NCBI GenBank assembly: GCA_030601865.1
Contig: JAUWAW010000002.1
Coordinates: 7,410 to 71,409, forward strand
From: Candidatus Nealsonbacteria bacterium
GTDB taxonomy: Bacteria; Patescibacteriota; Minisyncoccia; Minisyncoccales; JAUWAW01
DNA: 64,000 bases
Reading direction: 5' to 3'
Below are positions 1 through 64,000 of this stretch, in pieces. The translations under genes were made by a program, and so were the position numbers. The notes under the pieces were generated by a model. The model had not been told where the DNA came from. It was given only the letters and a program-made list of their open reading frames with translations, and did no database searches. How positions within the stretch are numbered: position 1 is the first letter of the stretch; every line of letters starts with the position of its first letter.

Positions 1-608
1 ACAGTCGTAGTAGTTAATTCCTGAGCCTGGCTAAGACCATATTTTTGGATAGCAAAAGCTAAAATCTCTTTGGCCCTTTTTTCATATTTCTCTATGGCCT
101 GACCTTCTAACTTTCTCATCTTTTCTAAAACTTCCTGCTCGTGCTCGTTTTCTAAACTGGTCAGCAGTTCCTTTTTGGCCTCATCCCTGGACATCCGACC
201 CACCCTCTCTAAATTTTCTATTGCCTCTTGCTGTAAATCCTTTAAACGTTCTTTCACATCTCTAAGTTCATGCACTTTCTGCAAAAACTCCTGTTCCTTT
301 GTCTCTAAAACCTGAAATCTCCTATCTATGTTATTTTCTCTTTTTAAGACAAGCTGTCTGGTTTTCAAAAGTTCCTGCCTTCTTTGGTCTTCTTCTTTAT
401 CGGCTCTTTCAAGTATTTGAGAGGCCTTTCTCTTGGCTTGCTCTAAAGTTTTCTCAACCTCTTGCCTGGTCTGATCTATCTTCTTTTGGATTTTTGCCTC
501 TATAGTGCCAATTTGCCTCTTGGCAATTGATTGGCGGGCATAGTAACCCAAAGCAGAGCCGATTCCCAAAGTAACTACACCCACCCCAAGTAGAATAAAT
601 AGATTCAT
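1..608 (-). CDS. rny: Ribonuclease Y, N-terminal part (gene continues past window start)
   Basis: Missing from the ORF track because it is open at the window edge. My translation from ATG (608-606) reads MNLFILLGVGVVTLGIGSALGYYARQSIAKRQIGTIEAKIQKK...RAKEILAFAIQKYGLSQAQELTTTT. That is a TM helix, a long charged coiled coil, then KH-region onset, which is the RNase Y layout. There is no stop down to position 1. Track ORFs 299..505 and 454..657 are shadow frames. Confidence 0.75.
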   Translation of the reverse strand, partial: MNLFILLGVGVVTLGIGSALGYYARQSIAKRQIGTIEAKIQKKIDQTRQEVEKTLEQAKRKASQILERADKEEDQRRQELLKTRQLVLKRENNIDRRFQVLETKEQEFLQKVHELRDVKERLKDLQQEAIENLERVGRMSRDEAKKELLTSLENEHEQEVLEKMRKLEGQAIEKYEKRAKEILAFAIQKYGLSQAQELTTTT

Positions 609-753
609 ATTTTAAGATGAATTGGTTATTAGCAATATGCATTTTCCCAAAATTCATAATTAACTTTCTATTTCTATTTTAGCAAACAATTTTTTGTTTG
701 TCAAAAAAAATCGCGCTTGACATTAATCTTCAAAGTTCTAAAATAGAATTAGT

Positions 754-1137
754 ATGGCAGAAGAAAATATTAAAGAAATTTTAGAAAAGCACAAAGAAGA
801 AACTAAGCGGCATTTTGATGTGGTAGCTGAGGATTTGAAAGGCGAGATAAAAATTGTTGCCGAACAGGTGGTGGCTAACGCCGAAAAATTAGAAGAACAT
901 ACTCGAATACTGGCAAGTCACACCCGAATACTAGAAAACCACAGTCAAATACTGGCAAGTCACACCAGAATACTAGAAAGTCACACCCAAAGATTCAACA
1001 AAATTGATGAAACTCTTGAAACCATCAAGACGGATATTGAATTTATTAAACACGAACTCAAGCAAAAAGTTGGCCGCGACGAATTCGCTGTTTTAGAAAA
1101 ACGAGTAAGCATGCTGGAAGCAAAAGTAAGCAGATAA
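754..1137 (+). CDS. Small coiled-coil protein with five tandem 7-aa (21-nt) repeats HTRILAS/HTRILEN/HSQILAS/HTRILES/HTQRFNK
   Basis: Intact 127-aa ORF followed by a strong terminator. The heptad periodicity is visible in both DNA and protein. I recognise no family. Confidence 0.5.
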   Translation: MAEENIKEILEKHKEETKRHFDVVAEDLKGEIKIVAEQVVANAEKLEEHTRILASHTRILENHSQILASHTRILESHTQRFNKIDETLETIKTDIEFIKHELKQKVGRDEFAVLEKRVSMLEAKVSR

Positions 1138-1159
1138 AATAACCTAAAACAAAAACAAA

Positions 1160-1187
1160 CTACGAGAACCGTTCTCGTAGTTTTTTG
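1160..1187 (+). terminator. Rho-independent terminator
   Basis: CTACGAGAAC/GTTCTCGTAG stem followed by TTTTTTGTTT. A related CGAGAACNGTTCTCG palindrome recurs at 59238-59260. Confidence 0.7.
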
Positions 1188-1259
1188 TTTCTCCTGTCAA
1201 ATAAAAAAGCCCGCAACTATGTTGCCGACCATAATTGCTCTGTTATTACTGTGTTCGCA

Positions 1260-2186
1260 TCAAAAGTTAGAAATTACCTCGGGGATGCTCTCAATTAAAT
1301 CGGTGGCGGTCATGCCTTCTCCTTTTTTCTTTGAAGCCAGCTCGCCTGCTCGGCCATTGATGTAGGCCGCTCCACAAGCTGCCGTAAACGGATCTATTCC
1401 TCTGGCCAATATTGCTCCGGCAATACCAGCCAGCGAATCTCCGGTACCCCCAACAGTCATGGAGGGTACCCCCGTCTTGTTTACGGCTATTGTCTGATTA
1501 TCAGAAGCCGAGATTAAATCTGTTTTTCCTTTGAGTAAAATGGTGGTTTGTAATCTGGCGGCCTGCTCTTTAACCAAATCTATCTGTTCTTTTTCTAGCA
1601 AACCCATTACCTTTTTGCCAGTCAGAATAAAGAACTCATAGCCATGAGGTGTAACCAGAAACTTTTTGCCAGCTAATAACTTAGGATTGCCAGCTAAAGC
1701 ATGGATGCCATCAGCGTCAATGACCGCTGGTATATCAATTTGAGAAAGATATTCCAACACCACTTCCTTGGTTTCTTCTGACCTACCTATTCCTCCGCCA
1801 ATAACCACGGCTGTCTTTCCGTGAGAAACTTCTTCAGCTGCTTTGGTCATAGAAAGCAAAATGGATAAATGCTCTTTGCTAAGCCGTTCTCCATGCAGAG
1901 GATAGCTGGCCAGATCAGGAGAAAAAGAGGCAATAATGTCAGCCGCTCTTCTGGGAGCGATAATCCTGACCATGTCTACTCCGGCCCGAAAAGCCGCCAT
2001 AGCAGCAAGAGCTGGTGAGCCGCTGTAGAAATCAGACCCGCCGATGACCAACAAAAGCCCATAGTCATACTTTTTTGCCTCAGCCGGTCTTAGCTTATAA
2101 ATTTGTTTTAAGATAGTTTTAGTAACTTGTTTCATATGTCTTAGTATTATAATATCACATTTCTTTAATATATCATAATTACTCAT
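1260..2186 (-). CDS. nnrD: ADP-dependent NAD(P)H-hydrate dehydratase (YjeF C-terminal/carbohydrate kinase family)
   Basis: Family-typical motifs: LLVIGGSDFYSGSPALAAMAAFRAGVDMV and GGTGDSLAGIAGAILARG. Confidence 0.85.
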   Translation of the reverse strand: MSNYDILKKCDIIILRHMKQVTKTILKQIYKLRPAEAKKYDYGLLLVIGGSDFYSGSPALAAMAAFRAGVDMVRIIAPRRAADIIASFSPDLASYPLHGERLSKEHLSILLSMTKAAEEVSHGKTAVVIGGGIGRSEETKEVVLEYLSQIDIPAVIDADGIHALAGNPKLLAGKKFLVTPHGYEFFILTGKKVMGLLEKEQIDLVKEQAARLQTTILLKGKTDLISASDNQTIAVNKTGVPSMTVGGTGDSLAGIAGAILARGIDPFTAACGAAYINGRAGELASKKKGEGMTATDLIESIPEVISNF

Positions 2187-3489
2187 TTAGTTCGCCTAAA
2201 ACTACTTCAAGGGTTTTTTCCTCTCCTTCGCGCAGGATTTTTAAGGCGACTGTGTCTCCGGGATTGTATTTTTGGATAATTTTTGCCAAAGAATTCTCCA
2301 GGGTAATTTTCTGGCCACCAAATTCTAAAATAATATCATCTCTTTTGAGACCGACTTTCTCAGCCGGTGTCTCAGGAACCACTGCTCTCTCATACTCGCG
2401 GCAATACTTATCTCGACCAATCCAAGCTCCGTAATTTACCAAAAGATTATATTCTTTTTGATATTTTTCATTAATTACACAATAATAAACTCCTAAGTAA
2501 GGAACAACGATTTTACCAAGAGTCTTTATCTGTTCAATATCCTTCTTGGCATAATTTATGGGGATGGCAAAACCAATATTTTGGGCATTTTCTGCCTTGG
2601 CCACATTGATGCCAATGACCTCTCCCTTCAAATTCAAAAGAGGTCCTCCAGAATTACCCAGGTTAATAGCTGCATCGGTCTGGATAACATCTTCCAATGT
2701 TTCGGTCAGGCCTCCACCAGAGGCAGTAATTGTTCGCCCCAAACCAGAGATAACGCCCACGGAAACAGTATTACGGAACTCGCCCAGGGCATTGCCAATG
2801 GCAATAACTGTTTGGCCAATTTTTAACTTATCTGAATTGCCCACTCTTACCACGGGAAATGGTTTTGAGACAAGCTTACCTTGTTCATCAATAAGCTGTT
2901 CTTTTTCAATTTCAATGACAGCAAAATCTTGAAAAGGATCTTTATCCAAAACCTTGGCCGGGAATTTCTGACCCTCATTGGTCAAAACAGTATATTCTAC
3001 CTCTTCATTTAAAACAACATGCTTGTTGGTCAAAATCAGTCCATCCTCAGAAACAATAAAGCCGGTTCCTCCACCAACTTGCTTTTTCTCAACGCCTTTT
3101 TGGCGATACTGGGGAATTTTGAATCCAAATGGTTCAATATAGTATTCTTCAACAATGGGCAGGTCTTTGGTAATAATAATGCTGACCACCGCTGGAGAAA
3201 CGCCCTCTACTGCTTTAATAATGGCCTCTTCTTGGGAGGCCTGCCCCGCCGCCCCACCCAGCACTTTTGCAGAAAGTGCTGGGTGAAGGGGGGTCTGAAT
3301 TTGTTGAAGCTCCTGATTAAGCTCTAAATAAAAATAGGTGCCCGCAATCCCTCCAGCCAAAAAGCCGAAAACAGAAGAAGCAAAGAAAACCAAAACCGTA
3401 ATAATAAAAAATCGCCTCACCCCTTGCAATTTCTTCTTCGGGATTCTTATCTTCGGCAACTCAATCTTTGGTAACTCATAAAGCGACAT
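2179..3489 (-). CDS. HtrA/DegP-type trypsin-like serine protease with PDZ domain, membrane anchored
   Basis: GTGFIVSEDGLILTNKHVV (His), QDFAVIEI (Asp), GNSGGPLLN (Ser), a C-terminal PDZ-like region and an N-terminal TM helix. Confidence 0.85.
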   Translation of the reverse strand: MSLYELPKIELPKIRIPKKKLQGVRRFFIITVLVFFASSVFGFLAGGIAGTYFYLELNQELQQIQTPLHPALSAKVLGGAAGQASQEEAIIKAVEGVSPAVVSIIITKDLPIVEEYYIEPFGFKIPQYRQKGVEKKQVGGGTGFIVSEDGLILTNKHVVLNEEVEYTVLTNEGQKFPAKVLDKDPFQDFAVIEIEKEQLIDEQGKLVSKPFPVVRVGNSDKLKIGQTVIAIGNALGEFRNTVSVGVISGLGRTITASGGGLTETLEDVIQTDAAINLGNSGGPLLNLKGEVIGINVAKAENAQNIGFAIPINYAKKDIEQIKTLGKIVVPYLGVYYCVINEKYQKEYNLLVNYGAWIGRDKYCREYERAVVPETPAEKVGLKRDDIILEFGGQKITLENSLAKIIQKYNPGDTVALKILREGEEKTLEVVLGELNE

Positions 3490-3540
3490 ATTATTTAATC
3501 ATATCAAATTTTTTGGTATAATAGAAGTGATAAAAGAATT

Positions 3541-4710
3541 ATGCGCATTGGGTTTTTTACAGACACATATCTGCCGGTGATTCATGGAGTAGTGATTTCC
3601 ATAGAAAGTTTTAAAAAGGAGCTGGAGGCAGCGGGCCACCAAGTTTATATCTACGCTCCTGAAAGTCGGGGTTATAAGGATAAAAATCCCAATGTTTTTC
3701 GATTCAAATCGGTTAAAGTAATTAAAAAGCCGGAGATGCACTATGCTTTTGACTTCCTGCCAATTGGCCACAGCTTCAAAGAGGTAACACATTTTAAATT
3801 GGACATTGTTCACGCCCATACTCCTTTTGCTTTAGGTCTTCTGGCCAAATACATTTCAGAGCGGCAGTTGATTCCTTTAATCTACACTCACCATACCCAT
3901 TATCCAGAATATGCCAAGGCCTATTTGAAGGAAAAAATCTTTCTGCCTTACTTGGCCAAAATCTACAGTACCTGGTTCTCTAATGTTTCCGATGCGATTA
4001 TCGCTCCTTCTTTGAAAATAAAAAAGCTGCTTCGTAAATATGGAGTGAAAAAGAAAATTCCTATTTATATTCTGCCAACCGGCATTAATCTAAAGCTTTT
4101 TAAGAAGGCAAGGGAAAAGGCCCAAATCTTAAAAAAGAAGCTCAAAATTTCTCCTAAAACAAAAATCCTTCTTTCTGTCAGCAGAATAGGTGAAGAGAAA
4201 AACATAGAGTTCTTAATGAGAACAATGAGGGAGATTTTAAAAAAGAAAGATGATTTTTTGTTTTTACTGGTAGGGGATGGACCCTTTTTAGGAGAATTAA
4301 AGAAAATAGCAAAAGACCTAAAAATTATCAACAATATTATATTCACCGGCAGAATTCCTCATAAAGATATTCCCCTTTACTATCAAGCGGCTGATCTCTT
4401 TGTCTTTGCTTCTTTAACTGAAACTCAAGGCATTGTTATTTTGGAGGCATTGTCTTCCGGGCTACCAATAGTTGCTTTGAAAGACGATGCATTATCAGGT
4501 ATTGTTTTAGACAACAAGAATGGATTTTTAGTAGAGCGAGAATCTCCGAAATTATTTTCCCAAAAAATTATCGAACCTTTGGAAGATTCTGCGATTTATA
4601 AAAAGTTTTCTAAGGAAGCAGTAAAGACGGTTCGCCAATTTTCAGAAACAAATGTAGCAAAGAAATTAATTGAAATCTATAAAAGCCAAATAGAAAAACT
4701 CTACCAATAG
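3541..4710 (+). CDS. Glycosyltransferase family 4 (GT-B)
   Basis: MRIGFFTDTYLPVIHGV at the N-terminus; the C-terminal half carries the EX7E-like segment LTETQGIVILEALSSGLPIVA. Confidence 0.8.
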   Translation: MRIGFFTDTYLPVIHGVVISIESFKKELEAAGHQVYIYAPESRGYKDKNPNVFRFKSVKVIKKPEMHYAFDFLPIGHSFKEVTHFKLDIVHAHTPFALGLLAKYISERQLIPLIYTHHTHYPEYAKAYLKEKIFLPYLAKIYSTWFSNVSDAIIAPSLKIKKLLRKYGVKKKIPIYILPTGINLKLFKKAREKAQILKKKLKISPKTKILLSVSRIGEEKNIEFLMRTMREILKKKDDFLFLLVGDGPFLGELKKIAKDLKIINNIIFTGRIPHKDIPLYYQAADLFVFASLTETQGIVILEALSSGLPIVALKDDALSGIVLDNKNGFLVERESPKLFSQKIIEPLEDSAIYKKFSKEAVKTVRQFSETNVAKKLIEIYKSQIEKLYQ

Positions 4711-4714
4711 TTGT

Positions 4715-4745
4715 TTAAAGTGTTTAAGGTTGACGCTTAAACACT
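4715..4745. terminator. Bidirectional hairpin between convergent genes
   Basis: AAAGTGTTTAAG-gttgac-GCTTAAACACTTT followed by TTGTTTT. It overlaps the last codons of the minus-strand GH3 gene. Confidence 0.5.
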
Positions 4746-5866
4746 TTTTGTTTTAGTTCAAGGATTTTTGACACGGATTGATTAATTCTTTGTTCGGAAA
4801 TTTCTCCATCTTGTACTGCTTTTTGAAGCGCGAGTATGGCTGAAGGGACCGGACTCCGCCAGCCAGAAAAAATGAGCATATCCACTCCAGCTTTAACAGG
4901 CAGACTAACTATTTCTTTCAAAGAAAATCTATCACGCAGAGAATTCTGGGAAAGGTCATCAGACATAATTAAAATTTGCTCGCCCAATTTTTCTTGAAGG
5001 AATTGAATACCCTTTTCAGAAAAAGTAAAAGGCAGGGCTGAGTCAAGTTCTTGATAAATAACATTCGCAGTCATCACAAAAGCAGGGCTGACTCCTATGC
5101 CAAAAGGCTTGCTGGGATAATTTTTCACTGCCTCTTGAAATTGAGAAATTTCAGGCAGTTTGGGCAAAACAGCTAATTCTTCTTCAGGGTTAAAGGCAAT
5201 GCCTGTATAGCCCGGGAAATGCTTAATGGCTGTCAAAATTCCCGCTGCTTCTTGCCCTTTCATCACCAAATAGGCTAATTGGCCAATTTGCGAGGGCTCT
5301 TTGCGAAAAGCCCTTGCAAAAAGAAAATCTCCGGGCTGAGCCAAATCTAAAAGTGGGGCTAAATTAAGATTAATACCCAATTCTTTAAGTTCTCTGCCTC
5401 TTTCCAAGCCAATTTGATATGCTTGTTCAATGGTTTCAATCTCTGACTGAGGGGTTTTTTCTTGAGCAAAATCCACACGGGAAATGAGCCCGCCTTCTTG
5501 GTCAACGGCAATAAAAAGGGGCAGACCAGTGTTTTTTAAAGAAACTTCCTGAAGGCTCTCAATTAAATTTTTAAGCTGCTCTGGACTCTTAATGTTTCTT
5601 TGTAACAGGAGTACTCCTCCCGGAGAAAAAGTTTTAATTAAATTCTCAACTTCGGGTGTCAAAATCTCTCCCTCAAACCCAACAATAAACAATTGCCCAA
5701 TTTTTTGTTCCAAGGTCAGGTTATCTAAAATATTTTCTTCAATACCCTGAGAAACCCTTGCCGGCCCAAAATCAAAAAAAGGAAGAACAACCTTCTGCAA
5801 AACAAAAACCAAACCCAGAATCAAAACCAAAACAAAGAAACTTTTCTTCAAAATCCCCAAGACCAT
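4724..5866 (-). CDS. Glycoside hydrolase family 3, beta-N-acetylhexosaminidase (NagZ-like), membrane anchored
   Basis: GH3 N-domain motifs: IGQLFIVGF, FIAVDQEGG, KHFPGYTG. N-terminal TM helix. Confidence 0.8.
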   Translation of the reverse strand: MVLGILKKSFFVLVLILGLVFVLQKVVLPFFDFGPARVSQGIEENILDNLTLEQKIGQLFIVGFEGEILTPEVENLIKTFSPGGVLLLQRNIKSPEQLKNLIESLQEVSLKNTGLPLFIAVDQEGGLISRVDFAQEKTPQSEIETIEQAYQIGLERGRELKELGINLNLAPLLDLAQPGDFLFARAFRKEPSQIGQLAYLVMKGQEAAGILTAIKHFPGYTGIAFNPEEELAVLPKLPEISQFQEAVKNYPSKPFGIGVSPAFVMTANVIYQELDSALPFTFSEKGIQFLQEKLGEQILIMSDDLSQNSLRDRFSLKEIVSLPVKAGVDMLIFSGWRSPVPSAILALQKAVQDGEISEQRINQSVSKILELKQKVFKRQP

Positions 5867-5879
5867 TATTCTATTTTAC

Positions 5880-5913
5880 TACGAAATACGAATTTATACG
5901 AATAGTATGAATT
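5880..5913. repeat. Cluster of four (T)ACGAAT heptamer units (heptamer-repeat family)
   Basis: ACGAAAT ACGAATT TA TACGAAT AG TATGAATT, sitting just 5' of the GH3 gene start. It is the same heptamer found inside several CDS. Track ORF 5871..6095 is a translation artefact of this region. Confidence 0.6.
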
Positions 5914-5959
5914 TCCAGTAATGACTTCAAATTATGACGATCGTCACGATTTGAAGGAC

Positions 5960-7432
5960 TTAGTACTCCAAGAATTTCCATCTTTGGCGGCGGACGAGCC
6001 AATAAGTGAAACAGCCCAAAATTAAGTAAGAAGGTATGAGCCAGAGCCAGGAGATTTCTAAACTTACAGAAGCCCAAGGAATTTGAGAGAACCAATCAAC
6101 TATTTTGACAAGATAACTCAGCAAAAACCAAGCTGGCCAAGAAAGAACCCAGCCCAGGGTTTGCCAGAGCAGACCGCTTAAGCTAAAAACAAAGCCAGAA
6201 ACCATAACATAGGGCAAAATAGGCACAAGTAAAATATTGGTTATGGGCGCCACCAAAGAAAAATAGCCAAAGTTATAAATTAAAAGAGGAAGTGTGAAAA
6301 TTTGAGCTGCCAGAGTCATAACTAAAAGACTTTTCAATTTTCGGAGTTTAAACCTCCAAATATGGATTTTGGCTAGCCAACTTTGAAAAATGGGCATCAG
6401 GTAAATTATGCCGAGAGTAGCTAAAAAAGAAAGTTGGAAACCCACATCAGCTTTCAAAAGCAAAGGGTTTTGAACCAGCATAAAAGTGGCGGCTATGGTT
6501 ATGGCTCTTCCTCCTGTTCTCAGCCGGCCAATTTTTTGAGCCAAAAGCAAAAGCCCGCCCATAATACCGGCTCTAATAGCTGAAGCCGGCGCACCCACCA
6601 TAATAATAAAAAGAACAAGTAGAATGATGGCAAAATAAAAGGCCTGCCCTCTCCAGAGCCCAATTCTTGCACCCAGCCACATTAAAATCTGGCTGAGAAT
6701 AATAATGTGCATGCCAGAAACACAGGTAATATGCCTTACCCCAGCCACATTTAACTTATTCTTCCACTCCTCAGAAATTCTTCGCTTGTCTCCCAAAACT
6801 ATTGCTCCCAGAATTGAACTTTGAGGCGGGGATAATGAACTATAAATACTTTCTCTGAGTTTATTCTTAAAAGATAAGATTTTACTGTAAATAAAATTGC
6901 CTTGATTTTGAGCCAAAATTTCAATCTCTGGCCAATACATTAAAACGTAAATACCATCCTTGGCAAGATAATCTTTGTAGTTAAAATCTTCAAATTCTTG
7001 AGGAAGTTTTAATTTTCCAGTAATTTTTAATTTATCTCCATACTCGTATTCAGGATATTTTCCGGTGGTAACCAAGACCCTGCCCATTTCTTCAACCTTA
7101 ACGGCTAGTTTGATGCTCTTTAACCTGATGTCTGGTTCTTTTACTACCACGCCTAATAAAGTAATTTCTTTTTCTTGGTCGCTCCAGTGTCTTAACTCGC
7201 TCCTCTCAATCTTCAATTGGGCAGATTGGTGCCGCCAAATCCCAGCAACTAAGAAAATCAAACAGAACCCAATGACTGCCACTTTCTTATGCCTCCAAAA
7301 AACAGAAATAAGAAGGATGCCCAAAATTAAAACTCCCAACGTCAAACGTTGGGAGAAAAAAATTATTGAATTGAGAAAAACACCGGCGATAAAAGACAAA
7401 CAAAAATACAGAAAAATCTTAGATTTACTCAT
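5960..7432 (-). CDS. comEC: ComEC/Rec2 DNA internalisation channel (no C-terminal metallo-beta-lactamase domain)
   Basis: Polytopic membrane protein with the competence-domain motif LNVAGVRHITCVSGMHIIIL and an N-terminal OB-like segment. Confidence 0.8.
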   Translation of the reverse strand: MSKSKIFLYFCLSFIAGVFLNSIIFFSQRLTLGVLILGILLISVFWRHKKVAVIGFCLIFLVAGIWRHQSAQLKIERSELRHWSDQEKEITLLGVVVKEPDIRLKSIKLAVKVEEMGRVLVTTGKYPEYEYGDKLKITGKLKLPQEFEDFNYKDYLAKDGIYVLMYWPEIEILAQNQGNFIYSKILSFKNKLRESIYSSLSPPQSSILGAIVLGDKRRISEEWKNKLNVAGVRHITCVSGMHIIILSQILMWLGARIGLWRGQAFYFAIILLVLFIIMVGAPASAIRAGIMGGLLLLAQKIGRLRTGGRAITIAATFMLVQNPLLLKADVGFQLSFLATLGIIYLMPIFQSWLAKIHIWRFKLRKLKSLLVMTLAAQIFTLPLLIYNFGYFSLVAPITNILLVPILPYVMVSGFVFSLSGLLWQTLGWVLSWPAWFLLSYLVKIVDWFSQIPWASVSLEISWLWLIPSYLILGCFTYWLVRRQRWKFLEY

Positions 7433-7886
7433 GCAAAAACAAACCCTTCAAGCCGGTTGTTTCCTCTGTCTCTCTTCTTACTTTCAAATCGGTTTTCAAT
7501 AAAACAATCTCGCCGGTCACGCTCACCGTGCCTTTTATAAAATGCCCGCCAACAGCTCTTTTTTGTTTATTGCCTAAAACTGCGTGTAAATGAAATTCGT
7601 ATTGACCATCTTGCCCGCCCGCCTCGCTATGCGAAGCATTGCGGGCAGGTAAAGAAACATTGCCTGTTAACAATAGAAGTTCGTGGGGTTCGGTAAATTT
7701 TTCTGGCAGATAATTGCCTTTTTCTTTGAAAAAGCCCAACTCAAACTCGCCCAACTGGCCCAAGCCCGACAAAATAACAGCAGTTTCAATGTTATATTTT
7801 CGGCAAACTTTTTCCAAACTTTCAAAAATCTCCTCTCCGGGAAAAAGCCGCGCAAATATTAAATTATCCTTTTCTTTGCTTTGCAT
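7425..7886 (-). CDS. PPC (DUF296) domain DNA-binding protein
   Basis: ARLFPGEEIFESLEKVCRKYNIETAVILSGLGQL ... HLHAVLG is the PPC/DUF296 pattern. It carries an in-frame GC-rich hairpin insert (see 7611-7648). Confidence 0.7.
   Translation of the reverse strand: MQSKEKDNLIFARLFPGEEIFESLEKVCRKYNIETAVILSGLGQLGEFELGFFKEKGNYLPEKFTEPHELLLLTGNVSLPARNASHSEAGGQDGQYEFHLHAVLGNKQKRAVGGHFIKGTVSVTGEIVLLKTDLKVRRETEETTGLKGLFLHE
7611..7648. repeat. GC-rich hairpin element, copy E1, in frame in the DUF296 gene
   Basis: TGCCCGC...GCGGGCA outer stem with an ATGCGAAGCAT inner mini-hairpin. Translated as PARNASHSEAGG. Homologous to 48982-49019. Confidence 0.7.
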
Positions 7887-8388
7887 ATTTAAGTACTTCT
7901 CTTAAAATCTTTTTAAACCAATAAGCGTAGTTTTCAGGGTGTTGTTTTATGTCTTTTTTTAAATCTCGTGGGTTTATCCATTGCCAATCTTCAGCTTCCC
8001 TTTTGTTTATTTTTGGGCTGCCATCAAATTTCCCCACAAATACATGGTCAAACTCATATTCAATTAAATTGCCGAAATCTGTCCGATAAACAAAACTAAA
8101 AATTTCTTTTAGGGCGCAGTCAATGCCCATTTCTTCTTTTAATCTTCGCTTGACTTCTTGGATAAGATTTTTGTTCGGCCTTGGATGAGAACAACAAGTA
8201 TTGCTCCAAAGCCCGGCTGAATGATATTTTGTGCTGGCTCTTTTTTGAAGCAAAAGTTCTCCTTGAGAGTTAAAAATAAAAATTGAAAAAGAACGGTGAA
8301 GTTTGCCCTGTTGGTGAACTTTCATTTTCTCGCCAGTTCCAATTTTGTTATCTTCTTCATCAACAAGAATTATTTCTCTTTTGGTCAT
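7864..8388 (-). CDS. idi: Isopentenyl-diphosphate delta-isomerase type 1 (Nudix fold)
   Basis: HQQGKLHRSFSIFIFNSQGELLLQKRASTKYHSAGLWSNTCCSHPR matches the IDI-1 signature, including the catalytic Cys region. Confidence 0.8.
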   Translation of the reverse strand: MTKREIILVDEEDNKIGTGEKMKVHQQGKLHRSFSIFIFNSQGELLLQKRASTKYHSAGLWSNTCCSHPRPNKNLIQEVKRRLKEEMGIDCALKEIFSFVYRTDFGNLIEYEFDHVFVGKFDGSPKINKREAEDWQWINPRDLKKDIKQHPENYAYWFKKILREVLKYAKQRKG

Positions 8389-8897
8389 TGGAATGTTTCT
8401 ACGGTTTCAATATCTTGTTCAGTAATGATTTCACCTTCTCCAAAAACAAATCTTGCTTTCAGCTTTTCTCCGGCTAAAATTTTGGGCAGCCAGAACTTAT
8501 CATCCGGCCACATCTCTTCAAAAGGAATGTCCTCTATTTTGAACCATTTGGGCGCCATTTCCTCTGATTCTATTGGCTCTCCTTCCCAGTTCCTGGCAAG
8601 AAAAACATGCACATCCTGGTTCCAGTCCTTGTCTTGGGGTATATAAGGGAAACGGAAATTGAGAATAGCCACTTTTTCCAAATCCTTAATCCTGATGCCA
8701 ATCTCTTCTTCGGTTTCGCGAACGGCTGCCTCCACAATATTTTTGTCCCCCTTTTCAGAGTCCAGCTTGCCGCCAACCCCGTTCCACTTTCCTTTTCCAA
8801 ACCCTCTTTTTTTCATAGCCAAAAGCAGCTCTTTATCGTCTTGGCTCTCCCTAACAAATAAACAAAGCGTGGCTTGTTTCATCTTTTGTAGTTTCAT
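8385..8897 (-). CDS. Nudix hydrolase (MutT-like)
   Basis: Nudix box GKWNGVGGKLDSEKGDKNIVEAAVRETEEEIG. Confidence 0.8.
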   Translation of the reverse strand: MKLQKMKQATLCLFVRESQDDKELLLAMKKRGFGKGKWNGVGGKLDSEKGDKNIVEAAVRETEEEIGIRIKDLEKVAILNFRFPYIPQDKDWNQDVHVFLARNWEGEPIESEEMAPKWFKIEDIPFEEMWPDDKFWLPKILAGEKLKARFVFGEGEIITEQDIETVETFQ

Positions 8898-9244
8898 TTC
8901 CGGATTAAATCCTGGAGAATGTCTTCTGGGATAGGAGGTGGTTCTCGCACTGGGCTTTTGCCCGGATAACGCCAGGCAGTAATTATTTTTATTTTCTTGC
9001 CGGCTCTCTTACCCCGAGCATCGTCGAGGGGTTGATACATCAACCAAATTTCTGTGGGATGTTTCTTTGAACCGGTGGGTTGCATAACAGCAATTGTTTC
9101 TGGGGCAATTCCAGCTTCTTTACGGTCGGGCCTAAAAAGCACTCGCCTCAACCGACTCTCACTTAACATATAAAACCTCATCTTTTCTTTAACGTGTTTG
9201 GTCCAGGAAATCCTCTCGTCATCTTTTGGAGATTTGAAAAACAT
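8894..9244 (-). CDS. Hypothetical protein
   Basis: Intact 116-aa ORF with a 4-nt overlap with the downstream gene (operon-like). I recognise no motif. Confidence 0.5.
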   Translation of the reverse strand: MFFKSPKDDERISWTKHVKEKMRFYMLSESRLRRVLFRPDRKEAGIAPETIAVMQPTGSKKHPTEIWLMYQPLDDARGKRAGKKIKIITAWRYPGKSPVREPPPIPEDILQDLIRK

Positions 9245-9261
9245 CTTGTCTCTATTATTCT

Positions 9262-9292
9262 ACCAAAAATTCGCCTTTTAGGCGAATTTTTG
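9262..9292. terminator. Hairpin/terminator after the DUF6580 gene
   Basis: CCAAAAATTCGCC-ttta-GGCGAATTTTTGG. The stem sequence resembles inner hairpin 1 of the three-way-junction repeat. Confidence 0.5.
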
Positions 9293-9314
9293 GGAGTTTT
9301 TTGGGGATGGTTTT

Positions 9315-9926
9315 TTACGCATTTTTCACTACAGCTATTTGGGGAACTCTAAATTTTTTTCTCAACCATACTTCTACTATCTCATAAGCTCCGAAAAAAA
9401 CAGTTGTATAAAATAGGTTCCCAATTAAAGTATTTTTGAAAAAAGGAAGAGCCATTAAATAGCATTGCCAGAGACCAGAAAAAGTTTTGGCATACCAGGG
9501 AGTAAAAACCCAAACAGCAAAATTGGTCAGGGCAAAAAATAAAAGAGCTGCCAAAAAAGCGCTGCCACCAATAGTGTACCATTTTTTATGCTTTTTCAGC
9601 CAGAACCCCAAAACCGCGAAAAGCAAAAAACTGCCGTAGACAAAAAACATTAAACTTAATTGGTAAGAACCAATAAACATATCAGAAATTACCATAGCTG
9701 CCATTGGTAAAATCAAGGCAGTTTTTCTGGAAAGATAAACTCCGGCAAACAAAGCAATGGCGGCAATAGGAGCAAAATTCGGCGGATGAGGCAAAAGCCG
9801 CAAACTGACCCCTACGACAATAAACAGCAAAACAATAACAAACTTTACCCCGTTAAATCCGCCAAAGGCGGTGCGGCAAAGCCGCAATTTAACAGGGTTT
9901 ATGATTTTTTCTTTTTGTGAAAACAT
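9315..9926 (-). CDS. DUF6580-like polytopic membrane protein (putative vitamin/B12-related transporter component)
   Basis: LRLLPHPPNFAPIAAIALFAGVYL motif and about 6 TM helices. It lies downstream of the cobalamin riboswitch and the DUF4430 gene. The N-terminal 25 aa are encoded by a repeat copy (9848-9897). Confidence 0.6.
   Translation of the reverse strand: MFSQKEKIINPVKLRLCRTAFGGFNGVKFVIVLLFIVVGVSLRLLPHPPNFAPIAAIALFAGVYLSRKTALILPMAAMVISDMFIGSYQLSLMFFVYGSFLLFAVLGFWLKKHKKWYTIGGSAFLAALLFFALTNFAVWVFTPWYAKTFSGLWQCYLMALPFFKNTLIGNLFYTTVFFGAYEIVEVWLRKKFRVPQIAVVKNA
9848..9897. repeat. Three-way-junction repeat, copy A1 (inside a CDS)
   Basis: CCCCGTTAAAT | CCGCCaaaGGCGG | TGCGGCaaaGCCGCA | ATTTAACAGGG. 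Read through as NPVKLRLCRTAFGGFNGV. Confidence 0.7.
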
Positions 9927-9931
9927 TTTTA

Positions 9932-10035
9932 ATCACCAAGATACAAGATACAATAACCAAACAAATTTCAATAATCAATCACCAAAAGATTTGGTTATTG
10001 GTGTTTGGTTATTGTTTGTTTCTTGTTTCTTGGTT
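9932..10035. repeat. Long imperfect hairpin, copy B1
   Basis: The 5' arm ATCACCAAGATACAAGATACAATAACCAAACA... is mirrored by ...TGTTTGGTTATTGTTTGTTTCTTGTTTCTTGGT. Homologous to 63347-63471. Confidence 0.7.
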
Positions 10036-10038
10036 ACT

Positions 10039-10497
10039 TTAAAAAGCTGATTCCTCAAATCTAAATTCTACTTTGTCGCCTGCTTTCAAAAGCTGTTTAT
10101 CAGCCGCCACAGAAGGCATCTCTCCATTAATATAATATAACCAGTATTTCCCGTCCTGTCCATTTTCTTTGTCTCCAATGGCTTCAATGAACACTCCTAT
10201 ATCTTCGTATGTTTTTGTTTTCAAATCAAGCTCCAATTTTCCAGCTCCCTTTTTCAACAAGTCAAAAGCGCTTGAACCTTTTTTAATCCTAATCTCAAGG
10301 GTCTGAACATTGCCAGAGCCATTATCAATAATTAAAGAATTTTCCTGAAAAAGTTTCTCATAAAGTACCTGACCCATTGAAGCAGCGCTCAAATTCTCTA
10401 TATCTGAACGGATTCTTCCTGCAAAAACACCTACTCCAATAAGAAGGATAACTCCCATTCCTATTAAAATTTTCAAATTTTTGTCTATCATGTTCAT
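10039..10497 (-). CDS. DUF4430 domain protein (transcobalamin/intrinsic-factor-like fold), membrane anchored
   Basis: DGKYWLYYINGEMPSVAADKQLLKAGDKVEFRF is the DUF4430 C-terminal pattern. It is the first gene after a cobalamin riboswitch. Confidence 0.7.
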   Translation of the reverse strand: MNMIDKNLKILIGMGVILLIGVGVFAGRIRSDIENLSAASMGQVLYEKLFQENSLIIDNGSGNVQTLEIRIKKGSSAFDLLKKGAGKLELDLKTKTYEDIGVFIEAIGDKENGQDGKYWLYYINGEMPSVAADKQLLKAGDKVEFRFEESAF

Positions 10498-10503
10498 AAA
10501 TTG

Positions 10504-10699
10504 AAAAAATCCCGCTTCAAGCGAGATAGGATGACCCTACTCTTTACTCGAAGAGAATTAGGTTAAAATTTTTATGGCGGCATTCTGGCTTTTTACCCAG
10601 TTAAATAATTTCGCCTCTGGCGAAATTGCTGCGGAGCAGCATTTAACCGGGTGAACAGTTGCGGTACAGCTCAGGAATTACACCTGATTTCTCACCATT
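10504..10699 (-). promoter_or_regulatory. Cobalamin (B12) riboswitch with terminator expression platform
   Basis: The minus-strand RNA reads GAGAAAUCAGGUGUAAUUCCUGAGCUGUACCGCAACUGU (core GGUG..AAUUCC..GCNG..CCGCNACUGU). B12 box AAGCCAGAAUGCCGCC (plus coords 10576-10590). Terminal CUCGCUUGAAGCGGG + UUUUUU (10504-10525). Confidence 0.65.
10596..10651. repeat. Three-way-junction repeat, copy A2 (embedded in the riboswitch variable region)
   Basis: CCCAGTTAAAT | AATTTCGCCtctGGCGAAATT | GCTGCggaGCAGC | ATTTAACCGGG. Differs from copy A3 at only 3 positions. Confidence 0.75.
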
Positions 10700-10705
10700 T
10701 ATTTA

Positions 10706-10733
10706 ATTTTACATTTCAAAACTCCTTTGTCAA
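10706..10733 (-). promoter_or_regulatory. Sigma-70-type promoter of the riboswitch operon
   Basis: Minus strand TTGACA (10733-10728), 16-nt spacer, TAAAAT (10711-10706). About 7 nt upstream of the riboswitch 5' end. Confidence 0.55.
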
Positions 10734-10741
10734 TAGTAAGC

Positions 10742-11434
10742 TTATCTTACCTGACAGACATCAAAAAATGGGGCAATGGCTTTTTGGATTTCTAAAAGAT
10801 ATTTGTTGGGATAAGGTTTTTTCTTTTCAAATTTGGGGTCAATGGTTTTCTCTGGTCTAAAATTCTGTAAATAGTATTTTTGGGCTGGTCCAATCCATTG
10901 AGCGATTTTTAAAATGTCTTCTTTTTTAAGTAAAGGGTTTATGGTCGTGCGGAATTCAAAATCTATTTTTGATTCTTTTAAAATCTTGATGCTCTGCTCT
11001 ATATTCCTTAAACTTACTTTTTTGCCCGTCACTTTTTCATATTTTTCCTTGGACGCTTTAATATCTATGGCTACATAATCTATTAATTTCTTTTCAATTA
11101 AACCCTTTAGTATTTTTGGCTTAGAACCATTGGTATCAAGTTTGACTGAATATCCCAATTTTTTAATTTTCTTAACAAAACTTGGCAATTTTTTATCAAT
11201 GGTTGGCTCGCCACCGCACAAAACAATGCCCTCTAAAAGGTCTTTTCTTTCTTTTAAAAAACTGAAAAAATCTTTTTCCAAAATCCTTGGTTGCTTTTTT
11301 ATTTCAGCGGGCAAAACAAGTTCTCTTGAATAACACCAAGGACAGCGATAATTGCAACCAAGACAAAAAACCGTGCAAGCCAGCTTGCCAGGATAATCAA
11401 TAAGGGTTAATTTTTGAAGACCACCAATTTGCAT
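10742..11434 (-). CDS. nrdG: Anaerobic ribonucleoside-triphosphate reductase activating protein (radical SAM)
   Basis: CNYRCPWC cluster motif. 1-nt overlap with nrdD. Confidence 0.85.
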   Translation of the reverse strand: MQIGGLQKLTLIDYPGKLACTVFCLGCNYRCPWCYSRELVLPAEIKKQPRILEKDFFSFLKERKDLLEGIVLCGGEPTIDKKLPSFVKKIKKLGYSVKLDTNGSKPKILKGLIEKKLIDYVAIDIKASKEKYEKVTGKKVSLRNIEQSIKILKESKIDFEFRTTINPLLKKEDILKIAQWIGPAQKYYLQNFRPEKTIDPKFEKKKPYPNKYLLEIQKAIAPFFDVCQVR

Positions 11435-13545
11435 TAGAGTCTTGCGGGCACCTTAAATGTTTTCCGTTGATGAAATTCTTTCTGCTTTCCAACATTAAAC
11501 TGGGACACAGGGCGATAATACCCGACCACCCTTGAATAAACTTCGCACGGCTGTTTTATTGTACATTTTGGACACTCAAAATGTTCGCCGCTCAGATAGC
11601 CATGCGTTGGACAGATTGAAAAAGTGGGAGTCAAAGTAATATAAGGCAAGCGGAACTTCTCAAAGATTTTTTTAATTAATTTTTTCACTGTTTTAGCGTC
11701 TGAAACTCGCTCGCCCAAAAAGAGGTGTAAAACACTGCCACCTGTGTATTTACACGTAATTTCATCTTGAAGTTTTAAGGCCTCAAAAGGATCACCGGTA
11801 TAGTTGACCGGTAATTGGCTACTGTTAGTATAATATGGTACTTTCTTTGTCCCAGCCGTAATAATATCGGGATATTTTTCTTTGTCTTTCAGAGCTAAAC
11901 GATAAGCAGTACTCTCGGCCGGCGTTTGTTCTAAATTGTAGATATCGTCTGTTTCTTTTTGATACTTTACTAATTTTTTTCTCATAAAGTCCATAACTTC
12001 CAAAGTAAATTTTCTACCTCTCTTTGAACCAATGTTCTCGCCAATAAAATTTAAAAGGGCTTCATTCATACCAACCAAACCAATAGTTGAAAAGTGATTG
12101 GCATAATATTTTCCTCTCATTTTTTTTACCCCGGACAAATAAAATTTGGAATAAGGATATAAACTTTTTTCAATGAAGTTTTCTATTGTTTTTCTTTTAA
12201 TTTCTAAACTTGCCTGAGCTAAATCCATTATTTTTTCCAATCTCTCAAAAAAGTCTCTTTTGGTTTTAGACAGATAACCAATTCTGGGAAGGTTAATAGT
12301 AACTACGCCAGTACTTCCTGTAAGCGCTCCCGAACCAAACAATCCACCCCCGCCTCGGTTGTAAAGCTCCCGTAGGTCAAGACGAAGCCGGCAACACATT
12401 GAGCGCGTATCCGAAGGTTTCATTTCCGAATTAATATAATTAGCAAAATAATTTGTTCCGTATTTTGCAGAAGCTCTAAAGATTCCGTCAAAGGCCGGCT
12501 CGTCCCAGGGAAAATCTTTGGTGATATTTACAGTTGGAATGGGGAAATGGAAAGGTCTTCCGGATTTGTCGCCCTCAAGCATTGTTTCGTAAAGCGCCTT
12601 GTTAAATGTCTTCATTTCCTCTTCAAATTCCTGATAGGTTTCTTTCTGAGGTTTACCTCCAATAATTACTGGCTGTTTGGCAAAAGAAGGAGAAGGTCTA
12701 AGGTCTAAGGTGATATTGGAAAAAGGACACTGAAATCCAACCCTGGTGGGTGTGGCCATATTAAACAAAAATTCTTGAAGAGCCTGTTTGACTTGCTGAT
12801 AGGTTAGATTATCATACCGAATGAAAGGAGCTAACAGTGTATCAAAATTTGAAAAAGCAACAGCTCCTGCTACCTCGCCTTGGATTGTATACAGGAAATT
12901 AACTATCTGACCCAAAGCAACCTGGAAATGCTTAGCTGGCTTTGACTCCATCTTGCCCAAAACTCCACCAAAGCCTTTAAGTAAAAGATCGTAAAGGTCC
13001 CAGCCAGCACAATAACAACCTAAAGTATCTAAATTATGAATATGCAAATCGCCGCTCTTGACTGCCTCCCTGATTGGTTTGGGATAGATTTTGTTGAGCC
13101 AATATTTTTTAACGATATAAGAAACGCCATAATGGTTAAGGCCTTGCAAGGAAAAGGCCATGTTGGCATTTTCTTGGACTTCCCAATCCAATTTCCCTAA
13201 GTATTGGTCAACTCTATCCACTGCTTCTTCGCTTACTTTTACTGCTTCTCTTATTCTTCTTCTTTGCTCGCGGTATAAAATATAAGACCTAGCTGTTTCA
13301 ACCAGGTCTTCTAAAATGAGAACTTCTTCAACAATGTCTTGAATTTGTTCCACATTGGGAACCTCATCTTTTTTAAAACGTCGATTTAAAAACTCCACCA
13401 CTCTGTCAGAAAGTTTTTTTGCCTTTTTGCCGTCGCCCTGGCCAGCAGATGTGATGGCTTTAAAGATGGCGTCGGTAATTCTTTTCTGGTCAAAAACAAT
13501 AGTGGATCCATCCCTCTTTTGAACCTTGGCAATTTTGTTTTGCAT
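11434..13545 (-). CDS. nrdD: Anaerobic ribonucleoside-triphosphate reductase (class III) with N-terminal ATP-cone
   Basis: ATP-cone KRDGSTIVFDQKRITDAI. C-terminal Zn/glycyl-radical region CPTHGYLSGEHFECPKC...YSRVVGYYRPV. Confidence 0.9.
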   Translation of the reverse strand: MQNKIAKVQKRDGSTIVFDQKRITDAIFKAITSAGQGDGKKAKKLSDRVVEFLNRRFKKDEVPNVEQIQDIVEEVLILEDLVETARSYILYREQRRRIREAVKVSEEAVDRVDQYLGKLDWEVQENANMAFSLQGLNHYGVSYIVKKYWLNKIYPKPIREAVKSGDLHIHNLDTLGCYCAGWDLYDLLLKGFGGVLGKMESKPAKHFQVALGQIVNFLYTIQGEVAGAVAFSNFDTLLAPFIRYDNLTYQQVKQALQEFLFNMATPTRVGFQCPFSNITLDLRPSPSFAKQPVIIGGKPQKETYQEFEEEMKTFNKALYETMLEGDKSGRPFHFPIPTVNITKDFPWDEPAFDGIFRASAKYGTNYFANYINSEMKPSDTRSMCCRLRLDLRELYNRGGGGLFGSGALTGSTGVVTINLPRIGYLSKTKRDFFERLEKIMDLAQASLEIKRKTIENFIEKSLYPYSKFYLSGVKKMRGKYYANHFSTIGLVGMNEALLNFIGENIGSKRGRKFTLEVMDFMRKKLVKYQKETDDIYNLEQTPAESTAYRLALKDKEKYPDIITAGTKKVPYYTNSSQLPVNYTGDPFEALKLQDEITCKYTGGSVLHLFLGERVSDAKTVKKLIKKIFEKFRLPYITLTPTFSICPTHGYLSGEHFECPKCTIKQPCEVYSRVVGYYRPVSQFNVGKQKEFHQRKTFKVPARL

Positions 13546-13567
13546 AAATTATTTCATTGTATGCCAA

Positions 13568-13591
13568 TACAAAAAGGCCGTCAACCGGCCT
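13568..13591 (-). terminator. Terminator after ftsZ
   Basis: AGGCCGgttgaCGGCCT followed by a U-run on the minus strand. Confidence 0.6.
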
Positions 13592-13596
13592 AAATC

Positions 13597-13605
13597 TGTG
13601 GATAA
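13597..13605. promoter_or_regulatory. Perfect DnaA box upstream of nrdD
   Basis: TGTGGATAA (reverse complement of TTATCCACA), 52 nt upstream of the nrdD ATG. Confidence 0.45.
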
Positions 13606-13628
13606 GTGACAGTCAAGAAGGTCCCAAC

Positions 13629-14558
13629 TCAAAACCCCGTGGCCACCAAGGTTACTTTGATAACGCCTTTCTTTAATTTTTTGTCTTGCACTGCGCCGAA
13701 GATGACCTTAGCTTGAGGATGAAGTCTTTGGGTAATAACCTTAGTTATTTCTTCTATTTCAGACAAACTCATATCCTCTCCCCCGGAAACATTAAACAAA
13801 ACAGCTCTGCCTCCTTGGATGGAAGAATCAAGCAGGGGAGAGTTGATGGCCTGATTAGCCGCTTCCTGAGCCCTTCTTTCTCCTTTGGCCTCGCCAATGC
13901 CCAAAAGCGCTGGTCCAGAGTTTTTCATAATGGTGCGGATGTCAGCAAAATCAACATTGACAATGCCGGGCAGCACAATTAAATCAGAAATCCCTTGCAC
14001 CGCCTGCCTCAGGGTCTCGTCGCACATCCAGAAAGCAATAATGACTGAGGTGTCTCTATTAATCATTTCCAGCAACCGGTCATTGGGAATGCAAAGCAAG
14101 GTATCAACCTTCTCTTTTAGGTCGTGGATACCCTTTTCAGCTATCTTTTTTCTAAAATCTCCTTCAAAGGAAAAAGGCTTGGTGACTACGGCAATAACCA
14201 GAGCTCCCAATTTTTTGGCAATCTGCGCCACCACTGGGCCGGCTCCTGAGCCGGTTCCCCCGCCTGCGCCGTAGGTAACAAAAACTGTATCCGAGCCCTT
14301 TAAAACCTCCCGGAGCTCTTCTCTTTGTTCTTCGGCTGCCTTTCTGCCAGTTTCCGGATTCATGCCTGTGCCCAAACCTTTGGTCAGTTCTCTTCCAATT
14401 TGAACTTTTTGATGGGCTTTGGCTTTTTTAAGGTCTTGGATGTCTGTGTTGACCGCAATTAAATCCACGCCCTGGATTTTACAGGCCATCATTCGGCTGA
14501 CACCGTTACCTCCAGAGCCGCCTATGCCCACTACTTTGATTGAGGTTGTCGCTTGCAT
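13629..14558 (-). CDS. ftsZ: Cell division GTPase FtsZ (short form, no long C-terminal linker/tail)
   Basis: Tubulin signature GGGTGSGAGPVVA and N-terminal IKVVGIGGSGGNGVSRM. Confidence 0.9.
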   Translation of the reverse strand: MQATTSIKVVGIGGSGGNGVSRMMACKIQGVDLIAVNTDIQDLKKAKAHQKVQIGRELTKGLGTGMNPETGRKAAEEQREELREVLKGSDTVFVTYGAGGGTGSGAGPVVAQIAKKLGALVIAVVTKPFSFEGDFRKKIAEKGIHDLKEKVDTLLCIPNDRLLEMINRDTSVIIAFWMCDETLRQAVQGISDLIVLPGIVNVDFADIRTIMKNSGPALLGIGEAKGERRAQEAANQAINSPLLDSSIQGGRAVLFNVSGGEDMSLSEIEEITKVITQRLHPQAKVIFGAVQDKKLKKGVIKVTLVATGF

Positions 14559-14606
14559 TATAATACAGACCCTCCTTCTACATCTTACCTCTTAATTCTT
14601 ATATTT

Positions 14607-15569
14607 TCAACCCCCACCAGCGCGCTGTAAGAGGTCATTGTCTATTGATATTTTTGAGGGCAGAAAATAAGGAAAGTGAAAACCTAAGGAGTAAACAAAA
14701 GGAAGAGTCAATTTTGCTTTTAGAAATCTTGTTTTGAATAGTGCTTGGGTTTCTTGGCGATACTTTTGAAAATCAGGAAAATTCTTTAATAAAATTTCAG
14801 CCGCTGTTAATCCCCAAATTACTCCGCCCCCACTCCATGGTTTGGTTAGGCCGGCCGCGTCGCCGCAAAGAGTGATGTTTTGCTGCCTGGGCAGGTGCAG
14901 ACCTTGAGGAATGAGAGCGCTTTTTATATAAGATTTCTCAAGGGCAGCCCTTGAGAAATTCCTGCTCAAAAATTCATCAAAATCCTTTTTAATGGTCTTT
15001 AGGGGTCCGATTGCTCCGTATTCTGTCCTCTCGCCTCTGGGGATCTTCCAGAAAAAGCCAGCTTTGATAGGCCAGGTCTCCACATAATTGGAATTGTCTC
15101 TTTTATCTTGGAAAACCTGAAGGCCGAGTCGGAATAATGGTTGCCGTAAACCAAGTTGCTCTCTCACTTGTGATAAAGCTCCGTCACAGCCGATGACCCT
15201 ATCAAACCCCTGGGGTATCTTTTTAATTGTTTGTCCAAACAAAATTTCAGCGCCTGCTTTCCGAGCAAGACCAAACAAAATTTTAACCAAGTTTAGACGG
15301 TCAATGGCAAAATGTGTCGGCTTAATACTTAAAGTAATAGTTTTTCTGGGAAAATGCAGAAAGCAGGTATCAATTTTATTTTCAATTAAAGAGTCATTAA
15401 GGGGGATAAACTCTCCCAACCGTTCTGAAATCAAAGAGGAGCAGGGTTTCTGTCCTATCTCTGCGATTGTTTTTTTCTTCTCAAAAACAACCACTTTGTG
15501 ACCTGCCTGACTCAATTTCCAAGCCAGATAAAGCCCGCAGGTCCCGGCGCCGATAATAGCTATATCCAT
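14607..15569 (-). CDS. FAD-dependent oxidoreductase (geranylgeranyl-reductase-like)
   Basis: Dinucleotide-binding N-terminus MDIAIIGAGTCGLYLAWKLSQAGHKVVVFEKK and a C-terminal GDAAG motif. Confidence 0.7.
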   Translation of the reverse strand: MDIAIIGAGTCGLYLAWKLSQAGHKVVVFEKKKTIAEIGQKPCSSLISERLGEFIPLNDSLIENKIDTCFLHFPRKTITLSIKPTHFAIDRLNLVKILFGLARKAGAEILFGQTIKKIPQGFDRVIGCDGALSQVREQLGLRQPLFRLGLQVFQDKRDNSNYVETWPIKAGFFWKIPRGERTEYGAIGPLKTIKKDFDEFLSRNFSRAALEKSYIKSALIPQGLHLPRQQNITLCGDAAGLTKPWSGGGVIWGLTAAEILLKNFPDFQKYRQETQALFKTRFLKAKLTLPFVYSLGFHFPYFLPSKISIDNDLLQRAGGG

Positions 15570-15621
15570 AGAAAAACTATATCAAACATTTGCTAAAAAA
15601 GAAAGACATGCTAAAATCAGT

Positions 15622-16065
15622 TTGGCACATTGTGCGGCACATTCTCAAAAGGAGTTACAGATTATGTCTATGCTGCTCACCTCTGGTCTATCTGAAAGGA
15701 TGATTGAAGATTTAGAATCTTTCCTAGGGCAACCGGCCTTTGATGGAAATATCCAAGAAGGTGGATACTTTTTCTGGGCACCAGAAATAAATTTTGGCGC
15801 TCTGGAAAGAATCCTTGAAGCCACCCAAGAAGGCTCTGACGAAGTTCTTGAAAAAAAACTGGAACGACGTAAACAAAAAATGAAAACTCTGTCTCTCAAG
15901 CTCCAGCAGGCAAAAAAAGAACTATCTGAAATAGTTCAGCAGCTTCAGCAAAAGGAGGCAAAATATAATAGGTTACGGGAGGAAACTAACCGGCTAAAAC
16001 AGCAAAGGGCTAGAATCCTCAACAAGGCAATATCTTGCTTGCAAGAAACCGCCAAAAGGCTCTGA
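15622..16065 (+). CDS. Hypothetical protein with C-terminal coiled coil (start uncertain, possibly the ATG at 15664)
   Basis: The ORF is the only evidence. The antisense track ORF 15645..15899 was rejected. Confidence 0.4.
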   Translation: MAHCAAHSQKELQIMSMLLTSGLSERMIEDLESFLGQPAFDGNIQEGGYFFWAPEINFGALERILEATQEGSDEVLEKKLERRKQKMKTLSLKLQQAKKELSEIVQQLQQKEAKYNRLREETNRLKQQRARILNKAISCLQETAKRL

Positions 16066-16153
16066 GCAACCTACTCAGAACCAAATGTTTTTGTGTGGAA
16101 CTTATTGAATAAAGTTAGAACTTACTTTGAGCAAAATCCCGGCATTGATATTT

Positions 16154-16284
16154 AGCGGCGCTTCGCGCCGCTATCACCGCCGCCTTCGGCGGCAACACCA
16201 GGGACGTTGACGTTGACAGCGCCACGCGCCTACTGACGCCTTGACCGCGGCGTCGTTCCCAGCGGCGGCTTCGCCGCCGCTGGG
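16154..16284. repeat. Cluster of four GC-rich hairpins (REP/BIME-like array or structured RNA)
   Basis: AGCGGCGcttcgCGCCGCT (16154-72), GCCGCCttcGGCGGC (16179-93), GACGCCttgaccgcGGCGTC (16235-54), CCCAGCGGCGGCttcGCCGCCGCTGGG (16258-84). The GC-rich block stands out against AT-rich flanks. Confidence 0.55.
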
Positions 16285-16343
16285 CTGCAAAACAGGAAAA
16301 TTTTCTCTACATTTCTAAAAATTTTAGGCGGCGGGCTTTTAGT

Positions 16344-16375
16344 AAAAATAGAGCATCATTTGACGCTCTATTTTT
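16344..16375. terminator. Bidirectional terminator hairpin next to tRNA-Ala
   Basis: AAAAATAGAGC-atcatttgac-GCTCTATTTTT. Confidence 0.6.
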
Positions 16376-16380
16376 ATCTG

Positions 16381-16453
16381 TGGACCCAGAGGGATTCGAA
16401 CCCTCGACCTCGAACGTGCCACGTTCGCGCGCTACCAACTGCGCCATGGGCCC
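16381..16453 (-). tRNA. tRNA-Ala (anticodon GGC)
   Basis: Manual cloverleaf: acceptor GGGCCCA/TGGGTCC with G3:U70, D arm GCGC-AGTTGGTA-GCGC, anticodon arm CGAAC-GTGGCAC-GTTCG, T arm GAGGG-TTCGAAT-CCCTC. No encoded CCA. Confidence 0.85.
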
Positions 16454-16467
16454 CTCACCCAGAAAGC

Positions 16468-16728
16468 TTAAGCTGATGCTAAACTGTTTTTGATTCTTTT
16501 TTTCAACTGAGTATATGCCTGAGCAAATCTTTTTAGATTATCCTCTCTATATCTAGTATCAGCTTTAGCTCTGTATGCCTCGTAATAAATAAGGTCAAAA
16601 GGAGCTTTGTTTTTAGTTGACTTACTTTTTCCAGTATTATGTTCTTCAAGCCTTCTTATTAAATCATTTGTATAGCCAATATAAACACTGTTATCTCTTT
16701 TACTTCGTATCAAGTAGATATAATACAT
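16468..16728 (-). CDS. GIY-YIG nuclease domain protein (stand-alone, 86 aa)
   Basis: MYYIYLIRSKRDNSVYIGYTNDLIRRLEEHN is the GIY-YIG motif set. The ORF is exactly bracketed by inverted CCCAGAAAGCTT / AAGCTTTCTGGG. Confidence 0.8.
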   Translation of the reverse strand: MYYIYLIRSKRDNSVYIGYTNDLIRRLEEHNTGKSKSTKNKAPFDLIYYEAYRAKADTRYREDNLKRFAQAYTQLKKRIKNSLASA

Positions 16729-16760
16729 AAAGCTTTCTGGGTAAGGGGCTATGGGGCCCC

Positions 16761-17102
16761 TTACTTTTTAACAAACACTCTATACCAATCTTTGTCAGTA
16801 AAAATATCGTGGAAGATAATACCGAATATGCCGCCGATACAAAACTTGGGGAAAACATGAAGCAATCCTAATGCCCAGATTAAAATGAAAAACAAGGTTG
16901 CCATAATCCAGTGATGTAAATGGAGCTTCCGTTTTCCCAAATTCAAAAACACATATTTCATTCTGCTGTTCTCGGGAACTTTTTTGTGATAATAATGCGT
17001 TCCCAAAAATCCAGCTCCTAAACCTAAAACAAACAAAAAGGAGATGAAAGCAGAAACCAAAAGGGTTATTCCTGGTAAAATAATCTTCTTTGCTTTTGGC
17101 AT
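16761..17102 (-). CDS. Hypothetical membrane protein (3 TM)
   Basis: ORF with hydrophobic segments. No motif recognised. Confidence 0.5.
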   Translation of the reverse strand: MPKAKKIILPGITLLVSAFISFLFVLGLGAGFLGTHYYHKKVPENSRMKYVFLNLGKRKLHLHHWIMATLFFILIWALGLLHVFPKFCIGGIFGIIFHDIFTDKDWYRVFVKK

Positions 17103-17120
17103 AATTTTTAATTTTTTCTG

Positions 17121-17192
17121 TGCCCCTGATAGGAGTCGGACCTATATCTGTTCTTTAGGAGAGAACTGTTCTATCCGTTGAACTACAGGGGC
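17121..17192 (-). tRNA. tRNA-Arg (anticodon CCU), unusual T-loop
   Basis: Acceptor GCCCCTG/CAGGGGC, D arm GTTC-AACGGATA-GAAC, anticodon arm GTTCT-CTCCTAA-AGAAC, T arm ATAGG-TCCGACT-CCTAT (C at position 55). Confidence 0.75.
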
Positions 17193-17196
17193 AATG

Positions 17197-17259
17197 ATAT
17201 AAGAACCTTTCGTCGCTTCGCTCCTCAAGAACCTTGATTCGCTAAGGTATAAATATATA
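17197..17259. repeat. 60-nt repeat, copy G1 (reverse orientation), directly 5' of tRNA-Arg(CCU)
   Basis: The reverse complement reads TATATATTTATACCTTAGCGAATCAAGGTTCT-TGAGGAGCGAAGCGACGAA-AGGTTCTTATAT. It matches 31619-31676 except for the core. Confidence 0.7.
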
Positions 17260-17403
17260 GTCTTAAATTAAGATACCATATTTCTGACTTGTTGACAACA
17301 GATTCTTTTGCTATAATTACAAGCGAGGAAGAAATACAAAAATTTATTCTTGTATTTCGACCGAGCGAGTAATTATTTACTGAACAGGAACACAATAAAA
17401 CAT

Positions 17404-18429
17404 ATGTTAAACAAATCTTCAATTCCACAGGTAATTAAAAAAGTCCTGCCGGCCGTGGTCAGCATTACCATCTCAAAATATTTGACTGTTTTTGAAAGCC
17501 CTTTCGGTCCTTCTCCTTTTGGTTTTGAACAATTTTTTGCCATCCCCAGGGGCAAGAAAAAGATAAAGGTCGGTGGGGGCTCGGGCTTTATTGTTGACCC
17601 TACTGGTATCATTTTAACTAATCGCCATGTAGTAACTGACCCTCAAGCAGAATACCTTGTTGTTTTAGATAATGGGAAAAAGTATCAGGCCCAGGTTCTG
17701 GCCCGAGATCCCATCAATGACGTAGCTGTTTTAAAGATTGAAGAAAAAAATCTGCCGGTAGTGGAATTGGGAGATTCTTCACAGCTTGAACTGGGCCAAA
17801 TAGCCATTGCTATTGGCAATGCCCTGGGCATTTTTCGCAATACAGTTTCTGCGGGAGTAGTTTCTGGCCTAAGTCGAGAAATCAAAGCAGGCAGTACATT
17901 AACCGGAGAGGTTACCCGGCTTAAAGGCCTAATTCAGACCGATGCGGCCATCAATCCCGGCAACTCCGGCGGTCCATTAATTGACCAAGAAGGCAAAGCC
18001 ATTGGCATTAATGCGGCTATGGTCTTTATGGCAGAAAACATTGGTTTTGCCTTGCCCATTAATATGGCTAAAAAAGATTTAGAAGAGGTTAAAGAATACG
18101 GTAGAATCCGCCAGCCGTTTTTGGGAGTAAGATATGTACTTTTGAATAAAAAACTGCAAGAACAATATGAGCTTCCGAGCAAAGAGGGTGCTTTGGTCAT
18201 TTCTGAGTCAGTGCCTCAAGGCCAGGCCGTGGTTCCCGGCAGCCCAGCCGATAAGGCCGGGCTCAAAGAAGGCGACATTATTTTGGCTATTAACAAAGAA
18301 AAAATTTCTGTCAAAAATCCTTTAATAGACATTCTAAACAAGCTCAAGGCCGGCGATGAGATTGAACTAAAAGTCCTAAGGGTCGGTCAAGAGTCCCTCT
18401 TTAAAACAATTTTAGAAGAAAAAAAATAA
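17404..18429 (+). CDS. Second HtrA/DegP-type serine protease with PDZ domain
   Basis: GSGFIVDPTGIILTNRHVV, NDVAVLKI, GNSGGPLID, C-terminal PDZ. I prefer the ATG at 17404 (MLNKSS...) over the track start at 17350. Confidence 0.85.
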   Translation: MLNKSSIPQVIKKVLPAVVSITISKYLTVFESPFGPSPFGFEQFFAIPRGKKKIKVGGGSGFIVDPTGIILTNRHVVTDPQAEYLVVLDNGKKYQAQVLARDPINDVAVLKIEEKNLPVVELGDSSQLELGQIAIAIGNALGIFRNTVSAGVVSGLSREIKAGSTLTGEVTRLKGLIQTDAAINPGNSGGPLIDQEGKAIGINAAMVFMAENIGFALPINMAKKDLEEVKEYGRIRQPFLGVRYVLLNKKLQEQYELPSKEGALVISESVPQGQAVVPGSPADKAGLKEGDIILAINKEKISVKNPLIDILNKLKAGDEIELKVLRVGQESLFKTILEEKK

Positions 18430-18460
18430 TACCTCAAAGTTTCCCAATCTAAATAACTGG

Positions 18461-18487
18461 TCGGGCTGATAGCCCGATTACTTATTT
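18461..18487 (+). terminator. Terminator after htrA paralogue
   Basis: TCGGGCTgatAGCCCGA followed by a T-rich tract. Confidence 0.55.
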
Positions 18488-18531
18488 AATTAGACAAAAG
18501 CTGAATCATAAGATATATTAGAAATAGAAAT

Positions 18532-20841
18532 ATGGTATACAATCCTCAAAAAATTGAGCGGAAATGGCAGAGGGTTTGGGAAGAAGCCGGGATTTTTAAA
18601 ACCTCTGACAAGATTAAGGGCAAGAAGAATTTTTATCATCTGGTAATGTTTCCCTATCCTTCAGGGGATTTACACATTGGCCATTGGTATAATTTCGCTC
18701 CGGCTGATGTTTATGCCCGCTTCAAAAGAATGCAGGGTTTTAATGTAATGAGCCCGATTGGCTTTGATGCCTTTGGTTTACCTGCTGAAAACGCAGCTAT
18801 TAAACACGGTATCCATCCCAAAACCTGGACTTATAAAAATATTGAGAGGATGAGAAAACAATTAAAATCAATGGGTACGATTTATGATTGGCAAAGAGAA
18901 ATTATTACCTGTGACCCAGATTATTATAAATGGACCCAGTGGTTGTTTCTCCAATTTTACAAAGCCGGCTTGGCCTACCGCGCAAAAGTGCCAGCCAATT
19001 GGTGCCCCTCCTGTAAAACAATTTTAGCCAACGAACAAGTCATTGAGGGCAAATGTGAAAGGTGCGACTCAGATGTTTTGCAAAAAGAAATTGAACAATG
19101 GCTTTTTAAGATTACTGATTATGCTGAAAAGTTGCTCAAAGACCTGGATAAATTGGACTGGCCCGAGAGAACAAAAACGATGCAAAAGAATTGGATCGGG
19201 AAGTCCGAGGGCTATGAAATTAAATTTTCATCAATCCCTGTCTTCACTACGCGGCTTGACACCATATTTGGATGTACCTACTTGGTTTTGGCACCAGAAA
19301 ATCCAATCATTGAAAAATTAAAAAACAAAATTACCAATTACCAAGAAGTTAAAAGATACATTGAGAAGTCAAAGAAAAAAACAGAAAGAGAGCGCCTCAG
19401 CGAAGCAAAAGAGAAAACCGGGGTTGAAATCAAAGGAGTAAAAGCAATAAATCCAGCTAACGGAGAAAAGATTCCCATCTGGATGGCTGACTATGTTCTG
19501 ATAGGCTATGGCACTGGCGCTATTATGGCAGTACCTGACCGCGATGAACGCGACATGGAATTTGCCAAAAAATACAATCTGCCAATTAAAAAAACAAGGT
19601 TAGTTGATAGTAAAAAAATTGCTAAGAAAGTTAAAGGCAAAAAGATAACTAATTACAAGCTTCGCGATTGGGTAATTTCTCGCCAGAGATACTGGGGAGT
19701 GCCTATTCCAATGGTAAAATGCCAGAAATGCGGCTGGGTACCTGTTCGGGAGAAAGATTTACCAGTATTGCTGCCGACCCTAAAAGATTTCCGGCCAACT
19801 GGTAAGGGCAAATCCCCCTTGGCCAAATCAAAAAAATTCGTTCAAACAAAGTGTCCAAAATGTAAAGAATTAGCAGAAAGGGAAACCGACACTATGGATA
19901 CTTTTGTCTGCTCCTCCTGGTATTATTTAAGATACACTGACCCTAAGAATAAAAAGAAATTTGCTGACCCCAAAAAATTAAAGGCCTGGTTGCCGGTTGA
20001 TATGTATATAGGGGGCGCCGAGCATACAGTGATGCATCTTTTATACGCCCGATTTTTTACCAAGGCCTTGCAAAAACTTGGCATTTTAGATTTTTCAGAG
20101 CCGTTTTTACGGTTGCGCCACCAAGGAATTATCTTGGGTCCCGACGGTCAAAAAATGTCAAAATCCAGAGGAAATGTTATAGACCCGGATATTCAAGTTA
20201 AAAAATATGGTGCTGATGCGGTCAGAATGTATCTCTGTTTTATGGGACCCTATGACCAAGGGGGTCCTTGGCAGCCAAGAGGGATTGTGGGCATAGCAAG
20301 GTTCTTAGACAAAATTTTCAATTTTCAATTTTCAATTTTCAATGACCAAAATTCTAAACTTAAAAAGCTATTACATAGAACAATTAAGAAAGTCACGGAG
20401 GATATTGAAAACTTTCGGTTTAATACGGCGATTTCAGCTTTAATGATTTTGGTCAATGAGATGCAGAAACAAAAAGGTCTAGAACCCGAGGTTAGACCTA
20501 CATTATTAAAATTACTGGCGCCCTTTGCCCCGCACTTTGCCGAAGAACTCTGGTCCTCCTTCGCTAAAGCTTCGGAGGATAAACATTTTGATATTAAAAA
20601 TTCAGTTCACAATCAGAAATGGCCCAAGTATAATCCAAAACTAATTAAAGAAGAAATGATAACTTTGATTATCCAGGTCAATGGCAAGGTACGAGCCAAA
20701 ACAGAAACAGAAGCAGGTATTTCAAAAGAAAAAGCTAAAGAACTTGCTTTATCTTGTGAAAAAGTGCGAAAATGGACAGAGGGCAAGAAAATAAAGAAAA
20801 TAATCTTTGTGCCAGATAAATTAATCAATATTGTAATATGA
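18532..20841 (+). CDS. leuS: Leucyl-tRNA synthetase
   Basis: HIGH motif (PSGDLHIGHWYN), KMSKS (QKMSKSRGN), CP1 and Zn-finger CxxC pairs. Carries in-frame repeat inserts at 20314-20341 and about 20553-20580. Confidence 0.92.
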   Translation: MVYNPQKIERKWQRVWEEAGIFKTSDKIKGKKNFYHLVMFPYPSGDLHIGHWYNFAPADVYARFKRMQGFNVMSPIGFDAFGLPAENAAIKHGIHPKTWTYKNIERMRKQLKSMGTIYDWQREIITCDPDYYKWTQWLFLQFYKAGLAYRAKVPANWCPSCKTILANEQVIEGKCERCDSDVLQKEIEQWLFKITDYAEKLLKDLDKLDWPERTKTMQKNWIGKSEGYEIKFSSIPVFTTRLDTIFGCTYLVLAPENPIIEKLKNKITNYQEVKRYIEKSKKKTERERLSEAKEKTGVEIKGVKAINPANGEKIPIWMADYVLIGYGTGAIMAVPDRDERDMEFAKKYNLPIKKTRLVDSKKIAKKVKGKKITNYKLRDWVISRQRYWGVPIPMVKCQKCGWVPVREKDLPVLLPTLKDFRPTGKGKSPLAKSKKFVQTKCPKCKELAERETDTMDTFVCSSWYYLRYTDPKNKKKFADPKKLKAWLPVDMYIGGAEHTVMHLLYARFFTKALQKLGILDFSEPFLRLRHQGIILGPDGQKMSKSRGNVIDPDIQVKKYGADAVRMYLCFMGPYDQGGPWQPRGIVGIARFLDKIFNFQFSIFNDQNSKLKKLLHRTIKKVTEDIENFRFNTAISALMILVNEMQKQKGLEPEVRPTLLKLLAPFAPHFAEELWSSFAKASEDKHFDIKNSVHNQKWPKYNPKLIKEEMITLIIQVNGKVRAKTETEAGISKEKAKELALSCEKVRKWTEGKKIKKIIFVPDKLINIVI
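20314..20341. repeat. Tandem heptamer ATTTTCA x4, in frame in leuS
   Basis: Read as FNFQFSIFN. Same 7-nt periodicity as the ATTCGTR arrays elsewhere. Confidence 0.7.
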
Positions 20842-22526
20842 AGAAAATTCTATTAGGTAATGAGGCGATTGTCAGGGGTGCTCTGGAAGCAGGGGTCAAT
20901 TTTGTTTCTACTTATCCTGGCACACCGGCTTCAGAGATTGGCAATACTTTTTACAAAATCGCCAAAGAAGCTGGGGTTTACCCCCACACCAAACGGGGGC
21001 AAGGCGCCAAAATTGACGAAGTCAGCCCCCGTTCTGGTGTGGGGGTCTATTTTGAATTTTCAACCAATGAAAAAGTGGCTTTGGAAGCTGGGATAGGAGC
21101 CAGTTTTTCCGGTCTTAAAACCTTAGTGGCCATGAAGCATTTTGGCCTTAATGTGGCCTCTGATAGTTTAATGCCTTTTTGTTATACGGGCAGCAAGGGA
21201 CCAACTGTAATTGTCGTAGCTGATGATCCTAACTGCTGGAGTTCAGCTCAATCAGAGCAAAACTCAAGGGCTTATTCTTATTTAGCCCACATTCCTACTT
21301 TAGAACCCTCTGACCCTCAGGAGTGCAAGGATTTCATTAAATTGGCCTTTGAAATTTCTGAAAAATTTAACCTGCCTATCTTAATCAGATTAACTACCCG
21401 CGTCAGCCACCAACGCGCCCCCGTTAAACTCGGCAAACTATCGGGAAGCCATCCCGATAAAGCAAGGTTTGTCAAAGAGCCACAAAGGTTTGTCACTATG
21501 CCGCCCCGAGTTCTGGAAATGAAAAAAGAACTTTTTAAAAAAATAGAAAAAATAAAAGAATTTTCCGAAAAAACCTTTATCAATAAAATAAGTTTGTTGA
21601 CATCGGATGTCAACAAACAAAAGACCGGCATCATCACTTCAGGAGTTTCTTATTTGTATGTAATGGAGGCATTGGAAGAATTAAAAATAGATTTGCCGGT
21701 TTTGAAACTGGGATTCTTTTATCCTCTGTCAGAAAAGAAAATTAAAGATTTTATTAAAAATCTTAAAAAGGTTCTGACAGTTGAAGAATTAGAACCATAT
21801 CTTGAAAAGGAAATAACAGCTTTAGCTAAATCTGTAAATCCTGGACTACAAATCTATGGCAAAGCTCTTTTGCCTGAGGTCGGAGAGTTGAAACCTGACC
21901 ATGTAGTTGCAGCTTTAGCTACTGTGCTTAAAACTCACGATCGTAGAGTTTTAGCACAGCGGGCTGATTTGCCCAAGTTTCCAAAACGTTTGCCAAATCT
22001 ATGTCCTGGTTGCCCTTACTGGCTTGTTTTTGGTGCAGCAAAGAAAGCAGTCGATTTTAAGAAAGTAATCTTTGGCGGTGACATTGGCTGCTATATGTTA
22101 GCTGGCTTGCCACCTCACAATATCCAGGATTATCTTTCTTGCATGGGTTCTTCTATTGGTATAGCTCATGGAATCAAGAAAGCTACCGCCGGGCAACAAA
22201 AACTTATTGCTTTTATTGGCGATTCCACTTTTTTCCATGCGGGCATCCCTGCTTTAATCAACACCGTCTTTAACAAGTCAAACCCCTTAATTATTGTGAT
22301 GGATAACCAAACCATGGCTATGACCGGCCACCAACCTCACCCCGGCGCGCCAGCCAAGCCAGATGGAATAAAAATTGAGAATATTGTCAAAGCCTGCGGC
22401 GTTAAAAATCTAAAAGTGATTGACCCCATCAAACAAAAAGAATTAATAAAAACAATTAAAGAATTTTTAAACAAAAAACAGGTCTCGGTAATTATTGCCC
22501 GAAGACCCTGTATATTTGTAAAATGA
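20838..22526 (+). CDS. iorA: Indolepyruvate:ferredoxin oxidoreductase alpha subunit (TPP-binding)
   Basis: N-terminal GNEAIVRGALEAGVNFVSTYPGTPASEI; CPGCPYW; TPP motif GDSTFFHAG. 4-nt overlap with iorB. Two in-frame palindromic inserts. Confidence 0.8.
   Translation: MKKILLGNEAIVRGALEAGVNFVSTYPGTPASEIGNTFYKIAKEAGVYPHTKRGQGAKIDEVSPRSGVGVYFEFSTNEKVALEAGIGASFSGLKTLVAMKHFGLNVASDSLMPFCYTGSKGPTVIVVADDPNCWSSAQSEQNSRAYSYLAHIPTLEPSDPQECKDFIKLAFEISEKFNLPILIRLTTRVSHQRAPVKLGKLSGSHPDKARFVKEPQRFVTMPPRVLEMKKELFKKIEKIKEFSEKTFINKISLLTSDVNKQKTGIITSGVSYLYVMEALEELKIDLPVLKLGFFYPLSEKKIKDFIKNLKKVLTVEELEPYLEKEITALAKSVNPGLQIYGKALLPEVGELKPDHVVAALATVLKTHDRRVLAQRADLPKFPKRLPNLCPGCPYWLVFGAAKKAVDFKKVIFGGDIGCYMLAGLPPHNIQDYLSCMGSSIGIAHGIKKATAGQQKLIAFIGDSTFFHAGIPALINTVFNKSNPLIIVMDNQTMAMTGHQPHPGAPAKPDGIKIENIVKACGVKNLKVIDPIKQKELIKTIKEFLNKKQVSVIIARRPCIFVK
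20981..21045. repeat. CCCCCACACC stem-loop element, copy D1, in frame in iorA
   Basis: 20-bp stem CCCCCACACCAAACGGGGGC / GCCCCCGTTCTGGTGTGGGGG (one bulge) with a 24-nt loop. Translated as PHTKRGQGAKIDEVSPRSGVG. Confidence 0.8.
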
Positions 22527-23224
22527 TGAATAAAACATTCAATATGGTAATTGTGGGCACCGGGGGGCAAGGAGTGATTACGGTTTTGCGGATTTTGGCT
22601 GAAGTAGCCCTTATTGAGGGCTATGATGTCAAAACTTCAGAACTCCACGGCCTCAGCCAAAGAGGGGGCTCGGTTGAGGTTCATATTAAATTTGGCAACA
22701 AAATACACTCTCCCCTGGTAGCTCAAGGCAAAGCCGACTTAATCTTGGGCTTAGAAATGCAGGAATGCTTGAAATCTTGCTATTTTGTTCACCCCCACAC
22801 CAAACGAGAACAAGATGCCAAGGGCACCAAAATTGACAAGGTCAGTTCTCGTTATGGTGTGGGGGCAAACTCAAAAACAAGTTTTTTAATCAATGATTAT
22901 CTTATCCCCATACTTTCCTGCCCGCCAGAGCCTTCGGCTCAAGCCGATGGCAGGCGGGTTCAAAAACCCTGGCCAAAAAACAAAATTCTAAAGACCTTGA
23001 AAAATTGGACAAAAGATATTACTCTAACTCCAGCAGCAAAAATCTGTGAAAAAGAATTGGGCACAAAGGTAGTTGTTGGAGTCTATCTATTAAGCTTGGC
23101 TGCTTTCAAAAAACTGGTACCAATTAAACCTGCCTCAATTCTTAAAGCAATGAAAAAAGTCTTGCCCTCAAAATATCTTGAATTAAACAAAAAAACCTTT
23201 AATTTAGCGAGAAAAAATGATTAA
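22523..23224 (+). CDS. iorB: Indolepyruvate oxidoreductase beta subunit
   Basis: VGTGGQGVITVLRILAEVALIEGYDVKTSELHGLSQRGGSV is the IorB/gamma-domain pattern. Two in-frame repeat inserts. Confidence 0.75.
   Translation: MMNKTFNMVIVGTGGQGVITVLRILAEVALIEGYDVKTSELHGLSQRGGSVEVHIKFGNKIHSPLVAQGKADLILGLEMQECLKSCYFVHPHTKREQDAKGTKIDKVSSRYGVGANSKTSFLINDYLIPILSCPPEPSAQADGRRVQKPWPKNKILKTLKNWTKDITLTPAAKICEKELGTKVVVGVYLLSLAAFKKLVPIKPASILKAMKKVLPSKYLELNKKTFNLARKND
22792..22865. repeat. CCCCCACACC stem-loop element, copy D2, in frame in iorB
   Basis: Stem CCCCCACACCAAACGAGAAC / GTTCTCGTTATGGTGTGGGGG with a 33-nt loop. Translated as PHTKREQDAKGTKIDKVSSRYGVG. Confidence 0.8.
22917..22958. repeat. GC-rich hairpin element, copy E3, in frame in iorB
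   Basis: CCTGCCCGCC ... GGCAGGCGGG with inner GAGCCttcGGCTC. Translated as CPPEPSAQADGRRV. Confidence 0.55.
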
Positions 23225-23939
23225 AAAAGTAGTCATTGCCGCGGCTGGTCAAGGAACCCGCATGCTCCACCTGACCAAAAATAAATCCAAGCACTTGATT
23301 AATGTGCAAAAAAAACCGTTCTTGGCTTACCTTTTAGATAATCTCTTGAAGGCCGGCTACAAAGAATTAATTTTGATTGTGGGCTACAAAGAAAATTTAA
23401 TGCGTGAATTTCTTAAAAAATACCAATATAGAGCTATTGTGGTTAATCAATTTGAAATTTTAGGCGGTAAAGAAAAAGAATACGGCACTGCTTGTCCTCT
23501 GAAGTGTGTTAAAGACATTATGGACAAAGAACAGTTCTTGGCAGTTTATGGCGATAACCTCTATTCAGTGACAGACCTGCGGGCCATGAATATTGAGGAC
23601 AATTATAATTATGTGGCTGGCTTTTATCATTCTCACCCAGAAAAGTACGGCGTGTTGGTTGCCAATAACGGTTTCTTGGAGAAAACTGTAGAAAAGCCGA
23701 AAAAATATATTGGCAATTTAATCAACACTGGCTTGTACAAATTCACTCCTGAGATATTTGATGAACTTCCTAAAGTTCGGCGCTCTCCCAGAGGAGAATA
23801 TGAACTAACAGATGCCATTACGTTTCTAGCCGAAAAGAGAAAAGTCAAGGTAAAAAAAATCCAGGATTATTGGCTGGATTTTGGCAACCCAGCGGATATT
23901 ATAAAACTTTCGCGCTTTTTAACATGTCAAAGGGTTTAG
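23217..23939 (+). CDS. Sugar-1-phosphate nucleotidyltransferase
   Basis: N-terminal AAGQGTRM (GxGTR) motif with the NTP-transferase fold pattern. Adjacent to the phosphohexomutase gene. Confidence 0.75.
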   Translation: MIKKVVIAAAGQGTRMLHLTKNKSKHLINVQKKPFLAYLLDNLLKAGYKELILIVGYKENLMREFLKKYQYRAIVVNQFEILGGKEKEYGTACPLKCVKDIMDKEQFLAVYGDNLYSVTDLRAMNIEDNYNYVAGFYHSHPEKYGVLVANNGFLEKTVEKPKKYIGNLINTGLYKFTPEIFDELPKVRRSPRGEYELTDAITFLAEKRKVKVKKIQDYWLDFGNPADIIKLSRFLTCQRV

Positions 23940-25345
23940 TTGAATCTTTCTCCGGGGTGCGCGGTATCTGGGGAAAAGGGCTTAATGAAGAATTGGCCAG
24001 AAACTATGCCTGCGCTTACAGCCATCTTTTGGCTAAACAGTTGGGCAGAAAACTGCGCCTAATCATTGGCTACGACCCTCGCGCCTCAAGTAAAGAAATC
24101 GCCCAAATATTTCGGGCTGGTTTTTCTTTTAAGGCAGAAAAAATTATTGATGTAGGCATACTAGCTAAAGCAGCTGTGGAATTGGGAGTAAGAACCTATA
24201 AATTAGATGGCGGGGTTATGATAACAGCCAGTCATAGTCCCAAAGAATTCAATGGCTGGGAACTTTTAGATAAAACAGGAGCGATTATTTCTCCAAGTTT
24301 TTTAGAGAAAGTTATCCGGTTGAGAAAGAAAATTAAAGTTTCTAAACCCACCACCGCTTTTGAAACAAAAATGGTAGAGGACAAACAGCAAGACCTGAAA
24401 AACCTTTATATCAATTTTGCCAAGCAAATTATTGGCAAAAAGGGATTAGACGCAATCCAAAAAAGACACTTTAACATTGTAGTTGACCCAAATGGAGGCG
24501 CGGCCGTATCTTTAATAAAGCAATTTTGCCAAAGATTAGGAGTTAAGAGCCGTTATCTGAATATGGAACCGGGTAAATTTGCCCGAAAAATTGAGCCGGA
24601 TTTTGAGTCGCTCAATTATTTAAAAGAAATAATTAAAAAAGAAAAGGCGGATTTTGCCATCGGCTTTGACTGCGATGCTGACCGAGCAGAGATTGTTTTG
24701 AAGGATGGTTCAATGGTTAATGGACAATATATTTTAGCAATCTCGGTTGAGGAAATCTTGTCCGGCCTAAAAAACCCTCAAGGCAAAATTGTTATTACCA
24801 ATGATTGCACCTCCAACTTGGTCAGAAGGGTAGCTGAAAAATATGACGCCAAAGTAAAAGAAGTTGAAATTAGCGAGATAAATGTGGTTAATAAAATGTA
24901 TCAAGAAAATAGCCCTATTGGCGGGGAGGGTTCAGCTTCAGGGGCCATTTTTCCACCTTCCCGCTGCCGCGATGGGTTTCTAAGTTTAGCAATTATTCTG
25001 CGGTATTTAGCAAGGAAGCAAAAAACATTGGCTGAGGCGCTTGATGAATTTCCTGACTTTTACAGTTTTCGCGACAAACTTAAATGTCCTCCGGAAAAAC
25101 AAATTCAGGTTCGGCAGAGTATCAAAAACTACCTTTTAGACCACGGTTTCAAAATCCAAGAAAGAGGAGGAAAAACAGGCACGGTCAAGGCATTAATTGA
25201 CAAAGATTCTTTTATCTTCTTCCGCGCTTCCAAAACAGAACCCGGGGTCTTCCGAATTATCTCTGACGCCCCAGACAAACAAAAAGCAAAAAAACTGCTG
25301 AAACAAGGCATTGAAATCTTCAATAACCAATTATCTAATATTTAA
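23924..25345 (+). CDS. Alpha-D-phosphohexomutase (phosphoglucosamine/phosphomannomutase family)
   Basis: Active-site loop TASHSPKEFNG, metal loop FDCDADR, SFSGVRG at the N-terminus. The ATG at 23924 is preferred over the track start at 23870. Confidence 0.8.
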   Translation: MSKGLVESFSGVRGIWGKGLNEELARNYACAYSHLLAKQLGRKLRLIIGYDPRASSKEIAQIFRAGFSFKAEKIIDVGILAKAAVELGVRTYKLDGGVMITASHSPKEFNGWELLDKTGAIISPSFLEKVIRLRKKIKVSKPTTAFETKMVEDKQQDLKNLYINFAKQIIGKKGLDAIQKRHFNIVVDPNGGAAVSLIKQFCQRLGVKSRYLNMEPGKFARKIEPDFESLNYLKEIIKKEKADFAIGFDCDADRAEIVLKDGSMVNGQYILAISVEEILSGLKNPQGKIVITNDCTSNLVRRVAEKYDAKVKEVEISEINVVNKMYQENSPIGGEGSASGAIFPPSRCRDGFLSLAIILRYLARKQKTLAEALDEFPDFYSFRDKLKCPPEKQIQVRQSIKNYLLDHGFKIQERGGKTGTVKALIDKDSFIFFRASKTEPGVFRIISDAPDKQKAKKLLKQGIEIFNNQLSNI

Positions 25346-25358
25346 ATAACTCACGATC

Positions 25359-25967
25359 GTGAGCTATAACATCAATAATAATTTTGACAAAACCTTAGCA
25401 AAAGCAGTAAACGTTATTAAACAAGGTAAGGTTTTGCTTTGCCCCTCGGACACGGTTTATGGCTTGATTTGCGACGCCCACAACGAAAAAGCAGTGTGTG
25501 CTCTTTTTGAAATCAAAAAAAGGCCTTTTGAAAAAGCCATTGCTCTTTTTATCAAAGACATTAAAATGGCTAAAAAACATGCCTATATTGATAAAAAACA
25601 AGAAGCGATATTAAAGAAAGTTTGGCCCGGAAAAATAACAGTTATTCTAAAAAGACAAAAAAGTTGCCGACTTCCCAGAATTCTTTTCGCTAATACAAAA
25701 GTAATTGGCCTACGGGTGCCGAATCACAAATTTCTTAATGACTTACTTAAAAAATTAGATGCTCCTTTGGCCGAAACATCAGCTAACATCTCAGGCAAAC
25801 CCGCTTCAACAAAAATAAGAGAAGTTTTAAAGCAATTTGGAAAAGAAAAACGCCAGCCCGATTTAGTTCTGGATGCTGGCGACTTAGAACCTTCTCTTCC
25901 TTCAACCGTCATTGATTTAACCACAAAAAAGATAAAAGTTTTAAGAAAAGGTGCTATTGTTTTTTAA
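25359..25967 (+). CDS. tsaC: L-threonylcarbamoyladenylate synthase (YrdC/TsaC/Sua5 domain)
   Basis: PSDTVYGLICDA, GLRVPNH, ETSANISGKP motifs. The GTG start lies inside a CTCACGATCGTGAG palindrome. Confidence 0.8.
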   Translation: MSYNINNNFDKTLAKAVNVIKQGKVLLCPSDTVYGLICDAHNEKAVCALFEIKKRPFEKAIALFIKDIKMAKKHAYIDKKQEAILKKVWPGKITVILKRQKSCRLPRILFANTKVIGLRVPNHKFLNDLLKKLDAPLAETSANISGKPASTKIREVLKQFGKEKRQPDLVLDAGDLEPSLPSTVIDLTTKKIKVLRKGAIVF

Positions 25968-26106
25968 TAAATTTTTTGTAAAGTTCCTCAACTAATTTCT
26001 CTTGTTCCTTGATGTCCAAAACTTCCCGGCGAATCCGGGCTTTTTCTTTGCGAATAAATTTTCTCTGGCTTCTGGAAAGCCGTTTTTTCTTCAGCTGTTT
26101 GGACAT
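25954..26106 (-). CDS. Small basic protein (50 aa), not in ORF track
   Basis: My translation: MSKQLKKKRLSRSQRKFIRKEKARIRREVLDIKEQEKLVEELYKKFIKKQ. The track ORF 25988..26200 in another frame is a read-through of repeat A3 and was rejected. Confidence 0.3.
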   Translation of the reverse strand: MSKQLKKKRLSRSQRKFIRKEKARIRREVLDIKEQEKLVEELYKKFIKKQ

Positions 26107-26120
26107 AAAAAAACCAGTTT

Positions 26121-26177
26121 ACCCAGTTAAATAATTTCGCCTTTGGCGAAATTGCTGTGAAGCAGCATTTAACCGGG
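26121..26177. repeat. Three-way-junction repeat, copy A3
   Basis: ACCCAGTTAAAT | AATTTCGCCtttGGCGAAATT | GCTGTgaaGCAGC | ATTTAACCGGGT. Confidence 0.75.
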
Positions 26178-26236
26178 TTTAACCTGTTTAACATAATCAT
26201 TTTGTATTCTAAACTTATTCTACTTTTTTGTCAAAA

Positions 26237-27685
26237 TTACTCTCCTTTAATTACGGCCAAAGGCACCAGTTTTGCCACTTTTTTTGATAAACCAGCATTG
26301 TGCACCACCTCCACAACCTTGTCAACGTCTTTGTAAGCCAAAGGTGCCTCTTCGGAAATACCTCTGAAACTGCGGCATTTAATTATGATTCCTTTTTGCT
26401 TTAATTGATTTACTACCTCCTGTCCAGAAATCGTTCTGGTTGCTTGCCGCCGAGACATTGCTCTGCCCGCTCCATGTGCTGTTGAATAAAATGCCTCTTT
26501 TCCCTGCTCTGTGCCAACCATCACATAAGATGCTGTTCCCATAGTGCCGGGTAGAATCGTAGGTTGGCCGACCTCTTTATATCTTTCCGGAATCTCTAGG
26601 TGTTGGGGCGGGAAAGCCCGCGTTGCTCCTTTGCGATGCACCGCCACCTCAATTTCTTTTCCATCAATAACATACTTTTCTTTTTTGATAATGTTGTGGG
26701 CAACATCGTAAAGAGCTTTCAAAGAAGAAGCTTTTTCTCCTCCCAAAACATCTTTCCATGCCTTACGGATAAAATACGCTATCATTTGCCGATTAGCCCA
26801 AGCATAGTTAGCCGCCGCAGCCATAGCGGCAAAATATCTTTTGCCTTCTGGAGAGCTAAAAGGACAGCAAGCGAATTCTCTGTCTGGAACTTTTATTCCA
26901 TATCTTTGCATAGCAGGAATCATTGTTCTTAAATAATCAGTACAGACCTGATGACCTAAACCACGACTTCCGGTGTGAATCATAATTACAATTTGGTCTT
27001 TAAATAGCCCAAAAACTTTCGCTACTTTTTCATCAAAAATTTCTTCAGCTTTTTGGATCTCCAAGAAATGATTTCCCGAGCCGAGCGTGCCAACCTGGTC
27101 TCTCCCCCTCATTTTTGCTCGTTCAGAAACAGTAGAAACATCTGCCCAATCCAATCTTCCTCCTGCCTCGCAATTCTCAACATCTTCTAGTACACCGTAT
27201 CCCTTTTCTACCAAATGCTTTGCTCCTCCTTCTAAAATCCTGTCTATCTCCTCAATTGACAATTTTACCTTTCTACCTCTTCCCAGTCCCGAAGGCACTT
27301 CTCGTTGAATTGCAGATGCTAAATTTTCCAAATGGGGCTTAATATCCTTTTCAGAATAATCCGATTTCAACAACTTCATTCCGCAATTTATGTCAAAACC
27401 GCACGCTCCAGGCGAGATAATTCCTTCTGGAATTTTAATTGCTCCGACAAACCCAATGGGCACCGAATAACCCTCGTGACAGTCAGGCATCACAATGCCA
27501 TATTTTACTATACCAGGTAAAGTAGTCCCATTTATTAACTGATGTATTGATTCATCTCGAAAAATATTCTCTAGCATCTTCTCCGAAGCATAAATCCTCG
27601 CTGGCACGCGCATATCAGACCGAAAACTTTTGGGAATTTCCCAAAGATAATCGTTAATTTTCTTGAAATCTTTTTTGGAAAGCAT
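26237..27685 (-). CDS. rtcB: RNA-splicing ligase RtcB
   Basis: MPDCHEGYS, GFDINCG, GSGNHF, HTGSRGLGHQV, HNI... motifs of RtcB. Confidence 0.92.
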   Translation of the reverse strand: MLSKKDFKKINDYLWEIPKSFRSDMRVPARIYASEKMLENIFRDESIHQLINGTTLPGIVKYGIVMPDCHEGYSVPIGFVGAIKIPEGIISPGACGFDINCGMKLLKSDYSEKDIKPHLENLASAIQREVPSGLGRGRKVKLSIEEIDRILEGGAKHLVEKGYGVLEDVENCEAGGRLDWADVSTVSERAKMRGRDQVGTLGSGNHFLEIQKAEEIFDEKVAKVFGLFKDQIVIMIHTGSRGLGHQVCTDYLRTMIPAMQRYGIKVPDREFACCPFSSPEGKRYFAAMAAAANYAWANRQMIAYFIRKAWKDVLGGEKASSLKALYDVAHNIIKKEKYVIDGKEIEVAVHRKGATRAFPPQHLEIPERYKEVGQPTILPGTMGTASYVMVGTEQGKEAFYSTAHGAGRAMSRRQATRTISGQEVVNQLKQKGIIIKCRSFRGISEEAPLAYKDVDKVVEVVHNAGLSKKVAKLVPLAVIKGE

Positions 27686-27732
27686 AGTTTTAAAAATTTG
27701 GAGAGAGCAAATCTGGTTTGCTCTCTCCTTCT

Positions 27733-27834
27733 TTATAGAAAGTTGGCTATAACCAACCAGCTAACTCCGAGTGTCCATAGAAGCACAATAACCGCAATTA
27801 TTATAATCACTCCTAAATTATTTATCTTCTTCAC
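27733..27834 (-). CDS. Possible 33-aa single-TM peptide (not in track)
   Basis: GGGAGG Shine-Dalgarno about 10 nt upstream of GTG. Sequence VKKINNLGVIIIIAVIVLLWTLGVSWLVIANFL. Confidence 0.25.
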   Translation of the reverse strand: MKKINNLGVIIIIAVIVLLWTLGVSWLVIANFL

Positions 27835-27955
27835 TAAGATCAACCTCCCATCTAAAATGGTAAAATTCTATTTCTATTATAGCCCAGCCTTAAATATCAA
27901 ACAACACCACTGCCTGCCAAATGCCGTTCTCTTTTTCGCTATATGTTCTAAAATT

Positions 27956-29221
27956 TCAAACTTTTTCATATAGTTTTTGAAACTCCTCACGGGCGACTTG
28001 GCGGTCATCCCAGGGAATCTTTTCATTATTTGCTATACAAATCCAGGGTTCGCAGCCCTTGCCGGTAATTATAATTGTATCGCTCGGCTGAGCCATTTCC
28101 AAGGACTTTCGGATGGCTTCCCGTCTGTCTAAAATTGTTCTTGCCTTGATGCCTGCGCCGTTGGCAACTTGATTGATAATTTCCATTGGGTCTTCGTCAT
28201 ACGGGTCTTCATTGGTAATAATTATCTCTTTGCAGTATTTTGCTGCTATCTCTCCTAAAATTTTTCTTTTCCACTTGTCTCTACCCCCACCGCAAGCCCC
28301 CAGCACACAAATCAGATGTTTAACTTGCGATGTTAAACATTCGTAAACTTGTTTAAGGGCATTGGGCGTAAAAGCATAATCAACAATTACTCTGAAGGGA
28401 CTGGAAATAACTTTTTCCATTCTGCCTGGCACACCTTTTACTTTTGCCAGCGCTTGCTTACACTGCTCAAGAGAAACACCCTGCGATAAACCAATACAAA
28501 TAGCGGCTAAAGCGTTATTAATATTGAATTTGCCAAGTAAACGAATTACGAATTTAGAATTATGAATTAAGAATGAAATGCTTTTGTCTTCCACGTTTAT
28601 TTCTTTTGCTTGTACTATCTTTAAATTCGTGATTCGTGATTCGTGATTCGTGATTCCATAACCATAGATTATCTCGGCTGGGAATTGTAAAAAATAATCA
28701 GCGTTTTTGTCGTCTATGTTTATAATATGCGTTCCCTTGCATATTTTAAAAAATTTTCCTTTAGTTTCTCTGTAATTTCCAAAGCTTCCGTGACGTTCAA
28801 TATGTTCTGGAGATAAATTAGTAAAAACAGCCGCAGCAAAATCAATAAATCTGTGGCGGTGCTGTAAAATACCCTCTGAGGTTACTTCTAAAACTACGTA
28901 TTTACAGCCAGCCCGAACTGCCTGCCTCAAGAATTTTTGCAGCTGAAATCTGCCCGGCATTGTCATTTTCAATTTGTTTTCTTCTTCTCTATTGCCAATC
29001 TTGAACTTTATTGAAGAAGCCGAAGCCACTCTATACCCCGCCTCCTCTAAAATTTTTGTCGCCAAATTCACGGTGGTTGTCTTGCCATTAGTGCCGGTAA
29101 CTCCGATAACCGTTAATTTCCGCGAAGGAAATCTATAAACAATTGCGCCCAAAAAAGCCAGTAAAAAATGATACCAATTGATTAAAAAACCAGGGATAAT
29201 TTTTTTGATTATTGCTTTCAT
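27956..29221 (-). CDS. Mur ligase family protein (MurE-like UDP-MurNAc-tripeptide synthetase)
   Basis: P-loop VIGVTGTNGKTTT, central and C-terminal Mur ligase domains (DYAFTPNAL). In-frame heptamer-array hairpin at 28541-28656. Confidence 0.8.
   Translation of the reverse strand: MKAIIKKIIPGFLINWYHFLLAFLGAIVYRFPSRKLTVIGVTGTNGKTTTVNLATKILEEAGYRVASASSIKFKIGNREEENKLKMTMPGRFQLQKFLRQAVRAGCKYVVLEVTSEGILQHRHRFIDFAAAVFTNLSPEHIERHGSFGNYRETKGKFFKICKGTHIINIDDKNADYFLQFPAEIIYGYGITNHESRITNLKIVQAKEINVEDKSISFLIHNSKFVIRLLGKFNINNALAAICIGLSQGVSLEQCKQALAKVKGVPGRMEKVISSPFRVIVDYAFTPNALKQVYECLTSQVKHLICVLGACGGGRDKWKRKILGEIAAKYCKEIIITNEDPYDEDPMEIINQVANGAGIKARTILDRREAIRKSLEMAQPSDTIIITGKGCEPWICIANNEKIPWDDRQVAREEFQKLYEKV
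28541..28656. repeat. Inverted pair of heptamer arrays, in frame in the Mur ligase gene
   Basis: 5x NNGAATT (ACGAATT ACGAATT TAGAATT ATGAATT AAGAATG), a 49-nt spacer, then 4.5x ATTCGTG. Translated as GITNHESRITN...IHNSKFVIRLL. Confidence 0.75.
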
Positions 29222-29796
29222 TTGCCTAAAATTTGCAAGGCCCTTTTTATCCTTTCTTGAGGGTTTTTTATTTCTTTGGGAAGTTGAGATAAAGCTCTTT
29301 TGGCCTGGTCTTTTGAAAAGCCGAGGTTAAACAAAGCTAAGAAGGCCTCATCTTGTTCAAAAGAATCTTTTTCTTTTTTGGGCGAGGGCTCTTTCGTTTT
29401 AAGCTTGCCGGCTAATTCCAAAATAATCTTCTGGGCTTTTTTCTTGCCAATGCCGGGCACCCCTTCAAAGATTGCTTCATTGCCTTTTTCTATTTCTTTT
29501 TTGATTTTTTCCGGTGAATCAAGCGAGGAAATTTCAAGCGCTGCCTTAGGACCAACGCCGGAAACGTTCCTGACTAACTTAAAAAGTTCAAGTTCTTCAA
29601 AGCTTAAAAAGCCAAATAATTTCAAACTTCGCTCGCCCACGTCCAAATAACAAAAAACCTTGACTGCCTCATTTTCTTTTGGCAGCTTCTCCAAGGTCCG
29701 GCCTGAAACAAAAACCTCATAGCCAACTCCCGCTACTTCCAAAATAATAAACCCTTCCTTTTTCAAAATAATTTTTCCCTCAAGACATGAAATCAT
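29218..29796 (-). CDS. ruvA: Holliday junction branch migration complex subunit RuvA
   Basis: MISCLEGKI...GVGYEV OB-fold start and HhH motifs VSGVGPKAALEI / VPGIGKKKAQKI. Confidence 0.85.
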   Translation of the reverse strand: MISCLEGKIILKKEGFIILEVAGVGYEVFVSGRTLEKLPKENEAVKVFCYLDVGERSLKLFGFLSFEELELFKLVRNVSGVGPKAALEISSLDSPEKIKKEIEKGNEAIFEGVPGIGKKKAQKIILELAGKLKTKEPSPKKEKDSFEQDEAFLALFNLGFSKDQAKRALSQLPKEIKNPQERIKRALQILGK

Positions 29797-29880
29797 TAGT
29801 TTATTCTACCATTGATTTAAGAAATAAAAAATGGCCATATGTCATATTAAAACACAGGGCCTAAGCTGAATTGTGATATT

Positions 29881-30144
29881 TTATTCAGCATTTTGTGATT
29901 TGTTTTCCTTACGTCCTTTTAAGATATACCATGGAAAGCAAATCAGTATCGCCACAAGCAACCCACCGTTCTCAAAAATGGTATTCCGAACGGAAAACCA
30001 CGAAGATAGACACAAGCAAAACAGGATAGCCCAGGGGAAAATAAAACGCCTCTTCTTTGCTGATTTCCATAGGATGTCCACTGTGAAAATGATAAGGAAA
30101 ATAGAGACAAGCACTTTAAGAATCAAGTCCAATGCTAGTATCAT
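29881..30144 (-). CDS. Small membrane protein (87 aa)
   Basis: AGGAGGTGA SD 5 nt upstream of the ATG; 3 hydrophobic helices. The opposite-strand track ORF 29873..30163 was rejected. Confidence 0.5.
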   Translation of the reverse strand: MILALDLILKVLVSIFLIIFTVDILWKSAKKRRFIFPWAILFCLCLSSWFSVRNTIFENGGLLVAILICFPWYILKGRKENKSQNAE

Positions 30145-30176
30145 TATTTTTCACCTCCTGTAGAAAATTCTTGCCT

Positions 30177-30368
30177 TCAACGGAGAAGGCGACCTATCGT
30201 AAAGCCTATTCCGCCCCCGCCAACGGCTGCGAGGGTAATTATCCCCAACATTTTTATAAGAACTTCCGTGGGAGGAAGAGTAAGGGCTGGATAGATAAAA
30301 AGTTTAACTCCCCACCAACTAAGTACCCCCAGCGCTGGATTAGGTAAAACCAAAAACCTTTTCATCAT
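30177..30368 (-). CDS. Small membrane protein (63 aa)
   Basis: GAGGTGGAAG SD-like sequence upstream of ATGATG; 2 TM helices. Forms a two-gene unit with 29881..30144. Confidence 0.45.
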   Translation of the reverse strand: MMKRFLVLPNPALGVLSWWGVKLFIYPALTLPPTEVLIKMLGIITLAAVGGGGIGFTIGRLLR

Positions 30369-30468
30369 CTTCCACCTCTTCCTTATTGTATTGTTAAAAT
30401 GGAAGGACTACCTTCCACTATGTTTATTTTACCACCACAACATTAAGATGTAAATGAACACAGAACTC

Positions 30469-30507
30469 AATACGCCATAATTCTGCCATGGCTTTCTTAC
30501 GGCGTAT
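30469..30507. repeat. AATACGCC palindrome, copy C1
   Basis: AATACGCCATAATTCTGCCATGGCTTTCTTACGGCGTAT. It supplies the spurious upstream ATG (30488) of the next ORF. Confidence 0.75.
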
Positions 30508-30523
30508 ATGTTATAATGAGATA

Positions 30524-31108
30524 ATGACTAAATATAAATATTATTTTAGGAAACCGAGGTCGGAAATTGTTAAAGATGTTCTTTCGTGGTTAATGGTGGC
30601 TGGAATGATTTATATAGCTGCCGGTTCTCCGTATTTTGTTGCAAATGTTTCAAAAAGCTTTAAGAAGGCGCGAAAATATAAAAAGAAAAGGGTCTATGAT
30701 ACTTTTTATAAATTACAAAAACAAGGGTGCATTAAGATTACGAAGAAGAATAAGCAAATTTACATTAGCTTAACGGAAAAAGGTAGAAAGAAAGCGGGGT
30801 GGCTTCAGATAGATAGTTTGAAAATAAAAAGACCTAAAAAATGGGACGGCAAATGGAGAATAGTTATTTTTGACATTGCTCAACTTAAAAAAATGTATCG
30901 TGAGGCATTTCGAGGGAAATTAAAAGAGTTAGGATTTCGCCCCTTGCAAAAGAGTGTCTGGATTCATCCCTTTGACTGCCAAGATGAAATAGAACTCTTG
31001 AAAGATTTTTTCGGATTATCAGAAAAAGAAATGCGATTTATTGTTGCCCAAGACATTGGCCAAGACGATAAAATTAAAAAGAACTTTAACCTTTCACAAC
31101 CAAATTGA
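30524..31108 (+). CDS. PaaX-C-terminal-like domain protein with N-terminal TM/wHTH-like region
   Basis: KKWDGKWRIVIFDIAQLKKMYREAFRGKLKELGFRPLQKSVWIHPFDCQDEI is the W-G-W-(I/V)-FDI...GF..LQ.SVW..P pattern. The ORF is flanked by C1 and C2. Confidence 0.55.
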   Translation: MTKYKYYFRKPRSEIVKDVLSWLMVAGMIYIAAGSPYFVANVSKSFKKARKYKKKRVYDTFYKLQKQGCIKITKKNKQIYISLTEKGRKKAGWLQIDSLKIKRPKKWDGKWRIVIFDIAQLKKMYREAFRGKLKELGFRPLQKSVWIHPFDCQDEIELLKDFFGLSEKEMRFIVAQDIGQDDKIKKNFNLSQPN

Positions 31109-31127
31109 AAAGCAAACTAGGACACAC

Positions 31128-31167
31128 AATACGCCATAAGAAAGCCATGGCTTTTTTATGGCGTATT
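31128..31167. repeat. AATACGCC palindrome, copy C2 (inverted relative to C1)
   Basis: AATACGCCATAAGAAAGCCATGGCTTTTTTATGGCGTATT. Confidence 0.75.
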
Positions 31168-31176
31168 GGTAAAGCA

Positions 31177-31248
31177 ATGCAAGTTGTTCCTAACCTCGAC
31201 TTTAAACACGCGGCTGAAATCCGCGACTTGATTAAAAAATTAAAATAA
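31177..31248 (+). pseudogene. Orphan UVR-motif mini-ORF (probable 3' remnant of uvrB or another UVR-domain gene)
   Basis: MQVVPNLDFKHAAEIRDLIKKLK resembles the UvrB C-terminal NLEFEEAAQIRDQL motif. There is no upstream body; it starts right after repeat C2. Confidence 0.3.
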
Positions 31249-31265
31249 TTTAATATAAAATCACT

Positions 31266-31532
31266 ATGCCAATAACTAAGTCAGCTAAAAAAGCGTTGAG
31301 GCAGAATATAAAGAGGAGGAAGCGAAATATTCAGAGGAAAAGGAAAATAAAAGACCTTATCAAAGAGGTGAGGAATTTAGTTGCTCAAAAAAAGATTGAA
31401 CAAGCCAAAAAACTCCTGCCCAAAATTTACAAGGCCTTAGATAAAACAGCCAAAGTCGGCGTCATAAAAAAGAATACCGCCAGCCGAAAAAAATCAAGAA
31501 TAACAAAACTGACCGCGAAGCGGTCACCCTGA
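31266..31532 (+). CDS. rpsT: 30S ribosomal protein S20
   Basis: MPITKSAKKALRQNIKRRKRN... is a typical S20 basic helical protein. Confidence 0.85.
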   Translation: MPITKSAKKALRQNIKRRKRNIQRKRKIKDLIKEVRNLVAQKKIEQAKKLLPKIYKALDKTAKVGVIKKNTASRKKSRITKLTAKRSP

Positions 31533-31595
31533 GGAGGCCGAAGGCCGACGAAGGGTCTCGTGACTTAACAACGGGATTCTTCGGCTTCGCCTCAG
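31529..31595. repeat. GC-rich imperfect hairpin overlapping the rpsT stop (terminator/repeat)
   Basis: CTGAGG-AGGCCGAAGGCCGACGAAGG...CTTCGGCTTCG-CCTCAG. Shares TGAGGAG(G)CCGAAG(G)CCGACGAA(A/G)GG with the core of repeat G1. Confidence 0.55.
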
Positions 31596-31618
31596 AATGA
31601 CAGTTTCTTAATTCAAGA

Positions 31619-31676
31619 TTATATATTTATACATTAGCGAATCAAGGTTCTGCGAGCAAAGTGAGCAGGTTCTTAT
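31619..31676. repeat. 60-nt repeat, copy G2
   Basis: TATATATTTATACATTAGCGAATCAAGGTTCT-GCGAGCAAAGTGAGC-AGGTTCTTATAT. Confidence 0.7.
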
Positions 31677-32617
31677 ATTTCGGTAATCAACAAATCTAAC
31701 GCCGTTTCTGGATCTATTCTTCCTGTTTTTATATCAACATCTATTTGAAAAATCTTGTGAAAGATTTTTTTTAATTCCTCAAGGCGAAATCTCTGTGCCT
31801 GCTGAAGACACTTTTGAACTACAAAGGGGTGAAGCTTGGCTTCTTTCAAAATACTATAATAGGGTTTTTGTTTTTCCATTAAATCTTTGACTATCAATAA
31901 ATTGCGAAATTGGTAATTAATCATACTGAGAAGATATAAGGGGTTGTCCCCCTTTTCTAAATGCTTATGAAGAAGCCGAAGGGCTGTTTTTTTATCCTTT
32001 GAAGCTATAGCATCTATGGTTTTAAAAATATCTGTTTCTATCTTTGCTTTAACCAGAAGGTCAATGTCTTCTGGCTGAATTTCTTTTCTTTGTCTGTTAT
32101 GGGTGTAAGCAACTAATTTCTTAATCTCCTGACTCATTTGCCAGAGGTTATTACCCACAAAATCAACGAGTTTGTCTAAGGCCTGGGGAGTGACTGTTGT
32201 CTGCACCTTGGCGAGCTCTCTTTTGATCCAATTCTTTAATGGCGTTTTAGTCAAAGGTTTAAATTCCTGAACTTTAGCTTGAGTTTTTAAAAATTTAAAC
32301 AAAGAATCATTTTGAGAAACTGCTCCCCCTTCATAAAATAAGATAATGTCGTCTGTTTCTGTAAATCTTTTTGAAGGCTTTAAAAATCTCCCTTTAAATT
32401 CTGGATTGGTAAAGACATTGGTCAAGATGAATAATTTTTTTTCTTTAAACATTGAAGTAGTTACTACTCCATCTTTAAAGTCCTGGAAGTTATTTTCTTT
32501 CAAATCAAAATATTTTAAATTCAACCCACTCTGGTGGATTTTTTTGTAATGCACTACTATCTCTCGCAGTTTCTTTCGCGACCTATAAGTATCTGAGCCG
32601 TAGAGGAATAGAATCAT
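31673..32617 (-). CDS. holA: DNA polymerase III delta subunit
   Basis: MILFLYGSDTYRSRKKL N-terminus, with length and helical C-terminal domain typical of HolA. Family call rests on overall pattern only. Confidence 0.7.
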   Translation of the reverse strand: MILFLYGSDTYRSRKKLREIVVHYKKIHQSGLNLKYFDLKENNFQDFKDGVVTTSMFKEKKLFILTNVFTNPEFKGRFLKPSKRFTETDDIILFYEGGAVSQNDSLFKFLKTQAKVQEFKPLTKTPLKNWIKRELAKVQTTVTPQALDKLVDFVGNNLWQMSQEIKKLVAYTHNRQRKEIQPEDIDLLVKAKIETDIFKTIDAIASKDKKTALRLLHKHLEKGDNPLYLLSMINYQFRNLLIVKDLMEKQKPYYSILKEAKLHPFVVQKCLQQAQRFRLEELKKIFHKIFQIDVDIKTGRIDPETALDLLITEI

Positions 32618-33762
32618 TTTACAAAGTAGAAAATTTGGCCAATAGCTCCCAGTAAGAATATACCTATTAAAAAGTATAAGAAGATGGAAGGAATTTTCAA
32701 GCTGTATTCTGGCTGGCGATTGCCTAATTTTTTTGCTTTTTTTAACATCAATAAAATTAAACTGCCCTCAACTGCTCCAATAATCACTCCAGCTAGACCA
32801 ATAACGCCAACAAAACTTCTGATGCCAAATAGAAATAGTAAGATGGGAATGCCAAGCACCAAGACAGTGGCTATACCTTTTCTCATCTTCAGGTCATAGA
32901 TAAAGGTGTTTTTAAGATTAATGCCCCAGAGCAGGAAAGAAGTGCTAACCGCTAAAATGCCAAACAGAGCTCCTAAACCAGCTATGTTTTTGCCCAAAAC
33001 CTGGGAGAGTCCTTTGATAGCTTCCTGGGTTGTGAATCCCCCCGAAACTCCAACCACCACCAGGGCAAAAAGAAAATATAAAGCAGCCGGAATAAGTGTT
33101 CCCAAGATTATGACTTTTAAGAAACTTTTGTTGCTTCTTCTGCTAACGGGGTACAGGATTTCTTTAATCTCTGGTATAGCCCCCAGGCCAATTAAAGCAA
33201 AGAAGATGACACCATAAGGGAGAAAAATATGGGAAAGGTTTAAGTCGGCCAAATTATTCAAATTCATTTTAGGTACTCCCCAAAAAAAGATAATGGCTAT
33301 AACCATTATTAAGAAAATGGTCATTAAAAATTCCATCCAGGCAACGGTTTTGATACCTCGCCAAACCGCAAAAGATAAAATAGCCCAGAAAAAAAGTCCA
33401 GCCATAAGTTGGTTGGAAAATAAATAGGGAAAAAGAATGTTTAAAAAATGAGAGCCCACAATAATATAGGCCAGAAGAGCTGATAACAAGCCAAAACTTA
33501 CTGAAAAGAAACTAAGTCCTTTTGCCCATTTACCAAGGTATTTTGCTGCATAGCCGGGCAGACGATGTTTCTCTTGGGTCCGGCAGACAATCTCTCCATA
33601 AACTAAATGAAGAAGCAAGATGACTCCTCCAAAAAATATAAGATAGGCAGCCCCAATCCAAAATCCTGCTCGAGAAACCACATAGGGAATACCAAAAATG
33701 CCTACCCCTACTATGGCCCCAACAAGAGAGGCCAGGGCAAAGTAAAACTTTTTATTGAACAT
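32614..33762 (-). CDS. Amino acid permease (aromatic amino acid/Trp-Tyr permease-like), about 11 TM
   Basis: Polytopic protein with GVGIFGIPYVVSRAGF at the N-terminus. I prefer the ATG at 33762 (MFNKKF...) because the track start at 33822 overlaps mgtC by 71 nt. Confidence 0.65.
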   Translation of the reverse strand: MFNKKFYFALASLVGAIVGVGIFGIPYVVSRAGFWIGAAYLIFFGGVILLLHLVYGEIVCRTQEKHRLPGYAAKYLGKWAKGLSFFSVSFGLLSALLAYIIVGSHFLNILFPYLFSNQLMAGLFFWAILSFAVWRGIKTVAWMEFLMTIFLIMVIAIIFFWGVPKMNLNNLADLNLSHIFLPYGVIFFALIGLGAIPEIKEILYPVSRRSNKSFLKVIILGTLIPAALYFLFALVVVGVSGGFTTQEAIKGLSQVLGKNIAGLGALFGILAVSTSFLLWGINLKNTFIYDLKMRKGIATVLVLGIPILLFLFGIRSFVGVIGLAGVIIGAVEGSLILLMLKKAKKLGNRQPEYSLKIPSIFLYFLIGIFLLGAIGQIFYFVK

Positions 33763-34207
33763 TTTTCGGTTTCCCCTTAAAAATCTTTCTCTCCAACATT
33801 CCCAGGCCCGATAAAATAACAATGGCTAAGAGGGTAGTGAAGATAGCTAAAAAATACAATCTGGAACCGACAGCTATGCCAATGGCAGAGGCCACCCACA
33901 AAGCAGCAGCCGTGGTTAGGCCCTCAATCCTAGCCTGCCTGAAGATAATAATTCCTGCTCCAATAAAGCCAATACCTATGGCTATTGCTTGAATGACCCG
34001 AGAAGGATCAAAGCTAACACCTGGTTTGTCAGCCAGGATATTAAAAAATTCAAAAGAAATTAGAGTAAAAAGACAAGCGCCTAAAGCCACTAAACTGTAG
34101 GTTTGCAGGCCCGCTTCTTTCCTTTTATATTCTCGCTCAATACCAATCAACGCGCCCAGAACCAGAGCTAAAACCAACTGAAAAGCAATTTGCATTTGAG
34201 GTGCCAT
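33752..34207 (-). CDS. mgtC: MgtC/SapB family membrane protein
   Basis: LVLALVLGALIGIEREYKRKEAGLQTYSLVALGACLF is the MgtC signature. Confidence 0.8.
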   Translation of the reverse strand: MAPQMQIAFQLVLALVLGALIGIEREYKRKEAGLQTYSLVALGACLFTLISFEFFNILADKPGVSFDPSRVIQAIAIGIGFIGAGIIIFRQARIEGLTTAAALWVASAIGIAVGSRLYFLAIFTTLLAIVILSGLGMLERKIFKGKPKNVQ

Positions 34208-34247
34208 GTTTTTGTTTTTAAGTCTTTTGTTTTTAAGTCTTTAGACT

Positions 34248-34520
34248 TTACAATCTATACACTTTATAACCTTCTCTTACTTTCTCTTTTACTTTCAATC
34301 CCACTGAATCCCCCTTTTTGGCTTTTTCTTTCTTTTCATGCTCAATCTCTATTGATTCCACTTTTTGGGTAAAATCAGTTTCCACACCTCCGACGATACG
34401 GATAGTGTCTCCTACTTTTAGAGTTCCGGTAAGCTCAATCACTGCCACCTCAATGTTGGAAAAATAATGACTAACCTTGCCTATTAGTTTCCCCTCAGGA
34501 ACAGGTTCTTGATTGGGCAT
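34248..34520 (-). CDS. Small beta-barrel protein resembling translation-factor domain 2
   Basis: GKVSHYFSNIEVAVIELTGTLKVGDTIRIVG...GDSVGLKV pattern. Confidence 0.5.
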   Translation of the reverse strand: MPNQEPVPEGKLIGKVSHYFSNIEVAVIELTGTLKVGDTIRIVGGVETDFTQKVESIEIEHEKKEKAKKGDSVGLKVKEKVREGYKVYRL

Positions 34521-34534
34521 ATTTTTTAATTAAG

Positions 34535-35095
34535 TTATTTTTGCCGACCTTGTATTTTTTTTCGTTGGGTTAATAGTTTAACAAGGGCCTGAATAAGTTT
34601 TTTGGGTTCAGATTCAAAAATAATTTTTTCTCCTCTTCTGTGAGGTTTTCTAAGAAAGTTTTTTATAATGTCAGCCGTGCCCCCAGAGCCCTTTAATATC
34701 CCGATGGGCTTGCGGTCTTCAAAGGCAATGGTAAATTCATTTAAGGTGCCCATGCGGCCACAAATAATAACGACCGCATCAGCCGCACGCGTCATCAACA
34801 GATTTCTGCCAGAGTAATCAAAACCAGTATAGACCATAACATCAAAACAATCTAAGGGAAGCCGGTAGACCTTTCTGTGCTCTAATTCTGAAGCAGCCGG
34901 AGAAAAACCAATGCTGACACCGCCGGCCTCTTTAACAGCACGCGCTGCAAAATAAGGTGCACCGGTTGTGGCACCGGTAATTAAAACACAGTTCTGCTTG
35001 ACAATTTCTCTGCCTACCTCTCTGGCTAAATCCTTGATATTGACTGCGCAATGGTCTACTTGAGAAGCACCAGCCACAGCAATTTTATATTTCAT
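34535..35095 (-). CDS. TIGR00725/LOG-like (SLOG superfamily) Rossmann protein, paralogue 1
   Basis: ITGATTGAPYFAARAV and the GRMGTLNEF (PGGxGTxxE-like) motif. Confidence 0.7.
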   Translation of the reverse strand: MKYKIAVAGASQVDHCAVNIKDLAREVGREIVKQNCVLITGATTGAPYFAARAVKEAGGVSIGFSPAASELEHRKVYRLPLDCFDVMVYTGFDYSGRNLLMTRAADAVVIICGRMGTLNEFTIAFEDRKPIGILKGSGGTADIIKNFLRKPHRRGEKIIFESEPKKLIQALVKLLTQRKKIQGRQK

Positions 35096-35154
35096 AATTA
35101 CTGAATTTACTGAATAGGAACATTATCACATTTTAGCATCTTCTAATTTCTTTT

Positions 35155-35306
35155 TCAAACAAATAAACCCTTCGTTTTCAGAAGGATTTATTTATGAGGA
35201 GAGGAAGAATCTCAACGCTCTTGATCCCTCGAGCTAATCAGGCAATGACTAGGCAGCCGCTAAGACCTCCTTCATTAAGATTCGCTTGCCTTTACACCTC
35301 TCCTCA
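35155..35306 (-). ncRNA. Structured RNA of unknown class with its own promoter and terminator (sRNA or riboswitch-like leader)
   Basis: 10-bp closing helix UGAGGAGAGG (35306-35297) / CCUCUCCUCA (35204-35195), extended by GAAUCU/AGAUUC and enclosing about 90 nt. Immediately followed by the terminator AAAUAAAUCCUUC-ugaaaac-GAAGGGUUUAUUU + GUUUG. Confidence 0.45.
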
Positions 35307-35312
35307 ATTTTT

Positions 35313-35340
35313 ATATTAATGCTTCCAAATTGTCTGTCAA
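35313..35340 (-). promoter_or_regulatory. Sigma-70-type promoter of the structured RNA
   Basis: TTGACA (35340-35335), 16-nt spacer, TAATAT (35318-35313). The helix starts 7 nt downstream. Confidence 0.55.
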
Positions 35341-35357
35341 CCCTGGATTTTAACGGT

Positions 35358-35377
35358 TTATCCACAACTTATTCACA
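35358..35377. promoter_or_regulatory. Two tandem DnaA boxes
   Basis: TTATCCACA (35358-66), AC, TTATTCACA (35369-77). Both fit TTATNCACA and lie just upstream of the promoter. Confidence 0.45.
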
Positions 35378-35392
35378 TTTTACTTAAACTGA

Positions 35393-35464
35393 TGCCCCTA
35401 GCAGGAATCGAACCTGCACCTTGACCTCCGGAGGGTCACGTTCTATCCATTAAACTACAGGGGC
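35393..35464 (-). tRNA. tRNA-Arg (anticodon CCG)
   Basis: Acceptor GCCCCTG/TAGGGGC, D arm GTTT-AATGGATA-GAAC, anticodon arm TGACC-CTCCGGA-GGTCA, T arm GCAGG-TTCGATT-CCTGC. Confidence 0.85.
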
Positions 35465-36201
35465 TTTTCTGCTACAATATAGAAATTGGAGTTTGGGCTT
35501 TTCTCGCGGGAAACAATGATTTGGTCGCTCTTTTTTATGTTAAGCTCTACTTTCCCAATTAGTCCTTCCAGTTCTTTTTTAGTAAAACAATGAAAGTAAC
35601 ATTTGGGCAGACCTGCAAAAGGAATTATAATATCATTGGAACCACACTTCCTTTTAGGATGACTCCGCAAATTCCAAACTGTCAAAATCAACAATCCCTT
35701 GGGTCGCAGCACTCGCTTTGCTTGTCTTAGAAACTTCAACCGTAAGGCCTCTGACGGAATATGGTGCAGCACAGCAATGCTGTAAATCTTGTCAAAAAAA
35801 TTCTTGGGAAAAGGCAAATTCAAAGCGTCAGCTACCTGAAATTTTGCCTTTGGGTACTTGTTTTTAGCAATCTCAATTAATTTTTCAGAATTATCCACGC
35901 CAATATAGTCAATATCCTTGTCTTTCAAAATCTCAAAAAATCTGCCATTGCCACAGCCCAAATCCAATACTTTGTCTCCGGGGACTAAATAATCGTCAAA
36001 CAAAAACCTGAATTCGTCCCAAACTTTCTGTCTTCTGCTTGAAAATTGTTGGGCAAATTTATTATAATATTGGTAATGTTTTTTTATGTCAATTTTAGAA
36101 AAAATAATTTTAGAACTATTAAAATCTCGTGTCAAAACCCGGGCTGATTTGGATTCGTTCAAAAGAAAAGTGGCCAAAGAGTATAAAACTCCCTGCCCCA
36201 C
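35455..36201 (-). CDS. Class I SAM-dependent methyltransferase (start uncertain)
   Basis: Motif I VLDLGCGNGRF and post-I DYIGVDNS. The track start overlaps elp3 by 116 nt. A TTGACA-17-TAAAAT promoter at about 36096-36124 suggests a shorter, non-ATG-initiated product. The last 3 codons overlap the tRNA. Confidence 0.65.
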   Translation of the reverse strand: MGQGVLYSLATFLLNESKSARVLTRDFNSSKIIFSKIDIKKHYQYYNKFAQQFSSRRQKVWDEFRFLFDDYLVPGDKVLDLGCGNGRFFEILKDKDIDYIGVDNSEKLIEIAKNKYPKAKFQVADALNLPFPKNFFDKIYSIAVLHHIPSEALRLKFLRQAKRVLRPKGLLILTVWNLRSHPKRKCGSNDIIIPFAGLPKCYFHCFTKKELEGLIGKVELNIKKSDQIIVSREKSPNSNFYIVAEKPL

Positions 36202-37741
36202 TAATGTAGAATTACTTAAAACTTACCACAAATTGGTTAAAAAGAAAAGGTTGAAGAAAGACGGGGTAATAGAAAAGTTGCTTTGCACCAGGCCTATTCG
36301 TTCGCTTTCTGGCATTGTTAATGTCTCTGTTTTAACTAAGCCCTATCCCTGCCCGGGTCAATGTATTTTCTGCCCCAGCCAAAAAGGCATTCCCAAAAGT
36401 TATTTAAGGGGCGAACCTGCGGTTCAAAGGGCGATTTTAAATAAGTTTAATCCCTATTCGCAGGTCCAAACACGGCTAAAAAGTTTGCAAAAAACAGGCC
36501 ACCCAATAGACAAAATTGAATTAAGAATAATCGGTGGAACCTGGTCTTATTATCCCAAACAATATCAAACCCGGTTTGTTAAAGAATGCTTCCAAGCTTG
36601 CAACGAATTTTCTCCCCTAAAACAAATACGCCATAAGAAAGCCATGGCAGAATTACGGCGTATTAAGGAAAAGGAATTGGAAAAAGAATTGAAGAAAGAG
36701 CAAAAAGCAAACGAGAAAGCCAAGTGTCGGGTGGTTGGAATAACAATTGAAACTAGGCCAGATTATATAGATATTAAAGAAATAAAGCGGATGAGAGAAC
36801 TGGGCATAACCAGGGTGGAATTGGGGGTGCAAAGCATTTACAATGATGTTTTGAAATTAAACAAAAGGGGCCATGGCATAGAAGCGACAATTAAAGCAAC
36901 CAAACTTCTGAAAGAGTCCGGCTTTAAGGTTTCTTATCAAATGATGCCCAATTTGCCCGGCAGTACCTCCAAAAAAGACGTAAAAATGTTTGAAGAGATT
37001 TTTGAAAACCCTGATTTCCAACCCGACCTCTTGAAAATTTATCCCTTGGCCTTGCTCAAAGAAGCTCCTTTGTATAAATGGTATCAAAGAGGAAAGTTTA
37101 AACCGTATTCTGATAAAAAATTAATTAAGCTTTTAATAGAAATCAAAAAGAAAATCCCTTATTGGTGCAGAATCCAAAGGGTAATCCGGGATATTCCCTC
37201 AGCAGATATTGTTGAAGGAGGAGTTAAAATCTCAAATTTAAGAGAAGTTGTTCAAAAAGAAATGAAGAAGCAAGGATTGAAATGCAAATGCATCAGATGC
37301 CGGGAGGTGAAAAAAGATTACAACTCCCAAGAAAAATCTGTGCTTTTTCGCCAGGACTATAATGCCTCTGGCGGCAAGGAGGTATTTCTGACTTTTGAAG
37401 ATAAAAAAAGACAAAAACTCTATGCTCTGCTCCGCCTGCGCATCCCCTATCCAAAAGTGGCAAAGGACAGTCCTCTGCCAATTCTGAAGGATGCGGCGAT
37501 AATTAGGGAGGTTCATACTTATGGTCAACTCCTACCCATTCAACACAGAGATAGGACGAAAATAGGACAGTCGCCTCAACATAAGGGGTTAGGCAAAAAA
37601 CTGATTAAGCAGGGAGAAGAAATCGCCAAACAAGAGTTTGGCACAAAAAAAATAGCCGTCATCTCCGGCGTGGGAGTCAGGGCATATTACAGAAAACTCG
37701 GCTATCACCTGAAGGATACTTATATGATTAAAAAACTGTAA
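36086..37741 (+). CDS. elp3: Elp3-type radical SAM/GNAT tRNA U34 modification enzyme
   Basis: Radical-SAM cluster region PCPGQCIFCPS, VVGITIETRPD, RVELGVQS, and C-terminal GNAT QHKGLGKKLIKQGEEIA. Confidence 0.85.
   Translation: MSILEKIILELLKSRVKTRADLDSFKRKVAKEYKTPCPTNVELLKTYHKLVKKKRLKKDGVIEKLLCTRPIRSLSGIVNVSVLTKPYPCPGQCIFCPSQKGIPKSYLRGEPAVQRAILNKFNPYSQVQTRLKSLQKTGHPIDKIELRIIGGTWSYYPKQYQTRFVKECFQACNEFSPLKQIRHKKAMAELRRIKEKELEKELKKEQKANEKAKCRVVGITIETRPDYIDIKEIKRMRELGITRVELGVQSIYNDVLKLNKRGHGIEATIKATKLLKESGFKVSYQMMPNLPGSTSKKDVKMFEEIFENPDFQPDLLKIYPLALLKEAPLYKWYQRGKFKPYSDKKLIKLLIEIKKKIPYWCRIQRVIRDIPSADIVEGGVKISNLREVVQKEMKKQGLKCKCIRCREVKKDYNSQEKSVLFRQDYNASGGKEVFLTFEDKKRQKLYALLRLRIPYPKVAKDSPLPILKDAAIIREVHTYGQLLPIQHRDRTKIGQSPQHKGLGKKLIKQGEEIAKQEFGTKKIAVISGVGVRAYYRKLGYHLKDTYMIKKL
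36625..36664. repeat. AATACGCC palindrome, copy C3, in frame in elp3
   Basis: AATACGCCATAAGAAAGCCATGGCAGAATTACGGCGTATT, translated as IRHKKAMAELRRI. Confidence 0.75.
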
Positions 37742-37805
37742 AAAAAAAGAATTGCCTGCTTCATTCACAAAGCAGGCAGATTTTTGTTTGAGAATTGGGA
37801 AAGAC

Positions 37806-38540
37806 CTATAGATGTTCCTTCAGCCAAGCCAGAGAATGCTTAATCAATTCGTCCTTGGCTTGATGGCTTTCGAAATTATGCTCTGCGTCTTTGACATAAA
37901 AACTACGCTCCCAAGCACCAAGCTTTTCACATACATCTCTAACAAATTCTGATGGAACATCTTTGTCAACAGAACCATGGATAACCAAAGTAGCAGTATG
38001 CACTAAGGCAACCTTCTTCAACCAATCATAGTTTAGGGCCTCCTTAAAATACTGCCAGCCAACTCTGCCTTTTGGGGTGTCCAAATAGCCCTGTTTGCTA
38101 CACAAAGCTATTTCATCTTCGCTGTACCACTGTCTTATCAATTCTCTCTGCTGAATGGCCGGTGAAATCAAGATTAGAGGCCCTGTTTTGCGCAATCTAA
38201 GATGGAGCAAAATCGCAATTAATGCCCCAATGCTATGGCCTATTAAAACAACCTTCTCGCTACTCATTCTTTGAGATGTTATAAGGCTATCAAAGGCCTC
38301 TTCTGCGTCAGAGAGGAATTGGATAATATTCGCCTCCTGAGATGCCTTTACTGACTCACCATGACCGGTAAAATCAAACCTCAAAGTAGAGTCAACAACG
38401 CCAGCATTCATTAATGCTTTTGAGAGCTCCACTAAAGGCCTGTGCGATTTTGACTTGCCCCAGCCATGCATTATTAAGGCAGTCGATCTTCTATCCATTT
38501 TCTCCTCCTTTTTGTTTTTACTTTCTTTTGTTAAGCTCAT
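37806..38540 (-). CDS. Alpha/beta hydrolase
   Basis: Nucleophile elbow GHSIGA, with an HGW..S N-terminal oxyanion region and a C-terminal His. Confidence 0.7.
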   Translation of the reverse strand: MSLTKESKNKKEEKMDRRSTALIMHGWGKSKSHRPLVELSKALMNAGVVDSTLRFDFTGHGESVKASQEANIIQFLSDAEEAFDSLITSQRMSSEKVVLIGHSIGALIAILLHLRLRKTGPLILISPAIQQRELIRQWYSEDEIALCSKQGYLDTPKGRVGWQYFKEALNYDWLKKVALVHTATLVIHGSVDKDVPSEFVRDVCEKLGAWERSFYVKDAEHNFESHQAKDELIKHSLAWLKEHL

Positions 38541-39093
38541 TGATTACTTTTTCAACCAAAGCTTTCGGGTCAGGGTCTAAAACCAAAACAGCGCCAGTAT
38601 CTTTTTGGATGGTCTCAGCAATCCCAAGCAATTTTTCTGAAATCCCGCCCGTACCTTCCAAAATGCCGATAACCTTGCCTCTTTGATAAGCAGAAGCAAA
38701 CTCGTTCAGGGTGCCAGCAGAGCCAGCACAAAAAATTACTGCATCGCAGTTCATAATAGCAAGAACAATGCGGCCTTCCCTGCCCATTCCCGTAAAAATG
38801 AGATTAGTTCCTTCGGGAGGCAGAGGATAACTAATAGGTGGCTCTGTGTGTCCTTTCAAGTCAGAAGCAGGCGAAAATCCAAGAACTATACCTTCTTCCT
38901 CTCTGGCCCCAACAGCTGCCTCATGAGGTGTACCCATGCAAGCGCCCGTTATCAGAATACAGCCGCTCTTTGCCACTTCTCGACCAAGCTCTCTTGCTTT
39001 TTGTAAAAGAACAGGGGGCAACTCCTTGCCCCTTCCAGCGCTACCCATAAATCCAATTCTGCAATACATTTTGCTCCTCCTTCCTTTTGGCAT
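38518..39093 (-). CDS. TIGR00725/LOG-like (SLOG superfamily) Rossmann protein, paralogue 2
   Basis: ITGACMGTPHEAAVGA and GSAGTLNEF. 23-nt overlap with the hydrolase gene. Confidence 0.7.
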   Translation of the reverse strand: MPKGRRSKMYCRIGFMGSAGRGKELPPVLLQKARELGREVAKSGCILITGACMGTPHEAAVGAREEEGIVLGFSPASDLKGHTEPPISYPLPPEGTNLIFTGMGREGRIVLAIMNCDAVIFCAGSAGTLNEFASAYQRGKVIGILEGTGGISEKLLGIAETIQKDTGAVLVLDPDPKALVEKVINELNKRK

Positions 39094-39398
39094 TGCTTTG
39101 ACGAAGATACCTTACCAGAATTTTAACCTTTTGTCAAACTCTGTTTCAATCTGCTCCGATCGGAGTAATTTGAAACGCTTTACCAAAAAATAAAAATGTT
39201 TAAAACTCACGATCGTGAGTTATTTAAACAAAGAAAAATATAATAGCCGTCCCGCAAGGAACGGCGGATAAGTTCACTGAGAGAAAATGCCTCCAGTAAA
39301 ACCGATTTTCCCTCTGTTTGCTGCTTCATTACAATTGCCCCCTTTCTGTTCTATGAGGTTTCTCTTTCTTCACAAATTGGTAAAGTTCTAATCTCCTG

Positions 39399-39471
39399 CG
39401 GCCCCAATCGGATTTGAACCGGTGTTACGTGGATGAGAACCACGCGTCCTAAGCCACTAGACGATGGGGCC
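39399..39471 (-). tRNA. tRNA-Glu (anticodon CUC)
   Basis: Acceptor GGCCCCA/TGGGGCC, D arm GTCT-AGTGGCTTA-GGAC, anticodon arm CGTGG-TTCTCAT-CCACG, T arm ACCGG-TTCAAAT-CCGAT (one C-A mismatch). Confidence 0.8.
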
Positions 39472-39537
39472 ACGTCAAAGAACAGAAAACAGAAAACAGG
39501 ATAAGAATGTTCATTGTTTACTGTTCATTGTTTTACC

Positions 39538-41649
39538 CTATTCCTTGCGTAAATTCAAGGCCCAGTCAAGGATGGCCTGCTCCCAGGCCTTGTATTGAGA
39601 ATCGAGTTTAGGGTTTGAAGGTACGGGGCCTTGGGGGTCATCTTTTCTAATAAAATGTAGTATTGAATGACCCGCATATTTGCCGTTCAAAACTGGTTTA
39701 TCAGTTAAAATGGGTTCTGGTTTTTCAAAATTTTCTTTGGGATATCTCAATAAAACTTTTCTCATAAATCTGTTCCAGATGGGACCGGCTAAGAGGAAGG
39801 CGGCTTTTCCTCCCATGGGCGTGGCATCATTGTTGCCAACCCAAACCCCGGTCACAATAGAAGGACTGTAACCAATAGTCCAGGCATCCTTACAATTCTC
39901 GGGAGTACCTGTTTTTACTGCTATCTGATAACCATCAATGAAAAGAGCAGAATAATAGCCAAACATGGGGGCCCGAGCTTCGTTATCTGAGAGGAGATCA
40001 TTAATTAAACGGCAATGCTGAACATTCAAAACCCTTCTCGGGGTCTTTTTATTTTCTTCAATAATATTCCCTTGAGAATCTTCAATCTTAACAATGGCTG
40101 TGGGGGAAATTGATAATCCCTCAAAGGCAAAAACCCCATAGGCGGAAACCATATCTATTAATTTCACTGACCCTCCTCCCAAAACCAGGGAAAGCCCATA
40201 GGAAGAAGGGGCTTGCTCCAAAGTAGTAATTCCCAAAGTCCTGGCTAAATTAATTGTCTCAGCAATACCGGCTAAATAAAGAACTTTTACCGAAGGCACA
40301 TTTATGGACTGGGCTAAGGCCTGACGTATGGTTAGAGGCCCCCTAAATTTTCCGTCGTAATTTTCCGGAGTGTAAGGTTCGGCACCCTCGACACCAAAGT
40401 TAGTTTTAACGTCCCATAAGATAGTGTCTGGAGTGTAACCTTTCTGAAAAGCCCGCGTGTAGGCAAAGGGTTTGAAAGCAGAGCCGGGCTGGCGCGGCTG
40501 AAGAGCCACATTGATTTTAGGATCAAATAAACAATTCAGGCCGGGTGTGCAGCCTGAGGGCTCAGATTCTTCGCTAAACCAGTTTTTTGAACCAACCATG
40601 GCTAAAATCTCTCCTTTTTTGGGGTCAATGGCCACCAAAGCAGCATTAAAAGCATTATCGTCTTCGTTCGCTTCAGCACCTTCCCTGATCACTTCTTCGG
40701 CTAATTCCTGAAGTTCCCAATCTAAAGAGGTAAAAACCCTGAATCCTTTTTCTTTTAAGAAATCTTCCCCGTACTTGTTAATAAGGAGCCCTCTAACATA
40801 CATAACAAAATGAGGGGCTTTAATGGGTTGCAAGATTTTGGCAAATTTTAATTCTTCGGCTTTTGCCTCCTCGGCTTGTTCTTTGCTAATGTAATGCTCA
40901 CCAGCCATACGGTCTAAAACATAATCTTTTCTGGCAAAAAGTTCAGCTTGGTGCTGGCCATAAGGAGAAAGATAAGAGGGCTTTTGAATTAAAGAGGCCA
41001 AAAGGGCTGCCTCGGCTAAAGAGATATCTTGAACTGGCTTGCTGAAAAATGTCTGAGCCGCTGCCTCCGCTCCATAGGCATTGGAACCAAAGGGCACCTG
41101 ATTGAGATACCATTCCAGAATTTCCTTTTTGGAATAACGTCGGGATAATTCTAAACTTAAAATAATTTCTCGTATTTTTCTTTTAATTGTTTTTTCTCTG
41201 GTTAGAAAAGAAGACCTAATCAACTGCTGAGGAATGGTAGAGGCGCCCTGGGCCGGGCTCCATAACTTTAAATCAGCCATCAGGGCTCGAAACATTGCTC
41301 TAATATCCAAACCAAAATGGTTGTAAAAATTGGCATCTTCAACAGCGATAATCGCCTGCTTCAAACGTTCAGGTATAATTTCCAAGGGCACGACCGTCCG
41401 CTTTTCTTCCCCATACATTTCGTATAAAAGAACTTGGCCTGACCGGTCATAAATTTTAGTTGACTGGGCAAACTGTCTCTCAGCAAATTTCTCTGGCCGG
41501 GGCAGGTCCCGGGCATAATAAACAAACAAAAAGGAAACTCCGGCCAAAAGCAAAAAAACCATCAGTCCCAAAAACTTGAAAGCTGAAAAAACTTTTGTTT
41601 TTGCCTTGGGTTTTTGATATATTTTACGGTAGTATTTTCTTTGAGCCAT
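39538..41649 (-). CDS. Class A penicillin-binding protein (PBP1A-type transglycosylase/transpeptidase)
   Basis: GT51 motifs EDANFYNHFG and RKIREIILSLELSRRYSKKEILEWYLN. Transpeptidase SxxK (GSAFKPF) and KTGT. N-terminal TM helix. Confidence 0.88.
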   Translation of the reverse strand: MAQRKYYRKIYQKPKAKTKVFSAFKFLGLMVFLLLAGVSFLFVYYARDLPRPEKFAERQFAQSTKIYDRSGQVLLYEMYGEEKRTVVPLEIIPERLKQAIIAVEDANFYNHFGLDIRAMFRALMADLKLWSPAQGASTIPQQLIRSSFLTREKTIKRKIREIILSLELSRRYSKKEILEWYLNQVPFGSNAYGAEAAAQTFFSKPVQDISLAEAALLASLIQKPSYLSPYGQHQAELFARKDYVLDRMAGEHYISKEQAEEAKAEELKFAKILQPIKAPHFVMYVRGLLINKYGEDFLKEKGFRVFTSLDWELQELAEEVIREGAEANEDDNAFNAALVAIDPKKGEILAMVGSKNWFSEESEPSGCTPGLNCLFDPKINVALQPRQPGSAFKPFAYTRAFQKGYTPDTILWDVKTNFGVEGAEPYTPENYDGKFRGPLTIRQALAQSINVPSVKVLYLAGIAETINLARTLGITTLEQAPSSYGLSLVLGGGSVKLIDMVSAYGVFAFEGLSISPTAIVKIEDSQGNIIEENKKTPRRVLNVQHCRLINDLLSDNEARAPMFGYYSALFIDGYQIAVKTGTPENCKDAWTIGYSPSIVTGVWVGNNDATPMGGKAAFLLAGPIWNRFMRKVLLRYPKENFEKPEPILTDKPVLNGKYAGHSILHFIRKDDPQGPVPSNPKLDSQYKAWEQAILDWALNLRKE

Positions 41650-41707
41650 ATTTCTACCTTACAACTTTTCTTTGATTTTTTCAACAAAAAATGCTAAACT
41701 GAAAGCA

Positions 41708-42883
41708 ATGTCAACAAAGACCCCAAAAATTGAACAGGTGCTGACCAGAGGTGTGGAAAAGATTTTGCCAAGCAAAGAGGGGTTAGCCAACTTGATGAAA
41801 AAGAAGAAAATTCGTCTTTATCTGGGCATTGACCCAACCTCGCCGGAGCTCCATCTTGGTCATAGCATCCCTCTAAGAAAACTTAAGCAGTTTCAGGATT
41901 TGGGCCATGAAGTAATTCTTTTATTTGGCACCTTTACTGCCCAAATTGGCGACCCTTCTGGCAAAGATGAAACAAGAAAACCTCTTAGCTCAGCCCAAAT
42001 CAAAAAGAATATGGCTGATTACAAAAAACAGGCCGCAAAGATTCTTGATTTTTCCAAAGTAAAAATTAAACACAATGCTGACTGGCTTGCCAAATTCAGC
42101 CATAAAAAAGTTCTGGAAGTTGCCTCTCATATTACCGTCAGCCGTTTACTGGAAAGGGATATGTTCCAAAGACGGCTTAAACAAGGCAAAGAGGTCTGGC
42201 CTCATGAACTCCTATACCCCTTGATGCAGGGCTATGATTCAGTGGCAATGGATGTTGATTTAGAAGTGGGCGCCACTGACCAACTGTTTAATATGATAAT
42301 TGGCAGAAAGCTTCAGAAGATTTACAACAAAAAAGAGAAATTTGTCCTAACTACACCCATGTTGGTCGGACTTGACGGCCGAAAGATGAGCAAGACCTAT
42401 GGCAATACTGTTAATTTGACTGACCCAGCCAACGAGATGTATGGCAAGATTATGTCGCTTCGTGATGAACTAATAATGCAGTATTTTAAGTTATGTACTG
42501 ATATATCCCTGGCTAAAATCAAAAAACTGGAACACCCGCGAGACCTGAAAGCAAGACTGGCTAGCGAAATAGTTGCTATGTATCACAGCAAAACTGCTGC
42601 GGCAAAAGCAGAAAAAGAATTTAATAGAGTTTTTAAGGAGAGAAAATTACCGCAAGTCCTGCCCAAAATTTCAATCAAAAAAAAGGAGATGAATATTCTT
42701 GAATTGTTGACTAAAACCAAATTGGCCTCTTCTAAATCTGAGGCCAAGCGATTGGTTTTGCAAAAAGGGGTTAAGATTGATGGCCAGAAGCAAAAAGATT
42801 GGCAAAAAGCTGTAAAAATCAAAAAGGGTATGGTAATTCAGAAAGGAAAAAGAAAGTTTGTAAAGATTAGTTGCTCATTCTAA
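41708..42883 (+). CDS. tyrS: Tyrosyl-tRNA synthetase
   Basis: HIGH-type ELHLGHSIPL, KMSKT, C-terminal S4 domain. The ATG at 41708 is preferred. Confidence 0.9.
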   Translation: MSTKTPKIEQVLTRGVEKILPSKEGLANLMKKKKIRLYLGIDPTSPELHLGHSIPLRKLKQFQDLGHEVILLFGTFTAQIGDPSGKDETRKPLSSAQIKKNMADYKKQAAKILDFSKVKIKHNADWLAKFSHKKVLEVASHITVSRLLERDMFQRRLKQGKEVWPHELLYPLMQGYDSVAMDVDLEVGATDQLFNMIIGRKLQKIYNKKEKFVLTTPMLVGLDGRKMSKTYGNTVNLTDPANEMYGKIMSLRDELIMQYFKLCTDISLAKIKKLEHPRDLKARLASEIVAMYHSKTAAAKAEKEFNRVFKERKLPQVLPKISIKKKEMNILELLTKTKLASSKSEAKRLVLQKGVKIDGQKQKDWQKAVKIKKGMVIQKGKRKFVKISCSF

Positions 42884-42906
42884 AACCCCGGCTTCGCCGG
42901 GGTTTT
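42882..42906 (+). terminator. Rho-independent terminator of tyrS
   Basis: AAAACCCCGGCttcGCCGGGGTTTT (GCTTCGC/GCGAAGC apex). Confidence 0.75.
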
Positions 42907-42914
42907 AGGATAAA

Positions 42915-43058
42915 TTACACTTCAGATTCTCCTTCGCCTTCACCCTTTTTCTCTTCGCCTTCTCCGCCTTCGCTCTCTTCTCCTTCAGGTTTTTCTTCTT
43001 TTGCTTCTCCTTCTTCTTCTTGACAAACAAAAGGTGTTAAAACTTTTTCGTAAATCAT
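42915..43058 (-). CDS. Possible 47-aa highly acidic peptide (not in track)
   Basis: MIYEKVLTPFVCQEEEGEAKEEKPEGEESEGGEGEEKKGEGEGESEV. Low complexity with no clear SD. Confidence 0.2.
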   Translation of the reverse strand: MIYEKVLTPFVCQEEEGEAKEEKPEGEESEGGEGEEKKGEGEGESEV

Positions 43059-43146
43059 AATTATAGAGTAAAACTATTTAATTAAAAGGATCGCTTGTTC
43101 TCGACCTTTAAGTCCTAAAACTATTATAAGGACTCAAAGAAGCGTG

Positions 43147-43638
43147 TCAAGCCCTCATCTTAAGTCCACAGCAAATAGCCACCCCTAAAGCGTCAGCTGC
43201 GTCGTCTGGTTTTGGAATCTCTTCCAATTGCAAGAGCGTCTTAATCATTCTCTGTATCTGTTTTTTCTCTGCCCTTCCATAACCGGCTATGGTCATTTTA
43301 ACCTGAAGGGGAGTAAACTCATAAACCGGGAGTTTTTTCTTTGCTGCGGTTAGTAAAATCACTCCTTTGGCTTGGCTAACCGGCATGGCTGTTTTCAAGT
43401 TTTTGAAAAAATAGACATTTTCAACAGCCAAAACTTCTGGTTGATATTTCTTAATTATCTTGTTCAATTCATTATTTATTTTTTTTAGACGTTCTGGCAT
43501 TCCCCAAGAAGGATCCGTTTTAATTACTCCATAGCCTAAGCACTTTAAATTACTTTTGCTTCCCTCTTTTTTCTTTTTTACCCTTACGATTCCAAAACCA
43601 GTGCTGGCTGTTCCAGGATCAATACCTGTAATAATCAT
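43147..43638 (-). CDS. ruvC: Crossover junction endodeoxyribonuclease RuvC
   Basis: MIITGIDPGTASTGFGIV start, with catalytic D/E pattern and a C-terminal DAADALGVAI. Confidence 0.88.
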   Translation of the reverse strand: MIITGIDPGTASTGFGIVRVKKKKEGSKSNLKCLGYGVIKTDPSWGMPERLKKINNELNKIIKKYQPEVLAVENVYFFKNLKTAMPVSQAKGVILLTAAKKKLPVYEFTPLQVKMTIAGYGRAEKKQIQRMIKTLLQLEEIPKPDDAADALGVAICCGLKMRA

Positions 43639-44369
43639 ACTTTTAAATTAGAGTATATTTCCTGCACTGCTTCGTTCTCGTCCAAGGCCTCAAACAATTT
43701 CTGGGCTACCTCTTTTTCTTTTTGTCCTTTCTCAATCTCTTCTTTGGCTACCCAGTCCAAAGAAGCTGAATCAATCTTAATACCCTTTTCTTCTAAAGCC
43801 CGCTTGACGCTCTCTAAATCCTCTGGTTTTGTATAAACATCTAAAAGGTCTTGGTGCCAATAGAGGTTTTCTGCTCCTACCTCAATTGCTTTTAGTTCCA
43901 ATTCCTCTTTTTCTTTATTCGTATATTCGTAAGTATTCGTAATTCGTAGAGTTACACAACCTTTTCTTTCAAAAAGCCATTTGACCGACCCTCCACCAGC
44001 CAGTTTGCCATTATGCTGCTGCAAAACCTGCTTAATTTCAGCTAATGTCCTATTTTTGTTGTCAGTAATGCCTTCAATAATAATAGCTATATTTCCTGGC
44101 CCATAGGCCTCAAAAAGAATCTCCTCAAGCTTTGCGCCCGGCAGCTTGCCAGTTCCCCTCTGTATAGCTCTTTGGACATTGCTTTTTGGTAGATTGTACT
44201 TTTTGGCCTCTTCCAAGGCCTGTCTTAATTTCGGATTCATCTCGGGGTCGCCTCCATCCTTTGCTGCAACCGAAATCATCCGAGCCAGTTTGGAGAAAAC
44301 CTTGCCCCGTTTTTGGTCCTCCACGGTTTTACGGTGCATCACTGTCTTGAAATGACTATGGCCGCTCAT
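43635..44369 (-). CDS. yebC: YebC/PmpR family DNA-binding regulator
   Basis: MSGHSHFKTVMHRK...GGDPEMNPKLR signature. In-frame heptamer insert at 43917-43948. Confidence 0.88.
   Translation of the reverse strand: MSGHSHFKTVMHRKTVEDQKRGKVFSKLARMISVAAKDGGDPEMNPKLRQALEEAKKYNLPKSNVQRAIQRGTGKLPGAKLEEILFEAYGPGNIAIIIEGITDNKNRTLAEIKQVLQQHNGKLAGGGSVKWLFERKGCVTLRITNTYEYTNKEKEELELKAIEVGAENLYWHQDLLDVYTKPEDLESVKRALEEKGIKIDSASLDWVAKEEIEKGQKEKEVAQKLFEALDENEAVQEIYSNLKV
43917..43948. repeat. ATTCGTA heptamer cluster (4 units), in frame in yebC
   Basis: ATTCGTA T ATTCGTA AGT ATTCGTA ATTCGTA, translated as LRITNTYEYTNKE. Confidence 0.7.
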
Positions 44370-44427
44370 ACAGATTTATTCTATCTTAATTATTGATTTT
44401 ATTCAAGCAATTTGCTACACTTAAATT

Positions 44428-44955
44428 GTGCGAAGGCAAAAAAACATTATTGAAAGGATATTGGTCAATCAACGAATAAGGGCTCGCAGAGTCCGAGTTA
44501 TTGATGAGACCGGCAAACAGTTAGGGGTTATGGATTTAGTAAAGGCTCTACGGACAGCCAGAGAGCACAATTTAGACCTTATTCAGGTTACCAAAAAGGT
44601 TGAACCACCTGTCTGTAAAATCTTGAATTATGGAAAGTTTCTCTACTGGGAAAAGAAGAAAAAGAAAGCGGCTAAGGCACATCAGGTCGGTGAGATTAAG
44701 GGTATAAGATTAAGATTTAGCATTTCGCTACACGATTTAGAAATAAGGGCCCGCCAGGCAGAAAAATTTTTAAGAAAAGGAAATAAAGTAAGAGTAGAAA
44801 TGAAGTTGCGAGGACGAGAAAAAGCACTGGGGAATTTTGCCAAAGAGAAAATAAATAAATTCCTGGAGGTTTTAGAGGGCCTCATTCCTTATAAAATTGA
44901 AAGGGGACTCAGGAGACAACCAAGAGGTCTAACAATGATAATAACTAAAGAATGA
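44428..44955 (+). CDS. infC: Translation initiation factor IF-3
   Basis: INQRIRARRVRVIDETGKQLGV and C-domain IKGIRLRFSISLHDLEIR. The infC-rpmI-rplT order is conserved. The track start at 44428 is a non-ATG (GTG) codon, as is typical for infC. Confidence 0.88.
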   Translation: MRRQKNIIERILVNQRIRARRVRVIDETGKQLGVMDLVKALRTAREHNLDLIQVTKKVEPPVCKILNYGKFLYWEKKKKKAAKAHQVGEIKGIRLRFSISLHDLEIRARQAEKFLRKGNKVRVEMKLRGREKALGNFAKEKINKFLEVLEGLIPYKIERGLRRQPRGLTMIITKE

Positions 44956-44956
44956 T

Positions 44957-45142
44957 ATGAAAACTCGCAAATCAATTGTCAAACGTTTCAAAATTACCAA
45001 AACCGGCAAGGTTCTTCGTCGAGCCACTGGTCAGGACCATTATCGCGCCAAAAAATCCGGTAACAAAATAAGGGCAACTCGGAAATGGGTCCATGTTTCA
45101 AAACCCTTGGCTAAAAAGATTAAAAAACTTTTACATGGTTAG
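44957..45142 (+). CDS. rpmI: 50S ribosomal protein L35
   Basis: MKTRKSIVKRFKITKTGKVLRR pattern. Confidence 0.88.
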   Translation: MKTRKSIVKRFKITKTGKVLRRATGQDHYRAKKSGNKIRATRKWVHVSKPLAKKIKKLLHG

Positions 45143-45482
45143 AGTTAAAAGAGGTAAAATCGCGCATAAACGTCGCAAGGCGGTATTAAAACACACCAAA
45201 GGTTTCCGTTGGGGTAGAAAAAGCAAATACAAAGCAGCTAAAGAGGCGCTTTTGCATGCTTGGAAATACGCTTATCGCGACCGCAGAACCAAAAAAAGGG
45301 ACTTCCGCCGCCTTTGGCAAACCCAAATCAATGCTGCCTGCCGCCAGCATGGTTTATCTTATAGTAAATTCATCCATGGCCTCAAACAAAAAAAGATTGA
45401 GCTTGACCGAAAAATCTTAGCCCAACTTGCTCGAGAGAAACCGAAAATTTTTGCAAAAATTATAGAAACAGTAAAGAAATAA
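45135..45482 (+). CDS. rplT: 50S ribosomal protein L20
   Basis: MVRVKRGKIAHKRRKAVLKHTKGFRW. The ATG at 45135 is preferred over the track start at 45093. Confidence 0.9.
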   Translation: MVRVKRGKIAHKRRKAVLKHTKGFRWGRKSKYKAAKEALLHAWKYAYRDRRTKKRDFRRLWQTQINAACRQHGLSYSKFIHGLKQKKIELDRKILAQLAREKPKIFAKIIETVKK

Positions 45483-45492
45483 TTTTATCACA

Positions 45493-45516
45493 CTTTTCCT
45501 ACGATCGTAGAAAAAG
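45493..45516 (+). terminator. CGATCG-centred palindrome acting as rplT terminator
   Basis: CTTTTCCTACGATCGTAGAAAAAG. Confidence 0.5.
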
Positions 45517-45546
45517 TAGTATAAAATACGGGGAATTTTGCTATTT

Positions 45547-47109
45547 TTACCAATCTGTATATATTAATTTGCCTACATCCTGAAGAGGAAAATTAGGCTC
45601 TAAGCGAATTCCCAATACATCTTGGTAAACTTTTGAAATAGTATGCATCCACTCATCGGCATGATAACCAACATAAAGTAAATGGAAAGTATCAAGATTT
45701 TCCTTTGCCGCTCTGAAGTAAATATCTCTTCTTATTCCTTTCATAAACGTTTCAAATCCTTTCTTTAAATCTTTGTATTTTCGATTCCGCAAAGGAGTTA
45801 CCTCATAAGTGGGAAGGCCGTTTTTCATCAAACCGTTTTGCCAATGATAGGCCATGGGATTATTATACCACCTTGGAAAAGAGCAGTTTCCAAAGCCACT
45901 TTCCGCTACCATAATGCCGGTAAGGAATAATGGGTGGATATGATATTCTTTTGTTACTTCAACAATAAGTTCAGCTATCTGTTTCGGATTTATAATCTCT
46001 TGTTCATCAATGCGGGTCTGAAAATAGATGCAATTTGGATAATAATCAGTTATGAATTGACTTAGGCGATTGATAAATTCTTCTTTGTAAAGATCTACCT
46101 GAATAGGATTTTCATAATGTGATGTTTTATATTGGTAAAATTCGTGAGTTACCTGAGTTACCATTGAATCTCTAACTTGCCCCCGCACAGGCCTAACGCA
46201 TCGGAAACCAATGTCATAGTTGTAGTTACTTGGTGCTGTATAACTTCTTTTAGCCACTCTAAGATAAAAAGGGCTGATGCTGCCCCAGGAGCCACCGCGC
46301 AAAACTTTTGTCCGCCCGGTTTTAGGGCCCAATGGGTTGTCTGTAACATCCTTAGTATAATAGTTTGGGTCATACCAATCATTACAAAAATGCCATATAT
46401 TACCACTCATTCCATAAAGTCCATAATTATTTGGCTTCTGGTCTTTTACCTTTGCCAAGCGCCACCATTCACCTTTCATTATCCCTTTTTCATTATCAAG
46501 ATTTGCAAATGAGGGATTGAATTCATCTCCCCAAGGGAATGATTTATCCACTAGTCCCCCGCGAGCCGCGTACTCAAATTCAGCTTCGCTGGGTAATCTA
46601 TAGCCATTAGCCAAACTATCTAATTCCCATAAAGGATAACCCCAAGCATCTAATTGGTCAGTCAGTTTATAAGCTGGTGAAAGCCCTTCAACCTTACTTC
46701 TCCAATTACAATAATCGACTGCCTGATACCAATTGAGACCGGTAACGGGATGTTCTGGTTGATTGTAAGTTTCATAATCCCAGTATTTAGGCTGAAGGCC
46801 GCCGGCGTCAATGTATTTCTGGAAATCGGCATAGGTGAGAGGCGTTTCATCCATATAAAATGTTCTCACCGTTACGGTATGCACCGGAAGCTCATCAGTA
46901 AAACCATTTGCGTCGCCCATCAAAAAAGTACCACCGATTATTAAAATCATCTTCTTAATACCGTTTATAGTTTTGGGCAATTTATAATTTTCTTCTGCTT
47001 CATCTACTTCTTTCTGCTGACCCAGTTCCTCGCGCTCCGCACTAATAGCAAAATACAAAAGCCCTGCGAAAACTATAAAAAAAATGAATATTTTTAAAAA
47101 CCTGACCAT
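45547..47109 (-). CDS. Secreted/anchored FGE-sulfatase (SUMF1, C-type-lectin-fold) domain fused to a C-terminal glucosaminidase-like domain
   Basis: FGE-type motifs GGTFLMGD, YRLPSEAEFEYAARGG, RGGSWGS, GFRCVRP. The C-terminal part has IHPLFLTGIMVAESGFG, reminiscent of the ESGWG glucosaminidase/FlgJ motif. N-terminal signal anchor. Confidence 0.65.
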   Translation of the reverse strand: MVRFLKIFIFFIVFAGLLYFAISAEREELGQQKEVDEAEENYKLPKTINGIKKMILIIGGTFLMGDANGFTDELPVHTVTVRTFYMDETPLTYADFQKYIDAGGLQPKYWDYETYNQPEHPVTGLNWYQAVDYCNWRSKVEGLSPAYKLTDQLDAWGYPLWELDSLANGYRLPSEAEFEYAARGGLVDKSFPWGDEFNPSFANLDNEKGIMKGEWWRLAKVKDQKPNNYGLYGMSGNIWHFCNDWYDPNYYTKDVTDNPLGPKTGRTKVLRGGSWGSISPFYLRVAKRSYTAPSNYNYDIGFRCVRPVRGQVRDSMVTQVTHEFYQYKTSHYENPIQVDLYKEEFINRLSQFITDYYPNCIYFQTRIDEQEIINPKQIAELIVEVTKEYHIHPLFLTGIMVAESGFGNCSFPRWYNNPMAYHWQNGLMKNGLPTYEVTPLRNRKYKDLKKGFETFMKGIRRDIYFRAAKENLDTFHLLYVGYHADEWMHTISKVYQDVLGIRLEPNFPLQDVGKLIYTDW

Positions 47110-47120
47110 ATTAATTCAAA

Positions 47121-48665
47121 TTATTTTAGCGCTTCGTAAAACTTTGCCCAATCAAAATTCCAGGGGTCAGTTTTGCGGTCGGGCGCTATTTGATTGTGGC
47201 CCAAAATATAATTTATTTTATATTTTGTCTTTAAAAACTTAACTAAACTGCCAAGCGAATTATACTGCTCCTTGGTAGGAGTATCAGATTTTGAGTTAAC
47301 TAATTCAATACCAATAGAAAAATTATTGACATTGGTTCTACCGTCAGGCATTTTGCTAACACCGGCGTGATAGGCAATATCTTTATCGAGCGCCAAACGA
47401 TAAATGGTCCCATCACGCGCAATAAGATAGTGTGGTAAGACACCATAGAGTTTATATTCTTGAATAATGCCATCAATATTATAGGGATTTTCACCAAGGG
47501 CGTCGTAAGAGGAGTGAATAATGATGGTGTCAATTAAACGGGGAGACAATGGTGTATGGTGCCCCCAAGCAAGAATTCTATTGACAACATTAAGAGGGGT
47601 TTCTGAATCTTTTATTTCCAGGGTTTCGGTTGGTTTCTCTTCAGTTTTTTCTGGCTGGAAGTATTTGTTAATTTTAATATCTTGGGGGATTACTTGTTCT
47701 ATTTTGCCATTTTTGATGATTACTTTCAGTAAAATGCTTTTCAGGGTTTCTTCAGAAAAGTCCTGGTCAAAAACAAAGTCGCCCAAACTGTAGGCAATCC
47801 AGCCCTCTTTGTATTTTTCTATTTTTTGGACGACATGAGGATGGTGTCCTACTACTAAATCAGCGCCGGCCTCAATGCTGGCTTGAGCAAAAGAAATTTG
47901 AAAAGGCGTGGGTTTTAACGAATACTCCGTCCCAGCATGTAAAGAAACAACCAAAATATCTACTGCTTGCTTGAAGTTTTCAATATCTGCTTGAATGGCT
48001 TCTAAGCTCTTTTCATCAATCCAGGCAAGACCAGGACTTTCTCGCTGTGCCATCCATGTTTTTGGGCCTAAATTAGTGTAAGCCAAAAATCCAACCCTCA
48101 CGCCTTCCGTCTCTTTTATCTTTACTGAGAAGGCCTCTTCTCTGTTAAATCCAGCGCCAATATAATCTATGCCATTTCCTTTTAAAATCATCATTGTCTC
48201 TTTTAAGGCTGTGCTTTGGTAATCAAGCATGTGATTGTTGGCTAAAGACAAAATATCAAAACCAGCAAAAGTAAGTCCTTCTATGGCCTCTGGTCTGAAT
48301 CTGAAAGAACAAATACTGCCCACCTTTATACCCTTATCTGAAATTGGTCCTTCTAAATTACCGAATAAAATATCTGCTTTTTTAAGTTCTTCAGCTATTT
48401 TCAAAAAGGGAAATCTAAAATCCCCTTCCCCGTATTTTTCTATCATATATTCCACTCCTCGGTTTAACATAATATCTCCTACCAGAAAAAGGGTAATCTC
48501 TGGGGCCTCTGGAATGTCTTTGAAGGCAAACTCAAGAGAAAAATCAATAGCAGCTTGTTGGTTCTCTATTAAAAACTCTTTAGCTGGCAAAATAAAACTT
48601 AAAACAAAAAACCCCCCAGCTAAAACCAAAATGACAGTTAGAGTGGCTAATGTAAACCTTTGCAT
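47121..48665 (-). CDS. CapA/PGA-type metallophosphatase domain fused to N-acetylmuramoyl-L-alanine amidase (Amidase_2/PGRP) domain, membrane anchored
   Basis: CapA motifs FLVGDIMLNRGV, ANNHMLDY, GHHPHVVQ. Amidase_2 motifs IIIHSS, HYLIARDGTIY, AYHAG, SIGIEL, GHNQIAPDRKTDP. Confidence 0.75.
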   Translation of the reverse strand: MQRFTLATLTVILVLAGGFFVLSFILPAKEFLIENQQAAIDFSLEFAFKDIPEAPEITLFLVGDIMLNRGVEYMIEKYGEGDFRFPFLKIAEELKKADILFGNLEGPISDKGIKVGSICSFRFRPEAIEGLTFAGFDILSLANNHMLDYQSTALKETMMILKGNGIDYIGAGFNREEAFSVKIKETEGVRVGFLAYTNLGPKTWMAQRESPGLAWIDEKSLEAIQADIENFKQAVDILVVSLHAGTEYSLKPTPFQISFAQASIEAGADLVVGHHPHVVQKIEKYKEGWIAYSLGDFVFDQDFSEETLKSILLKVIIKNGKIEQVIPQDIKINKYFQPEKTEEKPTETLEIKDSETPLNVVNRILAWGHHTPLSPRLIDTIIIHSSYDALGENPYNIDGIIQEYKLYGVLPHYLIARDGTIYRLALDKDIAYHAGVSKMPDGRTNVNNFSIGIELVNSKSDTPTKEQYNSLGSLVKFLKTKYKINYILGHNQIAPDRKTDPWNFDWAKFYEALK

Positions 48666-49105
48666 AAAAATTTATTTGCTTTTTTAAGGATTTCTTTGGT
48701 GTTTTTGAAAGTTAATTGCTCTAGTGCCTGCTCATAAGCCAGCCATTTGTAACCAATATGTTCATAGGAAATTTTGACCTCTTTTGTTTTTGTTTCAGCT
48801 AGAAGATAGGTGACGATTTTAAAGATGTTTTTGTTCTCCTGTTTGTAAAAATACTTAATCCATTCTTTAAAACCCTCAATAAATTTAATATCTTCTATGC
48901 CTGTTTCTTCTTTGGCTTCCCTTAAGGCAGTTTGCTCCAAACTCTCGCCTTGCTCAATATGTCCCTTAGGAAATCCCCAATGCCCGCCCACATCGCTACG
49001 CGAAGCGTTGCGGGCGGGTCCCAACCCATAATGTAAAAGAAGGTAATGGAGCTCATTACCTTCTCTTCTAAATATAACAACGCCGGCTGATTTTTCTAAA
49101 GGCAT
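48647..49105 (-). CDS. Nudix hydrolase (Ap4A-hydrolase-like)
   Basis: WGFPKGHIEQGESLEQTALREAKEETGI Nudix box, interrupted upstream by the in-frame GC-rich hairpin E2. Confidence 0.75.
   Translation of the reverse strand: MPLEKSAGVVIFRREGNELHYLLLHYGLGPARNASRSDVGGHWGFPKGHIEQGESLEQTALREAKEETGIEDIKFIEGFKEWIKYFYKQENKNIFKIVTYLLAETKTKEVKISYEHIGYKWLAYEQALEQLTFKNTKEILKKANKFLCKGLH
48982..49019. repeat. GC-rich hairpin element, copy E2, in frame in the Nudix gene
   Basis: CCCGCCC...GGGCGGG outer stem with inner ACGCGAAGCGT. Translated as PARNASRSDVGG. Confidence 0.7.
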
Positions 49106-49107
49106 GT

Positions 49108-51666
49108 TTATTCCTCTACAACGATGTAGGGCTTGTTAGAAGAGTTTATTCCTGCTTCGTCGTACCAAATTGGTCTTTTCATGCTGTCCATTACTTCTGC
49201 TCGCCATTTTTCGTCTGTGAGGCGGTCTTTCATGGGCCAGGCAAACTCAAAATAACTAAACATTGGTCCTATGGCAATTCCTATTCTGCCCTCTTTGCTC
49301 TTGTGCGCCACCAGTAGCCAATCAACTTTGCCAGTGCCAACTTCTAAAACCTTCTTGGTGTTTGTTTCGGTATGCACATCAGCAATCATACTTGTTTTGA
49401 AGGCTTCATCCTTGCCCTCAAGTGAGGTCTCTTCTATAAGTCCCGGCTTCATCAAGGGTTTCTTCTCTTTTATGGTCAAAGCAGAAGCCAATTTCTGCAA
49501 GATATTGTTAAACTGTTCATCAATATCTTTGATGTAGTTATAGTCGTTTTCGGTTAGCGCTTCGCCTTGAAGTTCTTTTTCTGAAATCTTCTCTAAACGT
49601 GCCATCATCTCTGAACTTTGCTGCAGCGCTAAGGCAACCTCATCTGTCATCACGCCCTGTTCTTTCAGGCCTGCTTCCAGATATTCAACAGCATATTTTG
49701 CCCTGGCAAATAATTCAGGATTGGCTTCAACATAACCATAGTATTTGGCCTCTATTGGCGGCATGGCTGTTTCTTTAGCCACGGCCCAAGTATAACTCTG
49801 TTTAACATACAAAATAGTATCATGCCGCAGTTCTGCCCAACTTGATAGCCCAGTGATTAGGTCTTTTAATTTCCACAATCCGCTTCTCATCCAATTAGGC
49901 AAACCATTCGGCTTTTCTTTCAGAATTGGCTGGAGCATCCAAAGCCAGGTATTGTATAGATTTTTTGTCCATTCGGTCTCATCATATGACTTTACCAATT
50001 GTTTAAGTTCTTCCTGCTTTTTATCGCAATCGCAATAACTATTGTCATAATATTCGTCCAAAACCTGCTCTGCTTTTTTAGAGCCCAAGGTATTCATCAC
50101 GTCCAGACCAGTGGGCATAAACCGGCAGACAGAATAAAGCTTCTCTGGCTGTGTCTCGTAAAGGTTAAGCGCGACCTCGCAAACCGCATTCCAGTACTCT
50201 TCTTTACCCCACCCCCTGCCTAAACCATCTTTTTCCATATCCTGACAGGTCAAGGGCTTGCTCAGCCCCATTGCTTTCATCACTTCATTATAATAAGGCG
50301 AATCTGGATTGGGTCCAACATTCTTATAAACCAAATCGCCTAAAATTTGAGAGTCAATGGCATATCTTTGCCCTATCAGCCGCATACCCTGGGTTAAATC
50401 TTTTAGATTACCAGCCAAGTCAATTTCAAAACCGCCTAAAATCTTTGGTCCTCGCAACTTGACTATTGCCTCTCTGAATTCATCAATGTTAATATCAGCA
50501 ATGTTTTCAGCGCTAAGAGGAGTTGTTATCAACTCGTTTAAGGCCTGACTGTAATCATAAAAAGTTAAATCATCAGAGGCACCAGCAAAAAACCCAGTGA
50601 TAGAATATATCTTTTTCCACAGGTTTTCCACAGCAGCGCTTTTAACTGCTAACGTAAGTAGCAAGGCCTGTTTTGTCCAGTCATCTCCTCTGGCTTTGAA
50701 AGTAAGCCGGCCCAGCCACATCATTGCCTTAAAGTATCTTTTTAGCTCCTCAGAGCTTGTGTAGTGGCCTCTGGGCACATACTGTGAGTAATCCTCACAA
50801 TAACACTTTCTGGTGCAAACCTCTTTGTAAAACTCTAAACTGTCCCAGATTTTACCCTCATAGGGAATGTTTGCTCCTTTAACCTCCTGGCTGCATTTTT
50901 CTCCATCAGGATATTGACCACTAGTAAAAGCAAGTCCCTGGGGAAGAACTTTGTCCAAGCATTCTTCGGGGCAACCCGAGCTGAATATAGGCGATTTATA
51001 AAATCCTTTATGGTCTTCTATTCGCTGAATTTCCTGCTCCACCTCTTTTTTCACTGAAGAAGGCACTTTATAAGAGGGGTTTAACAATTTCATAGCCACT
51101 GCCAAATAAGCAATGTTTCTTTGAGCCAATTCTTTTTCAGCACCTGTTTGTTCTTCTGCCTCCTTGATTACTGCTTCTAAAAACTCTTTAAGTATTGGAG
51201 AAAGTTTTTTTATCTCTAAATTCTTCAAAATCTCATTAAATTCTATGTGGAAAAGGTGTAAAATACTGTCAGCGGTTATAAAAATAGGGATATCTTCATC
51301 GCTTAATTCGCCATAAGCATTTTCAAATCGGTCATAATCCTGACCGGCCATGATAAGAACACCATTTGTGAGTAAAATCTCTTTTTGTTCCTCTGTAAGC
51401 TGCTTACCAAATCTTTCCACAATATCTCTTTGATAATTTTCAGGCAGTTCTGACAAAGGTAAAGAATATTCAGGATTATTATAAATTGTTTCCTCAAAGG
51501 TATAAGCAGGGAAACTTGAAGCCAAAGCCAGAGGAGGAAATAAAATATCAGACAAGGGCGGTCTTTCCTCTTGAGGCCCCTTGCTCAGATAAGCTAAAAA
51601 TCCGAGTGCGCCAATAATCACCAGGATAACTAAGATAAAAATTTTAGAAAATGCTTTTTGGGGCAT
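49108..51666 (-). CDS. DUF3160-like large secreted/anchored protein
   Basis: N-terminal signal anchor. VPRGHYTSSEELKRYFKAMMWLGR matches my recollection of the DUF3160 core motif. First gene of the four-gene minus-strand unit. Confidence 0.6.
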   Translation of the reverse strand: MPQKAFSKIFILVILVIIGALGFLAYLSKGPQEERPPLSDILFPPLALASSFPAYTFEETIYNNPEYSLPLSELPENYQRDIVERFGKQLTEEQKEILLTNGVLIMAGQDYDRFENAYGELSDEDIPIFITADSILHLFHIEFNEILKNLEIKKLSPILKEFLEAVIKEAEEQTGAEKELAQRNIAYLAVAMKLLNPSYKVPSSVKKEVEQEIQRIEDHKGFYKSPIFSSGCPEECLDKVLPQGLAFTSGQYPDGEKCSQEVKGANIPYEGKIWDSLEFYKEVCTRKCYCEDYSQYVPRGHYTSSEELKRYFKAMMWLGRLTFKARGDDWTKQALLLTLAVKSAAVENLWKKIYSITGFFAGASDDLTFYDYSQALNELITTPLSAENIADINIDEFREAIVKLRGPKILGGFEIDLAGNLKDLTQGMRLIGQRYAIDSQILGDLVYKNVGPNPDSPYYNEVMKAMGLSKPLTCQDMEKDGLGRGWGKEEYWNAVCEVALNLYETQPEKLYSVCRFMPTGLDVMNTLGSKKAEQVLDEYYDNSYCDCDKKQEELKQLVKSYDETEWTKNLYNTWLWMLQPILKEKPNGLPNWMRSGLWKLKDLITGLSSWAELRHDTILYVKQSYTWAVAKETAMPPIEAKYYGYVEANPELFARAKYAVEYLEAGLKEQGVMTDEVALALQQSSEMMARLEKISEKELQGEALTENDYNYIKDIDEQFNNILQKLASALTIKEKKPLMKPGLIEETSLEGKDEAFKTSMIADVHTETNTKKVLEVGTGKVDWLLVAHKSKEGRIGIAIGPMFSYFEFAWPMKDRLTDEKWRAEVMDSMKRPIWYDEAGINSSNKPYIVVEE

Positions 51667-51693
51667 AGTTTTGTTGTTATTAATTATTAATCG

Positions 51694-51876
51694 TTATTTT
51701 TGGCTAATTCTTTCAAAGATTTTAAGGGTTGAGTGCTGTGCCGCCCATTTTTTGATGTAATTAGTGTCAACTTCAGAAATCTTTAAAATTGTTTTAACGT
51801 CTTCTAGGTGCTTTGAGGAGCTACCTTTTTTATACCACAGAACTTTAGCTAAAATCAAATCTTCAGGGCGGCTTTT
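51694..51876 (-). pseudogene. C-terminal fragment of a nucleotidyltransferase/MNT-like gene (no start codon)
   Basis: Open frame KSRPEDLILAKVLWYKKGSSSKHLEDVKTILKISEVDTNYIKKWAAQHSTLKIFERISQK, bounded upstream by TAA. The PEDLIL.KL......KHLEDV..IL pattern fits such proteins. Confidence 0.35.
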
Positions 51877-51909
51877 TTAGAATTTAACGTCATATTCTCA
51901 GGTTCATTT

Positions 51910-51945
51910 TGTGTCAAAATCCTGCGATCGCAGGATTTTGACACA
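51910..51945. repeat. Perfect 36-nt palindrome centred on GCGATCGC, copy H7
   Basis: TGTGTCAAAATCCTGCGATCGCAGGATTTTGACACA. Identical to 59186-59221, including the flanks TTT...GTTTT. Confidence 0.85.
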
Positions 51946-51960
51946 GTTTTTTATTGTTTA

Positions 51961-53685
51961 TTATTTGAGGTATTTCAATAGCTTCTCTAATGGCTGGGTA
52001 TTGATAATATCTTTCTTCTCTGCCCAGCCGCGGCGGGCTTGGGCTACACCTAAATTCATAAAACGCATCTGGTCTTTTTGGTGAGAATCGGTATTGATAA
52101 TCATTTTGACCCCTGCTTCTTTTGTCCTACGGACATTTTGGTCGCTTAAATCCAGCCTTACTGGGAAAGCATTTATTTCTAAGATGGTTTTAGTTTGTTT
52201 AGCCACCCTTAAAATCTGGTCAAAATCAATTTGATATTCATCGCGCCTCTTTAATATCCTGCCAGTCGGGTGAGCAATAATCTTGATAAAAGGGTTTTTC
52301 ATTGCCTTGATGAGCCGTTCTGTCATTTTTTGCTTGTCCATCTTAAAACTGGAATGGATGCCCGCAATAGCATAATCTAATTTTTTCAAGGCCTTGTCCT
52401 TAATATCGATTGAGCCATCCTTAAGAATATTTGTCTCTGCCCCCTGTAAAATCTTGATTCTTGATTCTTGATTCTTGATTCTTCTGTTTAATTTATCAAT
52501 CTCTTTTCTCTGCTGGCCCAGCTGGCTTTCGTTTAAGCCCCTCTCAATTCTTAAAAATTTTGTATGGGAGGAAATGCCAATATATTGATAGCCTAAGCCC
52601 ATAGCCGTCCGGGCCATTTCTAAAATAGTATTTTCTCCGGCATCCCAGTCGCAGTGGCAGTGAAGATCGCCCTTAATGTCTTTCATTTCCACTAATTTGG
52701 GCAAATTGTTTTTGAGGCAGGCCTCAATCTCTCCTTTATCCTCTCTGAGCTCTGGCGGCGGACAAACCATTTTTAGATATTTATAAATTTCTTCCTCGGT
52801 TTTGCCAGCTACCATCTTGGCGCCCCTGAATAAGCCGTACTCATTAAGCTTTAACCCTTTATCCATAGCAATTTTTCTCAAATGGATATTATGCTCTTTG
52901 GAACCGGTAAAATACTGAAGCGCTGCTCCGTAGCTCTTTTTTTGAACCACCCTTAAATCCACGTCAAACCCTTGTTCCATTCTGACTGATGATTTGGTGT
53001 TTCCTTTACCCCAAATTTTAATTACTCCAGGTAAAGAAACAAAAAAATCCATTACCTTGCCTGGATTTTTGGTGGTCACTAAAATATCAACATCACCAAT
53101 GGTCTCTTTCATGCGTCGCAAAGACCCAGCCATGCTAATCTGGTCAATCTCTTTAAGTTTTTTTAATCTTTCTAAAATTTCTTCTGTTTCAAGTAAAATT
53201 TCCGCCAAGAGAAACCTACCTTTGCTTTTTTTAAGAAAAGCAATACCTTCTAAAATATTCTTCTCTGTTGTCTCGTCAAACCCGAAAAGAGGAGCAATTT
53301 TATGGGCTTTGGCTGCTTTTTCTAAGTCCTTTAAATTCTTAATGCCCAACTTCTGATACAAAACCTTGGCTTTCTTTGGTCCCAGTCCTTCAACAGCAGT
53401 AATTTCAGCCAAGTCAATAGGGGTTTTCTTTTTTAACCTTTCATAATATTTAATTTTCCCTGTCTTTAAGTATTCCTTAATCTTTAGGGCAATATTTTCT
53501 CCTATACCCGGAAGCTCTTCCAGTGCCTTAACCCCTCCTTTTTTATAAATTTCTTCAATATCTTCTTCTAATGTTTCCAAAGTCAGGGCTGCTCTTTGAT
53601 AGGCATAGGGTTTAAAAGCCACCTCTTCCATTTCTAAATAAGCGGCTATTTCATAGAATATCTCGGCAAGTTGCTGATTTTGCAT
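51961..53685 (-). CDS. polX: Family X DNA polymerase with C-terminal PHP domain
   Basis: HhH motifs LPGIGENIALKI / VEGLGPKKAKVL; catalytic GSLRRMKETIGDVDILV; PHP HCHCDWDAG...SHT. In-frame heptamer insert. Confidence 0.88.
   Translation of the reverse strand: MQNQQLAEIFYEIAAYLEMEEVAFKPYAYQRAALTLETLEEDIEEIYKKGGVKALEELPGIGENIALKIKEYLKTGKIKYYERLKKKTPIDLAEITAVEGLGPKKAKVLYQKLGIKNLKDLEKAAKAHKIAPLFGFDETTEKNILEGIAFLKKSKGRFLLAEILLETEEILERLKKLKEIDQISMAGSLRRMKETIGDVDILVTTKNPGKVMDFFVSLPGVIKIWGKGNTKSSVRMEQGFDVDLRVVQKKSYGAALQYFTGSKEHNIHLRKIAMDKGLKLNEYGLFRGAKMVAGKTEEEIYKYLKMVCPPPELREDKGEIEACLKNNLPKLVEMKDIKGDLHCHCDWDAGENTILEMARTAMGLGYQYIGISSHTKFLRIERGLNESQLGQQRKEIDKLNRRIKNQESRIKILQGAETNILKDGSIDIKDKALKKLDYAIAGIHSSFKMDKQKMTERLIKAMKNPFIKIIAHPTGRILKRRDEYQIDFDQILRVAKQTKTILEINAFPVRLDLSDQNVRRTKEAGVKMIINTDSHQKDQMRFMNLGVAQARRGWAEKKDIINTQPLEKLLKYLK
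52451..52484. repeat. Tandem heptamer ATTCTTG (about 4.5 units), in frame in polX
   Basis: ATCTTG ATTCTTG ATTCTTG ATTCTTG ATTCTTC, translated as RRIKNQESRIKIL. Confidence 0.7.
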
Positions 53686-53687
53686 AG

Positions 53688-54332
53688 TTAATGGATGAAG
53701 GGAATTCTGAAGGAAGGAAATCGGGGAAAAAGTTTATCTTTGGGCGCGATTTCTTTGTGAATTAACAAAAGAAGGCCGGCAGCTATTATGGTAAAGCTGC
53801 CCACCAAAATAAAAATTAATTTAAATCCAAAAGCAGCTGCTAAAATCCCGCCCAGAGCTCCAGCGATTCCCGCGCCAAAACCTAAAGCAGTGCTGTCCAG
53901 GCCCCACTCAAGGGCCTCCCGGCCTTTATCAATATGGCGAGTAAAAATAGCATTCCAAGAGACAATAGCCATGGCCATACCAATAGCGTGGATAACCTGG
54001 AAACCATAAATATGCCAGGGTTGAGAAGCAAAGATAAAACCAAAAGGGGCAAGCCCGGCTAAAAAAGTTCCCGAAACCACAAACCAAAAATCATCTTTTT
54101 CTCCATGATTTTTGTCCAGATACTTGCCAATAGGGATTTGCAAAGAGGACTTAACAACCCAATAGGTTAAAGAAGCAAAGCCAGCTATCTTGACCCCTTC
54201 AGCTGGGTTGCCCACAGCAATATTCTCCAAAACAAATATGGCAAAGACCGGCCCCAGCAACCCCCAGCCGCTGTTTAAGAAAAGGTCGCTGGAGATTAAG
54301 ATTTTTACAACTTTATTAATTGATTTAGGCAT
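53688..54332 (-). CDS. Half-size (6-TM) MFS-like membrane protein
   Basis: Six hydrophobic helices and a loop motif IGKYLDKNHGEK resembling the MFS loop 2-3. May be a truncated or half transporter. Confidence 0.5.
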   Translation of the reverse strand: MPKSINKVVKILISSDLFLNSGWGLLGPVFAIFVLENIAVGNPAEGVKIAGFASLTYWVVKSSLQIPIGKYLDKNHGEKDDFWFVVSGTFLAGLAPFGFIFASQPWHIYGFQVIHAIGMAMAIVSWNAIFTRHIDKGREALEWGLDSTALGFGAGIAGALGGILAAAFGFKLIFILVGSFTIIAAGLLLLIHKEIAPKDKLFPRFPSFRIPFIH

Positions 54333-54334
54333 TT

Positions 54335-55471
54335 TTAACTGGCTTTTATGGGCATAATTATGTAAATATAACTAGGATCACCTACTGGTTTAAGGGCGGC
54401 TGGTCCCTCCTCCCCATTTAACTCAAAACTCACCTCTGGGCTTTGGATATTAATTAGACCATCTATTAAAAACCTCCAATTAAAAGATACTTCGGTCATT
54501 TTTCCTTTTGTTTTTCCCTGAACTAAAGATTGGTTTTCCCCAATTTCTGAGCTTTGACTAAAGATTTCCATCTCTTCTTGCGAAGGGTCAATTTTTACTT
54601 TAACCTCATTAATTCTTCCACTAAAAAGACTGGCTGTTTTTAAATGGTTTAAGAATTTTTCTCTAGGTAGAACAATCTGGGTTTCATATTTCTTGGGAAT
54701 AATTTCTTGATAATTCGGGTAATCCCCTTCAATTAAACGGGAAATGAGTTGTAATTGAGGTTGAGAACTCTCTTTAGTCCTAAATTCAAACATAATTTGG
54801 TTGGGGGTTAAATAAATTTTAAGTTTTCCTTTTTTTTCAGAACCAATATTAATCAACTCCTGCACTATTTTCTGGGGAAGAATTAAAGACTGCCCTTGAA
54901 AATTAGATTTTTCAGAACCCGCTTCAAGTAAAAGTGTTTTTTCTGCCAACCTAAAACTATCAGTAGAGGCAAGCTGAACTTGGTTTTTCTGGAAAGCTAA
55001 ATAAATCCCGGAAATTTCTGGCCGAGTTTGATTTAAACTTGCATACTTGTGTACCTGAGCCAATCCCTGACAGAAAGGAGCGCTATTTAATTCAAGAAAT
55101 TCTTTTTCTTCTATTTTAGGGATAATCGGAAACTCATCTGGGTTAAACCCTTTAATTTTGGTTTTAAAACTTTCACCCTTAATATGTAAAATATTATTTA
55201 TTGACTCAAAGGAAATTTTACTTTCTGGTAAAGAACCAATAAAACTCGCTAAAACCTTGGCTGGAATAACTATTTTACCCTCTTTGTCTATTTTAGCTAA
55301 GACCCAGTAGCGAATTCCTATTTCTAGATCAGTAGCAGATAAATTAAGAAAATTACCCTTGGCTGATAATAAGATATTATTAAGAATAGGCAAAGAAAGA
55401 GATTTGGAAACTACTCTTTCTGTAAACCCTAAACCTTTATTTAAATTTTCTTTTAATACTAATAATTTCAT
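54335..55471 (-). CDS. dnaN: DNA polymerase III beta sliding clamp
   Basis: MKLLVLKENLNKGL...SLPILNNILL start, three-domain length, position downstream of dnaA. Confidence 0.9.
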   Translation of the reverse strand: MKLLVLKENLNKGLGFTERVVSKSLSLPILNNILLSAKGNFLNLSATDLEIGIRYWVLAKIDKEGKIVIPAKVLASFIGSLPESKISFESINNILHIKGESFKTKIKGFNPDEFPIIPKIEEKEFLELNSAPFCQGLAQVHKYASLNQTRPEISGIYLAFQKNQVQLASTDSFRLAEKTLLLEAGSEKSNFQGQSLILPQKIVQELINIGSEKKGKLKIYLTPNQIMFEFRTKESSQPQLQLISRLIEGDYPNYQEIIPKKYETQIVLPREKFLNHLKTASLFSGRINEVKVKIDPSQEEMEIFSQSSEIGENQSLVQGKTKGKMTEVSFNWRFLIDGLINIQSPEVSFELNGEEGPAALKPVGDPSYIYIIMPIKAS

Positions 55472-55611
55472 AGTATTTATTATTGTTATTATTATTGGTG
55501 TTAATTATTAATGATTTACCTTTATTTTAAGGGGTAGGAAACAGTTAATTAGCTCTGTTAATAAATTCTGATTTTTCTTTGGATTATAAAAATATTTAAT
55601 TTATCCACAAT
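55472..55611. other. Candidate oriC segment (dnaA-dnaN intergenic, AT-rich, one perfect DnaA box)
   Basis: TTATCCACA at 55601-55609. The remainder is very AT-rich (ATTATTGTTATTATTATTGG...). The dnaA-rpmH spacer has only weak boxes. Confidence 0.4.
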
Positions 55612-56979
55612 TTATAGGGGGTCTAATGAACTATAAATCCTCTGTTTTATATAATTAATTTCTTCAACCAAACTTTCAGATTGTTTTAGTTCTTTTACTA
55701 TCTTCTCATAGGCATAGATGGCAGTAGTATGGTCTTTGCCGCCCAATCTTCTGCCAATAGAAGGATAAGAACTCTTTAAGTTTTCTCTTAATAAATACAT
55801 GGCAATTTGACGAGGCCTGACCACTTCTTTTTTTCTTGAAGAACTTAAAAGGTCGCTTTGTTTTATGTCATAAAATTCAGACACCACCTGAATCACCTTT
55901 TTATAATTTGCTACCTTAGTCGAACCGGTAATTAAATTTTTAAAAAGAGTTTGGACAATCTGAATGTCAGGGGATTGGCTGTTTAGTTTTTGATAAGCAG
56001 CCAATCTATTTAAAGCGCCTTCCAATTGCCGAATATTGTTTTGTACCACAGAAGCAATATATTCTAAGACTTTTTCTGAAAAATCTAATCTTCTCTCTTG
56101 AGTTTTTGTTTTAAGAATGGCCATCCTTGTTTCAAAATCAGGAGAGCCGATGTCAGCAATCATTCCTCCTTCGAAGCGAGATTTCAACCTTTCTTCAAGG
56201 GCCGGGATAGCTTTGGGAGGTCGATCTGAGGAAAGAGCTATTTGCTTGTTTTTTTCATAAAGGGCATTAAAGATATGGAAAAATTCTTCCTGACTTTTAT
56301 CTTTGCCAGCCAAAAACTGAACATCGTCAATAATTAAAACATCGGCTTCCCTGTATTTTATCTTAAAATCTTCAATACTATGATTTTTAATAGCGGCCAC
56401 CAAACCTGAAATAAATTTTTCAGAAGGAATATATTTTATTTTCTTTGAGGGAAAATTCTTCACTACCTCATTGCCAATAGCTTGTAAAAGATGGGTTTTG
56501 CCCAATCCAACACCCCCATAAACAAATAAGGGATTATAGACCACTCCTGGATTTTTAGAGATGGCCCAACCGGCCGCTTGAGCTAATTCATTAAAGGGTC
56601 CCACCACAAAATTCTCAAAGGTATAACGGGGATTGAGATTGGTCTCTGTGTTTATTTGGAGTTCCTGAAACTCAAGCTGGTTATTAATAGAAACGGCTGG
56701 TAAAGAAGTAGGGGCTTCTGCAATTTCAAGACTAGGTTGAGATGTTGTATATTGGATTTCTTTGATTTGGTTGTCTAAACTATGCAGGATTTTTAAAATA
56801 ATTCTATCATATTTATTTTGTAACCACTCCTGAGAGAAATGGCTGGGCACAGAAACAATCACCTTCTTTTTGTTTCTGGAAATAATGTGCGTATCCTTAA
56901 ACCAGGTAGCGAAACTAGCTCGAGAGATATTAAATTGGATTTGGGCAAGAACTGCTTCCCAAAGTTCTTTCTTGTTCAT
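55612..56979 (-). CDS. dnaA: Chromosomal replication initiator DnaA
   Basis: Walker A GGVGLGKTHLL, box VII, and the C-terminal DNA-binding IGRRLGGKDHTTAIYAYEKI. Confidence 0.95.
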   Translation of the reverse strand: MNKKELWEAVLAQIQFNISRASFATWFKDTHIISRNKKKVIVSVPSHFSQEWLQNKYDRIILKILHSLDNQIKEIQYTTSQPSLEIAEAPTSLPAVSINNQLEFQELQINTETNLNPRYTFENFVVGPFNELAQAAGWAISKNPGVVYNPLFVYGGVGLGKTHLLQAIGNEVVKNFPSKKIKYIPSEKFISGLVAAIKNHSIEDFKIKYREADVLIIDDVQFLAGKDKSQEEFFHIFNALYEKNKQIALSSDRPPKAIPALEERLKSRFEGGMIADIGSPDFETRMAILKTKTQERRLDFSEKVLEYIASVVQNNIRQLEGALNRLAAYQKLNSQSPDIQIVQTLFKNLITGSTKVANYKKVIQVVSEFYDIKQSDLLSSSRKKEVVRPRQIAMYLLRENLKSSYPSIGRRLGGKDHTTAIYAYEKIVKELKQSESLVEEINYIKQRIYSSLDPL

Positions 56980-57000
56980 AATAAGTTTATTTTATCATAT

Positions 57001-57033
57001 ATTCGTATGGCGTATTCGTAACGCTATTTACAT
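57001..57033. repeat. 33-nt conserved block upstream of dnaA (copy F6)
   Basis: ATTCGTATGGCGTATTCGTAACGCTATTTACAT. 30/33 identical to 60787-60819. Confidence 0.7.
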
Positions 57034-57137
57034 AATAACAGAAAATCAAGAATAGCCCAAATCCCTCATTTTTGTTAATAACCTGGGGACAAGATGTGGA
57101 ATTTGACTGTATTGCGATTCGGTGTTATATTTAATCT

Positions 57138-57272
57138 ATGTCCATTACTTACCAACCCAAAAGAAAAAAAAGAAAACGCACCCATGGTTTTAGAAAAAGA
57201 AGTAAAACAAAACCAGGCAGAAAGATTTTAACAAGAAGACGTGAGAAAGGCCGCCACAAGCTTACAGTTTAA
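57138..57272 (+). CDS. rpmH: 50S ribosomal protein L34 (not in ORF track, 44 aa)
   Basis: My translation: [44 protein letters not shown]. Canonical L34, upstream of rnpA. Confidence 0.92.
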
Positions 57273-57295
57273 GGTAGAAGTTTAAACATCACATT

Positions 57296-57646
57296 ATGCT
57301 GCCCAAGGAAAATAGATTAAAAAAGAAAAAAGATTTTGAAAATGTTTTTAAAAAAGGAAAAGGATTTAAAGAAAAATTTTTGTTTTTGAAGATAAGAAAA
57401 AATGAATTAAATGTTAACCGATTTGGTTTTGCGGTCAGCTTAAAAGTTTCAAAGAAAGCAGTAGTTCGTAATAAACTTAAAAGGCAACTACGAGAAATAG
57501 TAAAGGCAAAATTGCCTCAAGTAAAACCTGGAATAGATGGGATAATAGTTGTTCTTCCGGGCCTGGAAGATAAAAATTTCCAGCAAATAGAAGAAATAGC
57601 TAATAAATTGTTCAAAAAAGCAAAAATAATTAACAATACGACATAA
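57296..57646 (+). CDS. rnpA: Ribonuclease P protein component
   Basis: LPKENRLKKKKDFENVFKKGK and the RNR-like motif KKAVVRNKLKRQLRE. Confidence 0.88.
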   Translation: MLPKENRLKKKKDFENVFKKGKGFKEKFLFLKIRKNELNVNRFGFAVSLKVSKKAVVRNKLKRQLREIVKAKLPQVKPGIDGIIVVLPGLEDKNFQQIEEIANKLFKKAKIINNTT

Positions 57647-57684
57647 ACTATAATACTATATAGTATTGTAGTTTATGTGAATAA

Positions 57685-57894
57685 ATGATTAAAACAATTA
57701 TTTTAAAAAGCCTAAAATTATATCAAATTATTATTTCTCCTATTTTTGGAAAGCATTGCCGTTTTTATCCCAGTTGTTCAGAGTATTCTTACCAGGCAAT
57801 TAAGAAATACGGAGCATTAAGAGGATTTTGGAAAGGATTGAGAAGAATAAAGAGATGCCATCCTTTTAATAAGGGGGGAATAGATTTCCCTTGA
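57685..57894 (+). CDS. yidD: Membrane protein insertion efficiency factor YidD
   Basis: YQIIISPIFGKHCRFYPSCSEYSYQAIKKYG signature. Confidence 0.88.
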   Translation: MIKTIILKSLKLYQIIISPIFGKHCRFYPSCSEYSYQAIKKYGALRGFWKGLRRIKRCHPFNKGGIDFP

Positions 57895-57898
57895 GAAT

Positions 57899-58618
57899 AT
57901 GAATGTTTTCATTGCCATTTTCAATACGGTTCTTTACCAGCCATTATTTAATGTCCTGGTATTGTTCTATGAATACATTCCCGGGCATGATTTTGGAGTC
58001 GCGGTGATTGCTTTGACTTTTTTGATACGGATTCTAACCTATCCCTTGGGCATCAAAGCCATTAAATCCCAAAAAGCTATCTCTGAAATTCAGCCAAAAC
58101 TAAATGAAATTAAGGAAAAATACAAAGATGATAAAGCAGCGCAAGCTAAAGCCACCATGGAGGTTTACCAAAAAGAAAAAATCAACCCTTTTTCTGGTTG
58201 CCTGCCTTTATTGATTCAATTCCCGGTCTTGCTGGCTCTTTTTCGGGTATTTTGGAGGGGATTTTCTGCAGAACAGATGGTTTATCTTTATAGTTTTGTC
58301 CCCCATCCCGGCCAGATTGACCCTAGTTTTTTGGGCGTGATAGACCTTAGTCACCCCTTTGCTGTTTTAGCGGTTTTAGCCGGAGTTTGTCAGTTTATTC
58401 AAACAAAAGTGATGACACCTAAACAAAAGGTCCAAAAGAAAAAGGGAGGTGATTTCTCTTCTATGTTCCAAAAACAAATGCTTTATTTCTTCCCAGTTTT
58501 TACTGTTTTAATTGTCTGGCGACTTCCTTCAGCTATTGCTCTTTATTGGATAACTACTTCTTTGTTTTCCATCGGCCAGCAACTTTTGGTTCTGCGAACC
58601 AAAAGTCAAGAACCTTAG
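57899..58618 (+). CDS. yidC: Membrane protein insertase YidC (short, Gram-positive-like form)
   Basis: LTYPLGIKAIKSQKAISEIQPKLNEIKEKYKDD, INPFSGCLPLLIQFPVLLALF. Confidence 0.88.
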   Translation: MNVFIAIFNTVLYQPLFNVLVLFYEYIPGHDFGVAVIALTFLIRILTYPLGIKAIKSQKAISEIQPKLNEIKEKYKDDKAAQAKATMEVYQKEKINPFSGCLPLLIQFPVLLALFRVFWRGFSAEQMVYLYSFVPHPGQIDPSFLGVIDLSHPFAVLAVLAGVCQFIQTKVMTPKQKVQKKKGGDFSSMFQKQMLYFFPVFTVLIVWRLPSAIALYWITTSLFSIGQQLLVLRTKSQEP

Positions 58619-58645
58619 AACCTAAGAACCTAAAAATATAAAAAT

Positions 58646-59107
58646 ATGCTTAACAGAGATAGTTTAAAACAAATTAAGAAAATAGTGGAGGAGTTTTTTG
58701 ACAAGATGGACATTCCAGTGGAAATTCAGGTGTTGTCTCTAGAAGAAAAGACCCTTCCCATAAATCTGAAAGTAGAAGAACCTCGCTTTTTAATTGGAGA
58801 AAAAGGCTGCACCCTAACCGACATCCAGCGGCTTTTAGCAGTTATCTTAAAGAGAAAAATTGCCGGACCCTTTTATCTTAATCTTGATATCAATGATTAC
58901 AAAAAGAAAAAAGCCGAATATTTAAGAGAAACCGCCCGTTCAATGGCTGACGAGGTAGCTTTAACCAAAAAAGAAAGGCAGCTGCCGCCAATGTTGGCTG
59001 CGGAAAGAAGAATTATCCATTTAGAATTGGCTGACAGAGCAGATGTGGCCACCGAAAGCATGGGCCAAGACCCCATAAGAAGAGTCGTCATCCGGCCGTA
59101 TCCCTAA
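58646..59107 (+). CDS. jag: Jag/KhpB-type RNA-binding protein (KH + R3H)
   Basis: Position after yidC; the C-terminal R3H region PMLAAERRIIHLEL. Confidence 0.8.
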   Translation: MLNRDSLKQIKKIVEEFFDKMDIPVEIQVLSLEEKTLPINLKVEEPRFLIGEKGCTLTDIQRLLAVILKRKIAGPFYLNLDINDYKKKKAEYLRETARSMADEVALTKKERQLPPMLAAERRIIHLELADRADVATESMGQDPIRRVVIRPYP

Positions 59108-59143
59108 AAACCTAAAAACCTAAAAATATAAAAAACAAAACTG

Positions 59144-59170
59144 CCGAGGTCATTCCTCGGTTAGTTTTTA
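59144..59170 (+). terminator. Terminator of the rpmH-jag operon
   Basis: CCGAGGtcattCCTCGG followed by TTAGTTTTTA. Confidence 0.65.
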
Positions 59171-59185
59171 TATCTCTGTCAATTT

Positions 59186-59221
59186 TGTGTCAAAATCCTG
59201 CGATCGCAGGATTTTGACACA
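59186..59221. repeat. Perfect 36-nt palindrome centred on GCGATCGC, copy H8
   Basis: Identical to 51910-51945. Confidence 0.85.
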
Positions 59222-59237
59222 GTTTTGAAAGTAGAAA

Positions 59238-59260
59238 CCAGCGAGAACGGTTCTCGCTGG
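59238..59260. terminator. Bidirectional terminator hairpin
   Basis: CCAGCGAGAACggTTCTCGCTGG flanked by A/T runs. Confidence 0.6.
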
Positions 59261-59272
59261 TTTTAATTTTAT

Positions 59273-60784
59273 CTATGGGGTGGGCGGTGAGGCCTGACTA
59301 GCCGGGCAGGCAGTGTCTTTATCTGGTATACCACCTACACCTGTCCAGTGTGCCTCACATCCTTTGCCTTGTTCACATAAAAAAGTTTGGCGTTCGTCTA
59401 CGTCAGAACACTCAGCAGCACTAATTATCTTAAAGCTGTCCAAATCATCTTCCCAAGTTCCTTTTGCCTCACCCCATTTAGCTCCTAATTCACACTTTTC
59501 TAAATCATCGTAAAAGTTTTTAAAGCATATTTCAGCCCATTGTGTTCCAGGCCATCCTTGGGCTAATGTGCTGCATTGGGGCGTGGCATAAATTTTTATA
59601 GCGTAGCCCGAATCTATTTTTATTGAACGGATTTTATCCCAGACACGTTCATAACATTGTTCAACTACTTCCAAACCTTGGGTGCGGTCGCCGCTCCAGT
59701 CTTTATTAAAAAACAGGACGACTTTATATTCTGGCGAAGGCGCTAGATTTAATATTACTTTGGCGGGTATTACCCATTTATCTCCAGATTTCTGTCTATA
59801 TTTTTCAGGTATATAATCTTTATCAAAAGGAATTTCCCAACTTTCATCTATTGTAAATGTTCCTCCTTTCATATCTAACGTTTTTTTGCCTATTTCCTTT
59901 TCAACCCTGTGTCCCAGTATATTTACCCCCACTGTGAGCTTCATCTCTTCTTTGGCGCCTGGGTCTACTGTTATTCTAAATGGTCCTTCGTCTTTTGTGT
60001 ATACGGTGGTGAGTTGTTTAATTTCCTTTGGTCCGTAATGCCACACCCCTAAAGTAGCTTCAATAGTTGTTTTGCCTGGTATTCCTGCTATTGGTTCTAT
60101 TTTTGTTATTGTAAGCTTTATAGGAAGGTCTTCTCCAATGGCAAGATGGAAAGTTTTATCTAGGGAAACAAAGTTTCTTGAACTAAAATCCTTTGACCAT
60201 AATTCATCAACTCCTTCAATAATATAGGCCTTTTTATTGTCTGTATCAACTTTTAGTACAACCGCACGGTATAGGGTTTCGTATTTTATGCCTGTATTTA
60301 TATCCCATGCAAAAGTGGAAGGGCTGATTTCCGGCTCTATTACTCTAACGCTTATTGTTCCTACCCGGGCAAGGGGGAGTTTTGTCATTTTTTCCAAGTC
60401 AGGTTCTTTTAGGGCGACTAATTCTGGGTTAATGGTGTTGAGGATTAAGTAAGAACCGAGGAGCAGAGCCAGGCCTAAGAGCGCGGAGAAGATTTGGTTT
60501 TTGGCATCACCCATTTTGCTGGGGTCGCCCATTGAGGTTAGATAGCGAAACCCACCCACTACAATCATAATGAAAGCAGCTACTCCGGCAATGACCAGAA
60601 ATACATTAAAAAGCTCTCCAACGAGCGTTACTAAAGAGGTCTCGCCTGCTGCCATTTTCTCTCTTGTTTCTTTAAGAAACCAATCGGGATAGTCAAGCTG
60701 AAAAGCATAAACCGACGAGGACAAAAGAAGTCCGAGTAAGATAATAAAGGTTGTTTTAATTAGTTGTTTTGAGAATTGAGTCAT
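59273..60784 (-). CDS. Pilin-module fusion protein 1: signal peptide + VirB2/TrbC-like two-TM 'T4SS pilin' module + about 380-aa beta-rich ectodomain with a Cys-rich tail
   Basis: SSSVYAFQLDYPDW...LVGELFNVFLVIAGVAAFIMIVVGGFRYLTSMGDPSKMGDAKNQIFSALLGLALLLGSYLILNTINPELV. The module is about 75% identical to that of the next gene. Confidence 0.6.
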   Translation of the reverse strand: MTQFSKQLIKTTFIILLGLLLSSSVYAFQLDYPDWFLKETREKMAAGETSLVTLVGELFNVFLVIAGVAAFIMIVVGGFRYLTSMGDPSKMGDAKNQIFSALLGLALLLGSYLILNTINPELVALKEPDLEKMTKLPLARVGTISVRVIEPEISPSTFAWDINTGIKYETLYRAVVLKVDTDNKKAYIIEGVDELWSKDFSSRNFVSLDKTFHLAIGEDLPIKLTITKIEPIAGIPGKTTIEATLGVWHYGPKEIKQLTTVYTKDEGPFRITVDPGAKEEMKLTVGVNILGHRVEKEIGKKTLDMKGGTFTIDESWEIPFDKDYIPEKYRQKSGDKWVIPAKVILNLAPSPEYKVVLFFNKDWSGDRTQGLEVVEQCYERVWDKIRSIKIDSGYAIKIYATPQCSTLAQGWPGTQWAEICFKNFYDDLEKCELGAKWGEAKGTWEDDLDSFKIISAAECSDVDERQTFLCEQGKGCEAHWTGVGGIPDKDTACPASQASPPTP

Positions 60785-60786
60785 TT

Positions 60787-60819
60787 ATTCGTGTGGCGTA
60801 TTCGTAACGTTATTCACAT
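60787..60819. repeat. 33-nt conserved block abutting the start of pilin-fusion gene 1 (copy F7)
   Basis: ATTCGTGTGGCGTATTCGTAACGTTATTCACAT. Contains TTATTCACA (60810-60818), which fits the DnaA-box consensus TTATNCACA. Confidence 0.7.
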
Positions 60820-60840
60820 TGAAAATTGATTGTTCTAAAA

Positions 60841-60960
60841 GTTAACCCTGTCAAATAAAAATTCTCCGAATTTTTACGGCTCGCCCTGTTAAATAATTTG
60901 CTTTGCAAATTAAAATCGGAGATTTTATTTAACGGGGCAAGCCGTATTTGACGGGGTTAA
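60841..60960. repeat. Nested three-way-junction repeats (copy A4 inside another copy)
   Basis: Outer copy: GTTAACCCTGTCAAATA | AAAATTCtccGAATTTT | TACGGCT[..]AGCCGTA | TATTTGACGGGGTTAA. Inner copy (60883-60938): GCCCTGTTAAAT | AATTTGCtttGCAAATT | AAAATCggaGATTTT | ATTTAACGGGGC. Confidence 0.75.
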
Positions 60961-63344
60961 TCTGGGCAAGCTCCTCCTTCTACTGTTGGCCCTATTATAG
61001 GATGTACTATAATAGCAATATGGTCTTTCTCCGCCCAAGTAGTCCCGCCGCACCTGTGAATGGTATCCGTTAAGGCACTAATTTTATGTTGGTCTTTAAG
61101 CTCTACAGCATAAGAGAAAGCTACTTCTCTCCAGGGCTTAATAAGGGTACATATCTTTCCATAATGCCAGGAGCCACACTCCCGGACACACTTATCAGGG
61201 TCATTTGACTCACCGCAATTAACTTCCGGATTTTGACAGGGTGGCAATTTACATTTGTCATAGTCACACCCGTCAGTGCCTCCTCTATCTGGAAGGTTCG
61301 GGTCAGAGATTGAACTAATGGGACCAGGATTTATAGGTGCACCTTTAACTGGGTCTGTGTAAATGCACTCAATAACGTCTTTTAGAGCTTGAGTAGCATC
61401 ACTCCATTGTTTTGAAGTTTTAATAAATCCTGCGAATACCCCTGCCTTGTCGCAATCCGGAATTTTATCTGTATCGCAGACCATAGGCCAGGGAGGACCG
61501 CTTGGTTTTTCGGTACAAACCCCTTGGCAACAATAACCAATCGCGCAAGCACCGGTTAGAATAGAACAGTTATTATAAGCGCTACAAGGATTATCTTTAC
61601 AAATTCCAGTGCATGTTGTAGGCACCACTGGTCCTCCTGTTACCTCTCCACAGACAAAGAAATCAATTGGCCCACATTCTTTTATTTTTTGTATTAAATC
61701 CGGTGTTGTTGGGCAGCAGGGAAAGATATCGTAGCCGGGACAATGATCCGGGTTTCCAGTCCATAGATATCCAGTTTCTGTATTATCATATTCTAACATA
61801 GCTTGTATATCCTCGCAAAGATAAAGACCTTGGCCCGTAGAAGCTCTTTTTGTTTCATCTACTATACCGGCTAAAGTAGTATAGTGTTGTCTTAATCCGT
61901 CAGGACACAAAACATCAGAACATATTTCTTCTGGCTTTGGCCCAGCAATTTGCTTTGCCTTTTGTTTTTTCTCGGCAAAGCCATTAGGGAAAGGAGCAGA
62001 GGAATTTTCAGGTTGTTCACAGGGTGCCCCACATTCCCAGGGAGGAATTAGGCCATCGCCTTTGGTGTGGCAGCCCTGAAGATCAGGCAAGCACCAGAAC
62101 TTTGTTATTCTTTCATTTAGTTCTGCTTTAAGAGGAGGAAGAGGAGGAGAGCAAGAGCAATTGACATTTTTACATTGACAGCCATCAGCTGCTGCAGCTA
62201 ATTTATCAATGGCATCATATGCTTGTTTAAGTGGCTCTATGGGAAAGGTAATTTTTTCATATTTTGTCTCTTCTCCCTCTGCCCAGATGCAATAGAAATC
62301 ACGTCCCTCTTCGCAGTCAATTGGCCCGAGCCAATCTTGGACACTCTTGGCATATGAGCAGGGGAAAAGTATTTTTCCTTCATCAGCTATACACTCGTTT
62401 ATATCTTCTTTTGCCTGGTCTAAGGCTAATTTTAATTTATCTGCTGTTAATAAACCCTCGTTAACAACTGTTTCAACTTTGTCTATTGCTTTATTGATCC
62501 CGTTTTCTGCATTTGGTTCTGGGCAGGTTTCTTCTCCGGTATCGCAGAAAGGCGGAGTGCAGTTCCCTGGAGGGTCTGGAAAGGATCGTGATATTGGAAT
62601 TATTATTGGTTCGGTGCCTCCTGGACAACCCAGATCAGTACAAGGTTGGAAACAGTAAAGCCCTATAAATGGGAGAGTTGCCCACGGTTTACAGCAACCG
62701 TCATAAAGACATGGGCCCCATGCTGGTATATTTATTACCATCTCGCCCTCCACTGCAAATTGATATTGACAATTATGTCCTTTGCAGTATTGCCGTGCAT
62801 CGCGCTGTTTGGCGAATTTGGCAAAACTTGTCATTGTTCCTACGACATTTTTTGTTTTAAGAAATTTTATGGTGTCGTCAATTGCCTGGTCTAAATCAAT
62901 TGAGGTAATAACTTTTGGTATTGGCGGAGTAGGAGGTTCTGGCGGTTCTGGTTCTGGAGCTTTGACCACTTCTTCTATGGTTGGTTCTGTTAATTCTACT
63001 AATTCAGGACCAATGGTATTGAGAATTAAAAAAGAAGCCAGCAAAAGCACCAAGCCAATTAAAGCATTGAAGACCTGGCTTTTAGCATCACCCATTTTGC
63101 TGGGGTTGCCCATTGAGGTTAAATAACGAAATCCGCCCACGACAATCATAATGAAAGCAGCTGCTCCGGCGATGACCAGAAACATATTAAAAAGAGCGCC
63201 AACCAAATCTTTCAAAGACATATCTGTTTCAAGGGGCAACCAATCAGGATAGTCAAGTTGGAGAGCGTAGACAGAAGAAGTAAAAGAAAGCCCGAGTAGA
63301 ACGAGAAATGTTATTTGGATTGAATATCTTGAGAGATTAGACAC
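60957..63344 (-). CDS. Pilin-module fusion protein 2: signal peptide + VirB2/TrbC-like pilin module + Pro-rich linker + about 650-aa very Cys-rich ectodomain
   Basis: TSSVYALQLDYPDW...LVGALFNMFLVIAGAAAFIMIVVGGFRYLTSMGNPSKMGDAKSQVFNALIGLVLLLASFLILNTIGPELV, then PEPEPPEPPTPPIP, then dozens of Cys. I prefer the GTG at 63344 (VSNLSRYSIQITFLVLLG, parallel to MTQFSKQLIKTTFIILLG). The track TTG start at 63383 lies in repeat B2. Confidence 0.6.
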   Translation of the reverse strand: MSNLSRYSIQITFLVLLGLSFTSSVYALQLDYPDWLPLETDMSLKDLVGALFNMFLVIAGAAAFIMIVVGGFRYLTSMGNPSKMGDAKSQVFNALIGLVLLLASFLILNTIGPELVELTEPTIEEVVKAPEPEPPEPPTPPIPKVITSIDLDQAIDDTIKFLKTKNVVGTMTSFAKFAKQRDARQYCKGHNCQYQFAVEGEMVINIPAWGPCLYDGCCKPWATLPFIGLYCFQPCTDLGCPGGTEPIIIPISRSFPDPPGNCTPPFCDTGEETCPEPNAENGINKAIDKVETVVNEGLLTADKLKLALDQAKEDINECIADEGKILFPCSYAKSVQDWLGPIDCEEGRDFYCIWAEGEETKYEKITFPIEPLKQAYDAIDKLAAAADGCQCKNVNCSCSPPLPPLKAELNERITKFWCLPDLQGCHTKGDGLIPPWECGAPCEQPENSSAPFPNGFAEKKQKAKQIAGPKPEEICSDVLCPDGLRQHYTTLAGIVDETKRASTGQGLYLCEDIQAMLEYDNTETGYLWTGNPDHCPGYDIFPCCPTTPDLIQKIKECGPIDFFVCGEVTGGPVVPTTCTGICKDNPCSAYNNCSILTGACAIGYCCQGVCTEKPSGPPWPMVCDTDKIPDCDKAGVFAGFIKTSKQWSDATQALKDVIECIYTDPVKGAPINPGPISSISDPNLPDRGGTDGCDYDKCKLPPCQNPEVNCGESNDPDKCVRECGSWHYGKICTLIKPWREVAFSYAVELKDQHKISALTDTIHRCGGTTWAEKDHIAIIVHPIIGPTVEGGACPD

Positions 63345-63346
63345 AG

Positions 63347-63471
63347 AATAATCACCAAGATACAAGAAACAATAACCAAACAAATCTCAATAACCAATAA
63401 CCAAACAGTTTGGTGATTGGTTATTGAAGATTGGTTATTGTTTGTATCTTGTTTCTTGGTGATTGGTTATT
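63347..63471. repeat. Long imperfect hairpin, copy B2
   Basis: AATAATCACCAAGATACAAGAAACAATAACCAAACAAATCTCAATAACCAATAACCAAAC-ag-GTTTGGTGATTGGTTATTGAAGATTGGTTATTGTTTGTATCTTGTTTCTTGGTGATTGGTTATT. Confidence 0.75.
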
Positions 63472-63489
63472 CTTTTGCGGAGCAAAAGG

Positions 63490-64000
63490 TTATTCTCCAC
63501 GCTCGCGGAGCATCAAAAACACACTAATGGTCCAGAAAGGGATAAGGCCGATGATAAGCCCGACGACCCACATAAAAAGCCCGGTTTCGGCTAAAAAAGT
63601 TAAGCCGGCTTTGGTTAGGACCTTACGAAAGGGCTTGGCAAGTTTGGCCAGGCCTTTCTGCGCTTGCGACAGGGCTTTATCTATGGTTTTGCTGGATTTG
63701 CCTAATTTTTTAAGGTTAGCCCTTTGCTTTTCAAACTTTTTGATTAAGGCCTCTTGACGTTGCTTTTTGCTTTTGACCATTTGTCCAATGCGCCAAAACA
63801 TCCAGCCGCCAATAAAAGCAAGGACTGCGCCATCAATAGCCCAGGAAACAGCGCTAGTGATTGTCCAGATATCAAGGAGCCCCAAAAGAATGATAATAAA
63901 GTCAACCAAATCAACAAATATAGCAAAAAAGAGCATTAGTATCCAGTCAGGATCTAATGGGGAAACCATCATGGCTGGCTCGGTCTCTTCGGTTTCAGGA
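63490..64000 (-). CDS. Membrane protein with central basic coiled-coil segment (may extend beyond window end)
   Basis: Track ORF of 160 aa (4 TM + KSKKQRQEALIKKFEKQRANLKKLGK). The frame stays open from 63972 to 64000 (PETEETEPAMM...), so the true start may lie outside the window. Confidence 0.45.
   Translation of the reverse strand, partial: PETEETEPAMMVSPLDPDWILMLFFAIFVDLVDFIIILLGLLDIWTITSAVSWAIDGAVLAFIGGWMFWRIGQMVKSKKQRQEALIKKFEKQRANLKKLGKSSKTIDKALSQAQKGLAKLAKPFRKVLTKAGLTFLAETGLFMWVVGLIIGLIPFWTISVFLMLRERGE

Follow-up and report, generated by a model that had tools for sequence, protein, structure and literature searches.

Knowledge of tandem heptanucleotide repeats in bacteria dates back to 1990, and the repeats have been used for strain typing by STRR-PCR. 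Mazel and colleagues reportedly described the cyanobacterial repeats (STRR) in 1990 with the units CCCCA(A/G)T, TTGGTCA and CAACAGT, and to our knowledge the origin and function of tandem heptanucleotide repeats have been left unexplained. The protein family PF05635/TIGR02436, named '23S rRNA intervening-sequence protein', is a four-helix bundle related to Avd of diversity-generating retroelements, and is pentameric in solved relatives. It is abundant and its structures have been solved, and we know of no role assigned to it. Intervening sequences (IVSs) of 23S rRNA that carry an S23p/PF05635 ORF occur in Leptospira, Coxiella, Brucella and Xanthomonas and are excised by RNase III (PMC4990558). 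In Coxiella, the IVS forms a stem-loop in which the S23p ORF follows tandem GACAGAT heptamers, the first of which is where RNase III cleaves (PMC4990558). Other heptamer families have the unit TAACTGA in Beggiatoaceae (PMC4679880), GGGAATC/GGGGAYT in Xanthomonas and Nostoc (PMC4692102), and GGACCGG in Geobacter (PMC2700814).

Here, we followed up a preliminary description of a 64,000-nucleotide stretch from a Candidatus Nealsonbacteria genome (hereafter the window, meaning the whole of this stretch), which had pointed to two copies of a long imperfect hairpin. Arms of more than 50 nt and fold z-scores between -7.5 and -12.1 bear this out. Both copies, which are 80-82% identical to each other, are imperfect palindromes with arms of 53-64 nt and loops of 1-12 nt (Table 1), and the string said to be common to their arms, ATCACCAAGATACAAGA(A/T)ACAATAACCAAACAAAT(C/T)TCAATAA, lies at 63351-63392 in copy A and at 9932-9973 in copy B. 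An inverted-repeat search placed the arms of copy A at 63350-63406 and 63408-63464 (57 nt, 81% complementarity), with an alternative pairing of 64 nt at 72%, and those of copy B at 9926-9978 and 9991-10043 (53 nt, 72%). Minimum free energies were -59 to -61 kcal/mol for copy A (z = -9.6 and -12.1) and -39 to -44 kcal/mol for copy B (z = -7.5 and -8.1), and none of the 200 dinucleotide shuffles matched the native fold of either copy on either strand. The complementary termini give a long stem in both copies, and the ends display terminal inverted symmetry (AAATAACC...GGTTATTT). Every arm reads as three heptamers, AAAC, three heptamers and AAA(C), the AC-rich arm of copy A being made of two AAAC-closed modules. 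With up to two mismatches allowed, the window contains 13 occurrences of the 14-mer ACAATAACCAAACA, where 0.76 would be expected, and nine of them fall within the two hairpins. Copy B was also recovered in an independent assembly (Logan contig L001), which breaks within its 3' arm.

Table 1. Coordinates of the two hairpins and of neighbouring features in the window (a dot denotes a feature without assigned strand).
Feature	Position	Strand	Remarks
Copy A, ORF-less heptamer foldback	63347..63471	.	Most of the 145-nt spacer from the 160-aa gene stop to the pilin-like gene GTG
AC-rich arm, copy A	63347..63406	+	AATAATCACC AAGATAC AAGAAAC AATAACC AAAC AAATCTC AATAACC AATAACC AAAC (tokenisation)
GT-rich arm, copy A	63408..63471	+	TTG every 7 nt; imperfect complement of the AC arm
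Copy B, ORF-less heptamer foldback	9931..10038	.	Occupies the 112-nt spacer from the DUF4430 stop to the DUF6580 start
AC-rich arm, copy B	9931..9986	+	AATCACC AAGATAC AAGATAC AATAACC AAAC AAATTTC AATAATC AATCACC AAA (tokenisation)
GT-rich arm, copy B	9990..10038	+	End adjoins the DUF4430 stop codon
GTG start, gene of the 808-aa ORF (MSNLSRYSIQITFLVLLGL...)	63342..63344	-	Match to the L146 homologue start
TAA stop, 160-aa membrane-protein gene	63490..63492	-	
Small separate hairpin CTTTTGC-GGA-GCAAAAG	63472..63489	.	Sits between the 160-aa gene stop and copy A
GGTGAT, terminal heptamer, copy A	63351..63356	-	6 nt before GTG; base-paired in the predicted stem
GGTGAT, terminal heptamer, copy B	9932..9937	-	5 nt before the DUF6580 ATG; Shine-Dalgarno-like
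ATG start, DUF6580 gene	9924..9926	-	Start confirmed by ten homologues (MFSQKEKI against their M..KKGKI)
TAA stop, DUF4430 gene	10039..10041	-	Predicted fold: UUUUUAA (last codons and stop) pairs with UUAAAAA just before AUG

Domain searches and ORF positions agree with the earlier placement of both hairpins between co-directional genes of the minus strand. Copy B separates the genes for DUF4430 (PF14478) and DUF6580 (PF20221), and copy A those for a 160-aa membrane protein and an 808-aa ORF, the domain PF18895 (T4SS_pilin) being carried by neighbours and homologues of the latter. The upstream TTG start of this ORF (MFGYCFLYLGDY...), already suspected to be a spurious product of the hairpin, is not the real one, since the start of the homologue in the related locus L146 (MSNHPIKVIILVLLGL..., an ATG lying 2 nt past the upstream stop) matches the GTG at 63344-63342.

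As had been recommended in the preliminary description, syntenic loci of relatives were compared, and the hairpins were found to be absent from them, with spacers of 2-9 nt. The DUF4430-DUF6580 spacer, 112 nt in the window, measures 9, 3 and 2 nt in L140, L143 and L145 (DUF6580 72-75% identical), and the junction of copy A, 145 nt in the window, is a 2-nt spacer followed by an ATG start in L146 (160-aa protein 82% identical), where the small hairpin next to copy A is likewise missing. Neither a heptamer array nor a match to the covariance model described below was found in about 84 kb of non-redundant DNA of relatives. These comparisons show that both copies were inserted in this lineage only, exactly between a stop codon and the next start codon. 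The argument for mobility is one of empty sites in relatives at 72-82% protein identity. No consistent target-site duplication was detected in 55 flanks and two filled/empty comparisons. At site B, a duplication of TAA or TTAA is one possible reading, and since the sequence on either side is AT-rich and prolongs the palindrome, a duplication of 2-4 bp could be masked.

Searches beyond this lineage reveal a family that spans many bacterial phyla, with about 80% identity between its members. A gapped 22-base pattern retrieved at least 117 loci in genome contigs, and the family is present in Omnitrophota, Patescibacteria, Nitrospirota, Planctomycetota, Desulfobacterota and Chloroflexota. Copy A is 81-82% identical to copies from Saccharibacteria, Omnitrophota and Planctomycetia, on a par with its identity to copy B (80%). 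Throughout the family, CAA recurs every 7 nt in the 5' arm, in modules of three to four heptamers followed by AAAC, and a mirrored GT-rich arm follows on the 3' side. The spacing between CAA triplets peaks at 7, 14 and 21 nt and at 4, 11, 18 and 25 nt (7n and 7n+4), the commonest arm layout is 7-7-7-4-7-7-7-7, and the units include AATAACC (31%) and AATGACC. The elements lie on either strand, and their arms stand in the order AC then GT in 83 of them, a count that includes the two window copies and one duplicate contig (L001), and in the reverse order in none. Viral contigs gave three matches to the pattern against none to its mirror image; in a much larger metagenome set, the mirrored pattern had only 18 matches, 16 of them without a heptamer array nearby.

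A covariance model built from 34 elements of other phyla (R1, model positions 1-136) matched both window copies over its full length and on both strands (copy A: 128.2 bits, E = 3e-19; copy B: 98.5 bits, E = 2.9e-14), the next best match in the window reaching 23 bits (E = 0.11). A copy census of the kind proposed earlier gives exactly two family members in the window, none in the 84 kb from relatives and many loci in other phyla. Among the 66 elements with two called neighbours, 55 lie between co-directional genes and occupy the spacer, and four to five lie between convergent genes; most elements start 0-30 nt past the upstream stop codon, and they are bordered by AAA at their left end and TTT at their right. 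Rfam 15, searched with the window and 15 loci at gathering and at permissive thresholds, returned no family, the only hits being generic long-hairpin miRNA precursor models at 34 bits against a threshold of 211. Similarly, the literature, searched by sequence string and by concept, yielded no description of a CAA-heptamer foldback family.

The preliminary description had suggested a mobile, MITE-like element, and had held that a finding of only two copies without conservation in relatives would speak against its reading. Such is the situation within this lineage, but it does not overturn the reading, as the family is widespread elsewhere. The insertional, mobile character of the element is upheld by the empty orthologous junctions and by the spread of the family over several phyla, whereas its assignment to the classical MITEs is not, as neither a target-site duplication nor a transposase partner was found.

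A link to a protein-coding gene came from locus L080, where positions 1700-2170 hold an AC arm, an ORF and a GT arm. The ORF matches PF05635 (E = 1.2e-15), and the arms are 76-84% identical to those of the window. Arms were also present in all three further members picked by protein homology alone, from Yanofskybacteria (L149), Omnitrophota (L157) and Margulisiibacteriota (L158-160). In four of four independent cases, then, the ORF between family arms belongs to PF05635, and no other ORF was seen inside the arms. Proteins of the L080/L149/L157/L158 group are 65-78% identical between phyla, and those from full-length elements match TIGR02436 and PDB entry 2RLD. Heptamer arrays of other unit sequences accompany PF05635 genes as well: in the surroundings of 13 such genes, borne by plasmids from Cyanobacteria, Chloroflexota, Spirochaetota, Bacteroidota and Bacillota, there are 21 period-7 arrays, of which 15 are no more than 200 nt away from the PF05635 gene, in zones that make up 13% of the sequence (binomial p = 1.5e-9), and the control lags of 5, 6, 8, 9 and 10 produced one lag-5 array in total. 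A CAATCCC-type array adjoins a Planktothrix PF05635 gene.

These data show PF05635 genes bracketed by heptamer arms, a link that is absent from the searchable literature beyond the Coxiella IVS. No transposase or recombinase was found between arm pairs. Locus L107 was considered as an autonomous copy with a transposase and was rejected, the stretch between its two arrays not being one gene-bearing element. By single-sequence phmmer and a subfamily HMM, no PF05635 gene was found in the 64-kb window and only one in about 0.9 Mb of hairpin-bearing loci, so that the ORF-less copies may or may not depend on the PF05635 protein. Both directions of derivation are allowed, namely loss of the ORF from the hairpin and its insertion into an older one.

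We consider it probable that the window hairpins are best described as ORF-less, IVS-like foldback elements built of 7-nt units, residing in mRNA spacers instead of 23S rRNA and co-transcribed as stems that RNase III, by analogy with the IVSs, probably cuts. In its full-length form, the element carries one small PF05635/TIGR02436 gene between the same arms. Under the proposed mechanism, the element would be co-transcribed with the operon and would fold into an imperfect RNA stem of about 55 bp, which would loop out the insertion and bring the upstream stop and the downstream start next to each other at the stem base. A Shine-Dalgarno-like sequence at a distance of 5-6 nt from the start codon would come from the terminal heptamer, GGUGAUU. 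Termination of the ribosome a short way upstream would release this sequence from the stem, or else RNase III cleavage would, as in the 23S IVS. This looping and the freed GGUGAUU would explain why a large insertion is tolerated in close, presumably translationally coupled gene pairs. Use of the hairpins as processing sites, one of the functions previously suggested for them, is plausible only by analogy with the 23S rRNA IVSs cut by RNase III; the window and the loci yielded neither an rnc gene nor an rRNA gene or motif.

The motif AUCACC lies just upstream of the CCUCC core in the 3' tail of E. coli 16S rRNA, a basis that may differ in the present host. GGTGAT is complementary to it and hence Shine-Dalgarno-like, from which we infer a ribosome-binding-site role in the two window copies. 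Across the family, GGTGA is not enriched at the start-proximal end (10 of 67 against 6 of 66, p = 0.43), and many members have a separate Shine-Dalgarno sequence further downstream or are followed by a tRNA gene. On these counts, an element-supplied ribosome-binding site was rejected as a family-wide rule and is kept as a local observation on the two window copies.

A much broader reading is held only tentatively. According to it, all the scattered bacterial heptamer families (cyanobacterial STRR, TAACTGA of Beggiatoaceae, GGGAATC of Xanthomonas, GGACCGG of Geobacter and the CAA family) would be arms or gene-less remnants of one selfish foldback class whose only gene is PF05635. Recognition by the protein would involve modules of about 32 nt, equal to 4.5 units, with a distinct unit sequence for every protein lineage, and the class would have spread across phyla without a transposase, possibly via an RNA or single-stranded intermediate.

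Among the other explanations, the one we rank highest, albeit as unlikely, is a classical non-autonomous transposon (MITE) served by a transposase in trans, with PF05635 as an unrelated passenger or chance neighbour. Its hallmarks are present in the form of terminal inverted repeats with defined ends, multiple copies per genome and presence or absence at orthologous sites, and the fixed arm order is what would be expected of oriented transposase-binding sites. However, the flanks show no consistent target-site duplication, no transposase was seen between arm pairs, PF05635 is the only ORF there in four of four independent cases, and PF05635 genes with other heptamer units are bracketed in the same way. 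Integron attC sites, which have the core sites RYYYAAC/GTTRRRY, were also considered and were rejected, as the ends of the element do not fit these motifs and the genes on either side are conserved and syntenic, unlike integron cassettes. Local replication slippage on heptamers followed by inverted duplication, without mobility or common origin, would be in line with heptamers being the commonest short tandem repeats in the loci (190 arrays of period 7 against 18 of period 6 and 54 of period 8), with the perfect arrays of 4.4-4.6 copies of unrelated heptamers in the window, and with the variation in heptamer copy number between Coxiella strains; polymerase slippage has been proposed for heptamers, as summarised in PMC4679880. 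We judge this very improbable, given that unit order is position-specific, that the two-module layout is conserved between phyla with a full-length identity of 80-82% and a fixed arm order, and that the insertions are clean at junctions of 2-9 nt in relatives.

Functions at the level of the RNA were also considered. A cis-regulatory RNA evolved in place (an attenuator, thermosensor or processing signal, for instance one sequestering the downstream ribosome-binding site) would account for GGTGAT standing 5-6 nt before the start and being paired in the predicted stem of both window copies, for a similar spacing in L008, L018 and L095, and for folds far stabler than those of shuffled sequences. 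Nevertheless, every relative examined lacks the hairpin at the corresponding junction, the genes downstream of family members are not related to one another and include those of tRNAs, GGTGA shows no enrichment at start-proximal ends, and the same sequence recurs in different phyla. Selection on a sense-strand RNA, judged from an asymmetry between G-U and A-C, was not seen among the elements compared, 25 of which fold better in sense against 30 in antisense (p = 0.16). The arms pair with those of other genomes as well as with their own partner, so that copy-specific co-variation is lacking, and covariation was for this reason dropped as an argument for structure. We therefore regard a cis-regulatory RNA as improbable, just behind the MITE in our ranking. 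The lowest rank goes to a bidirectional intrinsic terminator, made of an A-tract, a hairpin and a T-tract. The symmetry of the element, its AAA and TTT borders and its position 0-30 nt past the upstream stop in most cases speak for it; against it, the stems exceed 50 bp and are AU-rich, where short, GC-rich ones would be expected. Close co-directional genes flank 55 of 66 elements and convergent ones only four to five, and both window copies interrupt gene pairs whose spacing in relatives is 2-9 nt. A consensus terminator and promoter scan made no call on the element, its only call being the small neighbouring hairpin (63471-63489), read on the + strand, whereas the genes lie on the other one. 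The idea of attenuation put forward at the outset, and with it that of termination, is accordingly not sustained, there being no terminator-like call on the element, tight gene pairs, and folding that is equal in sense and antisense.

The occurrence, in at least eight phyla, of PF05635 genes with mirrored heptamer arrays on either side, together with gene-less hairpins of the same arms scattered through operons, suggests that the heptamer repeats and the 23S rRNA intervening-sequence protein family belong together. If true, this would explain why metagenome assemblies break at heptamer hairpins, why gene callers invent false start codons at them, and how insertions of 110-150 nt survive in close, presumably coupled gene pairs of very small genomes. 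Binding of the protein to the arrays, matching of protein lineages to units, and cutting by RNase III would become directly testable.

Several described systems resemble the CAA-heptamer family in part. ERIC/IRU, Correia (NEMIS), RUP and BOX elements are likewise palindromes of 100-150 bp that lie in transcribed operon spacers, are multicopy and vary in presence between strains, and Correia elements are RNase III substrates. In contrast to the present family, each of them is confined to one genus or family and is devoid of heptamer periodicity and of a PF05635 gene, they have no sequence similarity to the CAA family, and Correia makes a TA duplication, none of which was seen here. REP/REPIN sequences (PMC3116915, PMC3733652) are also short palindromic extragenic repeats that spread in genomes, with a single gene proposed to act in trans, but they measure 20-40 bp, bear a GTAG or CGTC tag, which is absent from the window arms (50-64 nt), and are tied to a Y1 (HUH) RAYT transposase. 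Closer are the STRR and the other heptamer families, with which the present elements share tandem 7-nt units, a mostly intergenic location among co-oriented genes and often just before start codons, a preference for about four units, and a patchy spread across phyla. They differ in being direct single-unit tandem arrays, whereas the family described here is a foldback of mirrored, mixed-unit arms in a fixed order. The STRR hosts are Cyanobacteria and the present host is a member of the Nealsonbacteria, to which the best named hits also belong; the heptamer unit structure itself is nonetheless present, and the complement of the AATGACC unit reads TTGGTCA, reportedly an STRR unit. The nearest counterpart is the 23S IVS. 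Unlike it, the window copies lie between protein-coding genes and not in helix 25 or 45 of 23S rRNA, they have no ORF, and their arms consist wholly of heptamer arrays in two modules with another unit sequence. Yet in both systems complementary termini form a stem, the loop of the full-length elements (L080, L149, L157 and L158) contains a small ORF for a four-helix bundle that reads in the direction of the host transcript, and tandem heptamers (GACAGAT in Coxiella) stand just upstream of that ORF; ORF-less versions of the IVS are also known, and the IVSs are regarded as selfish.

Sequence comparison and a check of inverted arms agreed with the two long imperfect hairpins of the preliminary description, referred to here as copies A and B. 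The inverted arms of copy A are 57 nt long and 81% complementary (alternatively 64 nt and 72%), and those of copy B are 53 nt long and 72% complementary. As single strands, copy A folds at -59 to -61 kcal/mol and copy B at -39 to -44 kcal/mol, with z-scores of -7.5 to -12 on either strand against dinucleotide shuffles, and the two copies are 80-82% identical. Copy B was also recovered in a Logan contig assembled independently from the same organism, which breaks off within the 3' arm; contigs ending inside a repeat are usual in de Bruijn assembly.

Both copies do lie between two co-directional genes, all four flanking genes being on the minus strand. Downstream of copy A, the homologue in the relative L146 begins MSNHPIKVIILVLLGL, which places the real start at a GTG (MSNLSRYSIQITFLVLLGL) and makes the TTG start inside the hairpin spurious, as had been suspected. 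Read on the coding strand, the start-proximal terminal heptamer of both copies is GGTGATT, 5-6 nt ahead of the start codon. Copy A is embedded in a cluster of type IV secretion-like genes that is conserved in the loci L146 and L148; in a relative, this cluster includes, besides the 160-aa membrane protein, PrgI-like, TraC-like and VirB4-like ATPase genes as well as large proteins rich in cysteine that carry T4SS_pilin (PF18895) domains. Close by are the genes for DnaA, DnaN and the RNase P protein. Neither an rnc gene nor an rRNA gene was found in the window.

Positions of the hairpins, their bordering codons and other small repeats in the window
Feature	Position	Strand	Remark
Copy A	63347-63471
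Copy A, 57-nt arms	63350-63406 / 63408-63464
Copy B	9931-10038		9932-10035 in the preliminary description
160-aa membrane protein gene, TAA stop	63492-63490	-	upstream border of copy A
Gene downstream of copy A, GTG start	63344-63342	-
DUF4430 gene, TAA stop	10041-10039	-	upstream border of copy B
DUF6580 gene, ATG start	9926-9924	-	downstream border of copy B; ATG supported by alignment with ten homologues
Hairpin CTTTTGC-GGA-GCAAAAG	63472-63489		between 160-aa gene stop and copy A
In-frame 54-nt insertion	9846-9899	-	inside DUF6580 gene
Tandem heptamer arrays inside long ORFs	20313-20343, 28543-28574, 28625-28656, 52452-52483
ORF with two heptamer arrays	27956-29221
Third, smaller heptamer hairpin	39476-39537		between stop of ORF 39538-41649 and tRNA-Glu
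Type IV secretion-like cluster	~55600-64000
ORF flanked by short period-8 arrays	58646-59107
Period-8 array, AAGAACCT x3.2	58608-58633
Period-8 array, CCTAAAAA x4.0	59103-59134

Both gene pairs (DUF4430-DUF6580, and the 160-aa gene with its neighbour) are conserved side by side in relatives, and the comparison of syntenic loci suggested in the preliminary description showed junctions of 2-9 nt from which the hairpins are absent. The DUF4430-DUF6580 spacer measures 9, 3 and 2 nt in L140, L143 and L145, respectively (protein identity 72-75%), as against 112 nt in the window, and the 160-aa gene is separated from its neighbour by 2 nt in L146 (82% identity), as against 145 nt; in L146, AAGGAG stands within the end of the upstream gene, 8 nt ahead of the ATG. 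Neither a heptamer array nor a covariance model match was found in the relatives' loci (about 84 kb, non-redundant). Copies A and B are thus lineage-specific insertions, judging from empty sites in relatives that share 72-82% protein identity. The filled and empty junctions of A and B show no evident target-site duplication, and no transposase, duplication or recombinase for movement of the element was found. At site B, one relative reads TTTTAA/TTAAAA(A) at the insertion point, so that the flanks extend the palindrome.

For the copy census that had been suggested, a search pattern derived from the arms (CAATAACCAAAC, a gap of 25-55 nt, TTGGTTATTG) was scanned in 596 Gb, and gave at least 117 loci where a handful were expected by chance. 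According to record titles, the matches listed comprise about 36 Omnitrophota, 23 Patescibacteria, 16 Nitrospirota, 13 Planctomycetota, 12 Deltaproteobacteria or Syntrophia, 4 Chloroflexota and 4 Gammaproteobacteria or Pseudomonadota, the rest being unclassified; among them, one genome often supplies several loci, with at most three elements per 8 kb. Alignment of 34 elements of other phyla yielded a clear position-specific consensus, and the covariance model built from them recovered A (128 bits) and B (98 bits) at full length on both strands, with no further match in the window. Copy A resembles elements of Saccharibacteria, Omnitrophota and Planctomycetia (81-82% identity) as closely as it does B from the same genome (80%). 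A and B belong to a cross-phylum family.

The 5' (AC) arms of this family share a common grammar: distances between successive CAA peak at 7, 14, 21 and at 4, 11, 18, 25, with almost nothing between them. The unit has the form AA-N-N-N-(C/A)-C (AATAACC, 31% of units; AAGATAC, 10%), AAAC accounts for 115 of the 119 4-nt steps, and the commonest arm consists of 3-4 heptamers, AAAC, 3-4 heptamers, AAAC and the loop. The arm order is fixed, the AC arm preceding the GT arm in 83 elements and following it in none; since selecting loci with a window-derived pattern favours this unit sequence and this arm order, mirrored scans served as a control for the latter. The mirrored pattern gave no match in viral contigs versus three for the forward pattern, and 18 in a much larger metagenome collection, 16 of them without a heptamer array nearby. 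Co-directional genes, from crude ORF calls, flank 55 of the 66 elements with two called neighbours; the usual element starts 0-30 nt past the stop of the upstream gene and finishes a short way ahead of the next start, and a few stand ahead of tRNA genes.

Some family arms enclose a gene. The locus L080, from a Parcubacteria genome in which ORF-less copies occur too, consists of an AC arm, a 125-codon ORF whose ATG lies inside the arm, and a GT arm, the arms being 76-84% identical to those of the window. The ORF encodes a 23S rRNA intervening-sequence (IVS) protein (PF05635, E = 1.2e-15) and also matches the TIGR02436 four-helix-bundle protein and PDB entry 2RLD; its subfamily shows 65-78% identity across Patescibacteria, Omnitrophota and Margulisiibacteriota. 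Three members picked by protein homology alone (L149, L157 and L158-160) all lie between CAA-type and TTG-type arms, with covariance model matches directly adjoining the PF05635 genes. A second, divergent PF05635 gene in L158 (2408-2839), at a site empty in L159 and L160 (Margulisiibacteriota), is bracketed by other complementary heptamers (GGGAAAT GAGTTAG GAAGTGA... upstream, TCCCACA TCCCATA TCTCACA... downstream). The published Coxiella 23S rRNA IVS is built in the same way: its termini form a stem, an S23p ORF lies within, and tandem GACAGAT heptamers stand just 5' of the ORF, the first repeat being the RNase III cleavage site (PMC4990558).

The association of heptamer arms with PF05635 genes extends to plasmids. 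A tblastn search with one PF05635 protein of this type against 72,556 plasmids gave 30 records, mostly from filamentous cyanobacteria (15 Nostoc), and twelve loci from five phyla, with 13 PF05635 genes, were fetched. Short-period arrays in these loci are almost all of period 7 (lags 5, 6, 8, 9 and 10 total one array), and of the 21 period-7 arrays, 15 are no more than 200 nt away from a PF05635 gene; such zones make up 13% of the sequence (binomial p = 1.5e-9). In most cases the arms mirror each other, with a unit particular to each lineage: TCGGAGG/CCTCCGA in Nostoc punctiforme, CAATCCC in Planktothrix, (AATTCAA)4/(TTTTGAA)4 in Nostoc flagelliforme, GATTTTA/TAAAATC in Gloeocapsa and Chlorohelix, CTCTCCG in Treponema, (CTGGTCA)13 in Euhalothece and AACTG-type units in Chondrinema. 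These genes are typically wedged within one operon in the orientation of their neighbours (hsdS/hsdR, DISARM drmD/BREX pglX, RND adaptor/permease), the DUF1156/Swt1-HEPN site being occupied in Gloeocapsa as well as in Chlorohelix; a gene found between cas2 and cas1 is encoded on the other strand. A PF05635 gene is also wedged between csx2 and cas1, and the gene clusters concerned are repeatedly ones for defence or transport. Across all loci, period-7 arrays number 190 versus 18 of period 6 and 54 of period 8, with a secondary copy-number peak at 4.3-4.7 copies (30-32 nt), the length of one arm module in the window family.

Stable folding might suggest a regulatory RNA evolved in place. Against this, sense and antisense fold alike, and GGTGA shows no enrichment at the start-proximal end across the foldback family; moreover, an arm pairs no less well with the corresponding arm of an unrelated copy than with its own partner, so that complementarity stems from a shared arm grammar and not from copy-specific compensation. 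No Rfam family matches the foldback element. A terminator is opposed by the terminator scan, which does not call the element, and a pure product of slippage, as tandem units might indicate, is contradicted by the constant layout and arm order as well as by the identity across phyla.

We infer instead that the window copies are ORF-less, IVS-like elements co-transcribed with their operons. Their RNA would fold into an imperfect stem of about 55 bp, looping out the insertion. In the predicted fold of site B, UUUUUAA (last codons and stop) pairs with UUAAAAA directly ahead of the AUG; at site A, with the small hairpin and the element both folded out, the ancestral GGAG at the upstream gene's end would lie 7 nt from the start, a spacing also found in L146. 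The terminal GGUGAUU may provide a second Shine-Dalgarno-like site, which would become accessible if a ribosome that terminates 0-20 nt upstream opened the base of the stem or, by analogy with rRNA intervening sequences, if RNase III cut the stem. Looping-out and the exposed site would thereby make the insertion tolerable in closely spaced, presumably translationally coupled gene pairs, which would explain its tolerance, not a benefit to the host.

Other small repeats occur in the window. The 54-nt insertion in DUF6580, which encodes NPVKLRLCRTAFGGFNGV, is missing from all ten aligned homologues and is located 25 nt beyond the DUF6580 start codon bordering copy B. At the DNA level, a pair of GC-rich mini-hairpins (CCGCC-AAA-GGCGG and GCGGC-AAA-GCCGC) is framed by an outer inverted repeat (CCCCGTTAAAT / ATTTAACAGGG), and the whole has the look of a further small palindromic insertion, unrelated to copy B. 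The small hairpin next to copy A is also missing from the relative's 2-nt junction; similar GC-rich mini-hairpins have been inserted within or next to heptamer hairpins at six loci (L019, L023, L040, L083, L089 and L157). The four ORF-internal heptamer arrays (4.4-4.6 copies, 31-32 nt, a different unit in each) equal one hairpin arm module in length; they are perfect for AATTTTC in a leucyl-tRNA synthetase-like ORF, TCTTGAT in a PolX/PHP-like ORF and ATTCGTG in the ORF with two arrays, the other of which, GAATTAA, is 80% matched. The third heptamer hairpin has units unlike those of A and B (AACAGAA AACAGAA AACAG / TGTTCAT TGTTTAC TGTTCAT), folds weakly better than shuffles (z = -2.5) and matches the covariance model weakly (19 bits).

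In the searchable literature, whose coverage is incomplete, we found neither a description of the foldback family, although an earlier one is possible, nor any general connection of PF05635 genes with heptamer arrays. ERIC and Correia elements resemble A and B in size and position but have no sequence or partner gene in common with them, and STRR and TAACTGA repeats are alike in unit length, whereas A and B are ordered foldbacks. Among known elements, 23S rRNA intervening sequences with an S23p ORF come closest. Since A and B lack two of the defining features of that kind, the rRNA location and the ORF, we do not file them as members of it; their full-length, ORF-bearing relatives, however, have IVS anatomy.
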